Shown: positions 1-64,000 of the stretch, one piece after another
Numbering within the stretch: the stretch's first letter is position 1
Layout: each line of letters begins with the position of its first letter
From: Bryobacteraceae bacterium
GTDB lineage: Bacteria; Acidobacteriota; Terriglobia; Bryobacterales; Bryobacteraceae
Direction of reading: 5' to 3'
DNA: 64,000 bases
Assembly (NCBI GenBank): GCA_035602155.1
Contig: DATNMW010000096.1
Coordinates: 41,319 to 105,318, forward strand
Notes under the pieces: generated by a model
What the model was told of the DNA's origin: nothing
What the model saw: only the letters and a program-made list of their open reading frames with translations
Database searches by the model: none
Position numbers and translations under genes: made by a program

Positions 1-32
1 GGCAACGCAGAAGCTCTGGCGAGGGATCCGCA

Positions 33-2132
33 ATGCTGACGAACCCAAAACCCCTGTTGCTGGTCGACGACGACCCCACCAACCAGGACCTGCTGTCGCG
101 CCGCTTGAAGAGGGCCGGCTATGCGACAGAAGTGGCGGGCAGCGGTTACGAAGCGCTGGACGTGCTGGCCCGAAGGGAAGTGGAGTTGGTCCTGCTGGAC
201 AGCATGATGCCCGGCCTAAGCGGCATCGAGCTGCTGCGCCAGCTCCGGCAGCGGTTCTCGGCCACGCGGCTGCCCATCATTATGGTGACGGCCTTAGGCG
301 AGAGCGATCGGGTGGTCGAGGCATTGAGCCTGGGGGCCAACGATTACATATCCAAGCCTGTGGACTTTCCCGTGGCGCTGGCCCGCATCAAAGCCCAGCT
401 CGAACGCAAGCGCGCCGAGGAAGCCCTGCGCCAGAGCGAGGAGCGATACGCGCTGGCGGCGCGCGGAGCCAACGACGGCCTGTGGGACTGGGATCTCGAA
501 GCCCAGCGCGTATATTTCTCCACGCGGTGGAAATCCATGCTTGGCTACGAAGAGTCGGAAATCGGAGACAGTCCCGAGGAGTGGCTGTCCCGCGTGCATC
601 CGGAAGACCGGGCCGCGCTGCAAGCCGAATTGGCCGCGCACTGGGAGGCCACCGCTCACAAGGAATGCGCCATCGAGCATCGCGTCCTGCATGGCGACGG
701 CTCCTACCGGTGGATGTTGAGCCGTGGAGTGGCCGAGCGCGACGCACAGGGAAGGGCCATCCGCATGGCGGGATCGCAGACCGACATCACTGGCAGCAAG
801 GCGTTCGATCCGCTGACCGGGCTTCCCAACCGGACCCTCTTCCACGACAAGCTGGCGGCTTGTTTGGAACGCGTGGCCCGGGAACCCGGATACCCGTACG
901 CGGTGCTCTTCCTGGACCTTGACCGGTTCAAGGTGATCAACGACAGCCTGGGCCACATGGCCGGCGACGAGCTGTTGATCCATGTGGCGCAGCGCCTGCG
1001 GACGGCTGTGCGCAACGCACCGCCGGCTTCTCCGGCGATCCGCGGACCCGCGCACGATCTGATCGCCCGGTTGGGTGGCGACGAATTCGCCATCCTGCTG
1101 GAGAACGTGGATGCCGGCGGCGCTATCCGGATCGCCGAGCGTATTCACGAGTCGATCCACGGGGCCTTCCAACTGGAGAGCAAAGAAGTGTTCACCACGG
1201 CGAGTATCGGCATCGCTCCCGGCAACCGGGATTACCATACGCCGACCGAGATCCTGCGCGATGCGGACATCGCCATGTACAAAGCCAAGTCGCTGGGCAG
1301 ATCCCGCTTCGAGATTTTTGACGCGGGAATGCGGGCCCAGGCCGTGGCCCGCCTGGAACTCGAAAGCGGTCTGCGGCGCGCGGTCGATAATCGGGAGTTC
1401 GTGCTCTACTATCAGCCTAAGGTAAGCCTGAAGACCGGCAAGATCGTAGGCGCGGAAGCGCTCATCCGCTGGCGCCATCCGGTGCGCGGCATCGTTCCGC
1501 CGGACGAGTTCATTCCGCTGGCGGAAGAGACCGGCCTGATTGTGCCCATCGGCCTCTGGGTGCTGCGTGAGGCGTGCACCGCGATGCGGCGCTGGCATTC
1601 CGAGTTTCCCACCGTTCCGCCTCTCGAAGTCAGCGTGAACGTGTCCGTCCGGCAGTTCCGGGAGCCGGATCTGCACGCCCAGGTTGCCGCCATCCTGGCC
1701 GAGACGCAATTGGATCCGCGGACGCTGCAACTCGAGATCACCGAGAGCGTCCTGATGGACGATCTGGATGCCGTGGCCGGCTTGTTAGGCCGCCTGAAAA
1801 CCTTGGGCGTGGGTTTGAAGATCGACGACTTCGGAACCGGGTACGCCTCGCTCAAGTCCCTAAGCCGCCTGCCATTCGATGTGCTGAAGATCGACCGGTC
1901 GTTCGTGGTCAACATGTCCGGAAATGGGGGCACGGGCGAAACCATCCGCACTATCCTGCTGCTGGCGGAGAACTTGGGCATGGAAGTCGTCGCCGAAGGC
2001 ATCGAGAGGAAGGAGCAGCTCACGGAGCTGCAATCGCTCGACTGCGACTACGGTCAAGGGTATTATTTCTCGCCGCCCGTCGAGGCGGAAGCGCTGTCCG
2101 ATCTGATCCGCAAATCACGCGCCGAGGCGTAG
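33..2132 (+). CDS. Response-regulator receiver / PAS / GGDEF / EAL multidomain c-di-GMP turnover protein
   Basis: 699-aa ORF. N-terminal CheY-like receiver (LLVDDDPTNQDLL...DSMMPGLSG...SKP). PAS-like segment (WDWDLEAQRVYFS...HPEDR). GGDEF domain (RLGGDEFAILL). EAL domain (EALIRW, EITES, KIDRSF, QGYYFS). Confidence 0.9.
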   Translation: MLTNPKPLLLVDDDPTNQDLLSRRLKRAGYATEVAGSGYEALDVLARREVELVLLDSMMPGLSGIELLRQLRQRFSATRLPIIMVTALGESDRVVEALSLGANDYISKPVDFPVALARIKAQLERKRAEEALRQSEERYALAARGANDGLWDWDLEAQRVYFSTRWKSMLGYEESEIGDSPEEWLSRVHPEDRAALQAELAAHWEATAHKECAIEHRVLHGDGSYRWMLSRGVAERDAQGRAIRMAGSQTDITGSKAFDPLTGLPNRTLFHDKLAACLERVAREPGYPYAVLFLDLDRFKVINDSLGHMAGDELLIHVAQRLRTAVRNAPPASPAIRGPAHDLIARLGGDEFAILLENVDAGGAIRIAERIHESIHGAFQLESKEVFTTASIGIAPGNRDYHTPTEILRDADIAMYKAKSLGRSRFEIFDAGMRAQAVARLELESGLRRAVDNREFVLYYQPKVSLKTGKIVGAEALIRWRHPVRGIVPPDEFIPLAEETGLIVPIGLWVLREACTAMRRWHSEFPTVPPLEVSVNVSVRQFREPDLHAQVAAILAETQLDPRTLQLEITESVLMDDLDAVAGLLGRLKTLGVGLKIDDFGTGYASLKSLSRLPFDVLKIDRSFVVNMSGNGGTGETIRTILLLAENLGMEVVAEGIERKEQLTELQSLDCDYGQGYYFSPPVEAEALSDLIRKSRAEA

Positions 2133-2187
2133 TATCGAACGCACGCATTGCGCATCTCCTGTATACTTTGGAGATCAGGAGGGCACC

Positions 2188-5100
2188 GTGACCACCATGC
2201 CCCGCGCGTTGCGCTTTGCACTTGCCGCGATTTCCCTGGCGGCATGCAGCTTTTCTCTGCATGCCCAATTCAACACACCCGCAATCGATGGCGTCATCCA
2301 ACCGGGCGAATATGGCAACGCCCAGAACGGCACAAACCAGGTTGGAACCAACACCGGCCAAATCTGGTATATGACCTGGGACGCGTCGCGTCTCTACGTG
2401 GCCATCGCCAACGCCAATCCGGGCGAAGCGGCCGTCGTCTATATCGATGCGAATCCGGTGAATCCACCCAATAGCGGTACGAACGCCAATGGCAGTCTCG
2501 CCGGTTTCAAATACGACCAGGAGGCGATCGCCACGCTACCCTTCCGGGCGCAGTTCGTCACGTATTTCAAGACCGGCTACAACGAATATCGCAAGTCGGA
2601 TGGCGCCGACAACTGGGCCAATCCGGTTTCCAATTACGGAACGTATGCCTCCTTCGGCAGCGCCCGCGAGTTCGCCATCCCGTGGCAGGCCATTACAGGC
2701 GGCGGCATGCCCTCGGCGTTCCTGTTCCTCGGCCTGCTGACCTCCAGCGCCGGCTACGTCTACGGCCAGACTCCAAACGGCAACGCCGGCGGCATGCTGG
2801 GCACATTGGCGGCCTACAGCCAATATTTCGCCGTCAACAGCACCGCCAATGGCGCCGGCACGCCGCCGTTTTCCATAGCTAACTCGAGCAACGCGGTGAA
2901 TTTCTCAGCGCTGTACCACAATACGTTCGATCCCTACTATCGCAGCCAGGAAGGCGCGGTCCCGGCGGGCGCCACGGTGACGCTCCGGCTGCGCACGGCG
3001 CACCTGGGCGCGACCGCCGCAAATCTGCGGGTCTATCTCTTCGATACCGCCTCGGGCAATACCGCCGGAGCCGCCGATTCGCCAATGGCTTTCCTCGAAA
3101 CCAAAACCGTCAATGGGACGCTCTACGACGAATACACCATCAACTACGCCACCCCCGCGACGCCCGCCGTGGTCTACTACAAATTCGCCATCTTCAACGG
3201 CGCGGGCGCGGCATTCTACAGCGACGATTACATCGACGACTACGACAACCTGAATAAGGATGGCCCCGGCGCGGCCGCCGCCACCGAGCCTTTGAATGCA
3301 TTCCAGATTACGGCTTACGACCCCAAGTTCCAGACCCCCGCCTGGATGGCCAACGCCAATGTCTACCAGATCTTCCCGGACCGCTTCCGCAACGGCGACC
3401 CCACCAACGACTACTGCGTGCCGGGAAGCACGTCCGGCTGCCCCTCGCTTTACGGCGCTGCCCCCGGCAGCAACCTGGCGGTCACCACCTGGAACACGCA
3501 GCTATGCGATCCGAACCAGGCGGGCCTTCCTTGCTATCAGAACGCCAGCAGCACCTTCTACGGCGGCGACCTGCTCGGCATCCAAAACGAGCTGGATTAT
3601 ATTCAGGGCCTGGGCTTCGATACCTTGTATCTGACTCCCATCTTCTACGCCAACTCCAATCACCGCTACGATACCGACGACTTTCTGAACATCGATCCGG
3701 CGCTGGGCGGCAACGCCGCGCTGAGCTCGCTGGTAACTGCCATGAACCAGCGGGGCATGCGCCTAATCTTCGACGGAACCTTCGAGGACGCCTCCTCCGA
3801 CAGCACCTATTTCAATCTGTATGGCAAGTTCCCCACAGTTGGGGCCTGCCAGTCCCTGACCTCTCAGTTCCGGCCATGGTTCCAATTCACGAACAACACC
3901 GTGCCATGCACTACCTCCGGCTACAACGGATGGGCCGGATTGAGCAGCCTGCCGCTGGTGGACCCCGCGCAACCCGCCGTCCAGCAATTCTTCTACAGCG
4001 GAACGCCCAGCAATCCCGACAACGTGGTGTTGCATTGGTACAACGCCGGCGCCGCCGGATGGCGCTTCGACAGCGCGCCAAACCTCCCAAATTCCTTCTG
4101 GCATGCATTACGCGCCTCCGCGAAGAGCTACAACGCCAACGGCCCGCTGATCGGCGAGATCTGGTTCAATGCCAGCCAGTGGCTGGCCGGCGATCAAATG
4201 GATTCGGTGATGAACTACCGATTCCGCCGTAACGTCACCGGTTTCGTGCGCTGGCCTTACAACTGGGTCGACGACAATGACAACGGCAGCCAGGCCATCG
4301 TTCCCCTTACGCCCAGCCAGTTCGACACGGCGAACCGGGCCGTGCGCGACGACTATCCGCTGCAAGCAACCGCGGCCATGCTCGACCTGATCGATTCGCA
4401 CGACACCAATCGCGCGTTGTACGTGATGACCGAGTTGGGCGACAACGGGCTGGTGCAGGCCAAACAACGGCTCATGCTGGCCGCGCTATTTCAGTTCACT
4501 TACATCGGCGCGCCTACTGTTTATTATGGCGATGAGGCCGCCATCAATGCGCCCTCTCTGTTCAATGGCCCGAACGGTCCGAAGGGCGATCCCTATTGCC
4601 GCGCTCCTTATCCGTGGACCGATCAGGCCGGCAGCCCCAGCGTCTACGGCCCGCCGGACCAGAGCGTGATCGCTTACTATACGTCGCTGGGCCACCTGCG
4701 CAAGCAACACGCGTCGCTGGTGAGCGGAGCTTTCGTCACGCTGCTTACCGGCGACACGCAGCAGGCCTCGACCGCGTCGAATACCTACGCATATGCGCGC
4801 TCCATTCCGGGCGGCGAGACAGCCGTTGTTGCGCTGAACAATAGCTCCAGCGCGAATACGCCGGTAATTCCGGTAGGCGCGTATTATCCCGACGGAACCG
4901 TGCTGCAAGATGCGATCGGCGGCGCCACTTACACAGTCTCCGGCGGCAATGTGAGTCTAACCTTGAACGCAATTAGCGGCGTTCTGCTGCTGCCCGCGCC
5001 CGCTACCGCGGACCTGACGCCTCCCACGGCGATCTTCCGCCTGACTCCAGCAGCGAACGGCATGTCGGTCAAAATCACCGCCAGCGACTCTGGGAGCGGC

Positions 5101-5313
5101 GTCAGCCAAATTTTCTACTGGGTGGATGGCGGTGCGGCGACCAGCGTGGCGGCATCCACCGCTACCGTCAACGTAACCGGCGCCGGCGCGCACACCCTAG
5201 GCGTACGGGTCCTCGATAGCGCCGGTAACATCAGCCGGCAATATACGCAGGCAGTGAATATCGATCCAGCCCCGCCGGCTGCTACCGCGCGTGCGGTACC
5301 AGCCGCACCGTAA
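2188..5313 (+). CDS. Secreted GH13 (alpha-amylase family) glycoside hydrolase with N-terminal carbohydrate-binding-like domain and C-terminal Ig-like repeat
   Basis: 1041-aa ORF with a signal-peptide-like N-terminus (ALAAISLAACSFSLHAQ). GH13 signatures: VYQIFPDRFRNGD, GGDLLGI, GFDTLYLTPIF, DGTFED, GWRFDSAPN, IGEIW, DSHDTNR. C-terminal ITASDSGSGVSQIFYWVDG Ig-like segment. Confidence 0.85.
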   Translation: MTTMPRALRFALAAISLAACSFSLHAQFNTPAIDGVIQPGEYGNAQNGTNQVGTNTGQIWYMTWDASRLYVAIANANPGEAAVVYIDANPVNPPNSGTNANGSLAGFKYDQEAIATLPFRAQFVTYFKTGYNEYRKSDGADNWANPVSNYGTYASFGSAREFAIPWQAITGGGMPSAFLFLGLLTSSAGYVYGQTPNGNAGGMLGTLAAYSQYFAVNSTANGAGTPPFSIANSSNAVNFSALYHNTFDPYYRSQEGAVPAGATVTLRLRTAHLGATAANLRVYLFDTASGNTAGAADSPMAFLETKTVNGTLYDEYTINYATPATPAVVYYKFAIFNGAGAAFYSDDYIDDYDNLNKDGPGAAAATEPLNAFQITAYDPKFQTPAWMANANVYQIFPDRFRNGDPTNDYCVPGSTSGCPSLYGAAPGSNLAVTTWNTQLCDPNQAGLPCYQNASSTFYGGDLLGIQNELDYIQGLGFDTLYLTPIFYANSNHRYDTDDFLNIDPALGGNAALSSLVTAMNQRGMRLIFDGTFEDASSDSTYFNLYGKFPTVGACQSLTSQFRPWFQFTNNTVPCTTSGYNGWAGLSSLPLVDPAQPAVQQFFYSGTPSNPDNVVLHWYNAGAAGWRFDSAPNLPNSFWHALRASAKSYNANGPLIGEIWFNASQWLAGDQMDSVMNYRFRRNVTGFVRWPYNWVDDNDNGSQAIVPLTPSQFDTANRAVRDDYPLQATAAMLDLIDSHDTNRALYVMTELGDNGLVQAKQRLMLAALFQFTYIGAPTVYYGDEAAINAPSLFNGPNGPKGDPYCRAPYPWTDQAGSPSVYGPPDQSVIAYYTSLGHLRKQHASLVSGAFVTLLTGDTQQASTASNTYAYARSIPGGETAVVALNNSSSANTPVIPVGAYYPDGTVLQDAIGGATYTVSGGNVSLTLNAISGVLLLPAPATADLTPPTAIFRLTPAANGMSVKITASDSGSGVSQIFYWVDGGAATSVAASTATVNVTGAGAHTLGVRVLDSAGNISRQYTQAVNIDPAPPAATARAVPAAP

Positions 5314-6445
5314 CTTTGGCGGGCGAGACGCGCTCCATCACAATCCCCGGCGGCAGGTTGACGTTCCCCGCATCGACCGGCAGATTCAGCGTCCCGGCGC
5401 TCGCGCCGCGAAGATTGAAACTAGCCACCAACCGCGTCAGGCCGACTGAATCCATCAACCACGCGCTGCCGCGCACTTGCACATCCAGGCGCTCGGTGGG
5501 CGTCGAGATGTCCATGCCCACAGGCACGCTGACAAACTGGACCGGTACGCTAACCGTGCGCACTGTGGTCCCGGTTGAAAGTACCGATGTGCTCCAAATC
5601 GCCGCCGCCAGACCCAGCGCGGCAAGTTTGACCGCCACGTTCGATAAGAACCACTGCCGCATCCTGCTTCGCAGGCCGTCCGCCGGCTGCGCGCAGAGTT
5701 TCTCCAGCATCTGCGCCAGCTTGGGCTGGTCGTCTAAGCGGACGATGCGGCCCGCCTCCATCAAGCTCACCTCGCCGCGTTCCTCGGAAACCACCACCAC
5801 CAGCGCATCGCAGCGCTCGGAAAGCCCCATGCCCGCGCGATGCCGCGTGCCGTAGTAGCTGGGCACCCGCTCGCGTTCGGTCAGCGGCAGCACGGCGGCC
5901 GCGCGCACAATGCGGTCGCCGCGAACGATCACCGCGCCGTCGTGGACCGGCGAAGTCTTCTGGAAAATCGCTTCCAGGATTTCGGGGGAAACCCCGGCTT
6001 CCAGCACGATGCCCCCGCCGACCAATTCCGTCACGGCGTTGCGGCGCACAATCACAATCAGCGCGCCCACGGACGCGCCGGCTAAACGGAAGGCCGCCTG
6101 GGCGATCGACTGGTAGGTCTCGTTCAACCTGGACGCCGCTTGCGACCGCCAGCTCAGCAGGCTGTCGAGCCGCATGAAAAAGCGCCGCAACTCGGCCTGG
6201 AAAACCAGCAGTAGCACCACGATCGCCAGGATGGCCGCGCCGTCCAGCACCCAGCTAGTAAGGACCAAGTCGAAATGCCGCGACACCAAAGCTCCGGCGT
6301 GCAGCCCGAGCACCACCAGGGCCACCCGCAAGGCCCGCGCCTGTTGCGCCCACCGCAGCAGGATATACAGCGCGGCCGTCAATACTACGAAATCCACCGC
6401 GCTTTGCCAACGCACCAGAATAAAAGGAATCATTTGTCTTTCCAA
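5282..6445 (-). CDS. cdaA: Diadenylate cyclase (CdaA/DisA_N type) with three N-terminal TM helices and a fused C-terminal YbbR-like domain
   Basis: 387-aa ORF with a hydrophobic N-terminus. DAC motifs HDGAVIV and YYGTRHRAG...VVVVSEERGEVSL. The C-terminal ~120 aa (VSVPVQFVSVPVGMDIS...VQVRGSAW) resembles YbbR repeats. The 3-prime end overlaps the GH13 gene convergently by 32 nt. Confidence 0.8.
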   Translation of the reverse strand: MERQMIPFILVRWQSAVDFVVLTAALYILLRWAQQARALRVALVVLGLHAGALVSRHFDLVLTSWVLDGAAILAIVVLLLVFQAELRRFFMRLDSLLSWRSQAASRLNETYQSIAQAAFRLAGASVGALIVIVRRNAVTELVGGGIVLEAGVSPEILEAIFQKTSPVHDGAVIVRGDRIVRAAAVLPLTERERVPSYYGTRHRAGMGLSERCDALVVVVSEERGEVSLMEAGRIVRLDDQPKLAQMLEKLCAQPADGLRSRMRQWFLSNVAVKLAALGLAAAIWSTSVLSTGTTVRTVSVPVQFVSVPVGMDISTPTERLDVQVRGSAWLMDSVGLTRLVASFNLRGASAGTLNLPVDAGNVNLPPGIVMERVSPAKVTVRLVPHAR

Positions 6446-6574
6446 TATCCTCCCATGCGCGGCGAACTACAACGGTTGCCGTAACCTCGGCGCAACGCGT
6501 GTCGTCTTTTAATGGAATCCACAGATATCCGGCCCCTTGCGGCGCCACCGATTGCGGCCGGTTCCGAATACAAG

Positions 6575-9412
6575 ATGAAAACTTCCCTTTTCCCGTTGGC
6601 CCTAATAGTTCTATCTCTTCCCCTTTGTGCGCAGACTGCCGCGTTGCGCGGCCAAGTTATGGATGAAACCGGCGCGGTCGTGCCTGGCGCAACCGTCACG
6701 CTCAACGGGCCGTCCGGCTTGGCCAAGACCGCCGCGTCCGGCAACGACGGATCGTACTCGTTCATCGGATTGCCTTCGGGCAGCTACATGGTTCGCGTTT
6801 CCGCGCCTGACCTTACGCAGGCCCTGCCGGTCAAGATCGTGCTGCAGTCCGGCGCGCAATCCCTAAACCTGAAAATGAAAGTAGCCTCGGTGACGCAGCA
6901 GGTGACGGTACAGGAGAGTGGCGGCCCCAGCGTCTCCACCGACCCTTCCAGCAACTCCACCGCCACGGTTCTGCGCGGCGACGATTTGCAGGCGCTCTCC
7001 GACGATCCCGACGATTTGCAATCGGACTTGCAGGCGCTGGCCGGCCCCTCCGCCGGTCCCGATGGCGGCGAAATCTACGTTGACGGGTTCAGCGGCGGCC
7101 AACTCCCCTCTAAGGACTCCATCCGCGAAGTGCGCATCAACCAAAATCCCTTCTCGCCCGAGTACTCCAAACTCGGATACGGACGCATCGAGATCCTCAC
7201 CAAGCCGGGTACGGATAAGTTGCGCGGCCAAGCCTTCTTCAACTTCGGCGACGACACTTTCAATTCGCGAAATCCTTACGCCGGACAGAAGGCGCCGTTC
7301 CAAGTGGAGGAATTCGGCGGCACGGTCAGCGGGCCGCTGGGCAAGCACGCCTCTTTCATCCTGGATGCCGAGCGGCGGGATATCGACAATGGCTCCGTCA
7401 TCGACGCGGTGACGCTCGATCCGCAGACCTACGCGATCAATCCGTACACCGGTGTGTTGATCGCTCCGCAACACCGTCTGCGCGTCAGTCCGCGCGTGGA
7501 TTATCAACTGGGCCAAAACAATACCTTGATATTCCGTTACGGCTTCACGCGCAACGACGCCAACGACCAGGGCATCGGCGGTTTCAACCTGCCGACGCGC
7601 GGATATTACACGCTGGAGCAGGACCACACAGTCCAGATCACCGACACCGCGGTGCTGGGGCCAAGTACGGTGAACGAGACGCGCTTCCAGTTCTTCCACG
7701 AAGAGAACGAGCAGCTTTCCAATAGCGCCGCGCCGGCCATTCTGGTGCTTGATTCTTTCAATACCGGCGGGGCCCAAACGGGCCGCAGCATCGACAACGA
7801 GAATTACTATGAGATGACCAACATTACGACCATCGTCAAAGGCGCGCATACCTGGAAGTTCGGCGCCCGCGCGCGCGGCCAGACAGTGGATAACACGTCG
7901 CCGGTGAACTTTGGCGGCACGTTCACTTTCGCCGGCGGCCTGGCGCCCGAGTTGGACGCCCAAAATCAGGAAGTGCTGGATGCCTCCGGCCAGCCCGTGA
8001 TGACGTCCATCACGTCGATTCAGCAGTATCAACGGGCGCTACAGGGCCTGCCCGGCGGAGGCGCGACGCAGTTCAGCATAGCAGCCGGAACTCCTTTTCT
8101 GGCCGTCGACCAGGCGGATGTGGGGGCTTTCGTGGGCGACGACTGGCGGGTACGCCCCAATGTCACGCTCAGCCTGGGTCTGCGCTACGAGATGCAAACC
8201 AACATTAGCGACGCGCGGGATTTCGCGCCCCGGTTGGGCTTCGCCTGGGCGCCCGGATCGAAGCAGATCGGCATGCATCCCAAGTTCGTCATTCGCGGCG
8301 GATTCGGCATGTTCTACTCGCGCTTCGACATCTCCAACATCGAAACCGCCGAACGCTACAACGGGATCGTGCAGCAGGAATACATCGTCAACAATCCGAC
8401 TTTCTTCCCCACTATCCCGACCATCGCGCAACTGCTGGCCATGCCGGGGATTCAGTCTACGCAGACTATTCAGGAGCTTAGCTCCACATTGCGCGCGCCG
8501 TACATCATGCAGTCGGCGATCACCGTGGAACGCCAGGTGGTGAGCAATACGACAGTCTCGGTCACTTACACGAACTCACACGGACTGCACATGCTGCGTT
8601 CCGAGGAATTCAACGCGCCGGGGCCGGTCTATCTAATGGAGTCTTCCGGACTCTATAACCAGAACCAACTGATTACCAACGTCAACTCCCGGATGAACAA
8701 TAACTTTTCGCTGTTCGGCTATTACACGTTGAATTACGCCATGAGCAACACCGATGGGCTCGGCACCTTCCCGGCGAAGCCTTACAGCATGGTGGGCGAG
8801 TACGGCCCTGCCGCCACGGACGTTCGCAATCGCCTGTTCGTGGGCGGCTCGTTGAACACCAAGTGGAACGTGCGGCTGAGTCCGTTTATTGTGGTGCAAT
8901 CCGGCGCGCCGTATAACATCACCGTCGGTGAGGACATCTATGGCGATACTCTGTTCAACGCGCGCCCGGGCATTCCCACGGACCTGAACAAGCCCGGCCT
9001 GATCGACACGGTGTACGGCTGGCTCGATCCGAATCCCACGCCCGGAGAACAGCTTCTGCCGCGCAACTACGGACGGGGACCCGGCCTGATCTCGGTGAAC
9101 GCGCGGCTGGGCAAGACCTGGGGCTTCGGACCTGAGCGGGAAGGCGCCGGTGGAGCGGCGAGCGCTTTGGGGGCAGGCCATAATTCCGGATTTCACAGTA
9201 TCTTCTCGGATGTCTCGACCGGCAGGCGCTATAACCTGACTGCCTCGATTTCCGCACGCAACCTGTTGAACCATGTGAATGAAGGCCCCATCGTCGGCCA
9301 GATCACATCTCCGCTGTTCGGCGAGGCGAATTCCGTAGCCGGCGGGTACGGGGCATACGCTGAAACGGCTAACAACCGGCGGCTGGAGCTGCAGATGCGG
9401 TTTACGTTTTAG
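6575..9412 (+). CDS. TonB-dependent-receptor-like outer membrane protein with carboxypeptidase regulatory-like N-terminal domain
   Basis: The ORF track gives 6512..9412. The likely start is MKTSLFPLALIVLSLPLCAQ (signal peptide) at 6575. CarboxypepD_reg-like segment LRGQVMDETGAVVPGATVTL...GSYSFIGLPSGSYMVRVSA. Long beta-barrel-like remainder ending in aromatic ...LQMRFTF. Confidence 0.8.
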   Translation: MKTSLFPLALIVLSLPLCAQTAALRGQVMDETGAVVPGATVTLNGPSGLAKTAASGNDGSYSFIGLPSGSYMVRVSAPDLTQALPVKIVLQSGAQSLNLKMKVASVTQQVTVQESGGPSVSTDPSSNSTATVLRGDDLQALSDDPDDLQSDLQALAGPSAGPDGGEIYVDGFSGGQLPSKDSIREVRINQNPFSPEYSKLGYGRIEILTKPGTDKLRGQAFFNFGDDTFNSRNPYAGQKAPFQVEEFGGTVSGPLGKHASFILDAERRDIDNGSVIDAVTLDPQTYAINPYTGVLIAPQHRLRVSPRVDYQLGQNNTLIFRYGFTRNDANDQGIGGFNLPTRGYYTLEQDHTVQITDTAVLGPSTVNETRFQFFHEENEQLSNSAAPAILVLDSFNTGGAQTGRSIDNENYYEMTNITTIVKGAHTWKFGARARGQTVDNTSPVNFGGTFTFAGGLAPELDAQNQEVLDASGQPVMTSITSIQQYQRALQGLPGGGATQFSIAAGTPFLAVDQADVGAFVGDDWRVRPNVTLSLGLRYEMQTNISDARDFAPRLGFAWAPGSKQIGMHPKFVIRGGFGMFYSRFDISNIETAERYNGIVQQEYIVNNPTFFPTIPTIAQLLAMPGIQSTQTIQELSSTLRAPYIMQSAITVERQVVSNTTVSVTYTNSHGLHMLRSEEFNAPGPVYLMESSGLYNQNQLITNVNSRMNNNFSLFGYYTLNYAMSNTDGLGTFPAKPYSMVGEYGPAATDVRNRLFVGGSLNTKWNVRLSPFIVVQSGAPYNITVGEDIYGDTLFNARPGIPTDLNKPGLIDTVYGWLDPNPTPGEQLLPRNYGRGPGLISVNARLGKTWGFGPEREGAGGAASALGAGHNSGFHSIFSDVSTGRRYNLTASISARNLLNHVNEGPIVGQITSPLFGEANSVAGGYGAYAETANNRRLELQMRFTF

Positions 9413-9884
9413 GCTTGGACTTGTCTTCCTTCATTTGCTCCTGAATGCGCTTCAAATCTTCGAGGTCGGTGCTACGTGCGGCCGCCTGTTTATTGGCGAT
9501 AAGATCGTCTAACGAAATGAAGTGCACCGGAACGCCGAACATGGCGCTTGCGATCCTGCTTCGCCATGCCAAAGCAAATTGAACTCCGCTGATTCGCGTC
9601 AGAATGTCTATTCGGACAGGGGCCACGCCCATCTGATACACGATGCCTTCTTGCGTGAAGGTCTCCGCTGTGATTCCATCGTCCTGCAAAGGCGCGCCGA
9701 ACTTCGCCAGCGCTCGAAATAATCTCGCCGCATTCGGCGGTGAGCTATCAACCCATACATCCAGGTCTTTCGTATAGCGCGGCTCGGTGTACTTCATCAC
9801 CGCGTAACCACCCACGATGAGATACTCAACCCGATAGTCGTCTAAGACTTGTAACAGTTCTTTGAAATGTGGGCTCTCTGTCAT
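9402..9884 (-). CDS. Nucleotidyltransferase-fold protein (MNT/AbiEii-like), putative toxin-antitoxin component
   Basis: 160-aa ORF. The motif YLIVGGYAVMKYTEPRYTKDLDVWV is typical of minimal nucleotidyltransferase folds. It is paired with a small upstream ORF. Confidence 0.5.
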   Translation of the reverse strand: MTESPHFKELLQVLDDYRVEYLIVGGYAVMKYTEPRYTKDLDVWVDSSPPNAARLFRALAKFGAPLQDDGITAETFTQEGIVYQMGVAPVRIDILTRISGVQFALAWRSRIASAMFGVPVHFISLDDLIANKQAAARSTDLEDLKRIQEQMKEDKSKPKT

Positions 9885-10041
9885 GTTTGATGCGCTCCGC
9901 TAGCTCCACCATTTCCCATGCTGCCCGGAAGATAGCTTCATCGCCCTGGGCCTGCCAGAACTCGACATCGAATTCACGACCGGGGAACCCGCCCTTGACG
10001 AGCCGGGTTTTCCATTTTGGTTTCTGGGCGATGTCCATCAT
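9826..10041 (-). CDS. Small hypothetical protein, possible partner of the nucleotidyltransferase-fold protein
   Basis: 71-aa ORF immediately upstream on the same strand. It overlaps the downstream gene by 59 nt. No recognisable motif. Confidence 0.35.
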   Translation of the reverse strand: MMDIAQKPKWKTRLVKGGFPGREFDVEFWQAQGDEAIFRAAWEMVELAERIKHDREPTFQRTVTSLRRLSG

Positions 10042-10209
10042 ACTAGTGTACCAACCCGGCCATCACGCGCAGCGGACGAGGCGATCGGGCCTGAATCCCG
10101 GGTCCACGCGGAGCAGGCCGGTGAAGCTTTTCACCAGCAGGCCCGCGCCGATGGTCAGCTGCACGGAAACCGCCACTTCGCCGACGATCAACAGGTCGCG
10201 CGTTCGCCG

Positions 10210-10310
10210 GAGCGGGAAGGCGCCAGCGGGGCGGCGAGCGCTTTTTGGGGGTCGGTCATAATTCCGGATTTCAAAGTATCTTCTCGGATGTATCGACCAG
10301 CAGGCGCTAT
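10210..10310 (+). repeat. ~100-bp diverged copy of the TonB-type receptor 3-prime region (copy of 9134..9232) embedded in the permease pseudogene
   Basis: Direct alignment by eye: gagcgggaaggcgcc..gcggcgagcgcttt..cataattccggatttca.agtatcttctcggatgt.tcgacc.gcaggcgctat. It encodes GHNSGFQSIFSDVSTSRRY versus GHNSGFHSIFSDVSTGRRY in the receptor. Confidence 0.8.
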
Positions 10311-10844
10311 GCCTTCGCGGCTCTGGCGCAACGGATCGATGCCAAACCGTATCCAGTAGGCCATCTGGCGGGTTGGCAGGTTCACGGCGCTGGGAATACC
10401 AAGCGGGAAACTGAAGCCGCGCGGCATCACTCCGACGACTACGTAGTCTTGCGTATGTTGCCCCGTCAGGCGAATCGCGCGGCCCACGATAGCCGGGTCG
10501 CCGGCGAAATGGCGCTGCCACAAATCGTAGTTCAGGACGATTACCTGGTCGTGGCCCGGTTGATCATCTGCGGGGAGGACGTAGCGGCCTAACAGCGGCG
10601 GCACGCCCAGGAGCGGCAATAGATTTGCTGAAACGCTCGCACCGTAAAGCGCATCCGGCTTGCCGGAGGCGGTCGGATTCAATAGCTCGCCGCGGTTCTG
10701 CGCGCCAGTCGGCCACATCGCGATAGGCTATCCAGTTCGCGGCTTCGCCTGTCTTGCGGTCGCGAAGCTGAATCTGCACCAACCGGCCGGGATTCGCAAA
10801 TGGCAACGGCGGCAGCAACAACCCGCGCACTACGCTGAAGATTG

Positions 10845-10877
10845 GGTAGTTGGCTACTTTGAATTTAGCCCACTACC
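10845..10877. mobile_element. 33-bp minimal inverted-repeat element or transposon footprint flanked by an 8-bp direct duplication
   Basis: GGTAGTTGGCTA-ctttgaatt-TAGCCCACTACC forms 12-bp arms with 1 mismatch. Identical gaagattg lies at 10837..10844 and 10878..10885. It interrupts the ...NTAIF/SVVRG... reading frame of the permease pseudogene. Confidence 0.6.
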
Positions 10878-11075
10878 GAAGATTGCCGTATTCGCGCCGA
10901 TGCCCAGCGCCAGGACGACGACGGCCACCGCCGTCAAGCCGGAGCTTTTCCGCAGCATCCGCAGACCCTGGCGCACGTCATTGAATATGAGGGAACGTCT
11001 GGTGCATCAGTTCAGTTTGACTGTGCAAGTGATAACACCAGATGGAAATCCGAGGCAGGCGTGTCAGCCGCAACG

Positions 11076-11378
11076 TCACGGCTGGAGTCGATGGTGTGTG
11101 AGGTCGCCCCATAGTCTGACTACCTGGCCCCACACACCGATTGCCTGCAGCACTCCGACGCAGGTTGCGATTACAACCACGATGTTTAGGATCGCCTTGA
11201 TGCTTCCCGCCATCGGGACATAAGTGTTTATAAGCCACAAACCGATTCCCACGACGACCAGCGCCAGTACGATATTCAGAATGATCCGTGCATTCCTCGG
11301 AGCCGTTACGTAACGGTTAACGATCCATCCAACGATTCCCACAGCGATCAGCGCCACGACGACGTAGACTAACGGCAT
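11076..11378 (-). CDS. Small integral membrane protein (three hydrophobic helices)
   Basis: The plausible start is MPLVYVVVALIAVGIVGWIVNRY within track ORF 11076..11537. 100 aa, strongly hydrophobic repeats (ILNIVLALVVVGIGLWLINTY, ILNIVVVIATCVGVLQAIG). Confidence 0.5.
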   Translation of the reverse strand: MPLVYVVVALIAVGIVGWIVNRYVTAPRNARIILNIVLALVVVGIGLWLINTYVPMAGSIKAILNIVVVIATCVGVLQAIGVWGQVVRLWGDLTHHRLQP

Positions 11379-11521
11379 TGTCTTGCACCTCGAAAAACAA
11401 AGAGCAATTGTGATGCCAACGCCTGCAATGGTACCAATTGCCGGGCGTTTTCGAGCCGATCGCTGCAGCCAATCCGCTGGCCGCGCGCGGGGTCCGCGAG
11501 GCGATCCCGGTATAATTAAGC

Positions 11522-14209
11522 ATGCCCACCAATTCATTCGGAGCCGCTTCCAACCTGCGCACTGGCAACGCCGATTACCGCATCCTTCGCCTGCGTACCC
11601 TGGAAGAACAAGGCGTCGGCAATGTCGGACACCTGCCGTTCGCCACCAAGATTCTGCTGGAGAACCTGCTCCGCCAGGAGGATGGCCGCCGCGTCACTGC
11701 CGCCGATATCGAGTATGTCGCGCACGGCGCGAGTGCGTCCGCGGCGGCCAAGGAAATCAGCTTCATGCCCGCGCGCGTACTTTTGCAGGATTTCACGGGC
11801 GTGCCCTGCGTGGTGGATCTCGCCGCTATGCGCGACGCGCTGGCCGCCATGGGCGCGGACCCCAAGCGCGCCAATCCGCTGCTGCCCGCCGACCTGGTGA
11901 TCGACCATTCCGTCCAGGTGGATAGCTACGGCGGCGCGGACTCATTCGGGATCAACGCGCTGCTCGAATTCCAGCGCAACCGCGAGCGCTACATTCTCTT
12001 GCGCTGGGGCCAGACCGCCTTTCAGAATTTCCGCGTGGTGCCGCCGGATACGGGCATTGTGCATCAGGTCAATCTCGAATACCTGGCCTCGGTCGTGTTT
12101 CGCCTCCACACCGTGCATGGTTGGGAAGCGTATCCCGATACGCTGGTCGGCACGGATTCCCACACCACCATGGTGAACGGCCTGGGTGTGCTCGGTTGGG
12201 GTGTAGGCGGCATCGAGGCGGAGGCTTGCATGCTCGGCCAGCCGGTCTCCATGCTCCTGCCGCCGGTGGTTGGCTTCAAGCTGCATGGCCGCATGCACGA
12301 AGGCGCGACCGCCACCGACCTGGTCCTGACCATCACCCAAATCTTGCGCAAGAAAGGCGTAGTGGGCAAGATCGTCGAGTTCTACGGCCAGGGCCTCAGC
12401 GCCCTGAGCCTGGCGGACCGCGCCACGGTGGGCAACATGGCGCCCGAATACGGCGCGACGGCCGGCTTCTTCCCGGTCGACGGGGAAACGCTCGCATACC
12501 TGCGCTTCACCAATCGCGATGCCGGCCTCATCGAACTTGTGGAAGCCTACACCAAGGAGCAGGGCCTGTTCCGCACCGACGGCACGCCCGATCCGGTGTA
12601 TGCCGAAACAGTGGATCTGGACCTGGCCTCGGTTACGCCATCGATGGCCGGTCCGAAGCGTCCGCAGGATCGCGTCGATCTGCCCGACGTGAAGAAAAAT
12701 TTCGAGACGGCCTTCGGCGGCGCACACAAGCCGGTAACTATCTCCATGAATGGAGGCGGCGGCAAGTCGACCATCGATAACGGCTCGGTGGTGATTGCGG
12801 CGATCACGAGTTGCACCAACACCTCGAACCCTTCCGTGATGCTCGCCGCCGGACTGCTTGCCAAGAAAGCCGTCGAGCGCGGGCTCAAGCCCAAGCCGTG
12901 GGTGAAGACCAGCCTCGCGCCCGGCTCCAAAGTAGTTTCGGATTATTACCGCGAGGCGGGTTTGACGCCTTACCTCGAAGCGCTCAACTTCCACCTGGTC
13001 GGTTACGGCTGCACCACCTGCATTGGCAACAGCGGGCCCCTTCCCGAGCCGGTGGCTGAAGCCGTGCAGCGCGAGAACCTGACGGTGGCTGCGGTGCTCA
13101 GCGGCAACCGCAATTTCGAGGGCCGCATCAATGCGCTGGTGAAGGCGAATTACCTGGCGTCGCCGCCGCTGGTGGTGGCGTATGCGCTGGCCGGACGCAT
13201 CGATATCGATCTGACTACTGAGCCGCTGGGCGAAGATTCCGCGGGCGCGCCGGTATATTTGCGCGACATCTGGCCCACCGACGAAGAGGTCCGCACCACT
13301 GTGCGCGCGTCCATCCGTCAGGACATGTTCCAACACGAATACGAGAAGGCCTTCGAGGGCGATACCAACTGGAAGACCATGAAGGTGCCCAGCGGCGACA
13401 TCTATGTATGGGACCCCAAGTCTACCTACATCAAACGTCCGCCTTATTTCGACCATATGGCGGATCCCGAGACCTCCGTTCAGGATTTACGCGCCATGCG
13501 CGCGCTGGCGCTGCTGGGCGATTCCATCACGACCGATCACATTTCCCCTGCGGGTTCCATCGGCAAGGATACGCCGGCGGGCCGATATCTGATCGAGCAG
13601 GGCGTGCAGCCGAATGATTTCAACTCCTACGGCGCGCGGCGCGGTAACCACGAGGTGATGGTGCGCGGCACGCTGGCCAACGTGCGGTTGCGCAACCAGC
13701 TCGCGCCGGGCACCGAAGGCGGCTGGACCCGGCATTTGCCGGATGGCGAGCAGATGTTCATCTACGACGCGTCCATCAAGTACCAGCGGGAAGGCGTGCC
13801 GCTGCTGATCGTAGCGGGCAAGGAGTACGGCTCCGGTTCGTCGCGCGATTGGGCGGCCAAAGGCGTGCTGTTGCTCGGCGTGAAGGCTGTAATCGCGGAG
13901 AGCTTCGAGCGCATCCATCGCACGAATCTGGTAGGCATGGGGGTGCTGCCGCTGCAATTCATGTATGCCGAGAATGCAGCCAGCCTGAAGCTGACCGGCC
14001 GTGAGCGGTTCAGCGTGGAAGGCGTGCAGGAAGCGTTGCGCGGTACGGAACGCCGCGCCCGCGTGCGCGCGGTGGACGACGACGGCGGCCAGAAGACCTT
14101 CGACGTGCTGGTGCGCGTGGATACGCCGCAGGAAGTTGAATATTACCGGTACGGCGGCATCCTGCCCTACGTGTTGCGCCAGATCGCCGAGGCTCCGGTG
14201 GCTGTCTAG
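11522..14209 (+). CDS. acnA: Aconitate hydratase A
   Basis: 895-aa ORF with aconitase signatures: [44 protein letters not shown], swivel domain [16 protein letters not shown]. Confidence 0.95.
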
Positions 14210-14436
14210 TGCCGGGCGTTTCCGGACGCGCTGCATTGCCCTGCTGCGCCGCCGCACGCGCGATTTACATCATGTAGGAAACGCCGGTAGTCGACCTCCT
14301 GTAATTGCCGTTTCGAAGACCGTACCACCGAACACGCACGCAGCGCGGCGGACCATGTTGCAAGCGCCCCCTAAAGCAGGTACGATTGAGTGTCCCGCCC
14401 TGTTCGAGTTTCGAGACCAAACATTAGTACATTTTT

Positions 14437-14814
14437 ATGCCGCAGCAACACAAGAAGGTTCTTGCCGTCGTAAGCGATCTTTTCTTTTCGGTCAAAATCA
14501 CCGACGCCGCCAAACGCGCCGGCATGGCGATGGAACTGGTCAAGGACCCGCACGAGCTCATGATCAAAGCGAAATCCAAACCGAGCGTGATCATCTTCGA
14601 TCTGAATTTCGAGGACGCCCAACCGCTGGAATTAATCGCCAAGCTGAAGGGCAGCGTGGAGTTCAAGGGCATCAGTCTGATCGGATATCTGTCGCACGTG
14701 CAGGGAGATCTGAAGCAGGCCGCGCAGGAGGCGGGTTGCGACATGGTGATGGCGAAGTCGGCGTTCTCGCAGAATTTGCAGCAGATTTTGAAGCGCCACT
14801 CCGGCGTCATCTGA
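14437..14814 (+). CDS. Single-domain receiver-like (CheY-fold) protein
   Basis: 125-aa ORF. KVLAVVSDLFF...VIIFDLNF...GYLSH...MAKSAF resembles a receiver fold. The acidic pocket is not clearly canonical. Confidence 0.5.
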   Translation: MPQQHKKVLAVVSDLFFSVKITDAAKRAGMAMELVKDPHELMIKAKSKPSVIIFDLNFEDAQPLELIAKLKGSVEFKGISLIGYLSHVQGDLKQAAQEAGCDMVMAKSAFSQNLQQILKRHSGVI

Positions 14815-14858
14815 ATCTTGTCGCATCTCGGTCAAAATCACAGGTAAGATGGAGGGTG

Positions 14859-15080
14859 ATGAAGGCTGAAGAGTACTGTGAGCGCCAAGTGGATGTGGAA
14901 CCCTGGCACGTCAGACTGACCTCGTATAAGCTCGGCGAGGTCTATCACTGCAAGGCCGACAACGTTTCCCCGGGCGCCGCTTTGGCGCGCACCACCGGCG
15001 CCACGCGCGAGGAAGCCGAACAGAAGGCCCTGGATCGCGCGCGGGAATTGCTCTCGCGCACGCGCCGCCACGGCGTCTAA
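14859..15080 (+). CDS. Small hypothetical protein (73 aa)
   Basis: ATG at 14859 is preceded by GGAGGG at 14851. This is the C-terminal part of the long run-through track ORF 14001..15080. No recognisable motif. Confidence 0.35.
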   Translation: MKAEEYCERQVDVEPWHVRLTSYKLGEVYHCKADNVSPGAALARTTGATREEAEQKALDRARELLSRTRRHGV

Positions 15081-15089
15081 TCCCTATTC

Positions 15090-16562
15090 ATGCCCAACCC
15101 ACCGGTTACCCGTTACGACCTGCCGGCGCTGGCCCGCCAGGAGATGATCGAGCACGGCTTCGCTCCCGACTTTTCGCCGGAAGTGGCGCGCCAGGTGGCG
15201 GCCCTGCGCGCGCATGCCTCGCCGCCGGATTCGAGCGGCACGATGCGCGATCTGCGCGGCCTGCTTTGGTCGTCGATCGACAACGACACGTCGCGCGATC
15301 TGGATCAGATCGAAGTCGCCGAGCGCCTGGCCAACGGCAACATTCGCATCCGCATCGGCATCGCGGACGTGGATACCGACGTACCCAAGGGATCGCCGAT
15401 CGATGCGCATGCCGCCGCGAATTGCACCACCGTATACACCGGCGTGAAAAACTTTCCCATGCTGCCGGACGATCTGTCCACGGATCTCACGTCGCTGAAC
15501 GAACATGCCGACCGGCTGTCCGTGGTGGTGGAACTGACAGTGGCGGCGGACGGCTCCGTGCAGGATGGCACGGCCTACCGCGCGATCGCGCGCAACGCCG
15601 CGCAGTTGGCCTACAGTTCCGTCGGCCCGTGGCTGGAAGGGAAGGCCGATCCCCCCGCCAAGTTGGCGGCGTCCGAGGATCTGCAGGCGCAGCTCCGTTT
15701 GCAGGACGAAGCCGCGCAGAAGCTGCGCGCGCAACGCCACCGCCTGGGTGCGCTCGACCTGGACCGCAGCGAAACGGAGCCGATCCTTTCCGACGGCCGC
15801 GTGACCGGGATCAAACCGCGCTTTCGCAATCGGGCTTCGGAGCTGATCGAGGATTTCATGGTGGCGGCGAACGGCGTGATCGCGCGGATGCTGCGGGACC
15901 ACCACATCGCATCCCTCCGCCGCGTGGTGAAGATTCCCGAGCGCTGGGACCGCATCGTGGAACTGGCGGCGCGTACGGGCGATATCCTGCCCGGCGATCC
16001 GGATTCGGGCGCGCTAAACATATACCTGACAAAGCGGCGGAACGAAGACCCCGTGCATTACTCCGATCTGTCACTGGCGGTGGTGAAGCTGATGGGGCCG
16101 GGCGAGTATGTGCTGGAGCGTCCCGGTGAGGCCGCGGTCGGGCACTTCGCGCTGGCCGTTCACGATTACACCCACTCGACGGCGCCCAACCGGCGCTTCG
16201 CCGATCTGGTGTCGCAGCGCCTGGTAAAAGCGGTGCTCGCCAAGCAACCTTCGCCCTACGGGGACGCCGAGTTGGATGGCGTGGCCCGCAATTGCACGCT
16301 GCGGGAAGACGCCGAGCGCAAGGTCGCACGCGCCATGAATAAACGCATCGCCGCGGTCGCGATGCACGGCCGTATCGGCGAAATCTTCCCGGCAGTGGTC
16401 ACCGGAGTTACGCCGAAGGGCACGTTCGTGCGGGCCTTGTCGCCGCCGGTGGAAGGACGGCTGATGCGCGGCGAGCATGGCTTGGACGTGGGCGACCAGA
16501 TTAGAGTGAAGCTGTTGAACACAGACCCGGCGCGCGGGTTCATCGATTTTGGCAGGTTATAA
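15090..16562 (+). CDS. RNB-domain 3-prime-to-5-prime exoribonuclease (RNase II/R family) with C-terminal S1-like domain
   Basis: 490-aa ORF. RNB-type motifs: IDNDTSRDLDQ, YT..KNFPMLP, HFALAVHDYTHSTAPNRRFADLVSQR. C-terminal S1-like VVTGVTPKGTFVRAL...GDQIRVKL. Confidence 0.85.
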   Translation: MPNPPVTRYDLPALARQEMIEHGFAPDFSPEVARQVAALRAHASPPDSSGTMRDLRGLLWSSIDNDTSRDLDQIEVAERLANGNIRIRIGIADVDTDVPKGSPIDAHAAANCTTVYTGVKNFPMLPDDLSTDLTSLNEHADRLSVVVELTVAADGSVQDGTAYRAIARNAAQLAYSSVGPWLEGKADPPAKLAASEDLQAQLRLQDEAAQKLRAQRHRLGALDLDRSETEPILSDGRVTGIKPRFRNRASELIEDFMVAANGVIARMLRDHHIASLRRVVKIPERWDRIVELAARTGDILPGDPDSGALNIYLTKRRNEDPVHYSDLSLAVVKLMGPGEYVLERPGEAAVGHFALAVHDYTHSTAPNRRFADLVSQRLVKAVLAKQPSPYGDAELDGVARNCTLREDAERKVARAMNKRIAAVAMHGRIGEIFPAVVTGVTPKGTFVRALSPPVEGRLMRGEHGLDVGDQIRVKLLNTDPARGFIDFGRL

Positions 16563-16743
16563 AGAGGGCAACTGAGCCGTGCCGACGCTCGGTCAACTGC
16601 CTTCTAAGCAGCGGGTCGCCGGTTCTACCCCAAACCTGCCTGTAGACGATTTGTAGCTGTAGATTTCCTCCAAGTTCAACAAGCCGCCTGACCTGGACCT
16701 GCAATCCCCCCATCAGCCGTCGGATCCACGACTCTGGATCCAC

Positions 16744-17180
16744 TTGACACCCTGCTGTCAGAGTTTTTTGGGCGACACAAAGAATACCCATGCAGCCGAA
16801 GCCGCGCTGAAGATTGACTACTCTCTTAAGAACGTCTTGATTCCACCGATTAAAAGTGTATACAAGCAGCAGTGTGATGATGGCCTGGTCCTGCAACAAA
16901 CGGTCGGCATCGATGTGAGCTCAGCGATGGCCGTTCGCAGCGTCATCCGCAACAATAATGATCTGGTCTGGGTGGGAAGAGCACCGAATATTGCCGCGAA
17001 GTTGAGCGCCAATTCGAGATACTTACACGATACATAACGAAGACAGTCTACGATCGGCTGAACGAATCAAGCAGATACGGGGGCGATCCACGACGTGTTA
17101 TGTCGGAAGCCTGCACCTGGAACACCGGTGCTGAATTCGGCGTTCGCGATCTATATCGTACTGGTTGGTGGTTGAAACCA
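16744..17180 (+). pseudogene. Relic of a class III nucleotidyl cyclase (cyclase homology domain), C-terminal half only, frameshifted
   Basis: SFLGDTKNTHAAEAALKI...TVGIDVSSAMAVR...DLVWVGRAPNIAAKLSA resembles the GD...A...G(I/V)..G......WvG..vN.AA+L cyclase pattern. It continues in another frame as YITKTVYDRLNESS...YRTGWW. No N-terminal half or start is present. Confidence 0.4.
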
Positions 17181-17387
17181 TAGTTCCTGCTGCGGTGTCA
17201 TCCTTGGAAACTAGACGGTCGATCGACATAGTTACATTTCGTACTGGCCTGCTGCTGTCTCGAAAATGAAAGGCGGGAGTGGCCGCTGGTCTGGCTTGAC
17301 AAGGCAAGCCCGCTTGTTATGATAGGCAGAGAAGTCTGGAATTCGGACTTCCGGACCATTAACCACACCAGTTCGTTATGAACACAA

Positions 17388-17718
17388 CCGCCAAAATCCA
17401 GCACAAGGGCCAGGTGACCATCCCCACCGGCATCATTCGCCAGGCCGCCTGTCCAAAGGCGACTTGGTGAAATTTGATTTCCAGCGCGGCAAGATCGTTA
17501 TCACGCCGAAGATCGTCATCGACCGCTCCACCTTCCCTACCGCCGATGACGACTACACACCCGAGCGGCGCAAGATCAATGATGCCCGCCTCAAAGAAGC
17601 CCGCAAAGGCCCCTACTACGGCCCCTTTGACACCGCCGCGGAGATGATCAGCCACATGAAAGGCCAGCTCAAGAAGAGAGCTGTTGCCAGGAAAACTAAA
17701 TCCGTCCGCGCTCGATGA
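17388..17718 (+). pseudogene. AbrB/MazE/SpoVT-family antitoxin, disrupted by a 1-nt frameshift
   Basis: MNTTAKIQHKGQVTIPTGIIRQA stops after ...CPKATW*. The +1 frame continues (G)LSKGDLVKFDFQRGKIVITPK... to 17718 (track ORF 17464..17718). Confidence 0.6.
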
Positions 17719-17940
17719 AGATCACTTACAGCAAGAAAGCACTGGAGGCCATCGACGACGCTCCACCGGCAGTCAAGAAAGCCTTTTTCAAGCAGAGCCG
17801 CCTTTCTAGCCAATGACCTTCACCACCGCTCCTTGCGGGCCAAGAAGTACGACGAATCTCAAGATCTCTGGCAGGCCCGCGTCAACAAGGATTGGCGCTT
17901 TTACTTTACCATCATCGATGACACCTACCAGATTGAATAG
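17715..17940 (+). pseudogene. RelE/ParE-superfamily toxin, disrupted by a frameshift
   Basis: The ATG at 17715 overlaps the antitoxin stop (ATGA). MKITYSKKALEAIDDAPPAVKKAFFKQ terminates early. Another frame continues AFLANDLHHRSLRAKKYDESQDLWQARVNKDWRFYFTIIDDTYQIE* to 17940. Confidence 0.55.
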
Positions 17941-18169
17941 GTCATTCCGCATCCTAAATAGCCACGGTCCGCCAACAACAACGTCGCCCAATTGGGGCGG
18001 CGTTGTTTGTTCTTGTCCGTGGAAACCCAGACGATTCACCCCACTGAGCAGCTCGACTAGTTTTGGTTTCGGGCGAGAGCGATCACGTCGCCATCCCAGG
18101 CATGAAACGCACCTTATCAAATCCAAACGTGAAACGCCATTCGGAAACCTCAGACGTGGCTTTCCGTGG

Positions 18170-18776
18170 TGGTGGAACTGGCCTCGCGTACGGGCGATAG
18201 CCTGCCCGGCGATCCGGATTCGGGCGCGCTCAACATATATCTGATGAAGCGGCGGACCGAAGACCCGTGCATTACTCCGATCTGTCGCTGGCGGTGGTGA
18301 AGCTGATGGGGCCGGGCGAGTATGTGCTGGAGCGCCCCGGGGAGGCCGCGGTCGGGCACTTCGTCCTGGCCGTTCACGATTACACCCACTCGACGGCGCC
18401 CAACCGGCGCTTCGCCGATCTGGTGTCGCAGCGCCTGGCAAAAAGCGGTGCTCGCCAAGCAACCTTCGCCCTCCGGGGACGCCGAGTTGGATGGCGTGGC
18501 CCGCAATTGCACGTTGCGGGAGGACGCCGAGCGCAAGGTCGCGAGGGCTATGAACAAGCGGATCGCGGCCGTCGCCATGCACAGCCGCATTGGCGAGGTC
18601 TTTCCGGAGGTGGTCACCGGGGTTACGCCGAAAGGCACGTTCGTGCGAGCCTTGTCGCCGCCCGTAGAAGGACGGCTGATGCGCGGCGAACATGGGTTGG
18701 ACGTGGGCGACCAGATCCGCGTAAAGCTGTTGAATACCGACCCGCGCGCGGCTTCACCGACTTCGGCCGGTCGTAG
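18170..18776 (+). pseudogene. Diverged duplicate of the 3-prime ~600 bp of the RNB exoribonuclease gene
   Basis: Collinear with 15957..16562, roughly nine of ten positions identical by eye. It has at least three 1-nt indels and splits into track ORFs 18267..18776 and 18322..18834. The homology ends at the former stop codon. Confidence 0.9.
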
Positions 18777-18830
18777 GCCCCGATTCCTGCCATGCCCGTC
18801 TCAAAATCACTCAGGAGAGAAAATTCCGTC

Positions 18831-19380
18831 ATGACTTATTACGGAGCAAAAGAGCTCGCGCGATCGTTCCGCGCGGTCCGCGATAACACGATCGAAATTG
18901 CGAGGATATCCCGGAAGACAAGTACGGTTTCTCCGGCGGAGGGATGCCGCTCGGTGGCGGAGGCGCTGGTGCACATTGCCGTAATGACGCGCGTGCCGGA
19001 GCAGATCCATGCGGTCGAGCGCCTCAGCACGCTGGTTGGCTTCGATTTCTTCGGGGTCAGGGGCAAGCTGCAAGTGGAAGTGAAGGCGCCGCGCACAAAG
19101 GCGCAGATACTGGAACTGTTGCGCGCCGAGGGCGAGAAGTACGCCAGGGTCCTGGAAGGCGCCACCGAGGCCTTTTTGGGTGAGCAGCTCGAGTAGCCCG
19201 GAAGGGATGCAGCCGCGGGTGAAGTCGCGGCTCGAAATGCTGGTCGCGCCCAAGGAACACGAGATGCATCACCGCGGGCAGTTGATGGTGGTTGAGCGGA
19301 TGCTCGGCATCACGCCGCACCTCACGCGGCAGATGGAAGCGCGCATCGCGGCGATGCAGGCGGTACAGGCGGCCCGGTAG
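18831..19380 (+). pseudogene. DinB-family (four-helix bundle) protein, apparently frameshifted
   Basis: MTYYGAKELARSFRAVRDNTIEIA...LVHIA... runs to 19196. The C-terminal HHRGQLMVVERMLGITP motif lies in a different frame (track ORF 19180..19380). Confidence 0.55.
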
Positions 19381-19868
19381 ACATCGGAAGACTGGCGGCG
19401 GTTGATACAACAATCCGCCGCCAGTCGCATTATCAACAGCATGCCGGAGCCATTGGCTTCGATCATGGGGCCGATCCACGATCTCCCGTTTGCGATTCAA
19501 TGTCGTCATGCGACCTGCGACGCAGAGCCAGAGTCTTGGCGTTGTCGAGATTGAGAAACCGTCCCGGGCGGTACCGCAGTTCGATCCGCGGGCGGCGGAT
19601 GCCGCATTTGTCTCGCGTGAGCGCTGGGTATCCCCTCGATCCGGAGGACAACGTACTTCGCGGCGAAGTTTAGTTCTGTCGCTAACCTCTTGCGCAAAAG
19701 GGAAGCGCCGCAACCTCCGCACATTAGCGCAGAACTTGCACCCCGCGGGCAGCGTTGTTCCACAACAACCATTTGCGCGGCCGAGGCCGGTAGTTCAACA
19801 GGCGTAGCCTGATCGAGATGCACTGATAAGGAGGCTCCTGGCGCCCAAATAAGCCAACGAGCGGGCAT

Positions 19869-19940
19869 TCACACTCTGCGAATGAGCCACACAACCAACA
19901 CAATCACAATAACAGTTCCGAGCAATCCTAAGCCGAGCAT
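19869..19940 (-). CDS. Candidate 23-aa hydrophobic peptide MLGLGLLGTVIVIVLVVWLIRRV
   Basis: ATG preceded by AAAGGAGAA at about 6-nt spacing. Single TM helix with a basic C-terminus. Lies in an otherwise non-coding ~0.9-kb gap. Confidence 0.3.
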   Translation of the reverse strand: MLGLGLLGTVIVIVLVVWLIRRV

Positions 19941-20304
19941 TTCATTTCTCCTTTGAGTTCGCTCTAACGAGCCCGCCTGGCGCGCATCGTGCGTCAGTCT
20001 CTATTGCACGGCTCGCACCAACGTCCTTTTCCGTTGAGCCGATTCGCCCACCGGCGAGTTGCGGACTCGGTTTGGAAGGAGCGAGGCCCTCTGGTGGTAA
20101 CGACGTGCGGTCAAGTGACCGCAGGCGGTCAGAAACCCCAGCGTGTACATTTAGGTGTGGTCGCCAACCATTTCGTCCGGAGCCGGGCATGCTACTAGCG
20201 CCGCGATTGCCGGAGCATCGTGGTACGGCGATACACGCTGAAGGAGCTCGTCAAGCCGGGACGAAACGGCATCACAGATGCAGGTGGGGCGCATAGGAGA
20301 TTTT

Positions 20305-20742
20305 ATGGAACAACAAGGTAAGATTACCAAGACAGATCCTGACAAGCGCTATCGCCGTGTGCTGGCCGCGAGCACGCTGACAGGCGACTCCGTGCAGAAC
20401 TCATCCGGAGAGACCCTCGGAAAAGTAGACGAGATCATGATCGACATCGGCTCCGGCAAGGTGGCCTATGCCGTCCTGTCCTTCGGCGGATTCCTCGGTA
20501 TGGGCAACAAGCTGTTCGCGCTGCCTTGGTCCACTCTCAGAGTTGACGAGGACCAGAAACACTTCATTCTCGATGTCGACAAGGCGAAGCTGGAGCATGC
20601 TCCGGGATTCGATAAAGAGCATTGGCCGGACATGTTGGATACCACCTGGCGCAACGGAATCTTCAGCTACTATGGCGCGAAACCCTATTGGGAGGGTCAT
20701 GAGGAGCCGGCAGCCCTCCGGCGTGCCGGTGGCGGGTCGTAA
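20305..20742 (+). CDS. PRC-barrel domain protein
   Basis: Likely start MEQQGK. The motif LTGDSVQNSSGETLGKVDEIMIDIGSGKVAYAVLSFGGFLGMGNKLFALPW is a typical PRC-barrel. Confidence 0.8.
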   Translation: MEQQGKITKTDPDKRYRRVLAASTLTGDSVQNSSGETLGKVDEIMIDIGSGKVAYAVLSFGGFLGMGNKLFALPWSTLRVDEDQKHFILDVDKAKLEHAPGFDKEHWPDMLDTTWRNGIFSYYGAKPYWEGHEEPAALRRAGGGS

Positions 20743-20765
20743 CGGGTCATAGTGGAGGTGGCCCC

Positions 20766-20794
20766 CCGCGACCGGTCGCCAAACCCGGTCGCGG
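20766..20794 (+). terminator. Perfect 10-bp stem / 9-nt loop hairpin downstream of the PRC-barrel gene
   Basis: ccgcgaccgg-tcgccaaac-ccggtcgcgg lies 24 nt after the stop codon. There is no clear U-tract, so terminator function is tentative. Confidence 0.35.
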
Positions 20795-21045
20795 CAAGTC
20801 CGCCGAGTTGCTTTCCGGGTGGCATCACGGGTATCGGGTTACACCGGCGGAGGCAGACCTGCATCAAAGGCCTGCCTTCGCTTCCTCACGTAACCAGCAT
20901 CGCCAAAGCGGCCGCGCAGGTCCATTCCCGCACCTTCGCTCCCAGCGAGCTCGTCCGCCCGCCGGCGCTGGACAGGGAACAGCCAAAGTAGCGCCCGAGA
21001 ACCAGGCTTATCGCTATTCAAATAGCGATTTTGCGGGCTGTCCGG

Positions 21046-21999
21046 CTACTGCGCCGCATCCTTCTTCTTCTCTTCTTCCTTCTTATCGTCTTTCTTTTCG
21101 TCCTTCTTATCGTCGACCGGATGCCGCGGCTTGCGCGCGACGGGCTTCGCACTCGCCATCTCGACGTATGTCCGCAGAATGCGATCCTTCTGCTCCGGAT
21201 CGAAAATCAACTCGCGGCGATTGCCGCTGCCCGAGAGCTTGAAGTAGCCGTCATTGGGATGCACGGCGTAAAGCATCGCGGCCATCGCCCATGACGGCGC
21301 ATCATACGGCATCGGCCGGTAGGCGCGGTAAGCATCCGCCACTGGATGCCCGCCGGCATACCCGAAATCCTTCTCGATGCTGTCCCCCGGAAACAGCAGC
21401 GCCTCGCCAATCTCGCGTCCCGCCGTCACAATCGGCGTTGGCCACGCCGCAAATACTTTTTGGGCCGCTGCGGTGTCCGCTTGCATGCCGGATTCCGCCA
21501 CGCAAAGCAGCCGCACCTTGCGGGCAACCCAATCCTTCGCGCCATACATGTCCAGCAACTTTGCCAGATCGGTGGCAGGACCGCTGAGCACCACGGCCGC
21601 ATTCTGATCGTACTGCGCCATCAGCACATTGCGGATCAGCGTGGCGCCGTCGGCGGTATCGTCGATGCTCTTGATTGAATTCGGGTTCGACGCGTTGCCA
21701 GCCACCTTGCCGAACATCGCCGATGCGGCAGGCGCCTTCCCATCCGCCAACCCGATCGGCATGAAGTGCATGAACATGGCCGCCGGACCGGTGGTGGCGC
21801 TGGCATAGAAGCGGCCCACTGCATCGCAGAATTGCGCCGCCTGCAGATCCGCGCTGCTCACGCAAATTGCCGCGATGCGCGCCTGGTCCTTGCCGTCGAA
21901 CCCATGCAGCATCGCCAGGGCCAGCACGTCGTCGATGCGGCCCATGGCGGAATCGAATACGATGCCTACGGGCGGTTTGGCCGCTATCGGAAACTGCAT
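21046..21999 (-). CDS. Nucleoside-hydrolase-like protein with lysine/glutamate-rich C-terminal tail
   Basis: 317-aa ORF. The N-terminal IVFDSAMGRIDDVLALAML resembles the DxDxxxDD pocket of IU-nucleoside hydrolases. The tail is KKDEKKDDKKEEEKKKD. Confidence 0.45.
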   Translation of the reverse strand: MQFPIAAKPPVGIVFDSAMGRIDDVLALAMLHGFDGKDQARIAAICVSSADLQAAQFCDAVGRFYASATTGPAAMFMHFMPIGLADGKAPAASAMFGKVAGNASNPNSIKSIDDTADGATLIRNVLMAQYDQNAAVVLSGPATDLAKLLDMYGAKDWVARKVRLLCVAESGMQADTAAAQKVFAAWPTPIVTAGREIGEALLFPGDSIEKDFGYAGGHPVADAYRAYRPMPYDAPSWAMAAMLYAVHPNDGYFKLSGSGNRRELIFDPEQKDRILRTYVEMASAKPVARKPRHPVDDKKDEKKDDKKEEEKKKDAAQ

Positions 22000-22000
22000 G

Positions 22001-23341
22001 TCAGGTCAGATCCAGCGCGTCCAGGCGTCCGGTCGAGTCGCCGAAATGCTCGACGTGCACGCCCATGCGGTCCATCATCGCCAGGTAGAGATTGCACATG
22101 GGGGTTTCTTTCCGGTAGACGATTCGCCGCCCGGATTTGAAGTGGCTGCCGCCGCGCCCGGCGATCAGGGTTGGCAGATCCTCGTGCAGGTGGCGGTTGC
22201 CGTCCGAAAGCCCCGCGCCATAGACGATCATGCAATTGTCCAGCAGCGAGCCATCGCCCTCCCGGATCGTCCGCATTTTCGCGATCCAGGCGGCGAACTG
22301 CCGCACGTGATAGGAGTTGATCTGGGTCACCTTCTCGATCAGGTCCGGCTGGTTGCGGTGATGCGTCAACGGGTGATGGCCGTCGGGAATGTCGATCTCG
22401 CGGTAGGGCCGCGAGGTGCCTTCATGGGTGACCAGGAATGTGATCACGCGCGTCAGGTCCGACTGGAAGGCCACGGTCATCATGTCGGTCATCAGCTTGA
22501 AGTGCTCGGCGAAATCCGCGGGAACGCCGTAGGGCTTCTCCATGTGCGGATCGATTTGCGCGTTGGCCTTCTCGGTTTTCTCGATCTGGCGCTCAATCTC
22601 GCGGATCGACGAAAGATATTCGTCGAGTTTGCGGCGGTCGGTGGGACCCAGTCTCGTCTCCAGCTTGCGCGTGTCGTCGCTGACGAAGTCCAGAATGCTG
22701 CGGCGATACAGATTTTCGCGCGCGCGGGCAGCGGGCGTCAGCGCCATGCCATTGCCGAACAGCCGTTCGAAAAGCGCGCGCGGGTCGAGCACCGGCGGCA
22801 GTGGCTGGGTCTCGCTCTTCCACGCCAGATTGTTGGTGTAAGCGCAGGAATAACCCGAGTCGCAATCGCCGGCTTGCCGCGCATCCTCCATGCCCAGTTC
22901 GAGCGAAGGGAAGCGCGTGGCTTTGCCCACTTGATTCGCCACGATCTGGTCGAACGACACGCCGGCTTTGATATCGATGACGGTCTTGCGCGGCTGCACG
23001 CCGGTCAGGTATGAGGCGCAGCAGCGGCCATGATCGCCCGCACCGTCGAGCAAAGCGCGCCCGGTGTTGTGAGTCAGGTTGCCGAACAGCGTGATGTCCT
23101 CGCGGTACGGCTCGAGCGGCTTCAGGATGCGCGGCAATTCGCCCAGCTTGCCTTCATAATCCGGATTCCAACCGTTCATCATGATGCCGTTGGGCACGTA
23201 GACGAAGGCCATTCGGACGGGAGGCTTTGAAGTTGTGGCGGCGGCCAGCGCCGGCGCCATCGCATCCAGGAACGGCAGCGCGACGGCCGTGCCCATCCCG
23301 CGCAGGAACGATCTTCTGGGCAGAGCCTTCTTGGTAATCAT
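22001..23341 (-). CDS. DUF1552 family protein with Tat-type signal
   Basis: 446-aa ORF. The N-terminus has RRSFLRGMGTAVALPFL. The conserved architecture and its position downstream of a DUF1592-type gene are typical of this pair. Confidence 0.8.
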   Translation of the reverse strand: MITKKALPRRSFLRGMGTAVALPFLDAMAPALAAATTSKPPVRMAFVYVPNGIMMNGWNPDYEGKLGELPRILKPLEPYREDITLFGNLTHNTGRALLDGAGDHGRCCASYLTGVQPRKTVIDIKAGVSFDQIVANQVGKATRFPSLELGMEDARQAGDCDSGYSCAYTNNLAWKSETQPLPPVLDPRALFERLFGNGMALTPAARARENLYRRSILDFVSDDTRKLETRLGPTDRRKLDEYLSSIREIERQIEKTEKANAQIDPHMEKPYGVPADFAEHFKLMTDMMTVAFQSDLTRVITFLVTHEGTSRPYREIDIPDGHHPLTHHRNQPDLIEKVTQINSYHVRQFAAWIAKMRTIREGDGSLLDNCMIVYGAGLSDGNRHLHEDLPTLIAGRGGSHFKSGRRIVYRKETPMCNLYLAMMDRMGVHVEHFGDSTGRLDALDLT

Positions 23342-25650
23342 CGTTGAGCTACCTCTCTGGGCTTGGTATCCTTGCTCGCATCGCCCCGGCCCATTTGGAA
23401 CGGAGCGCTATGTACAATTTCAAAAATCAGCGATTGAAAATGATAGCCGGAAGCCGCCATATCGCGGTTGATGCCATCCACCGTGCGCCGGTCGTACGGC
23501 TGCAACCCGCGACCCAGCGCATAGGTCAGCATCTTTTCCGTCAGGCACCGGGAAAACTGCGGCAACCCCGCCATCAGCAGTGCGCGCATCTCATCCGGCG
23601 TCTTAAACGACTTGCCGCTGGGCAGCGTGCCGCTCGCATCCACCGGGAACTTGCCGTCCATGGTGCGCCATTTTCCAATAGCGTTGTAGTTCTCCAGGCC
23701 GAACCCCAGCGGGTCCATCTTGTTGTGGCATGAGGAGCACATGGGATCGGCGCGATGCTTCTCCATCTGCTGCCGCAAGGACATCAGCGTGCCCACCGCG
23801 CTTTCATCCAGCGCCGGCACGTCCGGAGGAGGCGGCGGAATCTCGGATCCCAGGATATTGTTCAGCACATACTTGCCGCGCAGCACCACGGATGTGCGCG
23901 TGGGGTAGCTCGAAACGGTCAACACGCTCGCCTGGCTCAGCAGCCCGCCGCGCTGCCCTGTGGTCAGCTCCACGCGACGGAAATCCGGCCCCGTCACGCC
24001 GGGGATGCCATAAAATTTGGCCAGCCGAGCGTTCAGGAAAGTATACTTGGCGTCGATGAAATCGGAAAGCGGACGATCCTCGCGCAGCACATATTCGAAG
24101 AACATGCGCGTCTCGCTCTTCATGGCGTCGCGCAATTCCGGCCCCCATTCGGGGAATTTGTCCGGATCCGGCTTCACCACATCGAGATTGCGGATCTCCA
24201 GCCACTGGCCGGCGAAATTGCTCGCCAGCGCGGCCGAGCGCTTGTCCGCCATCATGCGCTTCACCTGCCCGTCCAGCACCGCCGAATCGTGCAGTTTGCC
24301 GGATTCGGCGAGGCCCAGCAGCTCGTCGTCCGGCATCGAACTCCATAGGAAATAGCTCAGCCGCGATGCCATCTCCACGTCCGCAATCCGGTGTACGTCT
24401 TGCGCGTCGGTGGGGTTGGGATCGTGTTCGATGCGGAACAGGAACTGCGGCGTCACCAGCATGGCTTCGATCGCCAGTTGGATGCCTTGCTCCGTGGTCT
24501 CGCCGCGCGAACGGGCCAGAGCCACGAACTTCAGCAGCGAGGCAACTTCGGCGCGGGTCGCGGGCCGCCGGTAAGCGCGGTGCGCCAGCGCGGTGACGAT
24601 CTTCTCCACGCACGCCTGCCCGGACTTGGGATCGCAAATCAGAATCTTCTTGCGGCTCGCGCGCTCGACGTCCGTAGGGTATGGCCCCACGAACACCATC
24701 GAATTCAGATACTTGTTCTTCTTGTTGCTGTAAGCGTCCTTGTCGGACAGGGTCTTCACGAAGTCGTCGTCGATGAAGCCCGCGCGGAAGACATGGTCGC
24801 CGGAGGGCAGGTACATGCGCACCTCGGCTTCCGAATACGGCTCGAAATATACGAGCTTCGACGGCTTGGTCTCGACCGGCATCGTCTTCATCAACGTGCC
24901 GTCCATCCAGAACCCAAGCGTCACCGGCTTGGAGTCCGCGTTGCGTTCGCCGGGCATCCCGAAACGGATCACGTAATCGCCGTCCCATTCCACGCGATGC
25001 GAAGCTTCGATGGTGCTTCGGTCCAGGCGCTGGATAGTCTTGTCTTTCGAGTGGTATTGTACTTCGAGCGGCTTCTTCGGCAGCGGATCGGCCCCCATGG
25101 CGCGCGAGGCTATGACTTCGGCGGCGTCCACGTAATTCTCCATCAGCACCGGAGAAATGGTCAGTACGTCCGCGATGTTATCGAAACCGTAGCCGGAGTC
25201 GTCCGTGGGGAAGTTCTTATCGGCGCGGAAATCCACGGCCAGCAGATCGCGAACGGTGTTCGAATATTCGCTGCGGTTCAGGCGGCGCGCGGTGACGTGC
25301 CCAGGGTCCGGTTTGATATTGCGGTCGGCCTTCTCGAATTCACCCTCCACGTAGTGGATCAGCGCCTGCATCTGCGCCTCGGGCGGGCGCGGAATGCCTT
25401 TAGGCGGCATCTCGCCGCCGCGCAACTTGTCGAGAATCGTCTCCCAACCGTCGCGGTAATTCGCGATCGAATCCTGCGACATTAACAGCTTGACGTTCAG
25501 GCCCCCGGACGACAGCTTGTCGTTGTGGCATAGGGCGCAGGTCTTGGAAAGCACCGGCTTCACGGCCGAATCGAAATCGGCTGGCGGGGCATCCGCGGCG
25601 CGCAATGAACCGGCGAGGGCTAACGCAGTCGCAATGATCCGTAGTCTCAG
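23338..25650 (-). CDS. DUF1592/DUF1588/DUF1585-type protein with N-terminal cytochrome-c-like CxxCH (PSD-type) domain
   Basis: The track ORF is 23338..25605 (TTG start). It carries CALCHN and CSSCHNKMDPLGF motifs. The frame stays open upstream and encodes LRLRIIATALALAGSLRA, a signal peptide. A possible CTG start at 25650 follows GGAGG. Confidence 0.8.
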   Translation of the reverse strand: MRLRIIATALALAGSLRAADAPPADFDSAVKPVLSKTCALCHNDKLSSGGLNVKLLMSQDSIANYRDGWETILDKLRGGEMPPKGIPRPPEAQMQALIHYVEGEFEKADRNIKPDPGHVTARRLNRSEYSNTVRDLLAVDFRADKNFPTDDSGYGFDNIADVLTISPVLMENYVDAAEVIASRAMGADPLPKKPLEVQYHSKDKTIQRLDRSTIEASHRVEWDGDYVIRFGMPGERNADSKPVTLGFWMDGTLMKTMPVETKPSKLVYFEPYSEAEVRMYLPSGDHVFRAGFIDDDFVKTLSDKDAYSNKKNKYLNSMVFVGPYPTDVERASRKKILICDPKSGQACVEKIVTALAHRAYRRPATRAEVASLLKFVALARSRGETTEQGIQLAIEAMLVTPQFLFRIEHDPNPTDAQDVHRIADVEMASRLSYFLWSSMPDDELLGLAESGKLHDSAVLDGQVKRMMADKRSAALASNFAGQWLEIRNLDVVKPDPDKFPEWGPELRDAMKSETRMFFEYVLREDRPLSDFIDAKYTFLNARLAKFYGIPGVTGPDFRRVELTTGQRGGLLSQASVLTVSSYPTRTSVVLRGKYVLNNILGSEIPPPPPDVPALDESAVGTLMSLRQQMEKHRADPMCSSCHNKMDPLGFGLENYNAIGKWRTMDGKFPVDASGTLPSGKSFKTPDEMRALLMAGLPQFSRCLTEKMLTYALGRGLQPYDRRTVDGINRDMAASGYHFQSLIFEIVHSAPFQMGRGDASKDTKPREVAQR

Positions 25651-25702
25651 TGGCAGTGCCTCCCCGGTTCCGAATGGCTTATTGTTTTATAATACCTCTG
25701 AA

Positions 25703-26542
25703 ATGGCGTTTGAATTCGAGTCGCGGTTACCCCGGCGGCGTTTTCTGGCAGCCGCGGCTGCGGCGCTGGCGTTGCCCCGGTTGCGCGCCCAGCAGGAGCC
25801 CGCCGCCTACGGCCTCACGGCGGTGCTGGATGGCAGCGGCATGGTGCGCATTGCCGCGGGCGAGTTCCGGATGGGATCGGCCAGCGGCGAAGCCGATGAG
25901 TCGCCCGTGCATCGCGTGCGCATCAGCCAGGATTTCGAGATCGGCAAATTCGAAGTTTCGCAAGCGCAGTGGGAAACGGTAATGCTCGACCCGCACGCCA
26001 AAGCCGGAGCCGTACGGGCTACGCCGGGAGGCGCCACCGTGGGCAGCAATCCCAGCCACTTCAAAGGCGCGTCGCTGCCGGTGGAGAGCGTCTCGTGGGA
26101 CGACATCCAGGTGTTTCTCGCGCGGCTCAACGCGCGCGATCGCGACCACACGTACCGGCTGCCCACGGAGGCCGAGTGGGAATACGCCTGCAAGGACGAT
26201 TCAGTTGGCTTGGCCGAGCGGGCGTGGTATAAGGACAATTCCGGGGACAGCACACAGCCGGTCGGCGGCAAACAGCCCAACGCGCGCGGCCTGTACGATA
26301 CCTTGGGCAACGTGGCGGAGTGGGTGCAGGATTGGTATGGCCTGAATTACTACGCGGAGAGCCCGGCGTCCGACCCGCACGGGCCCGCTTCAGGATCGTA
26401 TCGCGTCTTTCGCGGAGGGAGTTGGCTGGATCCCGCCAAGTACTGCCGCGTCACGGCGCGCAACTTCGAGTTCCCCGTGAGCCGGCTGCATAATGTGGGC
26501 TTCCGGGTAGTGAGGATTTTGGCCGCCGATGAACGCCGATAA
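25703..26542 (+). CDS. Formylglycine-generating-enzyme family (SUMF1/EgtB/PvdO) protein with Tat signal
   Basis: Start MAFEFESRLPRRRFLAAAAAALALP. FGE-type motifs: RVSWDD-like ESVSWDDIQVFL, YRLPTEAEWEYA, NARGLYDTLGNVAEW, YRVFRGGSW, FRVVR. Confidence 0.85.
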   Translation: MAFEFESRLPRRRFLAAAAAALALPRLRAQQEPAAYGLTAVLDGSGMVRIAAGEFRMGSASGEADESPVHRVRISQDFEIGKFEVSQAQWETVMLDPHAKAGAVRATPGGATVGSNPSHFKGASLPVESVSWDDIQVFLARLNARDRDHTYRLPTEAEWEYACKDDSVGLAERAWYKDNSGDSTQPVGGKQPNARGLYDTLGNVAEWVQDWYGLNYYAESPASDPHGPASGSYRVFRGGSWLDPAKYCRVTARNFEFPVSRLHNVGFRVVRILAADERR

Positions 26543-26557
26543 AACGTCAGGCTTGAA

Positions 26558-27805
26558 ATGATCAAATTCTCGGTATTGGTGCCTATTTCGATGGCTGCGA
26601 TGTGGGCGCAAACGCATCCTCTTCAGGCTATCGTGGAAGCGGCGCGGAGCGACCCGCCCGCGCTAAAGGCATTGCTCGCCACAGACTTCCCCAACCTGAA
26701 AAATCAGGGCACGGCGCTCGTGTGGGGACAGGATTTCCTGTTCATCGCGGAGACCGCCAAAGAGCCGGCTATATCGATTGATGCACAACCGCTCGCCGCG
26801 ATGGCGCGCTTGCCGGACTCCGGATATTGGTATCGCCTGGTAAAGATGCGCACCGGCGTGACGCATTCCTACGAGTTCCACGCCGACGGCAAAACGCTGT
26901 TTCCCAGGCGCGACGTGGCCGGATACAACCCGGATTCCTATCCGAAGCCCGGCGTCCCGAAGGGCACGCTCTCCGGGAAACATACGATTGCGAGCAAGAT
27001 CTACGAAGGCTCCACTGCCGACTACTGGGTTTACGTGTCGCCCGGAGTTGACCCCGCGCAACCGGCGCCGTTGATGGTCTGGCAGGATGGGCAGGGCCTC
27101 GTGAACGGCGACCTGTCTGCCTTGCGCATGTTCACCGTTACCGAGAACTTGGTGGCGCAGAAGCTGATCCCTCCCATGATCCACGTGATGATCTCGCCGG
27201 GAACCGGGCCGCGCATGCGCAGCGTGCAATACGATACGGTGTCGGATCGGTTCGGCCGCTATCTGCTGGAAGAGGTGCTGCCGGAGGTCGAGAAGACTTA
27301 TAAACTGCGCGCGGACGGTTATTCGCGCGGCATCGCGGGCGAGTCTTCGGGGGCTATTTGCGCGCTCAATGTGGCATGGCATTTCCCGGAGAAATTCAGC
27401 CGCGTACATTCGACCATCGGCAGCTATACGGCGCTGCAATGGCATCCGGAAGAAAATTTGGATGGCGCGAACGTCTATCCGTTCCTGATTCGCAAGACGC
27501 CGCGGAAGAACATCCGGATCTGGCAGAGCGACGGGATGGACGACATCGAGAATCAATTCGGAAGCTGGCCGTTGCAGGCGGTCGAGCTGGCTAATTCGCT
27601 GAAGATGCAGGCCTACGATTTCCACTTTCGTTTTGGCGAGGCGGCCCATAATAGCGCGCAGGCCGCGCTGGATCTGCCCGAATCGCTGGCGTGGCTTTGG
27701 CGCGATTACGATGCGGCGAAGACGGAACAGACTTACGAGATGGACCCGGCTGAACGCGACAAGCCGCTGTATCGCATCCGCATCGTTAATCGCGACGCTT
27801 GGTAA
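26558..27805 (+). CDS. Secreted esterase (enterochelin-esterase-like alpha/beta hydrolase)
   Basis: 415-aa ORF. Nucleophile-elbow-like GIAGESSGAICAL. N-terminal immunoglobulin-like region as in the esterase D / Fes family. Confidence 0.65.
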   Translation: MIKFSVLVPISMAAMWAQTHPLQAIVEAARSDPPALKALLATDFPNLKNQGTALVWGQDFLFIAETAKEPAISIDAQPLAAMARLPDSGYWYRLVKMRTGVTHSYEFHADGKTLFPRRDVAGYNPDSYPKPGVPKGTLSGKHTIASKIYEGSTADYWVYVSPGVDPAQPAPLMVWQDGQGLVNGDLSALRMFTVTENLVAQKLIPPMIHVMISPGTGPRMRSVQYDTVSDRFGRYLLEEVLPEVEKTYKLRADGYSRGIAGESSGAICALNVAWHFPEKFSRVHSTIGSYTALQWHPEENLDGANVYPFLIRKTPRKNIRIWQSDGMDDIENQFGSWPLQAVELANSLKMQAYDFHFRFGEAAHNSAQAALDLPESLAWLWRDYDAAKTEQTYEMDPAERDKPLYRIRIVNRDAW

Positions 27806-27831
27806 AGGCATTTGGCCGCCGATCAACGCAG

Positions 27832-28523
27832 ATGAACGCCGATAAGACCATCGACCTGAATTGCGACTTGGGCGAACTGGCGGATGCGGCGCTTGAAGAA
27901 GCGTTGATGGCGCATATCACATCGGCCAACGTGGCTTGCGGCGGACATGCGGGCGATCCTGCCACCATGCGGCGAACCGTGGAGATGTCGCGGAACCACG
28001 GCGTCGCGGTGGGCGCGCACCCGAGTTATCCGGATCGCGCCAACTTCGGACGGGTGGAGATGGCTCTATCGGCGGAACAGATCGCGCAGACCGTGTACGG
28101 GCAGATCGGCGCGCTGGCCGCCATCGCCGGCGATCTTACGCACGTGAAGCCGCACGGCGCGTTATACAACGTTGCGGCGAAGAATCCGGATGTGGCGCGC
28201 GCCATTGGCGAGGGCGTGCTCCGGTTCGGAGGCCGGGATCTGGTGCTGGTGGGGCTGGCCGGGTCCGCGATGCTGGACGTCTGGCGCGAAATGGGTTTTC
28301 GCGTGGCGGCCGAAGGGTTCGCGGACCGCCGCTATGAGCCAGACGGCAGCCTGCGGTCGCGCAAATACGCCGATGCTTTGATTACCGATCCGCTCGATGC
28401 GGCCGCCCAAGCATTGCGTTTGGCCAGCGAAGGTATCGTGCAGACGATTTGCGTTCACAGCGACACGCCGGGGTCTGTCGATATCGCAGCAGCGGTGGCC
28501 CGGGCGCTGCGCAGCGCCGGCGC

Positions 28524-28527
<4 letters not shown>
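27832..28527 (+). CDS. pxpA: 5-oxoprolinase subunit A (LamB/YcsF family)
   Basis: MNADKTIDLNCDLGE...ITSANVACGGHAGDP...GAHPSYPD...VKPHGALYN is the canonical LamB/YcsF pattern. Confidence 0.85.
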
Positions 28528-29954
<1,427 letters not shown>

Positions 29955-30039
29955 GCTGGCGCCCCGCGCGGTAACGCAAACAGTGTATTCTCAAGGAAGG
30001 AGCGCAGGTCATGGCAACCGCAACTCTGGACTGGTCCCA

Positions 30040-30285
30040 ATGCCCCGCCGTAGAAGCGTACCGGGACGGTTGAGTGGAGCATGGGTGTTTCGCGATACCC
30101 GTATGCCCGTCTCCGCCGTATTTCAAAACCTTGAAGCCGGAGCCACCATCGAAGAAATCATCGAGCAGTTCGACATCACGCGGGAACAGATTAATGCGGT
30201 ACTTGAATTTGCCGCACGTAGCCTTGACCCGCTTCCCTTCGCCATCCCTGCCGCCGACACTCCCGCGGATGCGCACACTTTTTGA
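30040..30285 (+). CDS. DUF433-family antitoxin-like protein
   Basis: GRLSGAWVFRDTRMPVSAVFQNLEAGATIEEIIEQF-DITREQINAVLEF is the DUF433 pattern. The start is uncertain: an upstream ATG at 30010 in another frame (MATATLDWSQCPAVE...) suggests a possible 1-nt frameshift. Confidence 0.65.
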   Translation: MPRRRSVPGRLSGAWVFRDTRMPVSAVFQNLEAGATIEEIIEQFDITREQINAVLEFAARSLDPLPFAIPAADTPADAHTF

Positions 30286-30595
30286 CCATGTAACGCCTCG
30301 CGGCATTGCCCGGTTCCTTCCGGGCCACACCGTTACAAAAGCCAAAGACCAGGGGTGGGATAATCTGACCAACGGCGACCCGCTGGCCGGAGCGGAGCGC
30401 GCCGGCTTCGATGTGCTTCTTACCGCCGACAAAAATATCCGTCATCAACAGAACCTAACGGGCCGCCGCATAGCCCTTGTGGTGTTAAGCACGCCGCAAT
30501 GGCCGCTTGTTCGGCTGCACCTCGATATCATTGCCGCCGCCGTGAATGCGGCTACGCCCGGCAGCTATACCGAGGTGAACATCCCTAATGAGTAA
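30269..30595 (+). CDS. DUF5615 (PIN-like/Mut7-C-like) toxin-like protein
   Basis: MRTLFDHVTPRGIARFLPGHTV...GFDVLLTADKNIRHQQNL.... It overlaps the DUF433 gene by 17 nt, the classical DUF433-DUF5615 pairing. Confidence 0.65.
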   Translation: MRTLFDHVTPRGIARFLPGHTVTKAKDQGWDNLTNGDPLAGAERAGFDVLLTADKNIRHQQNLTGRRIALVVLSTPQWPLVRLHLDIIAAAVNAATPGSYTEVNIPNE

Positions 30596-31059
30596 GGCCG
30601 GCGTAACTCGCAGTCCCTTCGCTCTGGGTTGATTGTGCCCGAGAAATCTGCCCCGGTCAGCGCTACCTTTGGTTAGTGCCGCTTGGGGCGTGTGGTTAGT
30701 ACTCACGTGTCGCTCCCCCCGGCGCGAACTCGGCACAGGGTACGAACTACGCCAACTTCCTCGTACTCGCCGAAGCCAATCAACTGAAATTCCTTTGTGG
30801 TAACTGCGGCGCCCCTTGGATGCCAAGCCCCGGTGATCAGCGGATTTACGCCGTCAATTTGCGTAGGCTCATAACGGAGCCCTGAGCGGCCGCTTCGGTC
30901 TGCCCTTCGCCGAACAACGCCCTTCATGTCCGTCTATCCAAGAGGCCGACGAGTCCGCAAATCTAAGGTCGACTGAGTCCGGTCTTTCGTTCGGTCTCCG
31001 CAGAGACGTTGGCGGGCGCAGCGCCTGCCCCGGGTGATTCCACGCTATCCTGGCTGGGT

Positions 31060-31578
31060 ATGGATTCCTCGGATCGCATGTTCCTCGATTTCTCCGCGCG
31101 CAAGCTGCGGCAGCTTAGCGGCCGCATTGAAGATTGCCTGAGCCGTCTGACCGAGGAGGAGATCTGGGCGCGCGGCGCGGAAACCGAAAACGCCGTAGGC
31201 AACTTGGTGCTGCATCTGAGCGGAAACGTACGGCAATGGATCGTTGCCGGCGTGGGCGGGCAGCCGGATATCCGCCAACGCGATGCGGAGTTCGCAGCTC
31301 GGGGCGGTCTCGCGAGGCCGGGTCTGGCAGAGCATCTTCGCGGTACCGTAGATGAGGCAGTGGCCGTCATTGAAGCGCTCACGCCGGAACGTCTCGCGGA
31401 ACATCTCACCGTGCAGAGTTACGACGAAACAGTGCTCGAAGCCATCTACCACGTGGTGGAACACTTCTCCGGCCATGCAGGGCAGATCATATACGCAACG
31501 AAGCTGTTAACCGGGGAAGACCTGGGATACTACAAACACCTGAAGACCACCGCGCCGCATGCCGAGCAGACGCCCTGA
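31060..31578 (+). CDS. DinB-like / DUF1572 family protein
   Basis: NAVGNLVLHLSGNVRQWI...RDAEF...HVVEHFSGHAGQIIY shows the metal-binding His pattern of the DinB_2/DUF1572 family. Confidence 0.75.
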   Translation: MDSSDRMFLDFSARKLRQLSGRIEDCLSRLTEEEIWARGAETENAVGNLVLHLSGNVRQWIVAGVGGQPDIRQRDAEFAARGGLARPGLAEHLRGTVDEAVAVIEALTPERLAEHLTVQSYDETVLEAIYHVVEHFSGHAGQIIYATKLLTGEDLGYYKHLKTTAPHAEQTP

Positions 31579-31585
31579 AACGCGG

Positions 31586-32062
31586 CTACTTCTTAAACAG
31601 CTTGTCGAACGCATTGCGGGCGGCGTCCGGCGAGCTGGGCGTATCCATAATCGGGCTGGGAGGCGCGGAGGCGTTGCCATCGCGCGCCACCGTGACCCGC
31701 GGCTGAAACAGCGTGCATTCGTTGGCTTTGTCCTTCAGCGGGATACGCACCGGAATCGGCTTCATGCACTGAAATCGCGTGGATGGTTCAAAATGCGTGC
31801 ATTGCTTGCAGCAATGCAGCGGAGTGTTGCATTTCGGGCAGTTGCCGGTCCAGTCGATCCCGTTCGGCAGTTGCGTGGAACAACTGAAACAGCGGGCCGC
31901 GGTAACCGCCTGCACCAGGCGCGGCAACCGCGGACCGGTGATGTCGAGCGGTGGCTTAGGGCCTGGGGTCCGGGGACGCTCGTCGCCGCCGCGGCGGTCT
32001 CTGAAATCCGAGCGGTCCGAGTCCATGTAACCCTGCTGTCGGTACTTTCGATCGCTGTCCAT
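31586..32062 (-). CDS. Cysteine-rich zinc-ribbon-like protein
   Basis: Likely start MDSDRKYRQQGYMD. Basic low-complexity N-terminus followed by CFSC...CPKC...CCKQC...C cysteine pairs. Confidence 0.45.
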   Translation of the reverse strand: MDSDRKYRQQGYMDSDRSDFRDRRGGDERPRTPGPKPPLDITGPRLPRLVQAVTAARCFSCSTQLPNGIDWTGNCPKCNTPLHCCKQCTHFEPSTRFQCMKPIPVRIPLKDKANECTLFQPRVTVARDGNASAPPSPIMDTPSSPDAARNAFDKLFKK

Positions 32063-32419
32063 GGGGAATTGGGTACTCCAAAAATCGCAGGCGAGACAAA
32101 TCTCAACAACAAATATCCAAGCCCGGCTCCATGCCAGGGGAGCGTCCGGTTTGTCGCGCATTGCCGATCGATCACCAGGTCAGCGGTGCGGATGTTCAGG
32201 CTACCGTTGTCGATACCGGGTTACCGGAGGGGGTCTGTGGAAAGGCCGAACGCCCGGCAAGGACAGGTCAGGAAACCTGCCCAATGCCGCAAACCTATAT
32301 GTACCACAGTCGGGGTATGCTTTGCACCTTAAATCGCGAAGCCGGAAGTTAGCATGCGTCGGCATGCCGCCGGGGCGAATTCCGCATATTTCCCCAATTC
32401 AGAAATGGGGCATGATTGC

Positions 32420-32496
32420 GTAGTGGGTCAATTTGCTTTGTGGGGCAGGTTGGCAACCTGCGGGCCGATTGTCAATCGGCCCAGTTTGCGCCGATT
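32420..32496 (+). repeat. Solo left end (77 nt) of the GTAGTGGGTCA-type inverted-repeat element, containing two REP-like hairpins
   Basis: Identical over 77 nt to 58549..58625. Internal palindromes are caggttggcaacctg and ggccgattgtcaatcggcc. No matching right end was found nearby. Confidence 0.7.
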
Positions 32497-32598
32497 CCCA
32501 TATTCCGGCTCCGCAGACCGGCGGAGGTATCCGCGGCAGGAGGCTGCGGCAATGGGCTAAAGCCAGCGCAGTCCAGGGAACAGGCCACGACGCCTCTC

Positions 32599-33603
32599 CT
32601 AGGCTGTCGTGTAGGGCGGGACAGCCGGCTTGGCTTCGGATTTCTGCGGGCTGGGAGAAGGCGGCGCGAGGTCGTCGCCGCGGCCCTCCATGTAAGCTAT
32701 GATCTCGTTCTCCATCTCCGGCTTGTTGCCGGCGAACTGCCACAGGCCCTGTGAGTTGCGCACTAAGTCCGTGGATGGGTCGAAATTGTGCCGCGTGATT
32801 ATCCGCCAGCGGGACTCGTACCCACGCTGATTTATCGGCCCATGATAGTAGTGGATTGCGTGATTATTCAAACAACCTATCCTGGAATTCAGCAGTTTGG
32901 CGCGCACGGCCCACTGCCGCAGCGTCGCGCAGTAGCCCGTGGACACCATGTTCTTTCGAACGTATGGATCTTCGACGCCCACCAAAGCGAAAATCATGTG
33001 CCAGTCCGCGCTGCCGACGATCTCGGTGTCGAGTAGTCCGCCGAGCATATCGTATGCCTGCCGGGTAAACGCCCACGCCCCCCCTGTCGCGCCCAGCCAG
33101 CCGGCCCCGTCCGGAGGCGGCCGCTTGCCATCGTGCCAGGCGCGCATGAAGCTGGGCATAGCGTTCTCGTGGCGGAAATCGGACCGCAGCGTCGAATAGG
33201 ACGAAAAGAGTTGAACCGCCGGATAGCGTTGCATCAGGTGCAGCGCCTCATACGCCCAGTCCGGGCGGGTCATGTGGAAATCGGCGTCGATGAACGCGAA
33301 GTAGTTGCAGTCCAGCGGCAAGCGGCGTACGGCAATGTTCTGCAGGTTCTCCTTGTACCACATCTCGTGCCGCGTGCGCAGTTGTATGTGAAGCGGATTT
33401 GCGCCGTCCGTTACTTCAAAAGCCCTGTCGCCAAAGGCAAGCTCGACGGTGTGCAGCACAACCCCCGAGGCGCGCATGTGGTCTTCGAAGGTGCGGTAGT
33501 GCATGTACCGGGTGCGGAACCTGTCCGGGTTGAAAACCGCGGTGATGACGTGCAGCGGCTCCGCTATGGGCTGGACGTGAGGAGAGATGTGCGATGGGTG
33601 CAT
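32599..33603 (-). CDS. GT-A-fold glycosyltransferase-like protein
   Basis: 334-aa ORF. ITAVFNPDRFRTRY..., a DxD-like FIDADF motif and ...NNHAIHYYHG resemble nucleotide-diphospho-sugar transferases. Family identity is not established. Confidence 0.45.
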   Translation of the reverse strand: MHPSHISPHVQPIAEPLHVITAVFNPDRFRTRYMHYRTFEDHMRASGVVLHTVELAFGDRAFEVTDGANPLHIQLRTRHEMWYKENLQNIAVRRLPLDCNYFAFIDADFHMTRPDWAYEALHLMQRYPAVQLFSSYSTLRSDFRHENAMPSFMRAWHDGKRPPPDGAGWLGATGGAWAFTRQAYDMLGGLLDTEIVGSADWHMIFALVGVEDPYVRKNMVSTGYCATLRQWAVRAKLLNSRIGCLNNHAIHYYHGPINQRGYESRWRIITRHNFDPSTDLVRNSQGLWQFAGNKPEMENEIIAYMEGRGDDLAPPSPSPQKSEAKPAVPPYTTA

Positions 33604-33694
33604 TTGATTCCAATTCTCGTCTTCTTATAAGCTGATGGCGGATCCGGGGGGGCCCGCGCAGACCAGTGCGCGGGCCAAGCCCGCCCCACTGCAT

Positions 33695-34573
33695 CTACTG
33701 TTTCGCCGCGAGAGTGTTCAGGGTTCCCTGGATGGCCGTAAGCATCGCTTTCAAGTCCGCGAATTGCTGGGCGTCGGTCTCGGGCGCCGTCGGCTGCGGC
33801 AGATCCGTGCGCTCGACCATCCAGTTGGGAGCGTCGCCTGGGAACGGCCCGGTGACCGATAGGATTTGCTCGTTGGGCAGGAGCTGCCGGATCGGAATCG
33901 CCACGGATGCTTGTGTAGCCGGCGGCTGCGTGACCGGTGTTCCCGCCACCCAGGTCACCGCTCCGTTTTGAAGCTGGAACGATCCGGGGTAGCCGACGCC
34001 GTGCGAATATTGAGCCTCGATCAAGCTTTGCGCGATGAAGCTCTGGGTCCCCACTTGGATATACCACACGCGGCGCGGGTCCACGCCATAGGTGTAGTAA
34101 TACGCGCCGCTGGTTACCTGCGCGACGACGGGAGTGAGACCGGGAAATAATGGCGCGATGGCGTTGGCCACCGCTTGCGCGTCGGCTTGCAGACACACGA
34201 TATTCGGTGAAGCCGCTCCTACGGTTCCGAACGGTCCCACCTCGATCGCATCGGTGGGAGCGGAGACGTAGGCCGGATACGTATAAACGCCGGGAAGATT
34301 GACGCTGGCCGCCGCTGCCGCGGTGATGGTCAACTGCCCCAGGTAACCGGTCGCCGCATCGGTAGTGTCCACGATCAAATAGGTCACAGTGCCCGATTTT
34401 CCGGCCTGCGACAGATCTTCCCAATACTGCGGAGGGCGGGTTGGGTCGAAGGGCGGGGCTTGGTTGGTGGTGGCCTGCTGGTACGCGGCGCGCGAAGCAT
34501 AGACCGGAAAAAGGTCCAGTGCTGAAATGGGATATTGCGGTAGATTCGGTTGTGCCGGTTGTGGTTGTGACAT
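33695..34573 (-). CDS. Hypothetical protein with Pro/Gln-rich N-terminus and C-terminal coiled-coil-like tail
   Basis: 292-aa ORF, 91 nt upstream of the GT-like gene on the same strand. No recognisable domain. Composition is consistent with coding. Confidence 0.45.
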   Translation of the reverse strand: MSQPQPAQPNLPQYPISALDLFPVYASRAAYQQATTNQAPPFDPTRPPQYWEDLSQAGKSGTVTYLIVDTTDAATGYLGQLTITAAAAASVNLPGVYTYPAYVSAPTDAIEVGPFGTVGAASPNIVCLQADAQAVANAIAPLFPGLTPVVAQVTSGAYYYTYGVDPRRVWYIQVGTQSFIAQSLIEAQYSHGVGYPGSFQLQNGAVTWVAGTPVTQPPATQASVAIPIRQLLPNEQILSVTGPFPGDAPNWMVERTDLPQPTAPETDAQQFADLKAMLTAIQGTLNTLAAKQ

Positions 34574-34744
34574 TTAGCTTTCTTCCGCCGTTATGCGGAA
34601 CCTCTCTATATTCACCATAACCATGCGATTTTGGGCCGCGCGTTACCAAGCCGTGCAATCTGTTGAAACTAAAGACGGCCCTATTCCGCTCGATGTGTGA
34701 CCGATCGATTGCCGTGCGCTTTGGTAAACTCGAAACGGGCTAGA

Positions 34745-35365
34745 ATGGCGAATCAAGGATCGGATCGACGGGCGGTGTTGCAGATGCTTGCCAAGGCCGC
34801 CGCTGTCAGCCAGTTCCCGGGCTTCAGCCGCTGGGCATTTGGCCAACAGCATGAGCATGCGGGCAATGCCGTTCCGCCGCCGCGCGTAGCGAACTACCAG
34901 CCATCGTATTTTTCGGCTTCCGAATATCGCACAATCGATATTTTGACCGGCCTGATCATTCCCCCGGACGAAAGCCCCGGCGCCCAAGAGGCGGGCGTTA
35001 GTGAGTTCATCGACTTCCTGGCGGCGCATGGCGAAGAAGAGATCCGGCAGCCGATGCGCGACGGCCTGAAATGGCTGGATGCTACCGCGAAAAAGAGCCA
35101 TGGCGCAGGCTTTGCCGGACTCTCACTCGAGCGGCAAACCGAGATTCTGAAGAGGGTCGCATATCGGGATAGCCCGGCGCAAGGAGACATCGAGGGGCGA
35201 GCGTTCTTCCGCCTGATTCGGCGCTACACGGTGATGGGCTACTACACCAGCCGCGCCGGGCTGAGTGAGTTGGATTATCCCGGTTTGCGGCTTTATACGG
35301 AGTCTCCGGCTTGTCCGCATACCGGCGATCCGGAACACCGGCGCCTTCCGCCGCCGAGAGTCTGA
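34745..35365 (+). CDS. Gluconate 2-dehydrogenase subunit 3 family protein (Tat signal)
   Basis: MANQGSDRRAVLQMLAKAAAVSQFPGF. The motif ...GAQEAGVSEFIDF... is typical of the small subunit partnering GMC-type dehydrogenases. Confidence 0.7.
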   Translation: MANQGSDRRAVLQMLAKAAAVSQFPGFSRWAFGQQHEHAGNAVPPPRVANYQPSYFSASEYRTIDILTGLIIPPDESPGAQEAGVSEFIDFLAAHGEEEIRQPMRDGLKWLDATAKKSHGAGFAGLSLERQTEILKRVAYRDSPAQGDIEGRAFFRLIRRYTVMGYYTSRAGLSELDYPGLRLYTESPACPHTGDPEHRRLPPPRV

Positions 35366-35366
35366 A

Positions 35367-37028
35367 ATGCAAAATCGGATCTACGACGTAATTGTGATTG
35401 GGACAGGCGCGGGCGGCGGGATGGCCATTCACACCCTTTGCCAGGCGGGCGCGAAGGTTTGCGCACTCAACGCCAGCCGCCGCCTGAATCCGGGCACGGA
35501 CTTCCGCAACCATCGACAACCCTACGATATGCCGTTCCGCGGGTTTGGCGAGCCGGCCAAGCGCAAGAAATGGATCGGCTACATGGATAACGAGTACACC
35601 GAGGGCATTTGGGAGCACGAGATCGTTTTCACCACGGCTCCGGGAACCGAATGGACTTGGCGGCGCTGCTTCGCCGTTGGCGGCAAAACCAACTTCTGGG
35701 GCCGGTCGTCGGCGCGTTTCAGCGATATCGATTTCCGCGCGGCCAGCCGCGACGGATATGATGTCGATTGGCCCATTACGTACGCGGAAATCGCGCCTTA
35801 CTACAGCCGCGTGGAGCGCATGATTGGTGTCGCGAGCACGGTTCAGAACCGCCCCAGCAATCCGGACGGCGAGTATCTGCCGCCGATGAACTTCCGCTGC
35901 ATCGATCGCATTCTCGAGAGCGGCGCGCGCAAGGTCGGCATTCCGTATCTGCCCGACCGCATCGCGCAGCTTACTGTGCCGCATGCCGGTCACCCTTCTT
36001 GTCATTACTGCGCGAATTGCACGGAAGGCTGCGACGTGGGCGCATTTTTCTCAACGCCGTGGTTCTTTCTGCCCGCGGCGGAGAAGAGCGGCAACCTGGA
36101 TCTGCGCACCAATGCGCTCTGCAAGAATATTTTGGTGGATGAGAATGGCCGCGCGAAAGGCGTGGCTTATATCGATCGGAATACCAGGCAAGAGTTCGAG
36201 GTGTATGGCAAGAACGTGGTGCTGGCGGCATCGTGCGTGGAGTCCGCGCGCATTGTTTTGAATTCGAAGTCGCGTCATTGGCCGGATGGAATCGCCAATT
36301 CGAGCGGGCAAGCCGGCCGCAACCTGTGCGACCATCTGTACGGCACCACGGCGCGCGGCTATTTTCCGCAACTGCTGGGGCAGCCGAGCTTTCCCGATAA
36401 TGTCTCTTCGAGTACGGTGGCCTGGATGCCGCGCTGGCAGAATCTGGACAACCCGCGCCAGGAGAAGTTCATTCGCGGCTATTCGGTTTACCCGGACGGC
36501 GGGTGCGGCGAGTTTCCCTGGTACTTCGACGAGATCGAAGGTTTTGGCCGCGATTACAAGCGCCAGATCAAGCGGCGCTATCCTACGCCGGTCAGTTTTT
36601 ACATTCAGGCGCCCACGCAGCGCAGCGATTCGAACTATGTGGATATCGATCCGGCGGTGAAGGACGCTTACGGCATCCCGGCCGCGCGGCTGCATTTTGC
36701 ATGGGATAAGAATACTCTGCTGATGTGGGAACACGGCAAGCATTCCTGCGAGCAATTGCTGCGTGCCAGCGGCGCGGAATATTTGGGGGCCGCGGCGGAG
36801 CCGGATACGCCGGGCACCAGTTTGCATGAGACGGGAACTCTGCGCATGGGGAACGATCCCAAGCGGTTTGTGACGAATCGCTTCGGACAGGCGCACGACG
36901 TTCCTAATTTATACGTGTGCGATGCCAGCGTGTTTCCGAATTGCACGGATAAAACTACTACGATTTCGATTCTCGCGTTTACGCTGCGTACGGCGGAGTA
37001 TCTGGTGGAGAATTTGAAGAAGGGTTAG
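35367..37028 (+). CDS. GMC-family FAD-dependent oxidoreductase
   Basis: Start MQNRIYDVIVIGTGAGGG (Rossmann GxGxxG). C-terminal LHETGTLRMG...NLYVCDASVFP. The ATG follows the upstream gene stop by 1 nt. Confidence 0.9.
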   Translation: MQNRIYDVIVIGTGAGGGMAIHTLCQAGAKVCALNASRRLNPGTDFRNHRQPYDMPFRGFGEPAKRKKWIGYMDNEYTEGIWEHEIVFTTAPGTEWTWRRCFAVGGKTNFWGRSSARFSDIDFRAASRDGYDVDWPITYAEIAPYYSRVERMIGVASTVQNRPSNPDGEYLPPMNFRCIDRILESGARKVGIPYLPDRIAQLTVPHAGHPSCHYCANCTEGCDVGAFFSTPWFFLPAAEKSGNLDLRTNALCKNILVDENGRAKGVAYIDRNTRQEFEVYGKNVVLAASCVESARIVLNSKSRHWPDGIANSSGQAGRNLCDHLYGTTARGYFPQLLGQPSFPDNVSSSTVAWMPRWQNLDNPRQEKFIRGYSVYPDGGCGEFPWYFDEIEGFGRDYKRQIKRRYPTPVSFYIQAPTQRSDSNYVDIDPAVKDAYGIPAARLHFAWDKNTLLMWEHGKHSCEQLLRASGAEYLGAAAEPDTPGTSLHETGTLRMGNDPKRFVTNRFGQAHDVPNLYVCDASVFPNCTDKTTTISILAFTLRTAEYLVENLKKG

Positions 37029-37132
37029 GGAGCGGGATGTCGGCCGGTGCGATCCTGTGTCTCTCACATCCCCTGTTCCGAAGCGCGCCCGCGTCTCGGC
37101 TACCGCAATCGGCGTGGCGGCGGCCGTGATGC
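36912..37132 (+). repeat. Direct repeat copy 1: GMC gene 3-prime end plus the start of the downstream lysozyme-like gene
   Basis: Collinear with 40853..41128. It is diverged and lacks a ~54-nt block present in copy 2. The homology ends near 37132, where AT-richer island DNA begins. Confidence 0.85.
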
Positions 37133-37572
37133 AGTCCAAGGATAAGCACAGCTCCAGCATATGGACTTGCCTCTCGCCGTTCGGGAAGATGGCTATCTGA
37201 CTTATAAGGATTAGTCCGGGCTCCCTTTCAGAACAATTGGCTGCAATTTTGTTCCCGTGCATGGATGCTGAAGGGCGTAGTCGAGAAAATCAAAGACAAC
37301 GTAACGATCGCTGCGGACGCGATCACATAGCAAAGGAGGGTGTCCGGGGCGATGTCCACACCAGGACGATTGACGGGTACTGGGGCCCTCTGAAGCGGGC
37401 ATTATAGGCAGCCTCCACCAAGCCTGCACCGTTACCTGTCCGAATTAGGAGCAGCGCTCCCGTATGCGGAATTGACCGGAAAACTATCGGACGGCGAATC
37501 CAACAGGACTAGGGGTATCCCGGCAATAATACAGCACCAGTGCCCTTGCCGATTTTTGTTAACGTCCGGTGC

Positions 37573-37612
37573 TTGACAGGGGCCTGCCCATTGTTTATAT
37601 TAATGTTAACAT
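37573..37612 (+). promoter_or_regulatory. Near-consensus sigma-70-type promoter plus 10-bp palindrome upstream of the HigB/Gp49-like toxin gene
   Basis: TTGACA (37573..37578), a 17-nt spacer, then TATATT (37596..37601). Palindrome atgttaacat at 37603..37612, 15 nt before the ORF start at 37627. Confidence 0.5.
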
Positions 37613-37626
37613 GAAGGCGTGGCTGA

Positions 37627-38016
37627 ATGCGGAGACCGCTCGCTTATAACGGACATCGATACGGGATAGCATATGCGGTTTGCCTGGACAGGACTTCGCC
37701 CGGAGAAGAATTTTACGATGCCTTGATGGACACAGACAAGGCGAAGCTCAATAAGCTCTTTGAATACTTGGGGGATCACGGCGCGATTCGTAATGAAGAG
37801 AAGTTCAAGAAAGTGTCGGAGACATTTTTCGAGTTCAAGAGCCATCAAATCCGCATGCCGTGTTACTTCAGGACCGATGCCATTGTGGTAATAACACACG
37901 GTTTTATTAAGAAGAAAGACAAGATGCCGCCCGCTGAACTTAGGCGCGCGGAACGTATCCGAGATGAGGACAATGAGAATGAGCAACAAGAAGGCGAACG
38001 CCGCGACGATTCATAG
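37627..38016 (+). CDS. Gp49-like / HigB-type RelE-superfamily toxin
   Basis: 129-aa ORF. ...SPGEEFYDAL...KAKLNKLFEYLGDHG...FKKVSETFFEFKSHQIRMPCYF...VVITHGFIKKKDKMPPAELRRAERI is the phage Gp49/DUF891 pattern. The toxin lies upstream of the antitoxin, as in higBA. Confidence 0.7.
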   Translation: MRRPLAYNGHRYGIAYAVCLDRTSPGEEFYDALMDTDKAKLNKLFEYLGDHGAIRNEEKFKKVSETFFEFKSHQIRMPCYFRTDAIVVITHGFIKKKDKMPPAELRRAERIRDEDNENEQQEGERRDDS

Positions 38017-38398
38017 CGACAAGTTCCAGGAGTTTATCGCCGACGACAAGAGGCGTCTCCTCTACGAAAGAGAATCTCTGGCTTTTGACGCCGCAGAAAT
38101 GATCGCGCATCTGATGACCGGGAGGAAAATGAACAAGGCTCAACTTGCGCGTGCAATCGGCAAGTCGAGAGCTTATGTGACTCAACTCCTTAGCGGATCG
38201 CGAAATATGACGATCCACACGCTGGCAGACCTGGGACTCGCTCTCGGATATCGTTTTGAGTTGAAGGCCCGCGAGTGCAAGGCCGACAATACCCATACTG
38301 AAGCGCAGGTTGAAGTTAGTCGAACGTCTCCCATTGCGATCGTGACGCATCATCCAGCGAGGCCGCGAGAAACCTCCGCCATACGACCGGGTGAATAG
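37964..38398 (+). CDS. XRE-family HTH antitoxin (HigA-like)
   Basis: The HTH is MNKAQLARAIGKSRAYVTQLLSGSRNMTIHTLADLGLALG. It overlaps the toxin gene. An alternative start is at MSNKK (37979). Confidence 0.75.
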   Translation: MRTMRMSNKKANAATIHSDKFQEFIADDKRRLLYERESLAFDAAEMIAHLMTGRKMNKAQLARAIGKSRAYVTQLLSGSRNMTIHTLADLGLALGYRFELKARECKADNTHTEAQVEVSRTSPIAIVTHHPARPRETSAIRPGE

Positions 38399-39233
38399 AA
38401 ACAATCGAGGAAGATAGGTCCCGCGAGCGTGGTGCGTACCCCTGAAATACTGACGATGGCGCAGTCGTGGCGCCCTTCGGCCACTGCGCGGCTGGCTGCG
38501 TAAGAATCTGCGGGTTATCTCGACGCCACTTCCATACGTCGATGAGGAGCTTCGCGGTCTCGCTTATCATTGCTTTCGTGCTGTCCATCAAGCCCCCAAG
38601 AGTCTCAACGGCGTCCTCGGCAAGAACCAACGTTTGAAGCGGATCTCGGGTTGACGTCATCGGTGTCTCTCGCCAGACCTCAACGTCAGACATGCTCGGG
38701 TTTCTGGGAAGATAGGTCAGTCGGCGGGCGCGCAACACCTGATCTCCATCCGGGCCAAGTATCTGAGGTAGCTTCGGAACAAACTGGCCGCTTTCAAGCC
38801 TACGTCCGCGGTGAACGAGCATGTTTCTGAAATCCAGCGCCCATTGCAGCCATCCATCCGGGCCGACAGATGCGATAACTTCGCTGAATTTCCTATAGAA
38901 GTCGGCCTGCACCTTCTCTCCGTCAGTCGTACCTTGGCCGATCTTTGTGAAGAATTCCCGAATCTTTCTGCCGAGATCGGCAGTAAGAATCGGCGTAGGA
39001 ATCGCAATCACGCCGATGATCGCGCCCGCCAGACAGTCCAATGCCGCGGAGAGCGCTCGCGCCATGCCGGCGATGTGCATGACGACCATTTCACGGCCGA
39101 GTTCTTCCAGTGCATTGCGGGGGCGCGGTAAAACCACATCAAACTGCCCGTCACGGTTTTGCACGATATCTGCATACCGCTCGCTATCACGTTCGGCACA
39201 ATCCTGATATTCAAGCCTGCAGCGCAGCCTCAA
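38316..39233 (-). CDS. Hypothetical protein with a possible HEPN-type R-x4-H motif
   Basis: 305-aa ORF with a TTG start. The motif LDFRNMLVHRG matches RNxxxH seen in HEPN/Abi RNases. Nothing else is recognisable. Confidence 0.4.
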   Translation of the reverse strand: MRLRCRLEYQDCAERDSERYADIVQNRDGQFDVVLPRPRNALEELGREMVVMHIAGMARALSAALDCLAGAIIGVIAIPTPILTADLGRKIREFFTKIGQGTTDGEKVQADFYRKFSEVIASVGPDGWLQWALDFRNMLVHRGRRLESGQFVPKLPQILGPDGDQVLRARRLTYLPRNPSMSDVEVWRETPMTSTRDPLQTLVLAEDAVETLGGLMDSTKAMISETAKLLIDVWKWRRDNPQILTQPAAQWPKGATTAPSSVFQGYAPRSRDLSSSIVSIHPVVWRRFLAASLDDASRSQWETFD

Positions 39234-39591
39234 TCATGTTTGCTGATAGACTGGCGACGCACGCATATAACTGATCGCTGATCGGTATCCGGCGGCTGGT
39301 GCCAGGATGCGGTGCCCACCACCCGATCCCATACGGACTGTGCTCTGCAAAATCGTCAAGGATTAGGGCATCCAGTTCCCTCCATCGCCGCATGGGAAGG
39401 CCGAGCGCCGACACGGCCCGATCATTAGTCGAACATTCGCCTTTCCCGTACGGCTCGCTCAAGCGGGCAAAGTCTGATGCCTTCATTGACACATTGTCCC
39501 GCATCCGAGTCACGCAGATAATGGTGTACGCATCCGACGCCTGCGAAGGTCCCCTCGTTGTAACCGCCCGAAGGCTTCTGGTCGCCATCAT
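39211..39591 (-). CDS. Hypothetical protein, possibly the N-terminal part of the downstream ORF
   Basis: 126-aa ORF overlapping the 305-aa ORF by 23 nt in a different frame. No motif recognised. Confidence 0.3.
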   Translation of the reverse strand: MMATRSLRAVTTRGPSQASDAYTIICVTRMRDNVSMKASDFARLSEPYGKGECSTNDRAVSALGLPMRRWRELDALILDDFAEHSPYGIGWWAPHPGTSRRIPISDQLYACVASLSANMIEAALQA

Positions 39592-39971
39592 TCTCCGCCC
39601 GCGTTGCTCTCCGGCATCCGCTCGGGATATGCTTATTGTATTTTCGCTGGACCGGCGGCGCGACCGAAGCTTCAGTGAAGGTCATTGGCGAGGCCCGGCG
39701 CTCGATTCCTGCTGACGGCACACAGCTTCATCTTAAGGACCTCGGGGCGCCGCTGGTTCCTGGCAAACTCTTTCGCCGTGTACGGCTCGCGCCAGTTGAT
39801 GTGAATGGCCTCTAACGGAATGTGGGTCTTTCCCGAGTGAATAGTCGGCAATCCGGAAGTAGTCGACAAGGAGGGGTCGTCGGCATCTCGAAGGAGTGGC
39901 TCATAGCGTCCAAACCCGCGCGGAATGGGTGCTCTTTCAAGGCGCCGTGAACATTGTCTCCATGACCCGTC

Positions 39972-40289
39972 CTAGCTTGCCAACTCCTCAAACTGCGTGA
40001 TCCGCACTTTTCGATCTTTGAACACCGCGCGGATCTCGAGCTGGCCGCCCATTGCTTCAATGTAATCGGCCAGGGTGCTGACGCAGATGTCGGACCGGTG
40101 CTCAATCTTCGAAACCTCTCCCTGATTGACGCCGAGAATCTCGGCGAGTTGCAGTTGCGTCATGTGCTGCGCCTTGCGCAATTGATCGAGCGGCATTGCG
40201 GCCAGACTCTTCCGGAACCGGCTCTCAATCCTCCGCTGCCGCTCAGGCGGCATCGCTTCCAGCAATTCACGAAAATTGCGAGTGGGCAT
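39972..40289 (-). CDS. XRE-family HTH antitoxin (HigA-like)
   Basis: The HTH is MTQLQLAEILGVNQGEVSKIEHRSDICVSTLADYIEAMGG. The stop of the upstream toxin remnant abuts its start. Confidence 0.8.
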   Translation of the reverse strand: MPTRNFRELLEAMPPERQRRIESRFRKSLAAMPLDQLRKAQHMTQLQLAEILGVNQGEVSKIEHRSDICVSTLADYIEAMGGQLEIRAVFKDRKVRITQFEELAS

Positions 40290-40636
40290 TAAATGCTTCC
40301 CTCCTTCTTGAGCTCAAGCAGGTGTCGTTCAAAAAGCCGGTCTGCGACCGGCACAAACTTCTCATACCAGCGGTCGTCGCCGGTTTTCTCGCCCCCGATC
40401 AAGAGGATGGCCGAGCGGAGCGGGTTGAATGCATACAGCGTTCGCAGCGGCCTCCCAGCGCTCTGGGTCCGCCACTCGCGCATCTGCGCATAACGTGAAC
40501 TGCCGACTTTTGAGCTGTGCGGGAACCGAGGGCGGGACCGAATTCGATGAGATGCCGAACGGAATGCGCCACATCATCCTGTTGTTCCTCGGAGAGGGCG
40601 TCCCACCAATTCCAGAATTCATCGGTGAACTCGACT
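40289..40636 (-). pseudogene. HigB/Gp49-like RelE-superfamily toxin, multiply frameshifted
   Basis: One frame encodes VEFTDEFWNWWDALSEEQQDDVAHSVRHLIEFGPALG. Another encodes FPHSSKVGSSRYAQMREWRTQSAGRPLRTLYAFNPLRSAILLIGGEKTGDDRWYE. The N-terminal start is separated by an in-frame stop. Confidence 0.6.
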
Positions 40637-40760
40637 TACACACCTACAGTATGCCATATACAGAATAATCCCAGGGACCGGGGGCGCTACGCCACGGGGT
40701 CGAGAAACCGATCCACTTGACCGACGCGCTTCTGAACGCTGTATCCTCAAATCGTCACAC

Positions 40761-40850
40761 ATGAACAAGCTGTTAGCGCTCAACCGCGGCGAAATTGCGG
40801 TCCGCATCCTGCGCGCGGCCAATGAACTGGGCCTGCGCACCGTGGCCGTA
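40761..40850 (+). pseudogene. 5-prime fragment (~30 codons) of a biotin carboxylase / pyruvate carboxylase gene
   Basis: MNKLLALNRGEIAVRILRAANELGLRTVAV is the canonical biotin-carboxylase N-terminus (ANRGEIA.R..RA). It is joined directly to the GMC 3-prime fragment at ~40851. Confidence 0.65.
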
Positions 40851-40965
40851 TGTCTGCGATGCCGGCGTGTTCCCGAACTGCACGGATAAGACTACTACGA
40901 TTTCGATCCTCGCGTTCACGCGGCGTACGGCGAAGTATCCGGTGGAGAGTTTGAAGAAGGGTCAG
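40851..40965 (+). pseudogene. Diverged duplicate of the 3-prime end of the GMC oxidoreductase gene
   Basis: Encodes VCDAGVFPNCTDKTTTISILAFTRRTAKYPVESLKKG versus VCDASVFPNCTDKTTTISILAFTLRTAEYLVENLKKG in the intact gene. The former stop TAG is CAG here. Confidence 0.85.
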
Positions 40966-40993
40966 GGAGCGGGATGCCCGCCGGTGCTATCCT

Positions 40994-41557
40994 GTGTCTC
41001 TGACATCCCCAGTACCGAAGCGCGCCCGCGGCCGGCGATCGAACTCGTCACGAAGTCCGGCGAGGCGCTTGGCACTGCTTTTCCTCTCGGCTACGGCAAT
41101 CGGCGTGGCCGTGGTCGTGCTGCAGGCCCAATACACCGTGACGCTGCAATCGCCGTTCCGCATTCGATTCCAATGGCCTGTGGTCATTGCCCCGCGCATA
41201 TCGGCGGAGGAGGCAGGCGCGGCCCAGGCGGATCAATTGGGCCGGAGGTTGACGGCGTACCAGCAATACGCCTGCAACAAATTCGGACCGGCATGCCGCG
41301 TCGCGTTAGCGGTGCAACGCGCCGAAAACCCGCGCGGCGCCTGCGAGATCTATCATTACAACTCCGACGGGACCCTGGATTGGGGCTATTTCCAGATCAA
41401 CACGGTGCACTTGAAGCGGGCCGGAGTGAACCTGCGGGACCTGCTGGACTGCAAAGCGAACATCGACTTCGCGTACAAGCTGTACATGGAGAGGGGCTTT
41501 GTACCGTGGACCACGTTCAATAGCGGCGCTTACCGGCAATTCCTGCGAGGATTCTGA
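40994..41557 (+). CDS. Lysozyme-like / lytic transglycosylase-like protein with N-terminal membrane anchor
   Basis: 187-aa ORF. TM segment LALLFLSATAIGVAVVVL. The motif DGTLDWGYFQINTVHL is the glycosidase-like catalytic region. Its first ~35 codons are duplicated and truncated at 37037..37132. Confidence 0.65.
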   Translation: MSLTSPVPKRARGRRSNSSRSPARRLALLFLSATAIGVAVVVLQAQYTVTLQSPFRIRFQWPVVIAPRISAEEAGAAQADQLGRRLTAYQQYACNKFGPACRVALAVQRAENPRGACEIYHYNSDGTLDWGYFQINTVHLKRAGVNLRDLLDCKANIDFAYKLYMERGFVPWTTFNSGAYRQFLRGF

Positions 41558-41687
41558 GCACTTGACTGCCGGTGAGGTTTTTCGTCAATCTTGCATGCGT
41601 CGTCTCGAATTTTCAACCCGGCGCCGTGGGGGCTGAAGCTCCGCACCTCAAGGCGTGCAAAGCTCAGCCGAATGAGGACCCTCCGGT

Positions 41688-42476
41688 TTACGCTGGGAAG
41701 AGATTCGTCATCCACGCAGTCCAGGCGGACTGGTCGCGCGCCACCACGGCCGCTGCCGTGTCGCCGTAGAAATAGAAGCTCACTGTGACGAATGCTTTCT
41801 CGCCGGCGGGGCACGCGGTGGCAAACACCGCACCCGGAGCGGGCAGATCGACGCGTAACAGCGTGTGTGGATTCCCGGCAGTATTGACTGACTCCACGAT
41901 GCCGCTCAATGGAGGGGCGCCGTCGCCCGCATCGCGCCGCTCACCCGGCGCCGCCCCCGCGAGATTCAGGGCGCCCGCGAGCTTCTCCCATGCGCCCGAG
42001 GCCGCCGGCATCGCCAGGAGTTGGATTTGCGAACTCGGCTGGCCGGCGAAGTGCTCCAGATACAGCCGCAGAATGCGGAAGAATGAGGGCCAGCCGGATT
42101 CGACACCGGTCAGTTGATCGTCCCAATCGTCGGTTTCGGCGAAGAGGCTGTGCACCACGCGCACTATGCATGTGCCACCGCCGCGGGCCTCCACAATCCA
42201 TTCGGTGGCCACGGTGGGCGCGTTCGGCCCCCAGGACCCTTCCTTCACGAAGCGATGCGGCGCGTCCCATTCGGTGATCGTGGCCTCGGAGTCCATGCCC
42301 CCTCCGAAGTGGGTGGTTTCGGCGCCGCCGATACGGCCATCGATCTCGGTGGGCACAAACCATGCGCTCACGCCCGGACCGGTCGCGATTGCTTGCCACA
42401 CCTGTTCCGGGGTGCCCGGTACTTCCACTTCCACCTGCACCGAACGGCGTCCGTTCGCATCTTTTTTTACGCTCAT
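41688..42476 (-). CDS. SRPBCC (AHSA1/START-like) family protein, two-domain
   Basis: 262-aa ORF. EVPGTPEQVWQAIATGPGVSAWF is typical of Aha1/SRPBCC. It overlaps the upstream ArsR gene by 4 nt. Confidence 0.75.
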   Translation of the reverse strand: MSVKKDANGRRSVQVEVEVPGTPEQVWQAIATGPGVSAWFVPTEIDGRIGGAETTHFGGGMDSEATITEWDAPHRFVKEGSWGPNAPTVATEWIVEARGGGTCIVRVVHSLFAETDDWDDQLTGVESGWPSFFRILRLYLEHFAGQPSSQIQLLAMPAASGAWEKLAGALNLAGAAPGERRDAGDGAPPLSGIVESVNTAGNPHTLLRVDLPAPGAVFATACPAGEKAFVTVSFYFYGDTAAAVVARDQSAWTAWMTNLFPA

Positions 42477-43072
42477 ACTGCGGTCTCCTTGTTTTTTTGG
42501 GGTAACGGGTGCGCCACCAGAACGAGGCGGTGCGTGCGTCCGCCCAGGGCGGAAGCGTCATGATAACGGGCCGCGATCTGAGTGATCGCGGCGGTGAGTT
42601 CGCTGCTGAATTGCGCGCGCTCGGCGGCCGAGCGGAAGCGGATCTCGGTGTCGATCGAGAGCGTGGCGAGGCGCTTGCCGGTTTCGCGCGCGCGGGTGGC
42701 GAGTTCGCTGACTTCACGGACCACACGGGCCGCCAGCGCGATCAGATAGCCCGCCGACAGGCGGTCGCGGCTGCGCCCAGGGTCGGAAGCCGCGGGGCCC
42801 ATGGCGGCGGGCGACACTACGTAAGACGACGCGGTGGCTTCCATCAGGCGCTCTGTGATGCCGCCCCACTTGCGTTCGCTGGTAGGGCGCACGAGGTGGT
42901 AGCTCTCCAGGGCGCGCAGGTGGTAGTTCACTTTTTGGCGTGGAAGGGAGAGGCGCGCGGCAAGGGCGGCCGCCGACGCGGGCTCCGACAGTTCGGCCAG
43001 CAGCCGCGCGCGGACCGGGTCGAGCGCGGCGGCGGCGGCCTGCGGAGACTGTATCACCTCGACATCCAGCAC
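42473..43072 (-). CDS. ArsR-family winged-helix transcriptional regulator with C-terminal extension
   Basis: LDPVRARLLAELSEPASAAALAARLSLPRQKVNYHLRALESYHLV. The proposed GTG start at 43072 (VLDVEVIQ) is used rather than the track start at 43180. Confidence 0.75.
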   Translation of the reverse strand: MLDVEVIQSPQAAAAALDPVRARLLAELSEPASAAALAARLSLPRQKVNYHLRALESYHLVRPTSERKWGGITERLMEATASSYVVSPAAMGPAASDPGRSRDRLSAGYLIALAARVVREVSELATRARETGKRLATLSIDTEIRFRSAAERAQFSSELTAAITQIAARYHDASALGGRTHRLVLVAHPLPQKNKETAV

Positions 43073-43087
43073 AAGAATATTAGAACA

Positions 43088-43107
43088 TTGACAAATTAAT
43101 TTGTCAA
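43088..43107. promoter_or_regulatory. Perfect 20-bp palindrome, candidate ArsR operator
   Basis: ttgacaaatt/aatttgtcaa lies 16 nt upstream of the proposed GTG start of the ArsR gene. Confidence 0.45.
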
Positions 43108-43249
43108 TAGAAAACCGCGACGGCGTGAGGTCCGGCTGCGGCGCTCGAAAAGAGCCCGGCCCGGATCGATTCCGACCCATGCTGCGAGTGCTCCGCGAAG
43201 AGCGGTTTCGGCTGAAGTTCCATCGCGCAACTAGAGAAGTTCCCGATAT

Positions 43250-43585
43250 ACTCGCTGACTGTCGCCAAGAGCGGCCTCAAACTCCAACCGTCGAGCGAAT
43301 GGAGTTGCACTCCCAGGGATCTATCGCAGCCGTCATTGCCGCCAGGCGAAAAGCCTTTATGTGGCCAACCCAGGGAAAGCAAGACTTCGCGCCTCATCAA
43401 GACCGGCCTGCCCGGGGGGCATGGCGCAGTTTGCCCAAGCCCCCGGCCTGTCTGGCCGCATGGTGATTGACCAGACGGGAATCACGGAAAAGTTTGACTT
43501 CCAAGTGGAGTACGCCCCCGGCGGAGCCGACGTCTCGGACGTCTCGGATGAACTTACCGCACCATCGAAACCGTCCCAAAACTGA
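43250..43585 (+). pseudogene. C-terminal remnant of a TIGR03435-like (soil-associated) family protein
   Basis: ...LIKTGLPGGMAQFAQAPGLSGRMVIDQTGITEKFDFQVEYAPGG... matches my recollection of the family's C-terminus. Upstream parts lie in other frames (YTLTVAKSGLKLQPS) and there is no start. Confidence 0.5.
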
Positions 43586-44023
43586 TACAAGCTAGCTGTT
43601 CCCCGAAATCCGGCCAGATTGCCTCGGTCAGTTTTGGAAAGCAGACGCGTCACTTTTCCCAGGCGCCGAAGCGTAAGAGCCAGCGAACCCCATTTCTCCC
43701 GGAAAATGGGTCAGCCGGAATCCGGCGAACCGATGTACGGCCGATGCGCAACCGGCGAGCGATCTGGTAGTGGGACGCGGTGCGTTTCTGGTCCAAATGT
43801 ATGATTATTCAGTCTTTAGGATCGAGCGTTTGCGGGGGAGGAAAACGGTTTCGCGGGGATGTCATGGAAAATCGGATCGCGTGGGAGTAGCCAGGTTATG
43901 GGCGTGCGTTGCTGAAACAACATGCTTGTACACTTCAATGAGGTGGCACATATCACATATGACCTGTTGACGGAGCATGGGAGGATTTCTACCACAGCCT
44001 GCTAAACTAGTCCATTAGAGGAT

Positions 44024-44803
44024 ATGCGGCGGGCTTTCATCGCGCTGTTTGTTTTGACCCTCGCGGCCTTCGCCGCCAACATCAAGCTTTACCTGAAAGA
44101 TGGCGGTTTTCACGTGGTGCGCGAATACCAGGTGCAGACCGATCGCGTCCGCTACTATAGCGTGGAGCGCAGCCAGTGGGAAGAGATGCCGCTCGACTTG
44201 GTGGACCTGAAGCGCACTGAATCCGAACTCGCGGAGCGCCAGTCCCAACTCGCAGAGGAAACCAAGGTGGTTGCCGAGGAGGAGAAGGCTGTGCATGAGG
44301 CCCGCGCCGAGGTCGCCAAAGTTCCCCAGGATCCCGGCGTGTATTTTATCGAAGGCAGCGCCGTGAAGCCCATTAAAGTGGCCGAATCCAAGCTGCACAA
44401 TCACAAGGGGCGCACTGTCCTGCAGGTCCTGTCGCCGATCCCGGCGGTGAGCGGAAAGGCCACCCTAGAGCTGGATGGCCTGCATTCGCAGAATATTTTC
44501 AGCAACCCGGAGCAGGAATTCTACATTCAACTGTCGGCCGAGGAACGCTTCGGAATCGTCAAGCTTACGCCGGAAAAAGGCATCCGCATCGTCGAGAAAA
44601 TGACCGTCGTTCAGGTAACCAAGGAAATCATCGAGGAACCGATCGAGGTGCAGGTCTTCCGCAAGCAGATGACGCAGGACGGCCTCTATAAGCTCTGGCC
44701 GATGAAACCCATGCCACCCGGCGAGTACGCGGTGGTCGAATACACGCCGGGTAAGGCGAATATGCAAGTGTGGGACTTCGCCGTCGAGCAGGCCGGCTCG
44801 TAG
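44024..44803 (+). CDS. Secreted hypothetical protein
   Basis: 259-aa ORF with signal peptide MRRAFIALFVLTLAAFAA and a central coiled-coil-like ESELAERQSQLAEETKVVAEEEKAVHEARAE. No recognised domain. Confidence 0.55.
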   Translation: MRRAFIALFVLTLAAFAANIKLYLKDGGFHVVREYQVQTDRVRYYSVERSQWEEMPLDLVDLKRTESELAERQSQLAEETKVVAEEEKAVHEARAEVAKVPQDPGVYFIEGSAVKPIKVAESKLHNHKGRTVLQVLSPIPAVSGKATLELDGLHSQNIFSNPEQEFYIQLSAEERFGIVKLTPEKGIRIVEKMTVVQVTKEIIEEPIEVQVFRKQMTQDGLYKLWPMKPMPPGEYAVVEYTPGKANMQVWDFAVEQAGS

Positions 44804-44866
44804 TGTGCAGAAGCGGGCCCGCCGGACCCAACACCGTAGGCTACGCTAACAGAAGGAGAAACGCGA

Positions 44867-45886
44867 ATGCAGCTTGGGATGATCGGTCTGGGACGTATGG
44901 GCGCCAACATGGTACGCCGTCTGATGCACGGCGGCCACCAGTGCGTGGTGTGGGATCAGAATCACGCGAACGTCGAGAAACTGGCGGGCGAAGGCGCCAC
45001 CGGAGCCGCCACGCTCGACGACTTCTTGAAGGCGCTGCAGCCGCCGCGCGCGGTCTGGTTGATGGTTCCCGCCGCCGCCGTGGATACCTCGCTCACGGAG
45101 CTTTCCGCCCGCATGGAGAGCGGCGACATCGTCATCGACGGCGGCAATTCTTATTACATCGACGACATTCGCCGCGCCAAGGAACTGCACGCAAAGGGCC
45201 TGCATCATGTGGATGTGGGCACCAGCGGCGGCGTCTGGGGACTGGAGCGCGGCTTCTGCCAGATGATCGGCGGGCAGCCCGAGATCGTGCAGCATCTCGA
45301 TCCGATCTTCAAGACCCTGGCGCCCGGCCGCGGCAATGCGGATCGCACGCCGGGCCGGGAGAAGGCCGGCGGCACGGCCGAAGAAGGCTATCTGTATTGC
45401 GGCCCCTCCGGCGCGGGCCACTTCGTCAAGATGGTGCACAACGGAATCGAATACGGCATGATGGCCGCTTATGCCGAGGGATTGAACATTCTGAAGCACG
45501 CCAATGCGGGGAAGCGGAGCCGCCTCGCGGATGCCGAAACCGCTCCGATGCGCAATCCCGAAAACTATCAATTCGACCTGAACCTGGCGGACATTGCCGA
45601 AGTGTGGCGGCGCGGCAGCGTGGTGGCCTCGTGGCTGCTCGACCTGACCGCCATCGCCCTGTTTGAGCAGTCGGATCTGGCTGGTTTCTCCGGCCATGTT
45701 TCCGATTCCGGGGAAGGCCGCTGGACCATTACCGCAGCCATCGACGAGTCGACCCCCGCGCCGGTCTTGAGCGCTGCGCTTTATCAGCGCTTCAGCTCTC
45801 GCGGCGAGGAGGATTTCGCCGATAAGCTGCTATCGGCAATGCGCTACCAGTTCGGCGGACATGTGGAGCGCAAGGCCGGCAGTTGA
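44867..45886 (+). CDS. gnd: 6-phosphogluconate dehydrogenase (decarboxylating), short YqeC-type
   Basis: [19 protein letters not shown] (NADP Rossmann), [31 protein letters not shown]. Confidence 0.9.
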
Positions 45887-45915
45887 TCCTGGCCCCCATT
45901 TCTCCCTTGGGCCGC

Positions 45916-48351
45916 TTAGGATACCCGCAGCATCTGCGACGGATTAAGCTTCAGCACGCGCAGCGCAGGTATTACGCTGGCAACAGTAGCAACAAGCGCC
46001 AGAACGAAGGCAGCGGCAACAAATGTGCCGGCATCCGTCGTGGCGATGCCGAACACCAGGTGTTGCAACGCCTTCACCGACAGGCTCGCCAACAATCCAC
46101 CGATGGCAATGCCGATCCCCGAGAGACCAATGCCGGGAAGCGCGGCCTGGCGCATGATTTGCGCGATCGTCGCTCCCATTGCCAACCGGATGCCGAGCTC
46201 TCGTTGCCGCTCGGCCACGGAGTGTGCGATCAGGCCGTAGAGCCCGATGCTGGCCAGAACCAGCGCAAGCCCGGCAAGCGTCGATAGCAGGACCGCCTGG
46301 AACCGTTGCCGCCCCAGGGCGAGGGCGCGCACCTCATCCATGCTGCGGAAGCTGGCAATCGGCAATTGAGGATCGGCCTGCGCCACCGCCTTTTGGATCT
46401 GCGCGATGAGCCCGGCGCGGGATCCGGTAGCGCGCACAACCCAACTCGGAGAGAACCAGGTATGGACCATTTGCACGAAGCGGTCGTTGACCTGCATGGG
46501 AGAGACGAAAGCGGCCGGCTCCTCGGCAATCGGGCCGTTTCCGCCCCAACCGGCCTGCTGCGGAACGTCGCCGATCACGCCTACTATCTGGCGGGCGCTG
46601 CCGCCCACCGAAATGTAGCTGCCGAGCGCTTCGCGGTCTTGAAAATACTTCTTCGCAAACGCATCGTTGACCACCACAACCCGCTCCGTATTGGGGCCAT
46701 CGCTGTCCCGCAAAAGGCGCCCTCGGCGCAGCGGAATGCGGAGCGCCTGGAAATACCCGGGCGTGGCATAGGCGAGACTGGTCAGCATATGCTCCTTGCC
46801 GGCGTCTGGGCCGCTCATGAGCAGGAAATTGACGTTGAGGGGCCGCTCGTAGGGCAAGCCCAGCACCACGGCAGCCGCCTCCACGCTGCGCGATGCGCGT
46901 ATCTGGGAGAGGGTTTGCTCGAACAGCCGGTTCACTTGCTCCACGTGGCGGTAACTGGCATCCTGCAACGAGAACTGCGCGGTAATCACGTGGGTCGAAT
47001 CGAATCCGGGACGCAGGGAACTTTGTGCCACGAACGTCCGGAGCAATAGTCCAGCGCCGATCAGGAGCACGAAGCTGAGCGCCACTTCCAGAACCACGAG
47101 CGATTGCCGGAACCAGCGGTGCGAGGCGCCCACCACCCCGCGGCCGCCGGCCACGATCAGCGCGCGAAGATCCGTCCGGGTGGTTTGGATGGCGGGCGCC
47201 AAGCCGAACAGCAGACTGGTGAAGAGGGCCAAGCCCAACATGGCCAAGAGCACGCGGGCGTCCAGCGCGATTGCCTGCCGCAGATGCAGCGTCTCCTCGG
47301 CCCATTTCTTGGCCGCTTCGATCACCGCGTACCCCAGGGTGAGACCGGCCAGGCCGCCGCCTAGAGCCAGCAGAAAACTTTCGGCCATGAGCTGCCGGAT
47401 CACGGCAAAGCGCCCACTGCCGAGGGCCATGCGCACTGCAATATCGTGGGTGCGCCCGGCGGAGCGTACGATCATGAGAGTGGCAATATTAACGCATCCG
47501 ATCAACAAAACGGCGGCGACGGCGCCCCAAAGAACCAGCAGCGGCTGGCGCAGGTCGTTCGTCAGTCCCCGTTGCAAGGAGGCCAGCGTGAGGGCGGAAG
47601 AATAGTCGGCGGACTGGCTCGGCTGGAGCGCAATCGCTCCGGCCGCGGCCACTTGGGCGTTCGCTTGCGCCAGCGTATAGCCCGGCCGCAACCGGCCGAC
47701 GATCGCGTAGTTCTCTCCTTCGCCCTCGCCGGTACGCGCCGGCCGCAAAGGCGTCCATAGATCGGCCTGAACATCGGCCTGAAAAGCGGCAGGCATGACT
47801 CCGACGACTCCGTAGGTCTCCCCGCGCAACTGAATGGAGCGGCCTACCACCGACGGATCGCCATTGAACAAACGCTGCCAGAGGCGATAACTGAGGACCG
47901 CCACAGCGGGGCCTCCCGTGGTGTCTTCAGACGCCAGGAACTCCCGTCCGCGGAGCGGTGGCACGCCCAACACGCGAAAGAAACCGGATGAGACGCGCTG
48001 TTGGAGCACATAGCGCGCCTGGTTGCCGGTGCTAAGATTCACGCCGCTGGCGCTGTCCGAAAATGCGGCCGTGTCCAAAGCCGTCGCTTGATCGTGGACC
48101 AGGAACCACGTCGGGCCCGACTGCGCGTGCTGGTCACCCTCCGCGCCCTTGGCACGGTAATGGGTCACGATCTCCAACAGGCGTTCCGGCGCGGGGTAGG
48201 GCAGAGAGCGCAGCAGAACAGCATCCACGACGCTAAACAGGGCGGTATTGGCCGCGATGCAAAGTGCCAGCGTGAGTACGGCCGCCGCAGTGAAGAAAGG
48301 CGTTTTCCGCAGACTGCGCGCGCCAAGTTGTAAATCCCGCCACACCGGCAT
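45916..48351 (-). CDS. ADOP-family duplicated FtsX/MacB-type ABC transporter permease
   Basis: 811-aa ORF with the TM1 / MacB_PCD / FtsX block present twice. The N-terminus [39 protein letters not shown] is typical of the family. Confidence 0.9.
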
Positions 48352-48458
48352 ATCGCTTTCTCCTGTTCGCGCGTGCAGGCCGGCTGGCTTACGGGCAATA
48401 ACTTCCCGGCCCGCGCGTCGCCGGCTAACTAAGTACCGAATTCCGAAAGTTCGCCGAC

Positions 48459-51200
48459 TTATCCGGCCGAGCGGGCCAGTGTCCCTAGCTCCCCTGCTCT
48501 TATGGTACGCCTATCCGGCGCGCCGCGGCGGTCCCGCGGTATTCCATCCAAGGCGGCATCCAGCAGGAACGGAGCGGATGTGCCTGCAACGAGTCGATGC
48601 AGAAAGAGGGCGATCCCCGACGCTCCCGTGCCGAAGTCGCAACTGATGCGGACCAGTTCATGCCCGGGGAATGCGATACCCGTTGGGCGTTGTATCCCAA
48701 ACAATGCGATTCCGGACGCCACCTTTTCGGCTTTTTCCCGATAGGCCGCGCCATTCGCCTTGTCGAAGGACTCCATGTCCAGCAGGAAGTCGCCGAGTCC
48801 GGCCAAGCCGAAGAAGCGTCCAGGATAGATGGTATACTTTCGATCGCAATCCACCGCGATACGCCGCAGCACGGACGCATATTCATCGTCGGCCAGCACC
48901 TTCTGATAGCGGAGGAGCGCCGTTCCGACGCCCGCGCCACCCCAGCGCCAGTAGGGCACGCGCGTGCGGGACGCCTGCGAGATCTTCCAGGTGAGGCCGC
49001 CATCGGCTGTTTCTACTCCATTGCCGATGTCGAAGTCCATGCCTCCCTTGCCCACCTCCAGATAACGCTCCTGGCCGGTGAGCCCGTATAGATACAGGAG
49101 GAAGAGGGCGACGCCGCTGGCTCCATGGGCCAGTCCGTAGGCGGTATCGTCGTCCCACGGCCAGGAAAATCCCACGTCTTCCTCGTGCTTGGAGCGAATC
49201 AGGTAGTCGCCAGCCTCGGCGGCCTTCGCCAGGTGGAACTCGTCCTGCGTGTGAACGAACGCCTTCAATTGCGCCAACCCCCAACCAGCGGCGCCATTAT
49301 ACAGATCCGGCGAATCGAAGCGCAGCGGGTGATCGGCGCCGGCGCGCAGCAGTTCAAGCCCGCGTTCCTCGCGGCCGATCTCGAGCAGGGTCCAGCCAAT
49401 TCCCGATGTGCCGGCATACAGGCCGGGAGGGAAGGCTTCAGCGGTTATCTGCTTGCCGCAAATCCAATCCATAATCGCGGGCGAAACCGTACCCGTGATC
49501 TGTTTCATGCAATATGCCACGCCGCACGCCCCGTGCGCGAGGCTCAGCGGATTAGTGGCGTAGAGGGCCGGATCCGCGGGAAACAGGCGGTCTACGCGGT
49601 CGTAGCTCGCCGTCCCGGCCACATATTCCATGGCGCTTTCAGCCATTTTTCGCAACTCCCCGTAGACCGGAGCCTGGTGCGCCGGCGGCGCGGAGGCATG
49701 GCTGTCGCTTTCCAGAATCTCGATAACGCGCGCCGGGGTGATCCGGTCCGCCCGCTGTACGGCCATCAATCCTTGAATGCACCGAGGGATGCTCGCGGGC
49801 AAACCAAGATCGCGGCTCAGGGCTTCCAGAAAGCGTCCGCACGCCCCGGTATCCAGCGCCATCATCCCGTTGATCGGCATCAGCGCGGCGAGCATGAGCG
49901 CGCCGAGTCCGAAGTAGTCGTCCTCGCGCTCGGAATACGAGCTGGCCAAATCCGCCGAGGCGAAGCCGGGGGTGAACAGGGGAGTAGGGGGGTCGATGCC
50001 GATCTCATGAGCGGCTTCAAAATCGATGAACTTGACGTCCTCTCCGTCATTGATGACGATCAAGTTGTAATGGGAAATGTCGGTGAAGACGATACCGCGG
50101 CTGTGCAGAATTTCGAGGTTGCGTGCGATGCGCGAGAACACCCGGCAAAACCTATCCACGAATTCCTGGGCATCGGCGGCGGTCGGGGCGGTGCGCAATG
50201 CGAGGGAGTGCGCGCTGTTGTAGAATCGAAGCAACGCGCCGTCGATAAACTCTTCCACCAGATAGCAATGCTCCCAATCGCTGAAGAAATCGAGCGGCTG
50301 AGCGGCGATTCCGGTATCCGCCAAGCGCGTCAGAAGGCGGTGCTCCTTCTTGAGCAAGTCCACACCGTCGGCGCCGTTCGGATAGACATTCGAGAGCGGC
50401 CGCGCCTCTTTGATCACCACTTCCCGTCCAGTCTGGGTATCGGTGGCCAGATAGACGCCGCCACTGCTCGAGAACGCCAAGGCGGAGTTGACCACATAGC
50501 GTCCGTTTTTCAACGTGTTCTCGCCACTCTTTAACGTGTCTTCGCCGGCGCTATCGCCCGCGGCGCCGCCCACAGGATCCGGAGCCCACTCATGAGAGAC
50601 ACTGTAGGGCATACGCCGGTCCCGGATGGCCGTCCCGTCGGGCGCCTGGATGGTAAGTACGCGCTCGCCCCGCGAGTTCAGTGCATCGGTCCGCATGATC
50701 CCGCCGTACCGATAGTACAGGACCCGGCTGTCCTTGTAGCGCTTGTCCGAGAGAATGTACGGTCCGCGAAAGCCTACTAGAACGTTGTGCAACTCCTCAA
50801 TCAGCGAGAGAAAGGCCGGCGTGTCGGCGGGATAGATGGTGATAAACTTTCCGGCTCCGCTGCGCGGCCAACGCTTGGAGTTCTGCAGATAGACGATGGT
50901 CTTATCCAACGCGAACTTGAACGCCGTCTTGCGAGCCGTGAGGACCGGAATCACCGTGGCGAGTATGGCGGCGGCATTGGTAACCGTTGCGGAGATATGA
51001 ATCTTCCAACCCTGCCGCGGCGGGGCAATCGACGGCTCGGAGCAGTGAGACCAGATGCCGTTGCGCTCCATGCTCCAGCCTTCCGGCAAAAAACGCCGCG
51101 CGACTTCAAGCAGGCCGCCCGCATCGGGTTCGTAGCAGTCCATGGGTTCGTAGAAATCCCTGGAGCCGAATAAGTACTGAAAGACCTGAATATTAGACAT
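48459..51200 (-). CDS. lanKC: Class III lanthionine synthetase (LanKC: phospho-Ser/Thr lyase - kinase - zinc-less LanC-like cyclase)
   Basis: 913-aa ORF. Lyase-domain motifs WKIHISAT and GKFITIYP. Kinase motifs GGVYLATD...[25 protein letters not shown] and KFIDFEAA. The C-terminal LanC-like repeats are [38 protein letters not shown] and GLAGLGDF, without the WCxG / CHG zinc ligands. Confidence 0.9.
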
Positions 51201-51321
51201 TTTGAAATAATTCCGTTTTACCGTGCATCCTCACTGGTTTCCATGGGAGAGCGAACCCCAGAATCGCGCCTTTGCCTTTGTGGAAAGGCCCGCGCCCTTC
51301 ACTCGCATCCGCTGGAGCAGA

Positions 51322-51365
51322 CCCGGCGGCGGGAGCTCGCTGGTTTGCTCCCGTCTGCCTCCGGG
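51322..51365 (-). terminator. Conserved GC-rich hairpin 24 nt downstream of lanA1 (candidate attenuator or processing structure)
   Basis: Minus-strand cccgg-aggcagac-GGGAGC-aaaccagcga-GCTCCC-gccg-ccggg. It is homologous to the structure after lanA2, with a compensatory stem change. Confidence 0.5.
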
Positions 51366-51388
51366 CCGATTCCTCATCGCGGTTGTCG

Positions 51389-51553
51389 TCAGTAACCGGC
51401 CGCGATATAACCGCCCATGGCCGCGAAACAGGCCGCCGCGCTGTTGGTGGAGCACGCACAATTGTGGGCGCTCGACGTGCTGTTGCCTACCTCTGCCATT
51501 GGACCGCTGTTCTGGTCGTCCGGCAACATTTGAAGTGCTAATACTCGATTCAT
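51389..51553 (-). CDS. lanA1: Class III lanthipeptide precursor peptide 1 (54 aa)
   Basis: MNRVLALQMLPDDQNSGPMAEVGNSTSSAHNCACSTNSAAACFAAMGGYIAAGY. RBS GGAGAA lies 5 nt upstream of the ATG. Leader VLALQ motif. The core has two S-x2-S-x3-C motifs. Confidence 0.85.
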   Translation of the reverse strand: MNRVLALQMLPDDQNSGPMAEVGNSTSSAHNCACSTNSAAACFAAMGGYIAAGY

Positions 51554-51583
51554 AATCGTTCTCCTTAGTCTTATCTGGGAAGA

Positions 51584-51627
51584 CCCGCCGGCGGGGGCAC
51601 ATTGTGCCGCCCCCGTCTGCTTCCGGG
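51584..51627 (-). terminator. Conserved GC-rich hairpin 24 nt downstream of lanA2
   Basis: Minus-strand cccgg-aagcagac-GGGGGC-ggcacaatgt-GCCCCC-gccggcggg. Same position and architecture as the hairpin after lanA1. Confidence 0.5.
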
Positions 51628-51651
51628 CCAATTTGCGGCTAACGGCCGTCG

Positions 51652-51816
51652 TTAATAACCGGCGGCGATGAAGCCGCCCATGGCCGCAAAACATGCCGCG
51701 GCGCTGTTGGTGGAGCAAGCGCAATTGTGGTCGCTCGACGTGCTGTTGGCCAGCTCCGCCATTGGGCCGCTGTTCTGGTCGTCCGCCAACATCTGAAGTG
51801 CTAATACTCGATTCAT
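51652..51816 (-). CDS. lanA2: Class III lanthipeptide precursor peptide 2 (54 aa)
   Basis: MNRVLALQMLADDQNSGPMAELANSTSSDHNCACSTNSAAACFAAMGGFIAAGY. RBS GGAGAA. Differs from lanA1 at 5 of 54 residues. The tandem unit period is 263 nt. Confidence 0.85.
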   Translation of the reverse strand: MNRVLALQMLADDQNSGPMAELANSTSSDHNCACSTNSAAACFAAMGGFIAAGY

Positions 51817-51842
51817 AATAGTTCTCCTTGTTTCTTCTTTTA

Positions 51843-51860
51843 CAGACTTAATTAAGTCTG
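51843..51860. promoter_or_regulatory. Perfect 18-bp palindrome upstream of lanA2
   Basis: cagacttaattaagtctg lies 27 nt upstream of the lanA2 start codon, in an AT-rich patch. Confidence 0.4.
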
Positions 51861-51900
51861 CTGAGTTAGTTATAACACCGCCAGAGGATGTTTTCACGGG

Positions 51901-51936
51901 TTGTTGCTTAGCAGTTTCGGCTGTTTCGCGAATTAC
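51901..51936 (+). repeat. Direct repeat copy 1 of a ~36-nt motif in the divergent lan intergenic region
   Basis: ttgttgcttagcagtttcggctgtttCGcgaatTact. The first 26 nt are identical to copy 2. Both copies are preceded ~23-28 nt upstream by ttataaca. Confidence 0.7.
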
Positions 51937-52330
51937 TCACGCGGGAGGCATTTATCAGGATACGGCGCAATATAGAGTAATATCCAAAAAGGTTTCGCTT
52001 TTGTTGTGCATCTTAAGTTATACTTACTCGAAACCGTAGAGACTTACAGTCGCGCAGATACGCGCCGGCAAAAGGAGGTCCCGAATCGCGACAGGTAACC
52101 TTGAACCAGGGCGGAACCACAAAAGCCTTCGCATTCCGCGCCGCATCCGGAAGAAGCCTTCGGCCCACGGCCTGGAAGCCGGGTCAAACCGCGGCAAGTT
52201 CCAGTGAATTGCTTCGTGGATCTCTTAAATCGCTTTGGGGTGTTGAATCCATTCGGCTTAAGCCGCTCCGACAGCGTACAACGCGCGCGGCTGTGTCCCT
52301 TTATTATTATAACAATCCCGAAACTTGCGC

Positions 52331-52366
52331 CTTGTTGCTTAGCAGTTTCGGCTGTTTAACGAATAC
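52331..52366 (+). repeat. Direct repeat copy 2 of the ~36-nt motif, ~85-120 nt upstream of the ABC exporter gene
   Basis: ttgttgcttagcagtttcggctgtttAAcgaat-act. Candidate promoter or regulator-binding site. Confidence 0.7.
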
Positions 52367-52483
52367 TGTAAGGTATTGCACAGAAACGGCCGCGGCCGGC
52401 ATGCTACCATTGTGACGTAAATAACAGTACCCAAACATCTTGATTGGCGAGTGCCAGCCTCGACGTTTTCGAGTGTTCCGACA

Positions 52484-54259
52484 ATGCCTGCGCACCGCTG
52501 GTTACTTAAAACTCTTCGGCCATTTCGCGCCAGTCAGTTGTTGATTACCTTCTCCCTGCTTTCGGCGGGACTGCTATCCTCGGTCGATCCTTTGATAATC
52601 AAATGGCTCATCGATCACGGCTTCCGCGGCGCTCGGGTGCGGTCTATTTTGATGGCGTTAGGTCTCTTTGTGCTGGCCTATTCAGTGCGGTTGACCTTAC
52701 TAATGATAGGTAACATGGCTGTCGCTGTAACCTGTCAGCGCGTGATGCTGCGTTTACGCCTGCAGCTTGCCACAAAGCTGACCCAGTGCGGGGCGGGGTA
52801 TTTCGACCGCCAACCGGTGGGCGATTTGGTTTACCGGCTGGAGGGCGACATCGAACAGGTCGGACATCTGGCCACGGACGTGCTCCCTTCGCTGCTGAGA
52901 GTGGCGGCCAGCGCCCTGTTAGTGGCCGGCATCATGGTGAGTATCGATCCGATGCTGGCTTGCGTGACACTTCCTTTCTTCCCGCTCTTTCTGGTGTTGC
53001 GCGCCCGCTTCCGGCCGAAGCTTGAGCGGGCGGCGGAAGCCACGCGAGACGTGGCCGGCCAGCGAAGCAGCTATTTGACCGAGTGGCTGGCAGGGGTCGT
53101 GCAGATACAGTTGCTGGGAGCGGAACGAACCTTCCTGCGCAAGCTCTTCGCGCTGTGCAGCAGTACGATCCGCGCCGCGGTAAGTCAGCGGAGAACGGAA
53201 CTGCTGTATGCCATCGGATCGATGGGCCTTATCGCGCTGGCCACAATCGCGGTTTTGGGCGCGGGTGCGGAGCGGGTTCTGACGCATGCGCTGACTCTGG
53301 GTGGGTATGTGGCGTTCTACACCTACCTGACCCGGCTGTTCGAGGCGCTGAGTGCCAGCGTAGAGACATATTGGCAGTTGAAGCGGGCTACCGGCAGCGT
53401 TCGCCGGCTGATGGAGCTGGAAGACGTGGACATCCCGATCGTGGACGTCAAGTCGGCTCCTTCGCTGCCCGCAGGCGAGGTCGGCGGCCTGGCGTGCACC
53501 GGAGTCGATTTCGGTTATCCGGCGGGACGAATCGTGATTCAGGGTGTATCCCTTCAGGTAAACCGCGGAGATCGCGTGGCCATAGTGGGCCGTAGCGGAA
53601 GCGGGAAGAGCACGCTGGCGAAGTTGCTGGTCCGGCTGTACGATGTAAGCGGAGGCGCGATTCTCCTCGACGGCGAGGACATCAGGGATCTGCGGCTGCG
53701 GAGTGTCCGCAGTTCGATCGCACTGGTGTCGCAGAACCCCACGTTGTTCGCCGGCACGCTGGCGGAGAATGCGCGGCTGGGAAGCCCGGACGCATCCCTC
53801 GAGGATATGAACCGGCTGGCAGTCCTGACGTGTTTCGATGAAGTCCTGCAAAGATTCCCGGACGGTTGGCGGCACGTGCTCGGGCCGGCCGGGGCCGGCT
53901 TGTCGGGCGGCGAGAAGAAGCGGCTGGCGCTGCTTCGGGGGCTCCTGCTGAATCGGGAGGTTCTGGTTCTGGACGAAGTGACCTCCGAGCTGGATCCGGC
54001 CGTCGAAAGGGTCCTGCTTTCCCACCTGGACGAATACGCCCATGACAAGGCCATCGTGCTGATCACACATCGCACCGCGGCGGCCCTTTGGGCCGACCGC
54101 ATCATCGCTCTCCAGGATGGGCGGGTGACGCGAGTGTGGCGACGTTCCGAGCTGGACGAGGACGACCCGCAACTCGAGCGGAAGCTTTGGGGCGAGGACC
54201 TGGCGATCCCCACGGAAGAGGCCTACCGGCCTGAAAGCGAACTGTGCTCAATTTTGTAA
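52484..54259 (+). CDS. ABC exporter, fused permease and ATPase (MdlB/MsbA-like), no peptidase domain
   Basis: The track ORF starts at 52451 (GTG); ATG at 52484. Six predicted TM helices, then Walker A GRSGSGKST, signature LSGGEKKRLAL and Walker B LVLDEVTSELD. Confidence 0.85.
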   Translation: MPAHRWLLKTLRPFRASQLLITFSLLSAGLLSSVDPLIIKWLIDHGFRGARVRSILMALGLFVLAYSVRLTLLMIGNMAVAVTCQRVMLRLRLQLATKLTQCGAGYFDRQPVGDLVYRLEGDIEQVGHLATDVLPSLLRVAASALLVAGIMVSIDPMLACVTLPFFPLFLVLRARFRPKLERAAEATRDVAGQRSSYLTEWLAGVVQIQLLGAERTFLRKLFALCSSTIRAAVSQRRTELLYAIGSMGLIALATIAVLGAGAERVLTHALTLGGYVAFYTYLTRLFEALSASVETYWQLKRATGSVRRLMELEDVDIPIVDVKSAPSLPAGEVGGLACTGVDFGYPAGRIVIQGVSLQVNRGDRVAIVGRSGSGKSTLAKLLVRLYDVSGGAILLDGEDIRDLRLRSVRSSIALVSQNPTLFAGTLAENARLGSPDASLEDMNRLAVLTCFDEVLQRFPDGWRHVLGPAGAGLSGGEKKRLALLRGLLLNREVLVLDEVTSELDPAVERVLLSHLDEYAHDKAIVLITHRTAAALWADRIIALQDGRVTRVWRRSELDEDDPQLERKLWGEDLAIPTEEAYRPESELCSIL

Positions 54260-54687
54260 CGGTCTTGCGCGTATTGCCCGGCGGCGCTTTGCTACTCAAG
54301 CATTCGGAGGATTCCCGGATCCAGAAAGTGCTGGCGCTGATCGCGGATGCGCCCGTACAGGAATGTGCTGGACTGGCGGGACAAGTACACCTCAGCACGA
54401 ACCGTCTGGTGCACTTATTCAGGCATGAGACCGGAGTGGGCTTAGGCTTGGTCCTGAGGGACGCCCGGCTGCGGTATTCGGCCCACCTCCTGTCTTCAGG
54501 GAAGGAGCCGGAAAAGGAGATCGCCTTTCTGTCCGGCTATCGGCACTTATCCAGCTTCGTCCGGGCCTTCACGCTACGGTACTTCGAGTCTCCCCGTTCC
54601 TACCGGCGCAATCCGCTTGTGCTGGTCATGTCCCCGCTCGGCGAGGGAGTCGTTGCGGAGGCCCTGGCGGTCGCCGCGCACGCCTAG
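54244..54687 (+). CDS. Short AraC-family HTH transcriptional regulator (DNA-binding domain only)
   Basis: IQKVLALIADAPVQECAGLAGQVHLSTNRLVHLFRHETGVG......IAFLSGYRHLSSFVRAFTLRYFESPRSYRR. It overlaps the ABC gene end by 16 nt. The start codon is uncertain. Confidence 0.7.
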   Translation: MLNFVTVLRVLPGGALLLKHSEDSRIQKVLALIADAPVQECAGLAGQVHLSTNRLVHLFRHETGVGLGLVLRDARLRYSAHLLSSGKEPEKEIAFLSGYRHLSSFVRAFTLRYFESPRSYRRNPLVLVMSPLGEGVVAEALAVAAHA

Positions 54688-54710
54688 CGCGCGCCCGAGC
54701 GAAGCACACC

Positions 54711-56090
54711 ATGAGCGAACAAACCTGCTCTATTTACGGGGACGAAGCCGCCAACCATCCCGCGCCGGCCGGCAGGCTCCAAGTGCCCGTGGAGTATTTT
54801 CGGTTGCCCAACGGCCTGGCGGTTGCGCTCTCTCTCGACTGCAGCACTCCGGTGGCGGCTGTTACCGTCTATTATGGCGTCGGATTTCGCCGTGAGCCGC
54901 TGCATCGCGCCGGCTTTGCCCACCTTTTCGAGCACCTGATGTTTCAGGGGTCGCCCAGCCTCCCCAGATCGGAATTCATTCGACTTATCCACGAGTGCGG
55001 CGGCACCGTCAATGGGAGTACGCGCTTCGATTTCACCAGCTTCTATGAAGTGGTCCCGTCAAATGCCCTCCGTACGGTGTTGTGGGCCGAAGCAGACCGC
55101 ATGCGCGGCCTGGCTCTGACGCCGGAGAGCCTGGCCAACCAACAATCGGTCGTGTGCGCCGAAGTGGGCGCCAACATTCACAATCAGCCCTATGGCGGAT
55201 TTCCCTGGTTCGATGTACCTCAAACCGCGAACGTCAATCCGCACAATGCTCACAACTTTTACGGCGAGATTGAAGATATCACCGCCGCCACCCTGACGGA
55301 GGCGGAGGAATTCTTTCGGGAGTTTTACCGTCCCAACAACGCCGCCCTCGCGATCGTGGGCAACTTCGATCCGGCGGCGGTTCGGGAATGGATCGCCGGA
55401 TATTTCGGATCGATCCCGTCCGCGGCGGCGCCGGTTCCCTTCGACGTGAGCGAGCCGCGTCAACTGCGGGAGAGGTACGGGCGGAGGCTGGATCGTCTGG
55501 CGCCCAGTCCCGCCCTCGCCATCGCGTACCACATGCCGGACAGAAACACGGATGAGTACTTCGCGATGGGAGTGCTGGATCATCTTTTGCTTCAGGGAGG
55601 CGACAGCCTGTTTCAAAAGGAGCTGGTCAATCGCCGCGGGATGACCGATCTGGTTCGCGGCGGAATCAATATTCTGGGAACCATGTTCAACTACAACGGC
55701 CCCATGCTATGGACGGTCCACATGTTCCACGATCGCGACGTGCGCGCGGATGACATTCTGGAGGCCGTCGATGGGGTGGTGGCGGGCTTGACGGACGGGG
55801 AGGTTTGCCGGGAAACGCTTGATCGTGCTCTGGTCAAAATGCGTTCCACGCTCTACGACCAGATCGAATCCTCCCACGGCCTGGGTCTCGCCGATATGCT
55901 CGCGGCATTCGCGCTGTTCGACGGCTCTCCGGAACGGATCAATTCGTTGGACGCGCGCTTCCGGTCGGTCACGCCCGCATTGTTGCGCAGGACGGCTGCG
56001 GAGTGCCTTCGCAAAACCAATCGAACGGTCCTCGAAGTCGAGGCGCCGGCGGGTTCGGCTGTTAGACCAATGGGAAAGGAATGCAACTAA
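54711..56090 (+). CDS. M16-family (pitrilysin/insulinase-like) zinc peptidase, catalytic subunit
   Basis: 459-aa ORF with the inverted zinc motif HxxEH in GFAHLFEHLMFQGS and a downstream glutamate region (EFIRLIHECGGTVNGST). Confidence 0.85.
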   Translation: MSEQTCSIYGDEAANHPAPAGRLQVPVEYFRLPNGLAVALSLDCSTPVAAVTVYYGVGFRREPLHRAGFAHLFEHLMFQGSPSLPRSEFIRLIHECGGTVNGSTRFDFTSFYEVVPSNALRTVLWAEADRMRGLALTPESLANQQSVVCAEVGANIHNQPYGGFPWFDVPQTANVNPHNAHNFYGEIEDITAATLTEAEEFFREFYRPNNAALAIVGNFDPAAVREWIAGYFGSIPSAAAPVPFDVSEPRQLRERYGRRLDRLAPSPALAIAYHMPDRNTDEYFAMGVLDHLLLQGGDSLFQKELVNRRGMTDLVRGGINILGTMFNYNGPMLWTVHMFHDRDVRADDILEAVDGVVAGLTDGEVCRETLDRALVKMRSTLYDQIESSHGLGLADMLAAFALFDGSPERINSLDARFRSVTPALLRRTAAECLRKTNRTVLEVEAPAGSAVRPMGKECN

Positions 56091-57472
56091 TGAGCGCCCT
56101 CGCCTTCATACCCTCGCCGCCGGCCCGCCCGCCATTGCAGACCGTCTCTTGGGACCGGTTTGCGTTACCGGACCCGCAGTCGGTGCGCCTGTCCAACGGG
56201 CTCTCCGTCACGATGATTCAATGGGGTACGGTACCCAAGGTGCTTGTCAGCATGGTCCTGCGCGCGGGCCGGGCCGATGAGGGCAGGGAAAGACTGTGGC
56301 TTCGACGCCTGTTGGGCATGTGGATGATCGAAGGCACCCACAACCGCGGTGCGGATGCGGTGGCCGCCCAGGCGGCCACCATGGGTGGATCGATCGGACT
56401 GAGTTTCGGAGAAGATCTCATGGAGGTCTCCGCGGACGTGCTGACCGAGTGGGGGCCTGCGCTGGTCGAGTTGATGGCGGATGTCCTCCAGCAACCATTG
56501 TTTCCCGAGCGGGAGAGCGCCCGGTTGAAGCGCGCTCTGGTGCGCAAGCTCGAGATCCAGCAAAGCCAGGCTCGCGCCGTGGCGCATGAGGCGATTCGCC
56601 AGGTGCTCTATCCCGGCGGCTCCTACGGCTGTATTTTCCCGACCTCCGGCGCGCTGAATTCCTATGGCCGCACCGAGGTGATGGATTACTATGAATCGTG
56701 TTTCGTGGCGCGGCGCACGCACGTATGCGTGATTGGCCGCTTTGATGCCGCAAAGATGCTGGATGCGATTGAACGCAATCTCGGCGGATGGCGATCCGGT
56801 ACGGCACCCTTCGTGGAAAGGCCCGCGGAGTCGAAGGAGCCGGTTTGCCGGACCATCGACCGCCCAGGCTCAACCCAATCCACCGTGCTGATCGGTGTGC
56901 CGGTCGCGCCTCCAGGCAGTCCCGGCCGAGTCCCGCTGGAACTCGCGAATGCGATGCTCGGCGGCTCCTTCAGCTCTCGCATAACCTCGAATATCCGTGA
57001 AGACAAGGGCTACACCTACACGTGCGGTAGCAGCCTTCCCACCTGCTGCAGTACCTCTTTCTGGCTGGAAGTAGCCGATGTGGAACCGGGCGCCACGCGA
57101 GAGGCAATTCGGCTGATCCTGCATGAGGTGGACCGGTTCTGCCAGGAGCCTCCAACCGCGGACGAATTGATGCGCGCCAAAGCGTATACGTCCGGCGCGC
57201 TAGCGATCTCGATGTCGTCCCGGTCGGGACTGCTGAGCTGCCTGAAGTTCGACGATCTTTACCATCTTGGCTGGAGGTATCCGTCCACGTATCTGGCGCA
57301 GATCCGCGACGCGGATGTGCAGGACGTGTGCGCGGCTGCGGCACGCTATCTGAGGAGCGACAGGATGTCGACTGTCATCGTTGCGGATCTGAAGGAACTG
57401 GGGGAAGCGCCGTACATGCCGGCATCGCCACGATCGGTAGATGACGCGGGCCGTGCGGGCAATTTCACATAG
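56081..57472 (+). CDS. M16-family peptidase-like protein, non-catalytic subunit (HxxEH lost)
   Basis: 463-aa ORF. The equivalent position reads LRRLLGMWMIEGTHNRG, with no His-x-x-Glu-His. It overlaps the upstream M16 gene by 10 nt (ATGCAACTAATGA), suggesting translational coupling. Confidence 0.8.
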   Translation: MQLMSALAFIPSPPARPPLQTVSWDRFALPDPQSVRLSNGLSVTMIQWGTVPKVLVSMVLRAGRADEGRERLWLRRLLGMWMIEGTHNRGADAVAAQAATMGGSIGLSFGEDLMEVSADVLTEWGPALVELMADVLQQPLFPERESARLKRALVRKLEIQQSQARAVAHEAIRQVLYPGGSYGCIFPTSGALNSYGRTEVMDYYESCFVARRTHVCVIGRFDAAKMLDAIERNLGGWRSGTAPFVERPAESKEPVCRTIDRPGSTQSTVLIGVPVAPPGSPGRVPLELANAMLGGSFSSRITSNIREDKGYTYTCGSSLPTCCSTSFWLEVADVEPGATREAIRLILHEVDRFCQEPPTADELMRAKAYTSGALAISMSSRSGLLSCLKFDDLYHLGWRYPSTYLAQIRDADVQDVCAAAARYLRSDRMSTVIVADLKELGEAPYMPASPRSVDDAGRAGNFT

Positions 57473-57628
57473 TTATTCCATGGCCGAACACCCGACCGGC
57501 GCCCTCGTCGGCCTTTTGCGGAAAGCCTTGGTTTTCCGAACAAAAGAGCGGGTCCGCAGACCGGGGGGCTGACCCATAAGCGCTAACCTAACGATTTTAT
57601 GCCTTGGCCATGAATGGGCGGAACTGTT

Positions 57629-57863
57629 CTAAGCGATCACGGACGGGGGCGGCGCAGCGGTATGAAGCACTTCGTAAGGAAAGCGGCTCCGGATGTAGTG
57701 GTTGAAGTAGGCTCCCTTAGAGCCGGCGCGCAACAGATCGTGGTAGGTCCGGCGGGGAACGCCGGCGTACTGAAATGCGGCTCCGTCGCGGAAACTGCAC
57801 TTGAAGGATTGCTTTCCGGCGCTCGTAAGCCACTTGGGCCAGTGACGAAGATCGCACTGCCAT
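57629..57863 (-). pseudogene. KTSC-domain protein, 1-nt frameshift
   Basis: MAVRSSSLAQVAYERRKAILQVQF then shifts frame to RDGAAFQYAGVPRRTYHDLLRAGSKGAYFNHYIRSRFPYEVL. The total length of 235 nt is not a multiple of 3. Confidence 0.6.
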
Positions 57864-57920
57864 AGGATTCAGTTGCAATAGTTTCAAGATCGCGACAGGC
57901 ATTTTGTTGAACTCCGTAGT

Positions 57921-58290
57921 TCAATTCAGGCTTCTGTCCTGGACCGTTCGCTTGCGATGGCCCTCGGCCAATGCGGCAGCCAAGCGATTCCAACCATGCA
58001 GCACTTGGGTCGGCGGCAGGCTTGGTTCAATCGCATTCTGAATCTGGTGCAGCGCCAAACCGAACTCGCGCCATTCACTGCGTTGAAGCGTATCCCGGGA
58101 GAACGTAACCCCAGGGGAAAGTTCCCGTCCGACTCGAACTGACTTCTGTGTCAGTAAGGCCACGAGCAGCTTTCCGTATAGCCAAGCCCGCGAACTCTGG
58201 TCGTCGTATTTGGGCAGGTGCCCGAGTTGTGCCAGGCTCTTGAACCGTTTGAAGGTCAACTCTATTTGCCATCTCACCCGATACCACTCT
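57921..58290 (-). mobile_element. C-terminal remnant of an IS4-family DDE transposase
   Basis: ...REWYRVRWQIELTFKRFKSLAQLGHL... is the Y-x2-R-x3-E-x6-K signature region. The 5-prime part of the gene is absent. The fragment abuts the VWA pseudogene at ~58290. Confidence 0.7.
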
Positions 58291-59275
58291 CTAAGACTGG
58301 CCCCGCGGCCGGTACCCCGGGCGCGAGCGCACCAAGTACTTCTTCCCCACATCGGTCACAATCTCGACGGGAATCTTGCGGAGGCCTTCGCTCGGATTGG
58401 GCTGCGGATAGTAAGTCACCGTGTAGGAGTTACCTAAATCCTCGCGGATGAATTCAAAAGCCTCCACCTGCTTCTGCCAGATCTTGGCCCAATAGGCTTT
58501 GCCGCCGGTGCGCGTGGCGATGTGCCGGAAGACGCCGCTCGAAATGGAGTAGTGGGTCAATTTGCTTTGTGGGGCAGGTTGGCAACCTGCGGGCCGATTG
58601 TCAATCGGCCCAGTTTGCGCCGATTTCCAATCGGCGCGCAGGAGCATCCTGTCTTCATGGCCCTGCGGGCCACCAAATGCGATCAAAACCCTTGGAGGGC
58701 GGCAGGATTGCCCAATGCCACTTAGTTTTCGAGCGCTGTGCGAAACCAAAACATTTTCAAGCACTTATGTCTCTCCGCAGAAATAGGGTGACGCTCGGAC
58801 ACTTTGGCGAACCCCACGCCAATCGCTTGCTTCAATCGGGGTAGCCGGGATCCGCGGGTGCGCAATGACTTGCACTCATACTCAAGAAATAAGTGGCATT
58901 GGGCAGGATTGCCCGCCCTCCAAGGGTGGCTTCGACGGTGCCCCGCAAACTGCAACTGACCCACTACCCGAAACGGGGTCCTTGTTGACCTCGTTAGTGG
59001 AGATCATGTAGATGGGAATGCCTTCGTCCTCGGCCACCGCGCGGACGTCGTCGGGCGCGACCATGCTGGCATTGTCCGGCCCGTTCGAGAAGACGATCGC
59101 CACCTTGCGGCCACGCACTTTGGCCGCGTCGCGCAGCGTCAGCAGCAAGGTGTTGTAGACCGCCGTATCGTCTCCTGCCACGGATTTGCGCAACCCGCCG
59201 ATGGCATCGCCGCGGTCGCGCGCGAGCCTGGCAGCCCGGGAAAGACTGCGGCTGAGGAAGTTGACCGCTGTTCCA
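58291..59275 (-). pseudogene. Diverged duplicate of the 3-prime half of the VWA gene (copy of ~62266..62830), interrupted by a 421-bp element
   Basis: Collinear by eye with the intact gene: ...AIVFSNGPDNASMVAPDDVRAVAEDEGIPIYMISTNEVNKDP... and ...FRHIATRTGGKAYWAKIWQKQVEAFEFIREDLGNSYTVTYYPQPNPSEGLRKIPVEIVTDVGKKYLVRSRPGYRPRG. There is no 5-prime half. Confidence 0.85.
58548..58968. mobile_element. MITE-like non-autonomous element (421 bp) with terminal inverted repeats and 8-bp target duplication
   Basis: The left end is aGTAGTGGGTCAATTTGC and the right end is GCAACTGACCCACTACc. The flanks are cgaaatgg / cgaaacgg. The uninterrupted paralog at 62514..62530 reads ...gctcgaaatgggatcc.... There is no ORF of transposase size. 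An internal 36-nt inverted pair lies at 58689..58724 and 58890..58925. Confidence 0.75.
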
Positions 59276-59482
59276 GTGTTGGACGCGGCGAACTGGCATT
59301 GACGCTAGGACCGGTGAACCGAGGTGTAAGGGCGGACGCTACCTTTATAGGCGGACTGCTACTGGCCGGCGGGTGCCTGGCGGTGGTCGGAGTCTAGAGC
59401 GAATGGATGCCAGTGCGCGCGGCGATGCGGGCCATCGGGAACTGCCGACGGCCTAAAAGGCGACAGAATGGGCGGGAGGGTT

Positions 59483-60172
59483 ATGCCAATCGTCCTAACC
59501 GAAATACCGGCAGCGGCTGTTCCCCACGTTCCGCCCCGAAAGCGATGGACTCGCGCCGAGTGCGCAACTCTGGAGGCGTCCGGTCTCCTGGATCAGGAAA
59601 GCCTGGAGCTTGTGGAAGGGGAGTTGATCGGCAAAACGGAGAAGAAACGCCCGCACGTGGACTCCTTCACCCTGCTACAGGAGTGGTTGGCGCAAGTCTT
59701 TGGATTTCGCTCAGTGAACGTAGAGGCGCCCATTGACGTGGCCCCTGAGGACAATCCTACCAACGAACCGGTGCCCGATCTTATCGTCCTACCGCAAGAG
59801 CGGCCGCGTTTCACATCCAACCCGAGGGCGCTGGATTTGCGGCTCGGAGTTGAGATAGCCGATACCAGCCTTAGCTTCGATCTCAAGGTTAAAGTCCCGC
59901 TTTACGCGAGGGCCGGGGTGCGCGAATATTGGGTCCTGGACGTGGCTGGCCACCGGTTGCTGGTGCACAGGAATCCGCAATCCGTAACGTATATGGACGT
60001 GGCCGCTTATAGCGCACGAGAGCGTGTCGCCGCTTGCTCCGCCGCGGGAACAGTTCCGCGTGGCGGATGCCTTCCAAGTCCTATAGCGGCGGTCGCCCGT
60101 ATCCGCCGTTGCCCCCGAAACGCGAACGCTAAACAGCACCGATCTGAAGCCAAATCCAATCGCGCGGCATGA
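59483..60172 (+). pseudogene. Uma2-family (DUF820) endonuclease, C-terminus altered by a 2-nt deletion
   Basis: MPIVLTEIPAAAVPHVPPRKRWTRAECATLEASGLLDQESLELVEGELI...PDLIVL...EIADTSLSFDLKVKVPLYARAGVREYWVLDV. After ~60014 the frame departs from copy 2 (agcgcacgag versus agcgagcacgag) and reads through to 60172. Confidence 0.7.
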
Positions 60173-60366
60173 TAAACAAGAACGTGATGTCGCCATAGAG
60201 GCTACGGGCTCAAGAGCACCTGAGGAAAGCCGAAACTGGCCCAAAACCGAAGGTCGCGCCGACCGCGCGGCTGCCAGGAAATACTGCTCCGCAGTTCCCG
60301 CGAGTTGGGTGTCTCCGGTGGAGGCATGCGGCCCGAAAAAAGGCGATAGAATAGGCGGGAGGGGTC

Positions 60367-60972
60367 ATGCCAATCGCCCTAACCGAAATACCGGCGCCGG
60401 TTGCTCCGCCGGATCCGCCTCGCAAGCGATGGACTCGCGCGGAGTGCGCCACTTTGGAGGCATCCGGTCTCCTGGATCAGGAGAGCCTGGAGCTTGTAGA
60501 AGGGGAATTGATCAGCAAGATGGGGAAGAAACGGCCTCACGTGAATTCATTCACCCGGCTGCAAGAGTGGCTGGTGCAAGTCTTCGGATGGGGCTTTGTG
60601 AATGCAGAGGCGCCCATTGATGTAGCCCCTGAGGACAACCCCACCAACGAGCCGGTACCCGACCTCATCGTGCTGCGGCAAGATGACTCGCATTTCACAT
60701 CGAACCCGCAACCCCAGGATCTGCGGCTCGTCGTGGAGATAGCCGATACCAGCCTTAGCTTCGATCTCAAGGTTAAGGCCGCGCTTTACGCGAGGGCCGG
60801 TGTGATCGAATATTGGGTCCTCGACGTAGCCGGCCGTCGGCTGCTGGTCCACCGGAATCCGCAATCGGGAAAGTATGCGGACGTGGCTGCTTATAGCGAG
60901 CACGAGAGCGTGTCGCCGCTGGCTGCGCCGGAGGAACAGTTCCGCGTGGCGGATGCCTTCCAAGTCCTTTAG
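60367..60972 (+). CDS. Uma2-family (DUF820) endonuclease
   Basis: 201-aa ORF with the PD-(D/E)xK-like core PDLIVL...VVEIADTSLSFDLKVKAALYARAGVIEYWVLDV. It is a tandem paralog of the upstream copy. Confidence 0.85.
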   Translation: MPIALTEIPAPVAPPDPPRKRWTRAECATLEASGLLDQESLELVEGELISKMGKKRPHVNSFTRLQEWLVQVFGWGFVNAEAPIDVAPEDNPTNEPVPDLIVLRQDDSHFTSNPQPQDLRLVVEIADTSLSFDLKVKAALYARAGVIEYWVLDVAGRRLLVHRNPQSGKYADVAAYSEHESVSPLAAPEEQFRVADAFQVL

Positions 60973-61122
60973 GAACGTTCGCCGGAATCCGCGGCACGGC
61001 CTCCGTCCGCCGCGAACGCTAAACTGCCCGATCTTGAAGCCCAAATTCCAATGGCGCCGGCATGATAAACCAGAGCGTGACGTAGCCAGAAAGAATCCCG
61101 CTTTGCCCCAAAACAACGCCAC

Positions 61123-62184
61123 CTACCGGCCAAGCTCCGTTACCATTAGTCCCATGAAATTATAGATCACTGTCTCGGTCCAAGCAGCACCCGGCGCGGC
61201 CGGGTGGGTCAATTGAAAGACGGTGCCGCATCCCCCGCCGAAGCCCATGTAGTCGCAGGGCTCGCTACCATCGTAAAATGTGCTGCCGTAGAGTACGCCT
61301 CCGGGCCCTACCGTCAAGGTTGCTCGTGAGCCGCAACCATCAGGGGTTCCGGCGAAACTGTATATTGTCGTTCCTGTCCAAGCGCCTCCGGACGCCGGGA
61401 GGGGTAAGCTCGTACACTGAGCCGCAACCTCCTGTCCCTACATCGTACGTGAAATAAGTTGTACCGTATAAGGATCGACCATCCGAGACCACACCAGCAT
61501 ATGGACTAAGCCCGATACCTGCGTCCCAGAAATTCAACAGGGTGGATTCTGTCCAGCTACCGCCCGGACTCGCGGGCGGCGTGAGCATGAAGGCGGCGCC
61601 ACCGCTCTTCCCATCAGACGAAATGTGGCTATTAAATGTCGTACCGAAAACATTCCCGCTCTCGCCGACACTCACGCCTGCGTACAAGGTGTTTGGAGCA
61701 TTGAGATTGGTTCCGAAGTCAGCGAAACTGTAGAGCGTCGTTTGGGTCCAGGAACCACCCGCAACTGTTTGGGCCGTCAACTCAAAAGACCGTTCCTCCG
61801 CCACCGCTCCCACCTGTCTCGGTTGTGCCGAAGAGCGATCCTTTGCTGCTAAACGTCACGCCCGCATTCGGCGCACTGCCATCAGCCCCGGTGAAGCTAT
61901 GAATTATTGTTTCGGCCCAAGGCCTTTGGCTTGAGGGAGTCAAAGCGAAGACCGTCCCGCAATTGAAACTACTGCACGAGTTGGCTCCGCCGACTAACAG
62001 TGCCATAGATCGTGCCGTTCTTCCCATCCGTTACGTTCCCGTGGGGAGTAGAGCCGTCGCTGCCGCCTTTGAAACTATAAAGGATGGCATAGGTAGGGTT
62101 TTGTGCAGCGCACGAGAGTGCTGCGATTATCGCCAGAGCAAGCAAACTCCCCGATTGCGACGTCGCTTGTAGTCTTTTGTTCAT
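61123..62184 (-). pseudogene. GloVer (Gloeo_Verruco) repeat protein, fragmented by at least three frameshifts
   Basis: Signal peptide MNKRLQATSQSGSLLALAIIAALSCAAQ. The repeated G.(L/V)(Y/F)G(T/S)T...GG..G.G(T/S)V(F/Y).L(T)P motif is spread over four track ORFs in different frames (61969..62202, 61782..62027, 61340..61813, 61123..61317). Confidence 0.7.
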
Positions 62185-62265
62185 TGCTCGGCCTTTCTGC
62201 AAATTTGGCGGCGTCGAGGTGTGCCCCTGCGGATACCTTCGCTCCGACCCCGCGGAGACGCTCGT

Positions 62266-63267
62266 CTAGACCCCGCCCCGAGGCCGGTACCCGGGCCTGG
62301 ACCGCACGCGGTACTTCTTCCCCACATCGGTCACAATCTCGACCGCGATCTTGCGGAAGCCCTCGTTCGGATTGGGCTGCGGATAGTAAGTCACCGTATA
62401 AGAATTGCCTAAATCCTCGCGGATGGATTCAAAAGCCTCCACCTGCTTCTGCCAGGTCTTGGCCCAATAAGCCTTGCCGCCGGTGCGCGTGGCGATGCGC
62501 CGGAAGACGCCGCTCGAAATGGGATCCTTGTTGACCTCGTTGGTGGAGATCACGTAGATGGGAATGCCTTCGTCCTCGGCCACCGCGCGCACATCGTCGG
62601 GCGCCACCATGCTGGCGTTGTCCGGCCCGTTGGAGAAGACGATTACCACCTTGCGGCCGGGCACTTTGGCCGCATCGCGCAACGTCAGCAACAAGGCGTT
62701 GTAGAGCGCCGTATCGTCTCCCGCTACCGACTTGCGCAGCCCGCCGATGGCGTCGCCGCGGTCGCGCGTCAGGGTAGCGGCGCGGGAGAGATTGCGGCTG
62801 AAGGTGTAGACCGCCACGGAATCCGCGCGGTCCAGGCCGCGCACGAAATCGGCGATGGCGTCTTCGGCGTACACGAAACCGCGGTACATGAAGTTGCTGG
62901 TGTCGAACAGCACGAAGACGTTGGTGCCCACGAAGGCGTCGCTGTGGAGGTCGATGCCCGGGTTGCCGGGCGCCTCGGCGGGCTCGCCGGCCACCAGCGG
63001 ACGCGTGCTGCCATCCTCCAACACCTGCACGGGAGGCTTGGTGCCCTCCGCGAAGGTGGCCATCTTTTGCAGGACGGTGTCTTCGTAGATTTTGAAATCC
63101 GTATTCTTCAGGCCGTTGATATAGCGGTTATGGCTGTCGGTGACGGTGAAGCTGAGCACTACCATATCCACTTTCACGCGGAATACCGGGCGCTGCGCAT
63201 CCTGCGCCTTCAGCAAAGCCGTGCCCGCTGCCGCTCCTAGAAAACCCCGACGGGTTATGAGACGCAT
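62266..63267 (-). CDS. VWA-domain protein (TIGR03436-like, acidobacterial VWFA-related) with Tat-like signal
   Basis: 333-aa ORF. MRLITRRGFLGAAAGTALL. MIDAS-like VFVLFDTSNFM. ...VVIVFSNGPDNAS.... Confidence 0.85.
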   Translation of the reverse strand: MRLITRRGFLGAAAGTALLKAQDAQRPVFRVKVDMVVLSFTVTDSHNRYINGLKNTDFKIYEDTVLQKMATFAEGTKPPVQVLEDGSTRPLVAGEPAEAPGNPGIDLHSDAFVGTNVFVLFDTSNFMYRGFVYAEDAIADFVRGLDRADSVAVYTFSRNLSRAATLTRDRGDAIGGLRKSVAGDDTALYNALLLTLRDAAKVPGRKVVIVFSNGPDNASMVAPDDVRAVAEDEGIPIYVISTNEVNKDPISSGVFRRIATRTGGKAYWAKTWQKQVEAFESIREDLGNSYTVTYYPQPNPNEGFRKIAVEIVTDVGKKYRVRSRPGYRPRGGV

Positions 63268-63294
63268 GAGTCCCCCTGGTTACCGAGTTACTAC

Positions 63295-64000
63295 CTAGTT
63301 ACTTGCGTTAGTCAGTTGTTGTGGCGGCGCCTGCGCCAGGGCCTGCTGCCGCGATTTATTACGCACTTCGTCGCCCACTGCGCGCAAAGAGCGGAGCACT
63401 GCCGGCCAGTCCTCCAGATGCGAGGCGAAGATACGCTCCACGAGTTTCTCGGTCCACTCCGGGATGCGCACATTGAGCTGCGAAGGCTGGACGTTGGTCT
63501 CGTCGGCCAGATCGGCCCAGTAGAGCGCGTTGGATTCCCAGCTTTCGGCCAGAATGCGGCTGGAATATCCCATCAAAGTCGGGAAGGTGCGCAAATTGAG
63601 CAGCTCCGGCCGGTAGGAGTTGGCCAGCGTAGGCTTGGGGGTTCCGAAAGCCGCCGAGATGGCCGCGTAGTTGACTTGCCGGGGAGATTTCGCGGCCAGG
63701 CGGCGAATTTCCGCCAGTAACGGGGACGGCTCGCGCTTCGGATTGGCTTCCATCTTTGCTTCCATACGGGATGCCAAAACGAACAACTCGGAGGGCGTCA
63801 CCTTGTTCAGCGCGGCCTGTACGTCGCCGCCTTCCAGCAGCATCTCCACCTGTCCGACGCGCGCCGGGGCCGCTTGCGCACTCAAGATGCCCAGAACGGA
63901 CTGCCTGAGCGCGGGGTCCATCGCGGATTCGGCCAGCAGCGATTCCGCATAGCGCATGTGCAGCGCCACCCAGTGCAACTGCGAGGGCGTGACGTTCCAC
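63295..64000 (-). CDS. Hypothetical protein, 5-prime end outside the window
   Basis: The frame is open from 63295 to the window edge. The track ORF 63295..63978 starts at an internal TTG. No recognised domain. Confidence 0.45.
   Translation of the reverse strand, partial: WNVTPSQLHWVALHMRYAESLLAESAMDPALRQSVLGILSAQAAPARVGQVEMLLEGGDVQAALNKVTPSELFVLASRMEAKMEANPKREPSPLLAEIRRLAAKSPRQVNYAAISAAFGTPKPTLANSYRPELLNLRTFPTLMGYSSRILAESWESNALYWADLADETNVQPSQLNVRIPEWTEKLVERIFASHLEDWPAVLRSLRAVGDEVRNKSRQQALAQAPPQQLTNASN

Follow-up and report, generated by a model that had tools for sequence, protein, structure and literature searches.

Organization of the gene cluster

The window, that is the whole 64-kb stretch of DNA that was analysed, contains a cluster of uninterrupted genes between positions 45916 and 57472, which start with a ribosome-binding site or by translational coupling. 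The 913-aa synthetase, the two 54-codon precursors and the divergent plus-strand genes that the first-pass annotation had described are all present where it placed them. The features are as follows:

45916-48351, minus strand: ADOP permease, 811 aa, duplicated MacB/FtsX type; TIGR03434 743 bits
48459-51200, minus strand: lanKC, 913 aa, class III synthetase with lyase, kinase and metal-independent cyclase domains
51319-51371, minus strand: GC-rich hairpin, 18 nt past the lanA2 stop
51389-51553, minus strand: lanA2, 54 codons, class III precursor MNRVLALQMLPDDQNSGPMAEVGNSTSSAHNCACSTNSAAACFAAMGGYIAAGY; NF038154 (lanthi_III_a) 26.4 bits
51581-51633, minus strand: GC-rich hairpin past the lanA1 stop, copy 2 of the duplicated unit; repeat family D2
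51652-51816, minus strand: lanA1, 54 codons, class III precursor MNRVLALQMLADDQNSGPMAELANSTSSDHNCACSTNSAAACFAAMGGFIAAGY; NF038154 23.6 bits
51901-51933, minus strand: copy A of the conserved cis element, reading ATTCGCGAAACAGCCGAAACTGCTAAGCAACAA on the lanA strand; repeat D3
52332-52364, minus strand: copy B of the conserved cis element, with 94% identity to copy A; TTATAAT comes next on the minus strand
52451-54259, plus strand: ABC half-transporter, 602 aa, TMD and NBD; ABC_membrane 5e-33, ABC_tran 3e-28
54244-54687, plus strand: short AraC regulator, 147 aa; HTH_18 4e-15
54711-56090, plus strand: M16a, 459 aa, M16B catalytic subunit with H71-L-F-E-H75; Peptidase_M16 and M16_C
56081-57472, plus strand: M16b, 463 aa, M16B non-catalytic subunit, PttP1/YmfF-like

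Synthetase and precursors

The lanKC product scores 749.8 bits (E 4.5e-225) against the NCBI curated class III profile NF038151, whose cutoff is 575 bits, and Pfam finds RamC_N (1e-58), Pkinase (2e-12) and LANC_like (2e-21) domains in that order; the lyase and kinase homology that the first-pass annotation attributed to this protein is thus found, and the class III model is passed. The same protein is present on six contigs, and it is about 30-38% identical to actinobacterial homologues. Its best solved relatives are ThurKC (8sap, E about 4e-71 to 5e-71; PMC10604976), TherKC (9wj0; PMC13504147) and CurKC (8car); ThurKC and TherKC have the same three-domain architecture with a metal-free cyclase, and they align with LanKC in two stretches only. 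The lyase and kinase residues of ThurKC have been validated by mutation (PMC10604976), and all of the validated residues in this pair are kept: alignment to ThurKC matches K66, H68, K95, K109, K118, D152, R164 and R196 as well as K264, E286 and D393-F-E395. The catalytic residues D374 and N379 are present too, and LanKC has every residue for phosphorylation of Ser/Thr by the kinase and elimination of phosphate to Dha/Dhb by the lyase. All three zinc ligands are absent, the former ligand positions being R752, F796 and F797. The ThurKC cyclisation residue D771 corresponds to F797, and its cyclisation chemistry is therefore not directly transferable.

A AAGGAGAA ribosome-binding site precedes each of lanA1 and lanA2 (the latter is already an annotated gene in the public record), and both precursors are above the 22-bit cutoff of NF038154. 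Each has a V-L-A-L-Q recognition helix in its leader and a core with S25-x2-S28-x3-C32 followed by S35-x2-S38-x3-C42. The two proteins are 91% identical; their genes differ by 11 synonymous and 5 non-synonymous codon changes, with every core Ser, Thr and Cys and the leader motif unchanged, and by this pattern of substitution both copies are under purifying selection. They are the sole matches in six frames of the window to a motif finder that looks for an LxLQ leader and S/T-x2-S/T-x2-5-C within a small ORF. In 62 of 80 species-representative genomes, LanKC homologues have LxLQ-leader peptides beside them, and the positive controls of this survey, known labyrinthopeptin-like and SapB-like precursors, were recovered (the former at Actinomadura locus L075). 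The closest relatives, and Duganella too, have the same core family, S-T-S/C-S-x3-C-x-C-S-T/S-x-S-x1-3-C with a hydrophobic tail. [quoted passage not shown]

Transport, regulatory and peptidase genes

The ABC half-transporter, which has an alternative ATG start at 52484 (591 aa) that is the start in the public gene call, has no C39 peptidase domain by Pfam search and is proposed to be the inner-membrane exporter of the mature peptide. Its orthologues adjoining the closest LanKC relatives are 46-48% identical. The AraC gene overlaps it by 16 nt and encodes a two-HTH DNA-binding domain alone, an architecture like that of MarA/SoxS, with weak matches to RamA/SoxS/MarA models; orthologues of 122-131 aa (28-40% identity) lie beside LanKC in L085, L086 and L087. 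ABC, AraC and ADOP orthologues all adjoin LanKCs of 50-51% identity.

M16b overlaps M16a by 10 nt and is translationally coupled to it. The second-best solved match of M16a is 3amj_C, a "zinc peptidase active subunit" (3e-29), and the best of M16b is 3amj_B, a "zinc peptidase inactive subunit" (5e-26, residues 39-436); M16b is without HxxEH and keeps the R-x6-Y region (REDKGYTY). The two are a heterodimer-type M16B peptidase pair, of which M16a, without a signal peptide or TM helix in a TM scan, is by analogy proposed to be a PttP2/YmfH-like leader peptidase subunit. M16 genes are found beside LanKC in L007, L012, L063, L064 and L086; in L007 and L012 this position is taken by fused two-module M16 proteins of 931 and 918 aa, respectively. 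A DDE transposase fragment (57921-58352) lies directly after M16b.

The ADOP gene shares the strand of lanKC, begins 108 nt past the lanKC stop and has its own ribosome-binding site; no terminator was detected in this gap, and the gene is probably co-transcribed with lanKC. Its product exceeds the TIGR03434 cutoff of 622 bits, contains two MacB_PCD and two FtsX Pfam domains, and has eight TM helices and two periplasmic domains predicted by TM scan; it lacks an ATPase domain, and no adjacent gene supplies one. We propose that it is an envelope export or self-protection component. Across 86 loci, the density of ADOP-like genes per 100 kb is 4.5 at 0-2 kb from LanKC and 3.6 at 2-4 kb, as against 0-0.7 at 4-10 kb, an enrichment of about 10-fold within 4 kb, and such a gene is present in all 14 of the Acidobacteriota-labelled LanKC loci; the cluster-linked ADOPs have low mutual identity (24-36%). 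The cluster had been called complete: its genes are intact, but the limits first drawn for it were too narrow and left out the ADOP permease, and it continues to 45916.

Hairpins and a shared upstream element

The hairpin at 51319-51371 (fold -31.2 kcal/mol, z = -1.4) belongs to a 263-bp tandem duplication, and its inner stem differs from that of the other copy at 51581-51633 (-32.5 kcal/mol, z = -0.35) and still pairs. Neither is more stable than shuffled sequence, and no U-tract was found at the former, which is possibly an attenuator or mRNA stabiliser between the precursor and synthetase genes.

In copy A the TGCTAAGCAA core starts 97 nt ahead of the lanA1 ATG, with GTGAAA-17-TATAAC after it, and copy B precedes the divergent ABC start by 87-120 nt; the 367 nt between the two copies contain no ORF and no unusual RNA structure. 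The exact 26-nt core occurs twice in the window, where no occurrence is expected. Upstream of lanA the present cluster has two copies of a conserved element of about 25 nt, and each of two related metagenomic clusters has one: TGCTAAKMAA on the lanA strand, common to these and the present cluster, lies 114 nt (L085) and 120 nt (L086) before lanA, and there are only five, scattered, matches elsewhere among 87 loci. By its conservation and position the element of about 25-33 nt is probably the operator of the short AraC regulator; copy A is proposed as the operator of this putative activator at lanA, and copy B as a second one for a distal lanA promoter, the ABC operon or both.

Proposed pathway and nature of the product

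Taken as sequence, the cluster is a genuine and intact class III lanthipeptide system, encoding a ribosomal, thioether-bridged peptide. We consider it very probable that 45916-57472 is an 11.6-kb cluster of this kind in a Bryobacteraceae-like, soil-type Acidobacteriota genome and works as follows. LanKC would bind the leader and dehydrate four or more of the seven Ser/Thr in the core. It would then build two ring systems, of lanthionine or labionin type, one closing on C32 (or C34) and the other on C42; the third conserved Cys, from the C-x-C pair, would form a further ring or stay free. A cytoplasmic M16a/M16b heterodimer, by analogy with PttP1/PttP2, would remove the leader from the modified peptide, and the ABC half-transporter would export the mature product through the inner membrane. 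The MacB-like ADOP permease, with an ATPase encoded elsewhere, may either protect the producer or drive the peptide out of the periplasm or outer leaflet, and the AraC regulator would switch on the divergent promoters through the two element copies.

The central reading of the first-pass annotation, an apparently intact class III cluster in an Acidobacteriota genome, is upheld by the LanKC and precursor models and by the AcnA of the window (79-91% identical to Bryobacteraceae/Terriglobia proteins). That the 913-aa enzyme is instead a class IV LanL, or a generic fusion of a Ser/Thr kinase with a LanC-like domain, is extremely improbable: it does reach 559.5 bits on the class IV model NF038150, because the lyase and kinase domains are common to both classes, but this is below the cutoff of 650 while the class III cutoff is exceeded, the zinc-ligand positions are R, F and F, and the precursors have a class III leader and motifs. 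A newly acquired, decaying or silent remnant without product is very unlikely, given the seven intact genes with their ribosome-binding sites or coupled starts, the full catalytic residue set, the selection on the duplicated precursors and the identical LanKC on six contigs; the adjoining transposase fragment, a GC3 of 0.73-0.76 in the cluster genes, slightly below the 0.78-0.82 of housekeeping genes, and a best LanKC relative of just 51% identity where AcnA relatives reach 90-94% (one on a 7.3-Mb contig) would fit it. It is also improbable, if a little less so, that lanA1, lanA2 and lanKC alone make up the system and have nothing to do with the neighbouring ABC-AraC-M16-M16 operon and ADOP gene (which might, for instance, be a peptide-processing/export module of its own and one ADOP paralogue among many). 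Acidobacteria do have multiple copies of ADOP genes (the window contains a decayed one at about 10.1-11.0 kb), an M16 gene is within 10 kb of LanKC in just five of the first 80 loci, and class III clusters often rely on proteases encoded elsewhere (PMC8960859). Against this, the same parts occur in differing orders in the closest LanKC relatives (L085, L086, L087 and L082) and in one tight gene string in Duganella L007 and Acidobacteriaceae L012, ADOP genes are enriched near LanKC, and a common cis element links both promoter regions.

As to the product, we favour, with middling confidence, an antimicrobial with the ADOP permease as export or immunity device. MacB/FtsX-type permeases are commonly tied to peptide-antibiotic export or resistance, and no developmental context is known in Bryobacteraceae; both points weigh against a surface-active, morphogen-like or signalling peptide of the SapB/AmfS kind, with ABC and ADOP for secretion only. 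The latter is possible but rather unlikely; it draws on a weak resemblance of the precursors to RamS/SapB (PF19402 E = 0.009; NF033212 E = 0.003, below cutoff), on the two S-x2-S-x3-C motifs, as in SapB (loci L071-L080), and on the Ala/Gly-rich hydrophobic C-terminal tail, which would make an amphiphile, and antibacterial activity is low for many class III peptides.

Relationship to known systems

The labyrinthopeptins (LabKC, Actinomadura namibiensis) share with the present precursors the LxLQ leader, the two consecutive S-x2-S-x3-C motifs and the extra Cys just before the second motif (C-A-C-S-T here, C-C-S-T in labyrinthopeptin). Labyrinthopeptins have a fourth, disulfide-forming Cys, whereas here there are three conserved Cys only and a 12-residue hydrophobic tail after the last. 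The Streptomyces SapB/RamCSAB system likewise has a LanKC (RamC), a double S-x2-S-x3-C precursor and ABC exporters, but it is without M16, ADOP and AraC genes, its precursor similarity is below family cutoffs, and its precursor gene is downstream of ramC (L071-L080), unlike lanA, which is upstream of lanKC.

The paenithopeptin (ptt) and bacinapeptin (bcn) clusters of Paenibacillus/Bacillus likewise combine LanKC, multiple LanA and a transporter with a heterodimer-type M16B pair, one subunit with HxxEH and the other with R/Y, for which Sph2681/Sph2682 (3amj) served as the model, and neither their peptidases nor M16a/M16b have signal peptides (PMC8960859). PttP1/PttP2, which combine endo- and aminopeptidase action, are proven class III leader peptidases (Xue et al. 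2022, PMC8960859). These are Firmicutes, whereas the present cluster is from Acidobacteriota; the LanA leaders are without the Q-A-(A/V)-(D/E) motif that marks cleavage in PttP1/PttP2 substrates (PMC8960859), M16a and M16b are distant from the Bacillus YmfF/YmfH-type families (scores below cutoffs), and an ADOP permease and short AraC regulator are reported for neither ptt nor bcn.

Uncharacterised clusters with the same accessory genes in varied orders, and LanKCs 43-51% identical to the present one, are found in Duganella sp. Root336D2 (L007) and on metagenomic contigs L085, L086, L082 and L087. Duganella has the same precursor core family (NSTSS-x3-C-x-C-ST-x-S-x3-C-F), but its M16 is fused, a LuxR regulator takes the place of AraC, and there is no ADOP. 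The accessory gene set had been called unusual; it is not, since M16B pairs are published class III leader peptidases (PMC8960859) and the ABC, short AraC, M16 and ADOP genes recur in the closest relatives. The cluster had also been put forward as a candidate novel system; it is an uncharacterised example of a well-known type and no new kind of system. No characterised class III lanthipeptide product from Acidobacteriota was found in the literature accessible to search. Many Acidobacteriota MAG proteins already carry a class III LanKC annotation at NCBI, and routine annotation would pick up this cluster.

Gene content and borders

The class III lanthipeptide gene cluster is 11.6 kb in size and self-contained, and comprises seven genes and two precursors. 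An ORF scan found every reading frame named in the first-pass annotation in its place, and independent gene calls on the 84.9-kb metagenome scaffold that contains the window give the same genes, both small peptides included. That annotation had missed two things which we now add, a repeated cis element and the gene for a permease of the ADOP type (Acidobacterial duplicated orphan permease, TIGR03434).

Features of the cluster (window positions)
45916-48351, minus strand: ADOP, permease gene
48459-51200, minus strand: lanKC, class III synthetase gene, 913 aa (ORF scan)
51389-51553, minus strand: lanA2, precursor gene of 54 codons, upstream of lanKC
51652-51816, minus strand: lanA1, precursor gene of 54 codons, upstream of lanKC
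52451-54259, plus strand: ABC, half-transporter gene, 602 aa; the public gene call starts at the ATG at 52484
54244-54687, plus strand: AraC, short AraC-type regulator gene, 147 aa, with a 16-nt overlap with ABC
54711-56090, plus strand: M16a, M16B peptidase gene (ORF scan)
56081-57472, plus strand: M16b, its partner, with a 10-nt overlap with M16a

The ribosome-binding site AAGGAGAA precedes both lanA1 and lanA2. ADOP is counted as part of the cluster because of its enrichment and recurrence beside LanKC in other loci, and the left border is therefore placed at 45916, outside which a 6-phosphogluconate-dehydrogenase-like gene runs convergently. On the right the cluster ends with M16b, and an IS remnant marks this edge. 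The remnant, a C-terminal fragment of a DDE_Tnp_1 transposase (57921-58352 on the minus strand, also 57600-58000; E = 4e-7), lies about 450 nt past the end of M16b, and a Uma2-family endonuclease gene is found beyond it at 59468-60172. An Rfam search over 45-59 kb at E <= 1 gave zero matches. Elsewhere in the window, large ORFs at 6512-9412 (plus strand, 966 aa), 23338-25605 (minus strand, 755 aa) and 22001-23341 (minus strand, 446 aa) are without an NCBIfam match (E <= 1e-10).

The LanKC synthetase

The first-pass identification of the 913-aa protein as a LanKC is borne out by profile searches, which find both lyase and kinase homology. Pfam gives the domain order RamC_N (1e-58), Pkinase (2e-12) and LANC_like (2e-21), and the protein passes the NCBI curated class III LanKC equivalog NF038151 with 749.8 bits against a cutoff of 575. 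Assignment to class IV was rejected, as the score with the class IV LanL model NF038150, 559.5 bits, is under the cutoff of 650. The best solved relatives are ThurKC (8sap, 4e-71), TherKC (9wj0) and CurKC (8car, 3e-48, with an end-to-end alignment).

Residues were assigned from the ThurKC alignment, read against the mutational map of PMC10604976. The catalytic and phosphate-binding lyase residues of ThurKC, K65, H67, K94, K108, K117, D152, R163 and R191 (PMC10604976), have counterparts in LanKC (K66, H68, K95, K109, K118, D152, R164 and R196) that are invariant or nearly so among 26 homologues. The kinase domain contains K264 (the beta3 Lys), E286 (the alphaC Glu), D374 and N379 of the catalytic loop, and a DFE motif, D393-F394-E395. 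This set of residues predicts a catalytically competent enzyme.

Missing zinc ligands in the LanC-like cyclase separate class III from class IV enzymes. As judged from the sequence alignment, the LanKC cyclase lacks the Cys-Cys-His ligands, with R752, F796 and F797 at the positions of ThurKC S726, F770 and D771 (C284, C330 and H331 of NisC); together with the class III residue and model matches, this argues that LanKC is a class III synthetase of the metal-independent type. ThurKC needs D771 for cyclisation (PMC10604976), whereas LanKC, like its clade consensus, has Phe at this position.

The precursor peptides

Both precursors pass NF038154, the class III lanthipeptide model, with 26.4 and 23.6 bits (cutoff 22). 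Each has the leader motif V4-L5-A6-L7-Q8, which fits (I/L/V)-L-x-L-Q and in which L5, L7 and Q8 are invariant across an alignment of 10 related precursors, and the core motifs S25-T-S-S28-x3-C32 and S35-T-N-S38-A-A-A-C42, which fit S-x2-S-x3-5-C; C34, a third Cys, and a hydrophobic tail of 12 residues are further features of both. The genes belong to a 263-bp tandem duplication, which also takes in the downstream GC-rich hairpin. The copies differ by 11 synonymous and 5 non-synonymous codon changes, and the leader motif and the core Ser, Thr and Cys residues are untouched, so both are under purifying selection.

A precursor motif finder, which recovered labyrinthopeptin-like precursors of Actinomadura and SapB-like precursors of Streptomyces as positive controls, found only lanA1 and lanA2 in the six frames of the whole window. 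The objection foreseen in the first-pass annotation, that the peptides might not be conserved next to LanKC, falls away because the same finder places such peptides beside LanKC in 62 of the 80 species-representative genomes with LanKC homologues. A search of 5.8 billion protein clusters, which needs shared 5-mers, returned the 54-aa precursor itself alone; relatives that this search did not give were found by a motif scan of LanKC loci. Related cores occur in L007 (Duganella sp. Root336D2) and in L082-L086, and the consensus for the family reads S-T-S/C-S-x3-C-x-C-S-T/S-x-S-x1-3-C, with a hydrophobic tail behind it. The family thus has three Cys per two canonical ring motifs, and the C-x-C pair (residues 32-34), just ahead of the second S-T-x-S, is kept in all these relatives. 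Gammaproteobacterial LanKC loci (Arsukibacterium, Ferrimonas, Pleionea) contain 4-6 tandem near-identical precursor genes with W-S-x-x-S-x-x-C cores (L064 9195-9855, L067 9006-9784 and L050 8843-9791).

The hairpins after the two lanA genes fold at -31 and -32 kcal/mol, no better than shuffled sequence, and an intrinsic-terminator scan gave none on the minus strand and fewer matches than in shuffles; an attenuator role for them is only an analogy.

The M16 peptidase pair and the ABC transporter

M16a has an HxxEH motif (HLFEH, residues 71-75), and 3amj_C, the active subunit of the Sphingomonas M16B heterodimer, is among its best solved matches (3e-29). M16b has no HxxEH, retains the R-x6-Y region (REDKGYTY) and is best matched by the inactive subunit 3amj_B (5e-26). 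No signal peptide or TM helix was found in either protein. The first-pass annotation considered the accessory gene set unusual, a view that does not hold for the M16 pair because published leader peptidases have the same architecture. PttP1/PttP2 of Paenibacillus and Bcn-gP1/gP2 are class III leader peptidases that act solely on LanKC-modified precursors (Xue et al., PMC8960859), and M16a/M16b have exactly their combination of an HxxEH subunit with an R/Y subunit. The substrates of PttP1/PttP2 carry a Q-A-(A/V)-(D/E) cleavage motif (PMC8960859), but this motif is absent from both leaders here, which read ...QNSGPMAE(L/V)(A/G)N; by analogy, M16a/M16b may act like PttP1/PttP2 with a different specificity. 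Their relationship to the Bacillus YmfF/YmfH-type families is remote as judged by the NCBIfam models, on which they score below cutoff (YfmF_fam 51 bits, cutoff 285; YfmH_fam 26 bits, cutoff 250).

ABC is a TMD-NBD half-transporter with ABC_membrane and ABC_tran as its only Pfam domains. It contains no C39 peptidase domain and is not a LanT(P)-type bifunctional transporter; its matches to peptidase-containing families begin past their peptidase region and are far under cutoff.

The ADOP permease

ADOP encodes an 811-aa duplicated MacB/FtsX permease that scores 743.4 bits with TIGR03434 (cutoff 622.3). The protein has two MacB_PCD and two FtsX domains, no ATPase domain, and 8 TM segments arranged 1+3/1+3. 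The gene lies on the same strand as lanKC, starts 108 nt past its stop codon and is preceded by a ribosome-binding site of its own; the intervening stretch showed no terminator. Across 86 LanKC loci of other genomes and metagenomes, the density of ADOP-like genes is 4.5 per 100 kb within 0-2 kb of LanKC and 3.6 at 2-4 kb, and falls to 0.35 (4-6 kb), 0.74 (6-8 kb) and 0 (8-10 kb) per 100 kb farther off. An ADOP gene is present in 14 of 14 loci labelled Acidobacteriota, and also in loci of Luteibacter, Lysobacteraceae, Rhodanobacteraceae and Longimicrobiaceae. The literature searched gave nothing on ADOP function. Four ADOP-like tblastn pieces of 36-58 aa (43-52% identity, partial coverage of the protein) at 10075-10988 on the minus strand suggest a decayed ADOP pseudogene, some 35 kb away from the intact gene.

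The AraC-type regulator and a repeated element

The 147-aa AraC protein has HTH_18 at residues 44-122, that is, a two-HTH domain with no ligand or dimerisation domain. It is like MarA, SoxS and RamA in architecture alone, as its scores with their equivalogs are far under cutoff. Orthologues of 122-131 aa with 28-40% identity occur in the metagenomic contigs L085, L086 and L087.

The 667-nt divergent region contains a 33-nt element twice, at 51901-51933 and 52332-52364; the copies are 94% identical, and a 26-nt core is exact in both (chance expectation 0 matches). Each copy is followed on the lanA strand by a -10-like box read by eye, TTATAAC or TTATAAT, and a sigma-70 consensus scan of the region gave no strong promoter. 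The element core TGCTAAKMAA begins 97 nt ahead of the lanA1 ATG; in L085 and L086 it recurs on the lanA strand, 114 and 120 nt upstream of lanA. Five further matches in 87 loci show the scatter expected by chance. From this position and conservation, the simplest reading is that AraC binds the element and would activate lanA and the divergent operon.

Between the element copies lie 367 nt that lack a convincing ORF and any unusual structure (z = 0.08); on these grounds and the motif finder result we rejected the presence there of a third, hidden precursor or of a structured RNA leader. Copy B (52332-52364) has the near-consensus TTATAAT on the lanA strand, followed by about 370 nt (51934-52331) with no convincing ORF; it may drive a long-leader lanA transcript or serve the divergent ABC promoter.

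Proposed pathway

The identities of LanKC, the precursors, the M16B pair, the ABC exporter, the ADOP permease and the AraC-type protein are assigned from their sequences, and a pathway can be proposed from them. AraC would activate transcription via the repeated element, and LanKC would bind the leader, dehydrate core Ser/Thr and make two lanthionine or labionin systems. The M16 heterodimer would trim the leader in the cytoplasm, the ABC exporter would pass the peptide through the inner membrane, and ADOP, with an ATPase encoded elsewhere, might handle it in the envelope for export or immunity. The hairpin after each lanA could tune the ratio of precursor to enzyme transcript, a weak step because the hairpins are no more stable than shuffled sequence.

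A broader reading, which we hold tentatively and would not quite favour, is that such clusters form a distinct diderm-specific class III subtype in which ADOP permeases are lanthipeptide export or immunity devices. Its precursors may be defined by S-T-S-S-x3-C-x-C-S-T-x-S-x3-C plus a hydrophobic tail, its other parts may be a short AraC activator acting at a dedicated, conserved operator and a clustered M16B leader peptidase, and its ADOP/MacB-like permease may serve envelope handling, either export past the outer membrane or self-protection. If true, this diderm-specific subtype would for the first time put the ADOP paralogues of Acidobacteria, a very large family of unknown function, into a functional context, and the third conserved Cys could lead to a ring topology new to class III peptides.

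Relatives, origin and novelty

Proteins named Bryobacteraceae or Terriglobia share 79-91% identity with the AcnA encoded at 11522-14209 of the window, which upholds the Acidobacteriota assignment made at first pass. For LanKC, more than 1000 homologues were found at E <= 1e-20, and hundreds of related loci lie in public genomes. The class III LanKC annotation is given to many of the source-named homologues; these come from MAGs of Thermoanaerobaculia, Gemmatimonadaceae, Longimicrobiales and Ca. Angelobacter, and from Lysobacter and Marilutibacter genomes. A single-protein LanKC scan of species-representative genomes gave no close relative, and an alignment-based scan was needed. The best full-length LanKC match is 51% identical, whereas AcnA has many relatives at 90-94%, one of them on a 7.3-Mb contig. 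GC3 of the cluster genes (48459-57472) is 0.73-0.76 versus 0.81-0.82 for the AcnA, RNase R and GGDEF-EAL genes (33-16562). The low LanKC identity, the flanking transposase fragment and the slightly lower GC3 point to a sporadic distribution of the cluster and possibly to its acquisition; for horizontal acquisition, the GC3 values and the LanKC/AcnA identity contrast are hints.

The nearest LanKC relatives contain the same kit in different gene orders, so the accessory gene set is not rare.

Gene orders in the nearest relatives (all metagenomic contigs)
L085: ABC, short AraC, lanA, lanKC, ADOP
L086: M16, M16, short AraC, lanA, lanKC, ADOP
L087: short AraC, lanKC, ABC
L082: AraC, two lanA, ABC, lanKC

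The Duganella locus has two lanA, lanKC, ABC, a fused 931-aa M16 and a LuxR regulator, and its precursors have the core NSTSS-x3-C-A-C-ST-x-S-x3-C-F in common with lanA1/lanA2.

The first-pass annotation ranked the cluster as the best candidate for a novel system in the window. Every component is from a known family, class III logic including M16B leader peptidases is already published, and standard annotation (NCBIfam, antiSMASH-type rules) recognises the cluster, which as a genomic feature is ordinary. The literature searched contained no characterised class III lanthipeptide from Acidobacteria/Acidobacteriota, and gave nothing informative on class III peptides of Lysobacter, Duganella, Massilia, xanthomonads or myxobacteria; this is thus an uncharacterised cluster of a known type. 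A characterised product from this abundant, hard-to-culture soil phylum would therefore add new chemistry from a source so far untapped. The leader peptidase is often the missing piece in heterologous expression of class III peptides (PMC8960859), and this cluster, small, self-contained and with a predicted leader peptidase of its own, is a practical expression target. The new leads are two and modest, the ADOP linkage and the putative AraC operator, and bear on diderm peptide export or tolerance and on the role of ADOP proteins.

One further tightly packed class III cluster was seen in an uncultured Acidobacteriaceae MAG.

L012 (CAVQHS010000015.1), 7429-21479: ABC, three lanA, lanKC, two GT4 glycosyltransferases, PhyH dioxygenase, fused M16, ADOP

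Its product may be a glycosylated or hydroxylated class III lanthipeptide.

Follow-up and report, generated by a model that had tools for sequence, protein, structure and literature searches.

M16B peptidase pair as a candidate leader peptidase in an acidobacterial class III lanthipeptide cluster

We describe two adjacent M16B peptidase genes, A and B, at positions 54711–57472 of the window, the whole 64,000-nucleotide stretch of Bryobacteraceae DNA that was analysed. Their products probably form a cytoplasmic heterodimeric zinc metalloprotease that is dedicated to the neighbouring class III lanthipeptide cluster and cuts the leader from its precursors; judged from sequence comparison, such a leader peptidase function is plausible. 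In practice, making class III lanthipeptides from genome-mined clusters is hampered where the leader peptidase is missing or not known. A and B are specific candidates, encoded in the cluster itself, for a Gram-negative (Acidobacteriota) lanthipeptide; for this group, no characterized products were found in the searched literature. The understanding of the pathway itself is unchanged by the pair. M16B leader peptidases of class III clusters are already known from Bacillus-type bacteria (Firmicutes); what would be new is that another M16B lineage was recruited independently, in a Gram-negative host and with loss of both signal peptides.

Complementary motifs of the two subunits

Subunit A (459 aa, positions 54711–56090, forward strand) and subunit B (460 aa at 56090–57472 on the same strand, or 463 aa from the ATG at 56081) each contain the Peptidase_M16 and Peptidase_M16_C domains (PF00675 and PF05193), which score above the Pfam cut-offs in both proteins in the Pfam domain search; the match of B to the M16 N-domain is weak, at 29 bits. 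The inverted zinc motif HxxEH with its downstream Glu ligand is carried by A and not by B. HLFEH occupies residues 71–75 of A (nt 54921–54935), where the sequence-only reading of this DNA had also seen it, and the third zinc ligand is Glu151 in VVCAEV (nt 55161–55163), a residue shared by all of 119 relatives. A search for HxxEH throughout B found none. Direct BLASTP of A against B gives 25% identity over 67 aa, which is too weak for placing a degenerate motif, so a joint alignment of 240 sequences was used. There, His71, Glu74 and His75 of A align with Arg73, Gly76 and Met77 of B (460-aa numbering), and the counterpart of HLFEH in B is RLLGM (residues 73–77, nt 56306–56320). The earlier reading had recognized the loss of the motif and its region, and its choice of MWMIEG as the exact site is four residues off. 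HxxEH is absent from all of the 119 nearest homologs of B, and its loss is not specific to the lanthipeptide cluster.

The Arg/Tyr pair shows the reverse distribution. Subunit B holds it as R-x6-Y in IREDKGYTY of the C-terminal domain, with Arg303 at nt 56996–56998 and Tyr310 at nt 57017–57019; both residues are unchanged in all of 119 relatives, and they align with a segment of 3amj_B. The pair is missing from A, where the joint alignment places Val306 and Asp313. Among PDB chains, the top match of B is 3amj_B, the 'inactive subunit' (5.3e-26), and A matches 3amj_C, the 'active subunit', at 2.8e-29, second behind 5euf at 1.4e-29. Domains, complementary motifs and 3amj chain matches all agree with the description of the genes as an active/inactive M16B pair of the heterodimer type. 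Subunit A would thus provide the zinc site (His71, Glu74, His75 and Glu151) and subunit B would hold the substrate with Arg303 and Tyr310 of its C-terminal domain. Since neither protein is complete alone, the pair would have to act as a clam-shell heterodimer, for which Sph2681/Sph2682 and the mitochondrial processing peptidase serve as models. Sph2681/Sph2682 (Sphingomonas sp. A1, PDB 3amj) show the same split, with the zinc site in one subunit and Arg/Tyr in the other, at only about 30% identity to A and B.

The lanthipeptide cluster and the operon of the pair

The cluster beside the pair is a genuine class III cluster, as the earlier reading had it. The lanKC gene (48459–51200, reverse strand) encodes a class III lanthionine synthetase of 913 aa with RamC_N, Pkinase and LANC_like domains, which scores 749.8 bits against NF038151 (lanthi_synth_III; cut-off 575); its score against the class IV model lies below that model's own cut-off. 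Two precursor genes on the same strand, lanA2 (51389–51553; 54 aa, MNRVLALQMLPDDQNSGPMAEVGNSTSSAHNCACSTNSAAACFAAMGGYIAAGY) and lanA1 (51652–51816; 54 aa, MNRVLALQMLADDQNSGPMAELANSTSSDHNCACSTNSAAACFAAMGGFIAAGY), are parts of a 263-nt tandem duplication, and the gene calls of four public contigs include lanA2. Each precursor has the (I/V)LxLQ leader motif, which reads VLALQ in both genes, and two SxxSxxxC motifs. The leaders read ...NSGPMAE(L/V)..., and the precursors have an unusual C-terminal extension past the last Cys, with the hydrophobic tail FAAMGGFIAAGY. The left edge of the cluster is formed by a duplicated permease of the ADOP/MacB type (45916–48351, reverse strand, 811 aa; MacB_PCD and FtsX twice; TIGR03434 743 bits, cut-off 622), a probable export or immunity component with homologs in 91 of 160 LanKC loci, in 54 of them at most 1.5 kb from lanKC. 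The host setting of the cluster is that of soil Acidobacteria.

Divergent from the lanA–lanA–lanKC–permease genes runs an operon in the order ABC exporter–AraC–A–B, with the M16 pair last. The exporter is a fused permease and ATPase on the forward strand (52484–54259, 591 aa from the ATG at 52484, or 602 aa from the GTG at 52451); 591 aa is its length in public gene calls. It contains ABC_membrane and ABC_tran only, and a peptidase domain, including C39, was not found in it. Homologs of this exporter come after lanKC in many loci. The AraC/XylS-type regulator (54244–54687, forward strand, 147 aa) consists of the DNA-binding domain only (HTH_18, 3.8e-15), and its homologs, at 45–50% identity, adjoin lanA/lanKC in the loci L009, L018 and L073. 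The exporter and regulator genes overlap by 16 nt, 23 nt separate the regulator from A, and A in turn overlaps B; this tight spacing agrees with the earlier placement of the pair in one operon with the exporter and the regulator. The A/B overlap is 10 nt, as stated earlier, if B starts at the ATG at 56081, and 1 nt (TAATG) if it starts at the ATG at 56090. The latter is the likelier start: it sits 9 nt past the Shine–Dalgarno-like run GGGAAAGGA, and public gene calls on four contigs begin B there. The translational coupling of the two genes proposed from the 10-nt overlap is implied by either start.

A consensus scan for promoters and terminators over 45.5–58 kb returned fewer matches than shuffled sequence and gave no usable operon boundaries. 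Two copies of a 33-nt direct repeat (family D3), 94% identical, lie about 85–117 nt upstream of lanA1 in the divergent intergenic region (51901–51933) and about 87–150 nt upstream of the exporter start (52332–52364). The repeat is a candidate operator for the AraC-type regulator.

With these components, LanKC would dehydrate and cyclize the 54-aa LanA1 and LanA2. The A/B heterodimer would then enclose the modified peptide and cut the leader of about 23 residues near the acidic MAE(L/V) stretch; trimming of the N-terminus may come after this cut, as with PttP1/PttP2. The product would be exported by the ABC exporter, and probably also by the ADOP/MacB-type permease.

Origin of the pair and M16 proteases at other LanKC loci

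The nearest relatives of A and B are secreted M16B pairs of Terriglobales/Acidobacteriota, at 54–60% identity for A and 39–45% for B. The window pair stands well apart from these pairs, which resemble one another far more closely: A is 54–59% identical to its 119 best matches, which are 62–99.8% identical among themselves (median 74%), and B is 39–43% identical to its homologs, whose median identity among themselves is 59%. In a collection of 5.8 billion proteins, only sequences from the same population exceed 60% identity to A or 45% to B. The contigs of this population have identical nucleotide sequences throughout the cluster, and one of them, L002, differs by 7 nt in a flanking 6PGD-like gene. 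Like A and B, the secreted pairs have the A-then-B order, lack HxxEH in B and have Gln (Gln144) rather than Glu ahead of the zinc-ligand Glu. Unlike A and B, they have signal peptides on both subunits and stand in varied contexts that are not lanthipeptide-related; three homologs at 59–60% identity, on four contigs, have unrelated surroundings without lanKC. They are annotated as 'pitrilysin family protein' or 'zinc protease'.

The N-terminal hydrophobic signal region is present in 115 of 119 A-homologs and in 119 of 119 B-homologs. Neither A nor B of the window has a signal peptide, and there is no start codon farther upstream. Of 220 positions with at least 95% conservation in the A family, 38 are altered in the window protein; these changes could reflect relaxed constraint instead of a new specificity. 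By this comparison, A and B are paralogs, on long branches, of a secreted M16B pair that is widespread in Terriglobales. Apparently, the secreted pair was duplicated, and the copy lost both signal peptides and then diverged rapidly after its placement behind the exporter and AraC regulator of the cluster.

We compared this arrangement with other loci in a sample of 160 LanKC loci, counting an M16 protease if it lies within 10 kb. Seventeen loci have one, on the lanKC strand in 14 cases (binomial p = 0.006). The proteases follow the precursor type: they occur at all six other loci with the window-type LanA core, defined as CxCS[ST]xSxxxCF, vs 11 of the 154 remaining loci (Fisher p = 5.8e-7), and the association persists once near-duplicates are collapsed (p = 5.5e-5). 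The precursor-type/protease co-occurrence holds in Gram-negative clusters too, and with it proteases can be assigned to precursors in metagenomic clusters by a simple rule. M16 is lacking within 10 kb in about 90% of the related LanKC clusters and so is not a general requirement.

Two of the six loci, L095 and L148, have LanAs with a core identical to that of lanA1, SSDHNCACSTNSAAACF. This identity extends over 17 residues between the Acidobacterium of the window and loci that are beta-proteobacteria-like (Oxalobacteraceae-type), whose LanKCs are only 43–45% identical to that of the window. At Oxalobacteraceae-like loci with the same precursor type, the M16 proteases are fused, about 930 aa long, and carry signal peptides. 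Processing there would be periplasmic, and the cytoplasmic location proposed for A and B would not be a conserved feature of the system. We tentatively consider a Gram-negative class III family with the core SS(D/G/N)HNCACST(N/A)SAAACF that is obligately M16-dependent and has recruited its M16 at least twice independently, as a fused periplasmic or as a split signal-less enzyme; this is possible but doubtful. If true, the leader would have come to be removed in different compartments in different lineages, with no change in the peptide product. A common origin of A/B and the other cluster-linked M16 proteins was considered and rejected. The latter are 25–36% identical to A (41% in one fragment), and in 10 of 12 cases each of the three housekeeping representatives gives a higher score than A does.

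Relation to known leader peptidases and competing explanations

The sequence-only reading regarded an M16B pair as an unusual solution, with only a prolyl oligopeptidase and an M1-type enzyme counted among the class III leader peptidases. This premise has been overtaken: the heteromeric M16B proteases PttP1/PttP2, encoded in their cluster, and Bcn-gP1/gP2 were shown in 2022 to remove class III leaders in vitro (PMC8960859), and the M16B heterodimer ThurP3/P4 followed in 2023 (PMC10604976). M16B leader peptidases are included in a 2023 review (PMC10885120), and M16B is annotated in a class III-c cluster of 2026 (PMC13504147). Removal of class III leaders by M16B heterodimers is established in Firmicutes, and with this precedent A and B would not be unusual in that function. 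The other part of the earlier proposal, a role dedicated to the cluster, is strengthened by the loss of the signal peptides, the long branches and the co-occurrence with the precursor type. Other class III leader peptidases, namely AplP (M1), FlaP (S9 prolyl oligopeptidase) and AmyP (S8) (PMC10885120), serve the same pathway step with unrelated folds.

PttP1/PttP2, Bcn-gP1/gP2 and ThurP3/P4 resemble A and B in having two subunits of about 430–460 aa, one with HxxEH and the other with Arg/Tyr. PttP1/PttP2 also lie inside a class III cluster with lanKC, several lanA genes and a transporter, and their removal of the leader from a LanKC-modified precursor is the job predicted for A and B. They act as endopeptidase and then as aminopeptidase (PMC8960859). 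Their cleavage site, Q-A-(A/V)-(D/E), is absent from the window leaders, in which an Ala-Glu dipeptide is present. The gene order also differs: the active subunit comes first in A/B, whereas in ptt and bcn P1 has Arg/Tyr and P2 has HxxEH (PMC8960859). The hosts of the PttP, Bcn-gP and ThurP enzymes are Firmicutes, whereas A and B belong to a Gram-negative Acidobacterium and, unlike the PttP-type pairs, would descend from a secreted ancestor through loss of the signal peptides. The searched literature yielded no Gram-negative or acidobacterial class III cluster with an M16 protease. The NCBIfam YfmH/YfmF models score far below their cut-offs with A and B (NF047421, 25.9 bits, cut-off 250; NF047422, 51.2 bits, cut-off 285). 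From the gene names, we take these models to represent YmfH/YmfF, the family of PttP (Prot_819/Prot_176). By this comparison, made through NCBIfam models and papers, A and B are of an M16B lineage other than that of PttP, which suggests that the M16B solution of Firmicutes has been reached again from another lineage.

PqqF/PqqG of PQQ, AlbE/AlbF of subtilosin and RosP1/RosP2 of a class V lanthipeptide cluster (PMC12291118) are, like A/B, M16 proteins in RiPP clusters, often as active/inactive pairs, that are thought to process the precursor. Unlike A/B, all three systems belong to other RiPP classes, and they are not orthologous to the window pair; the PqqF model TIGR02110 gives the window proteins 37.9 bits (cut-off 320).

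A and B may be linked to the cluster and do another job in it, such as degrading the leader or surplus precursor, destroying the mature peptide in the cytoplasm for protection of the producer, or trimming the tail FAAMGGFIAAGY. The operon and the co-occurrence tie the pair to the cluster and not to a cleavage site, and the unusual C-terminal extension of the precursors would offer a substrate for trimming. M16 chamber proteases act as generalists that degrade short unstructured peptides, and presequence-degrading M16 enzymes are a model for the breakdown of a leader or of surplus precursor. We nevertheless regard such a job as rather unlikely. A scan of the window ORFs of at least 230 aa and selected shorter ones (about ten of 128–189 aa outside the cluster were excluded) found no other peptidase, M1, S8 or S9, that could be a further candidate. 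Export and immunity are already offered by the ADOP/MacB-type permease and the ABC exporter, and the only characterized cluster-linked M16B pairs take off leaders (PMC8960859). The biological function of bacterial M16B proteases in general has been called unclear by Xue et al. (2022; PMC8960859).

That A and B are a housekeeping pair without a role in maturation, brought beside the cluster by chance or by transposon-mediated rearrangement, is improbable. Such pairs do occur in many unrelated Terriglobales contexts, with thousands of M16 homologs in the protein collection, and M16 is absent from most LanKC loci. Directly downstream of the pair, at the cluster edge, lie a transposase remnant and a duplicated VWA-gene fragment, and the juxtaposition with the cluster may have arisen partly by rearrangement. 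Against a housekeeping role, both subunits are long-branched and lack the signal peptides of their roughly 119 nearest homologs; they are co-oriented and nearly contiguous with the regulator and exporter, and every other locus of the same precursor type has an M16 protease. The GC3 of A and B (0.73–0.75) likewise fits the cluster genes and not the flanking genes (0.78–0.83). The same long branches and loss of signal peptides would be expected under relaxed selection if the pair were a decaying, non-functional duplicate, a reading to which the 38 replaced positions of A, the identity of B to its family of only about 41% and its weak N-domain match also lend themselves. Decay is nonetheless very improbable: both ORFs run their full length without a frameshift and show coding-typical GC3, and the family-invariant catalytic and substrate-binding residues (His71, Glu74, His75, Glu151, Arg303 and Tyr310) are all kept. 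The coupling of A and B is preserved as well, and was even re-made as TAATG after loss of the signal-peptide region.

The two M16 subunits and their operon

We located A at 54711–56090 (+, 459 aa) and B at 56090–57472 (+; or 56081–57472, 463 aa) from ORFs and public gene calls. Both proteins carry the Peptidase_M16 and Peptidase_M16_C domains above the Pfam cut-offs. Residues 71–75 of A form HLFEH (nucleotides 54921–54935), and the third zinc ligand, E151 within VVCAEV, lines up with the EE-pair Glu of two PDB relatives, 5euf and 3amj_C. HxxEH was searched for in B and is absent, so the sequence-only reading of an active and an inactive M16 subunit holds. When 120 A-type and 120 B-type sequences are aligned together, H71, E74 and H75 of A stand opposite R73, G76 and M77 of B; therefore, RLLGM is the true counterpart of HLFEH. 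MWMIEG, earlier named as the remnant of the motif, lies in the right region but is misplaced by four residues, because it starts at the position of the second His. The motif occurs in 0 of the 119 nearest homologs of B, so its loss is ancient and a family trait, not tied to the cluster. The 10 nt overlap first described between the genes exists only if B starts at ATG 56081. ATG 56090, placed 9 nt after GGGAAAGGA and used by public gene calls on four contigs, is the more plausible start and leaves a one-base overlap with the TAA of A (TAATG); translational coupling is implied with either start.

Among solved structures, A matches 5euf (1.4e-29) and then 3amj_C, a 'zinc peptidase active subunit' (2.8e-29), and the top match of B is 3amj_B, a 'zinc peptidase inactive subunit' (5.3e-26). 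3amj_C and 3amj_B are the chains that make up the Sphingomonas heterodimer Sph2681/Sph2682. The Arg/Tyr pair of B (R303 and Y310 in IREDKGYTY) is invariant in 119 of 119 nearest homologs, and A has V306 and D313 at these columns. With the zinc site in A and the Arg/Tyr pair in B, a complete active chamber would require both subunits.

The pair shares an operon with the exporter and the regulator, as had been proposed: the ABC exporter gene (52484–54259; peptidase domain absent) overlaps that of the 147 aa AraC-type regulator (54244–54687) by 16 nt, A starts 23 nt further on and overlaps B, and all four genes are on the + strand. The − strand carries lanA1 (51652–51816) and lanA2 (51389–51553), each encoding 54 aa, lanKC (48459–51200; RamC_N, kinase and LanC-like domains; 750 bits on NF038151, cut-off 575) and an ADOP/MacB-type duplicated permease gene, identified by its domains (45916–48351; 743 bits on TIGR03434, cut-off 622). 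Both LanA peptides contain the VLALQ leader motif and two SxxSxxxC motifs. A Pfam scan of window ORFs of at least 230 aa and selected shorter ones, which left out about ten ORFs of 128–189 aa outside the cluster, found no other peptidase (M1, S8, S9). The window is part of a soil-metagenome contig, and its sequence recurs on ENA and Logan contigs of up to 137 kb.

The best non-self BLASTP matches of A number in the thousands, for the most part from Terriglobales, and are 56–60% identical; those of B are 40–45% identical. In alignments with the 119 best matches, the identities are 54–59% for A and 39–43% for B, and the matches among themselves reach 62–99.8% (median 74%) for A and a median of 59% for B. 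Of the 220 positions with at least 95% conservation in the A family, window A departs from the family residue at 38; all invariant catalytic and binding residues are kept in the window pair. An N-terminal hydrophobic signal region is present in 115 of 119 A matches and 119 of 119 B matches. Window A and B have none, and neither frame offers an upstream start codon; hence, the pair is predicted to be cytoplasmic. Examined homologs of A (59–60% identical; three proteins on four contigs, L005–L008) form A-then-B pairs in unrelated neighbourhoods with no lanKC nearby. Divergent and devoid of a signal region, the window pair appears to be a paralog of a secreted pair that is itself widespread.

M16 proteases at other LanKC loci

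The nearest homologs of LanKC are 43–51% identical and come from Acidobacteriota, Gemmatimonadota, Lysobacteraceae, Oxalobacteraceae and others. We compared 160 LanKC loci (80 genome and 80 metagenome) with flanks of up to 10 kb. In 17 of them the flanks contain an M16 protease, in 14 on the lanKC strand (binomial p = 0.006), and L044, L047, L106 and L148 show head-to-tail lanKC–ABC–M16 packing. The window precursor core, CxCS[ST]xSxxxCF, is found in six other loci (L037, L044, L047, L095, L136 and L148), and SSDHNCACSTNSAAACF is identical in L095, L148 and the window precursor. This precursor type has the strongest M16 association, with the protease in 6/6 loci versus 11/154 of the remainder (Fisher p = 5.8e-7, or 5.5e-5 once near-duplicates are merged). 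The co-occurrence of M16 with LanKC, suggested earlier as a check, is therefore strong for this precursor type, and across phyla, but sparse among LanKC loci overall (17/160).

In those six loci the M16 protease is fused and has a signal peptide. Their layout is lanA–lanA–lanKC–ABC followed by a fused M16 of ~930 aa, their sources are Duganella, Pseudoduganella, Undibacterium and metagenome contigs, and their LanA cores are near-identical to those of the window, with LanKCs only 43–45% identical. The same peptide family may have undergone a compartment switch between a periplasmic fused and a cytoplasmic split protease.

Cluster-linked M16 proteases belong to several unrelated lineages, some as split pairs and some fused (~910–950 aa), which points to repeated recruitment, with the window pair a separate event. 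A common origin with the window pair was rejected, since 10 of 12 match each of the three housekeeping representatives with a higher score than window A; the remaining two, at only 27–28% identity, are ambiguous. In evolutionary terms, the window recruitment is marked by both subunits having lost their signal peptides.

A second precursor group, with the leader ...DPLDDEMCWSTCSSS, occurs in L049, L057, L157 and L118 (also L058 and L063), in L118 as the divergent variant ...ESDELCWST(Q/T)SD. It is often accompanied by M16, present in the first four loci; L063 has none within 10 kb, and the contig of L058 does not reach far enough to show one. The fused M16 of L118 (15106–17832, 908 aa) adjoins the LanKC cluster and, from its N-terminus MSKLNQITSHNRTSVTDGVPSIPLETYTLPNGL, apparently has no signal peptide; therefore, a signal-less cluster-linked M16 is not unique to the window.

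The permease adjoining the window lanKC is a member of TIGR03434, or ADOP ('Acidobacterial duplicated orphan permease'). A MacB/ADOP-like permease occurs in 91 of the 160 LanKC loci (L009–L168), Lysobacter and Gemmatimonadota loci included, and 54 loci have it no further than 1.5 kb from lanKC. This suggests a role in lanthipeptide export or immunity for some members of the 'orphan' family.

Known and proposed leader removal by M16B pairs

Class III leader peptidases of Firmicutes include the heteromeric M16B proteases PttP1/PttP2, encoded in-cluster, and Bcn-gP1/gP2, encoded outside the cluster; full activity requires both subunits, the substrate is the LanKC-modified precursor only, and endopeptidase action is followed by aminopeptidase action at Q-A-(A/V)-(D/E) (PMC8960859). 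ThurP3/P4 is likewise the andalusicin leader peptidase (PMC10604976). A 2023 review includes M16 in its list of leader peptidases for classes III and IV (PMC10885120). One class III-c cluster has an annotated M16B gene (PMC13504147), and a class V cluster has an annotated pair (PMC12291118). The premise that such a pair would be an 'unusual solution' for class III is therefore out of date, as these three proteases precede it (PMC8960859, PMC10604976). The literature searched yielded no paper on M16B proteases in class III clusters of Acidobacteria or other Gram-negatives. The M16B solution is already known, and the window pair is an independent recruitment: the proposed way of working is the same, but the lineage differs. 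On the NCBIfam YfmH and YfmF models, which presumably represent the lineage of PttP1/PttP2, the pair scores 26 and 51 bits against cut-offs of 250 and 285. Its gene order is reversed relative to PttP1/PttP2-type pairs, and the window leader lacks the QA(A/V)(D/E) site of their substrates.

The best-supported explanation is that A and B act as a cytoplasmic heterodimer removing the leader from LanKC-modified LanA. The two subunits would form a clam-shell that encloses the modified 54-aa LanA and cuts off the leader; the cut probably falls close to the acidic MAE(L/V) stretch, which precedes STSS by a few residues. Export of the product would follow through the ABC exporter and, probably, the ADOP permease as well. 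We observe domain and motif complementarity, operon packing, signal-peptide absence, divergence and co-occurrence, and the leader-peptidase reading appears reasonable and strengthened by these comparisons. A rival is that the pair is cluster-linked with another job, such as scavenging leaders, conferring immunity or trimming the C-terminus. Two further rivals, a housekeeping pair adjacent to the cluster by chance and a decaying duplicate, fit poorly, because all essential residues are kept, the A/B junction has been re-made as TAATG and both subunits have lost the signal peptide.

Cluster border and repeats

B is the right end of the cluster. Just past it lie a DDE transposase remnant (57921–58352), a degraded duplicate within 57921–59268 of ~550 nt (62275–62814; 88–90% identical) of a VWA-domain gene (62266–63267) and, between duplicate and gene, tandem Uma2-family paralogs (59468–60172 and 60367–60972; 84% identical), which together are a rearrangement scar. 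Elsewhere in the window, at 10075–10586 (−), the ADOP permease gives short tblastn hits (52% over 58 aa and 43% over 42 aa), which suggest that a piece of a further ADOP-family gene lies there. Adjacent genes at 22001–25605 (−) encode DUF1552 (HXXSHH) and a PSD/PSCyt multi-domain protein (DUF1592, 1588, 1587, 1585 and 1595), a pair typical of Planctomycetes and Acidobacteria and without connection to the M16 finding.

The divergent lanA/ABC intergenic region contains a 33-nt direct repeat, TTGTTGCTTAGCAGTTTCGGCTGTTT(CG/AA)CGAAT, at 51901–51933 and 52332–52364 (94% identical, both in + orientation), ~85–117 nt upstream of lanA1 and ~87–150 nt upstream of the ABC start. The AraC-type regulator may use this repeat as its operator. 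The lanA duplication is a 263-nt tandem unit within 51319–51829, with the coding part 88% identical. Each lanA copy is followed by a conserved GC-rich inverted-repeat segment (AGACCCGCCGGCGGG...), which may act between lanA and lanKC as an attenuator or terminator.
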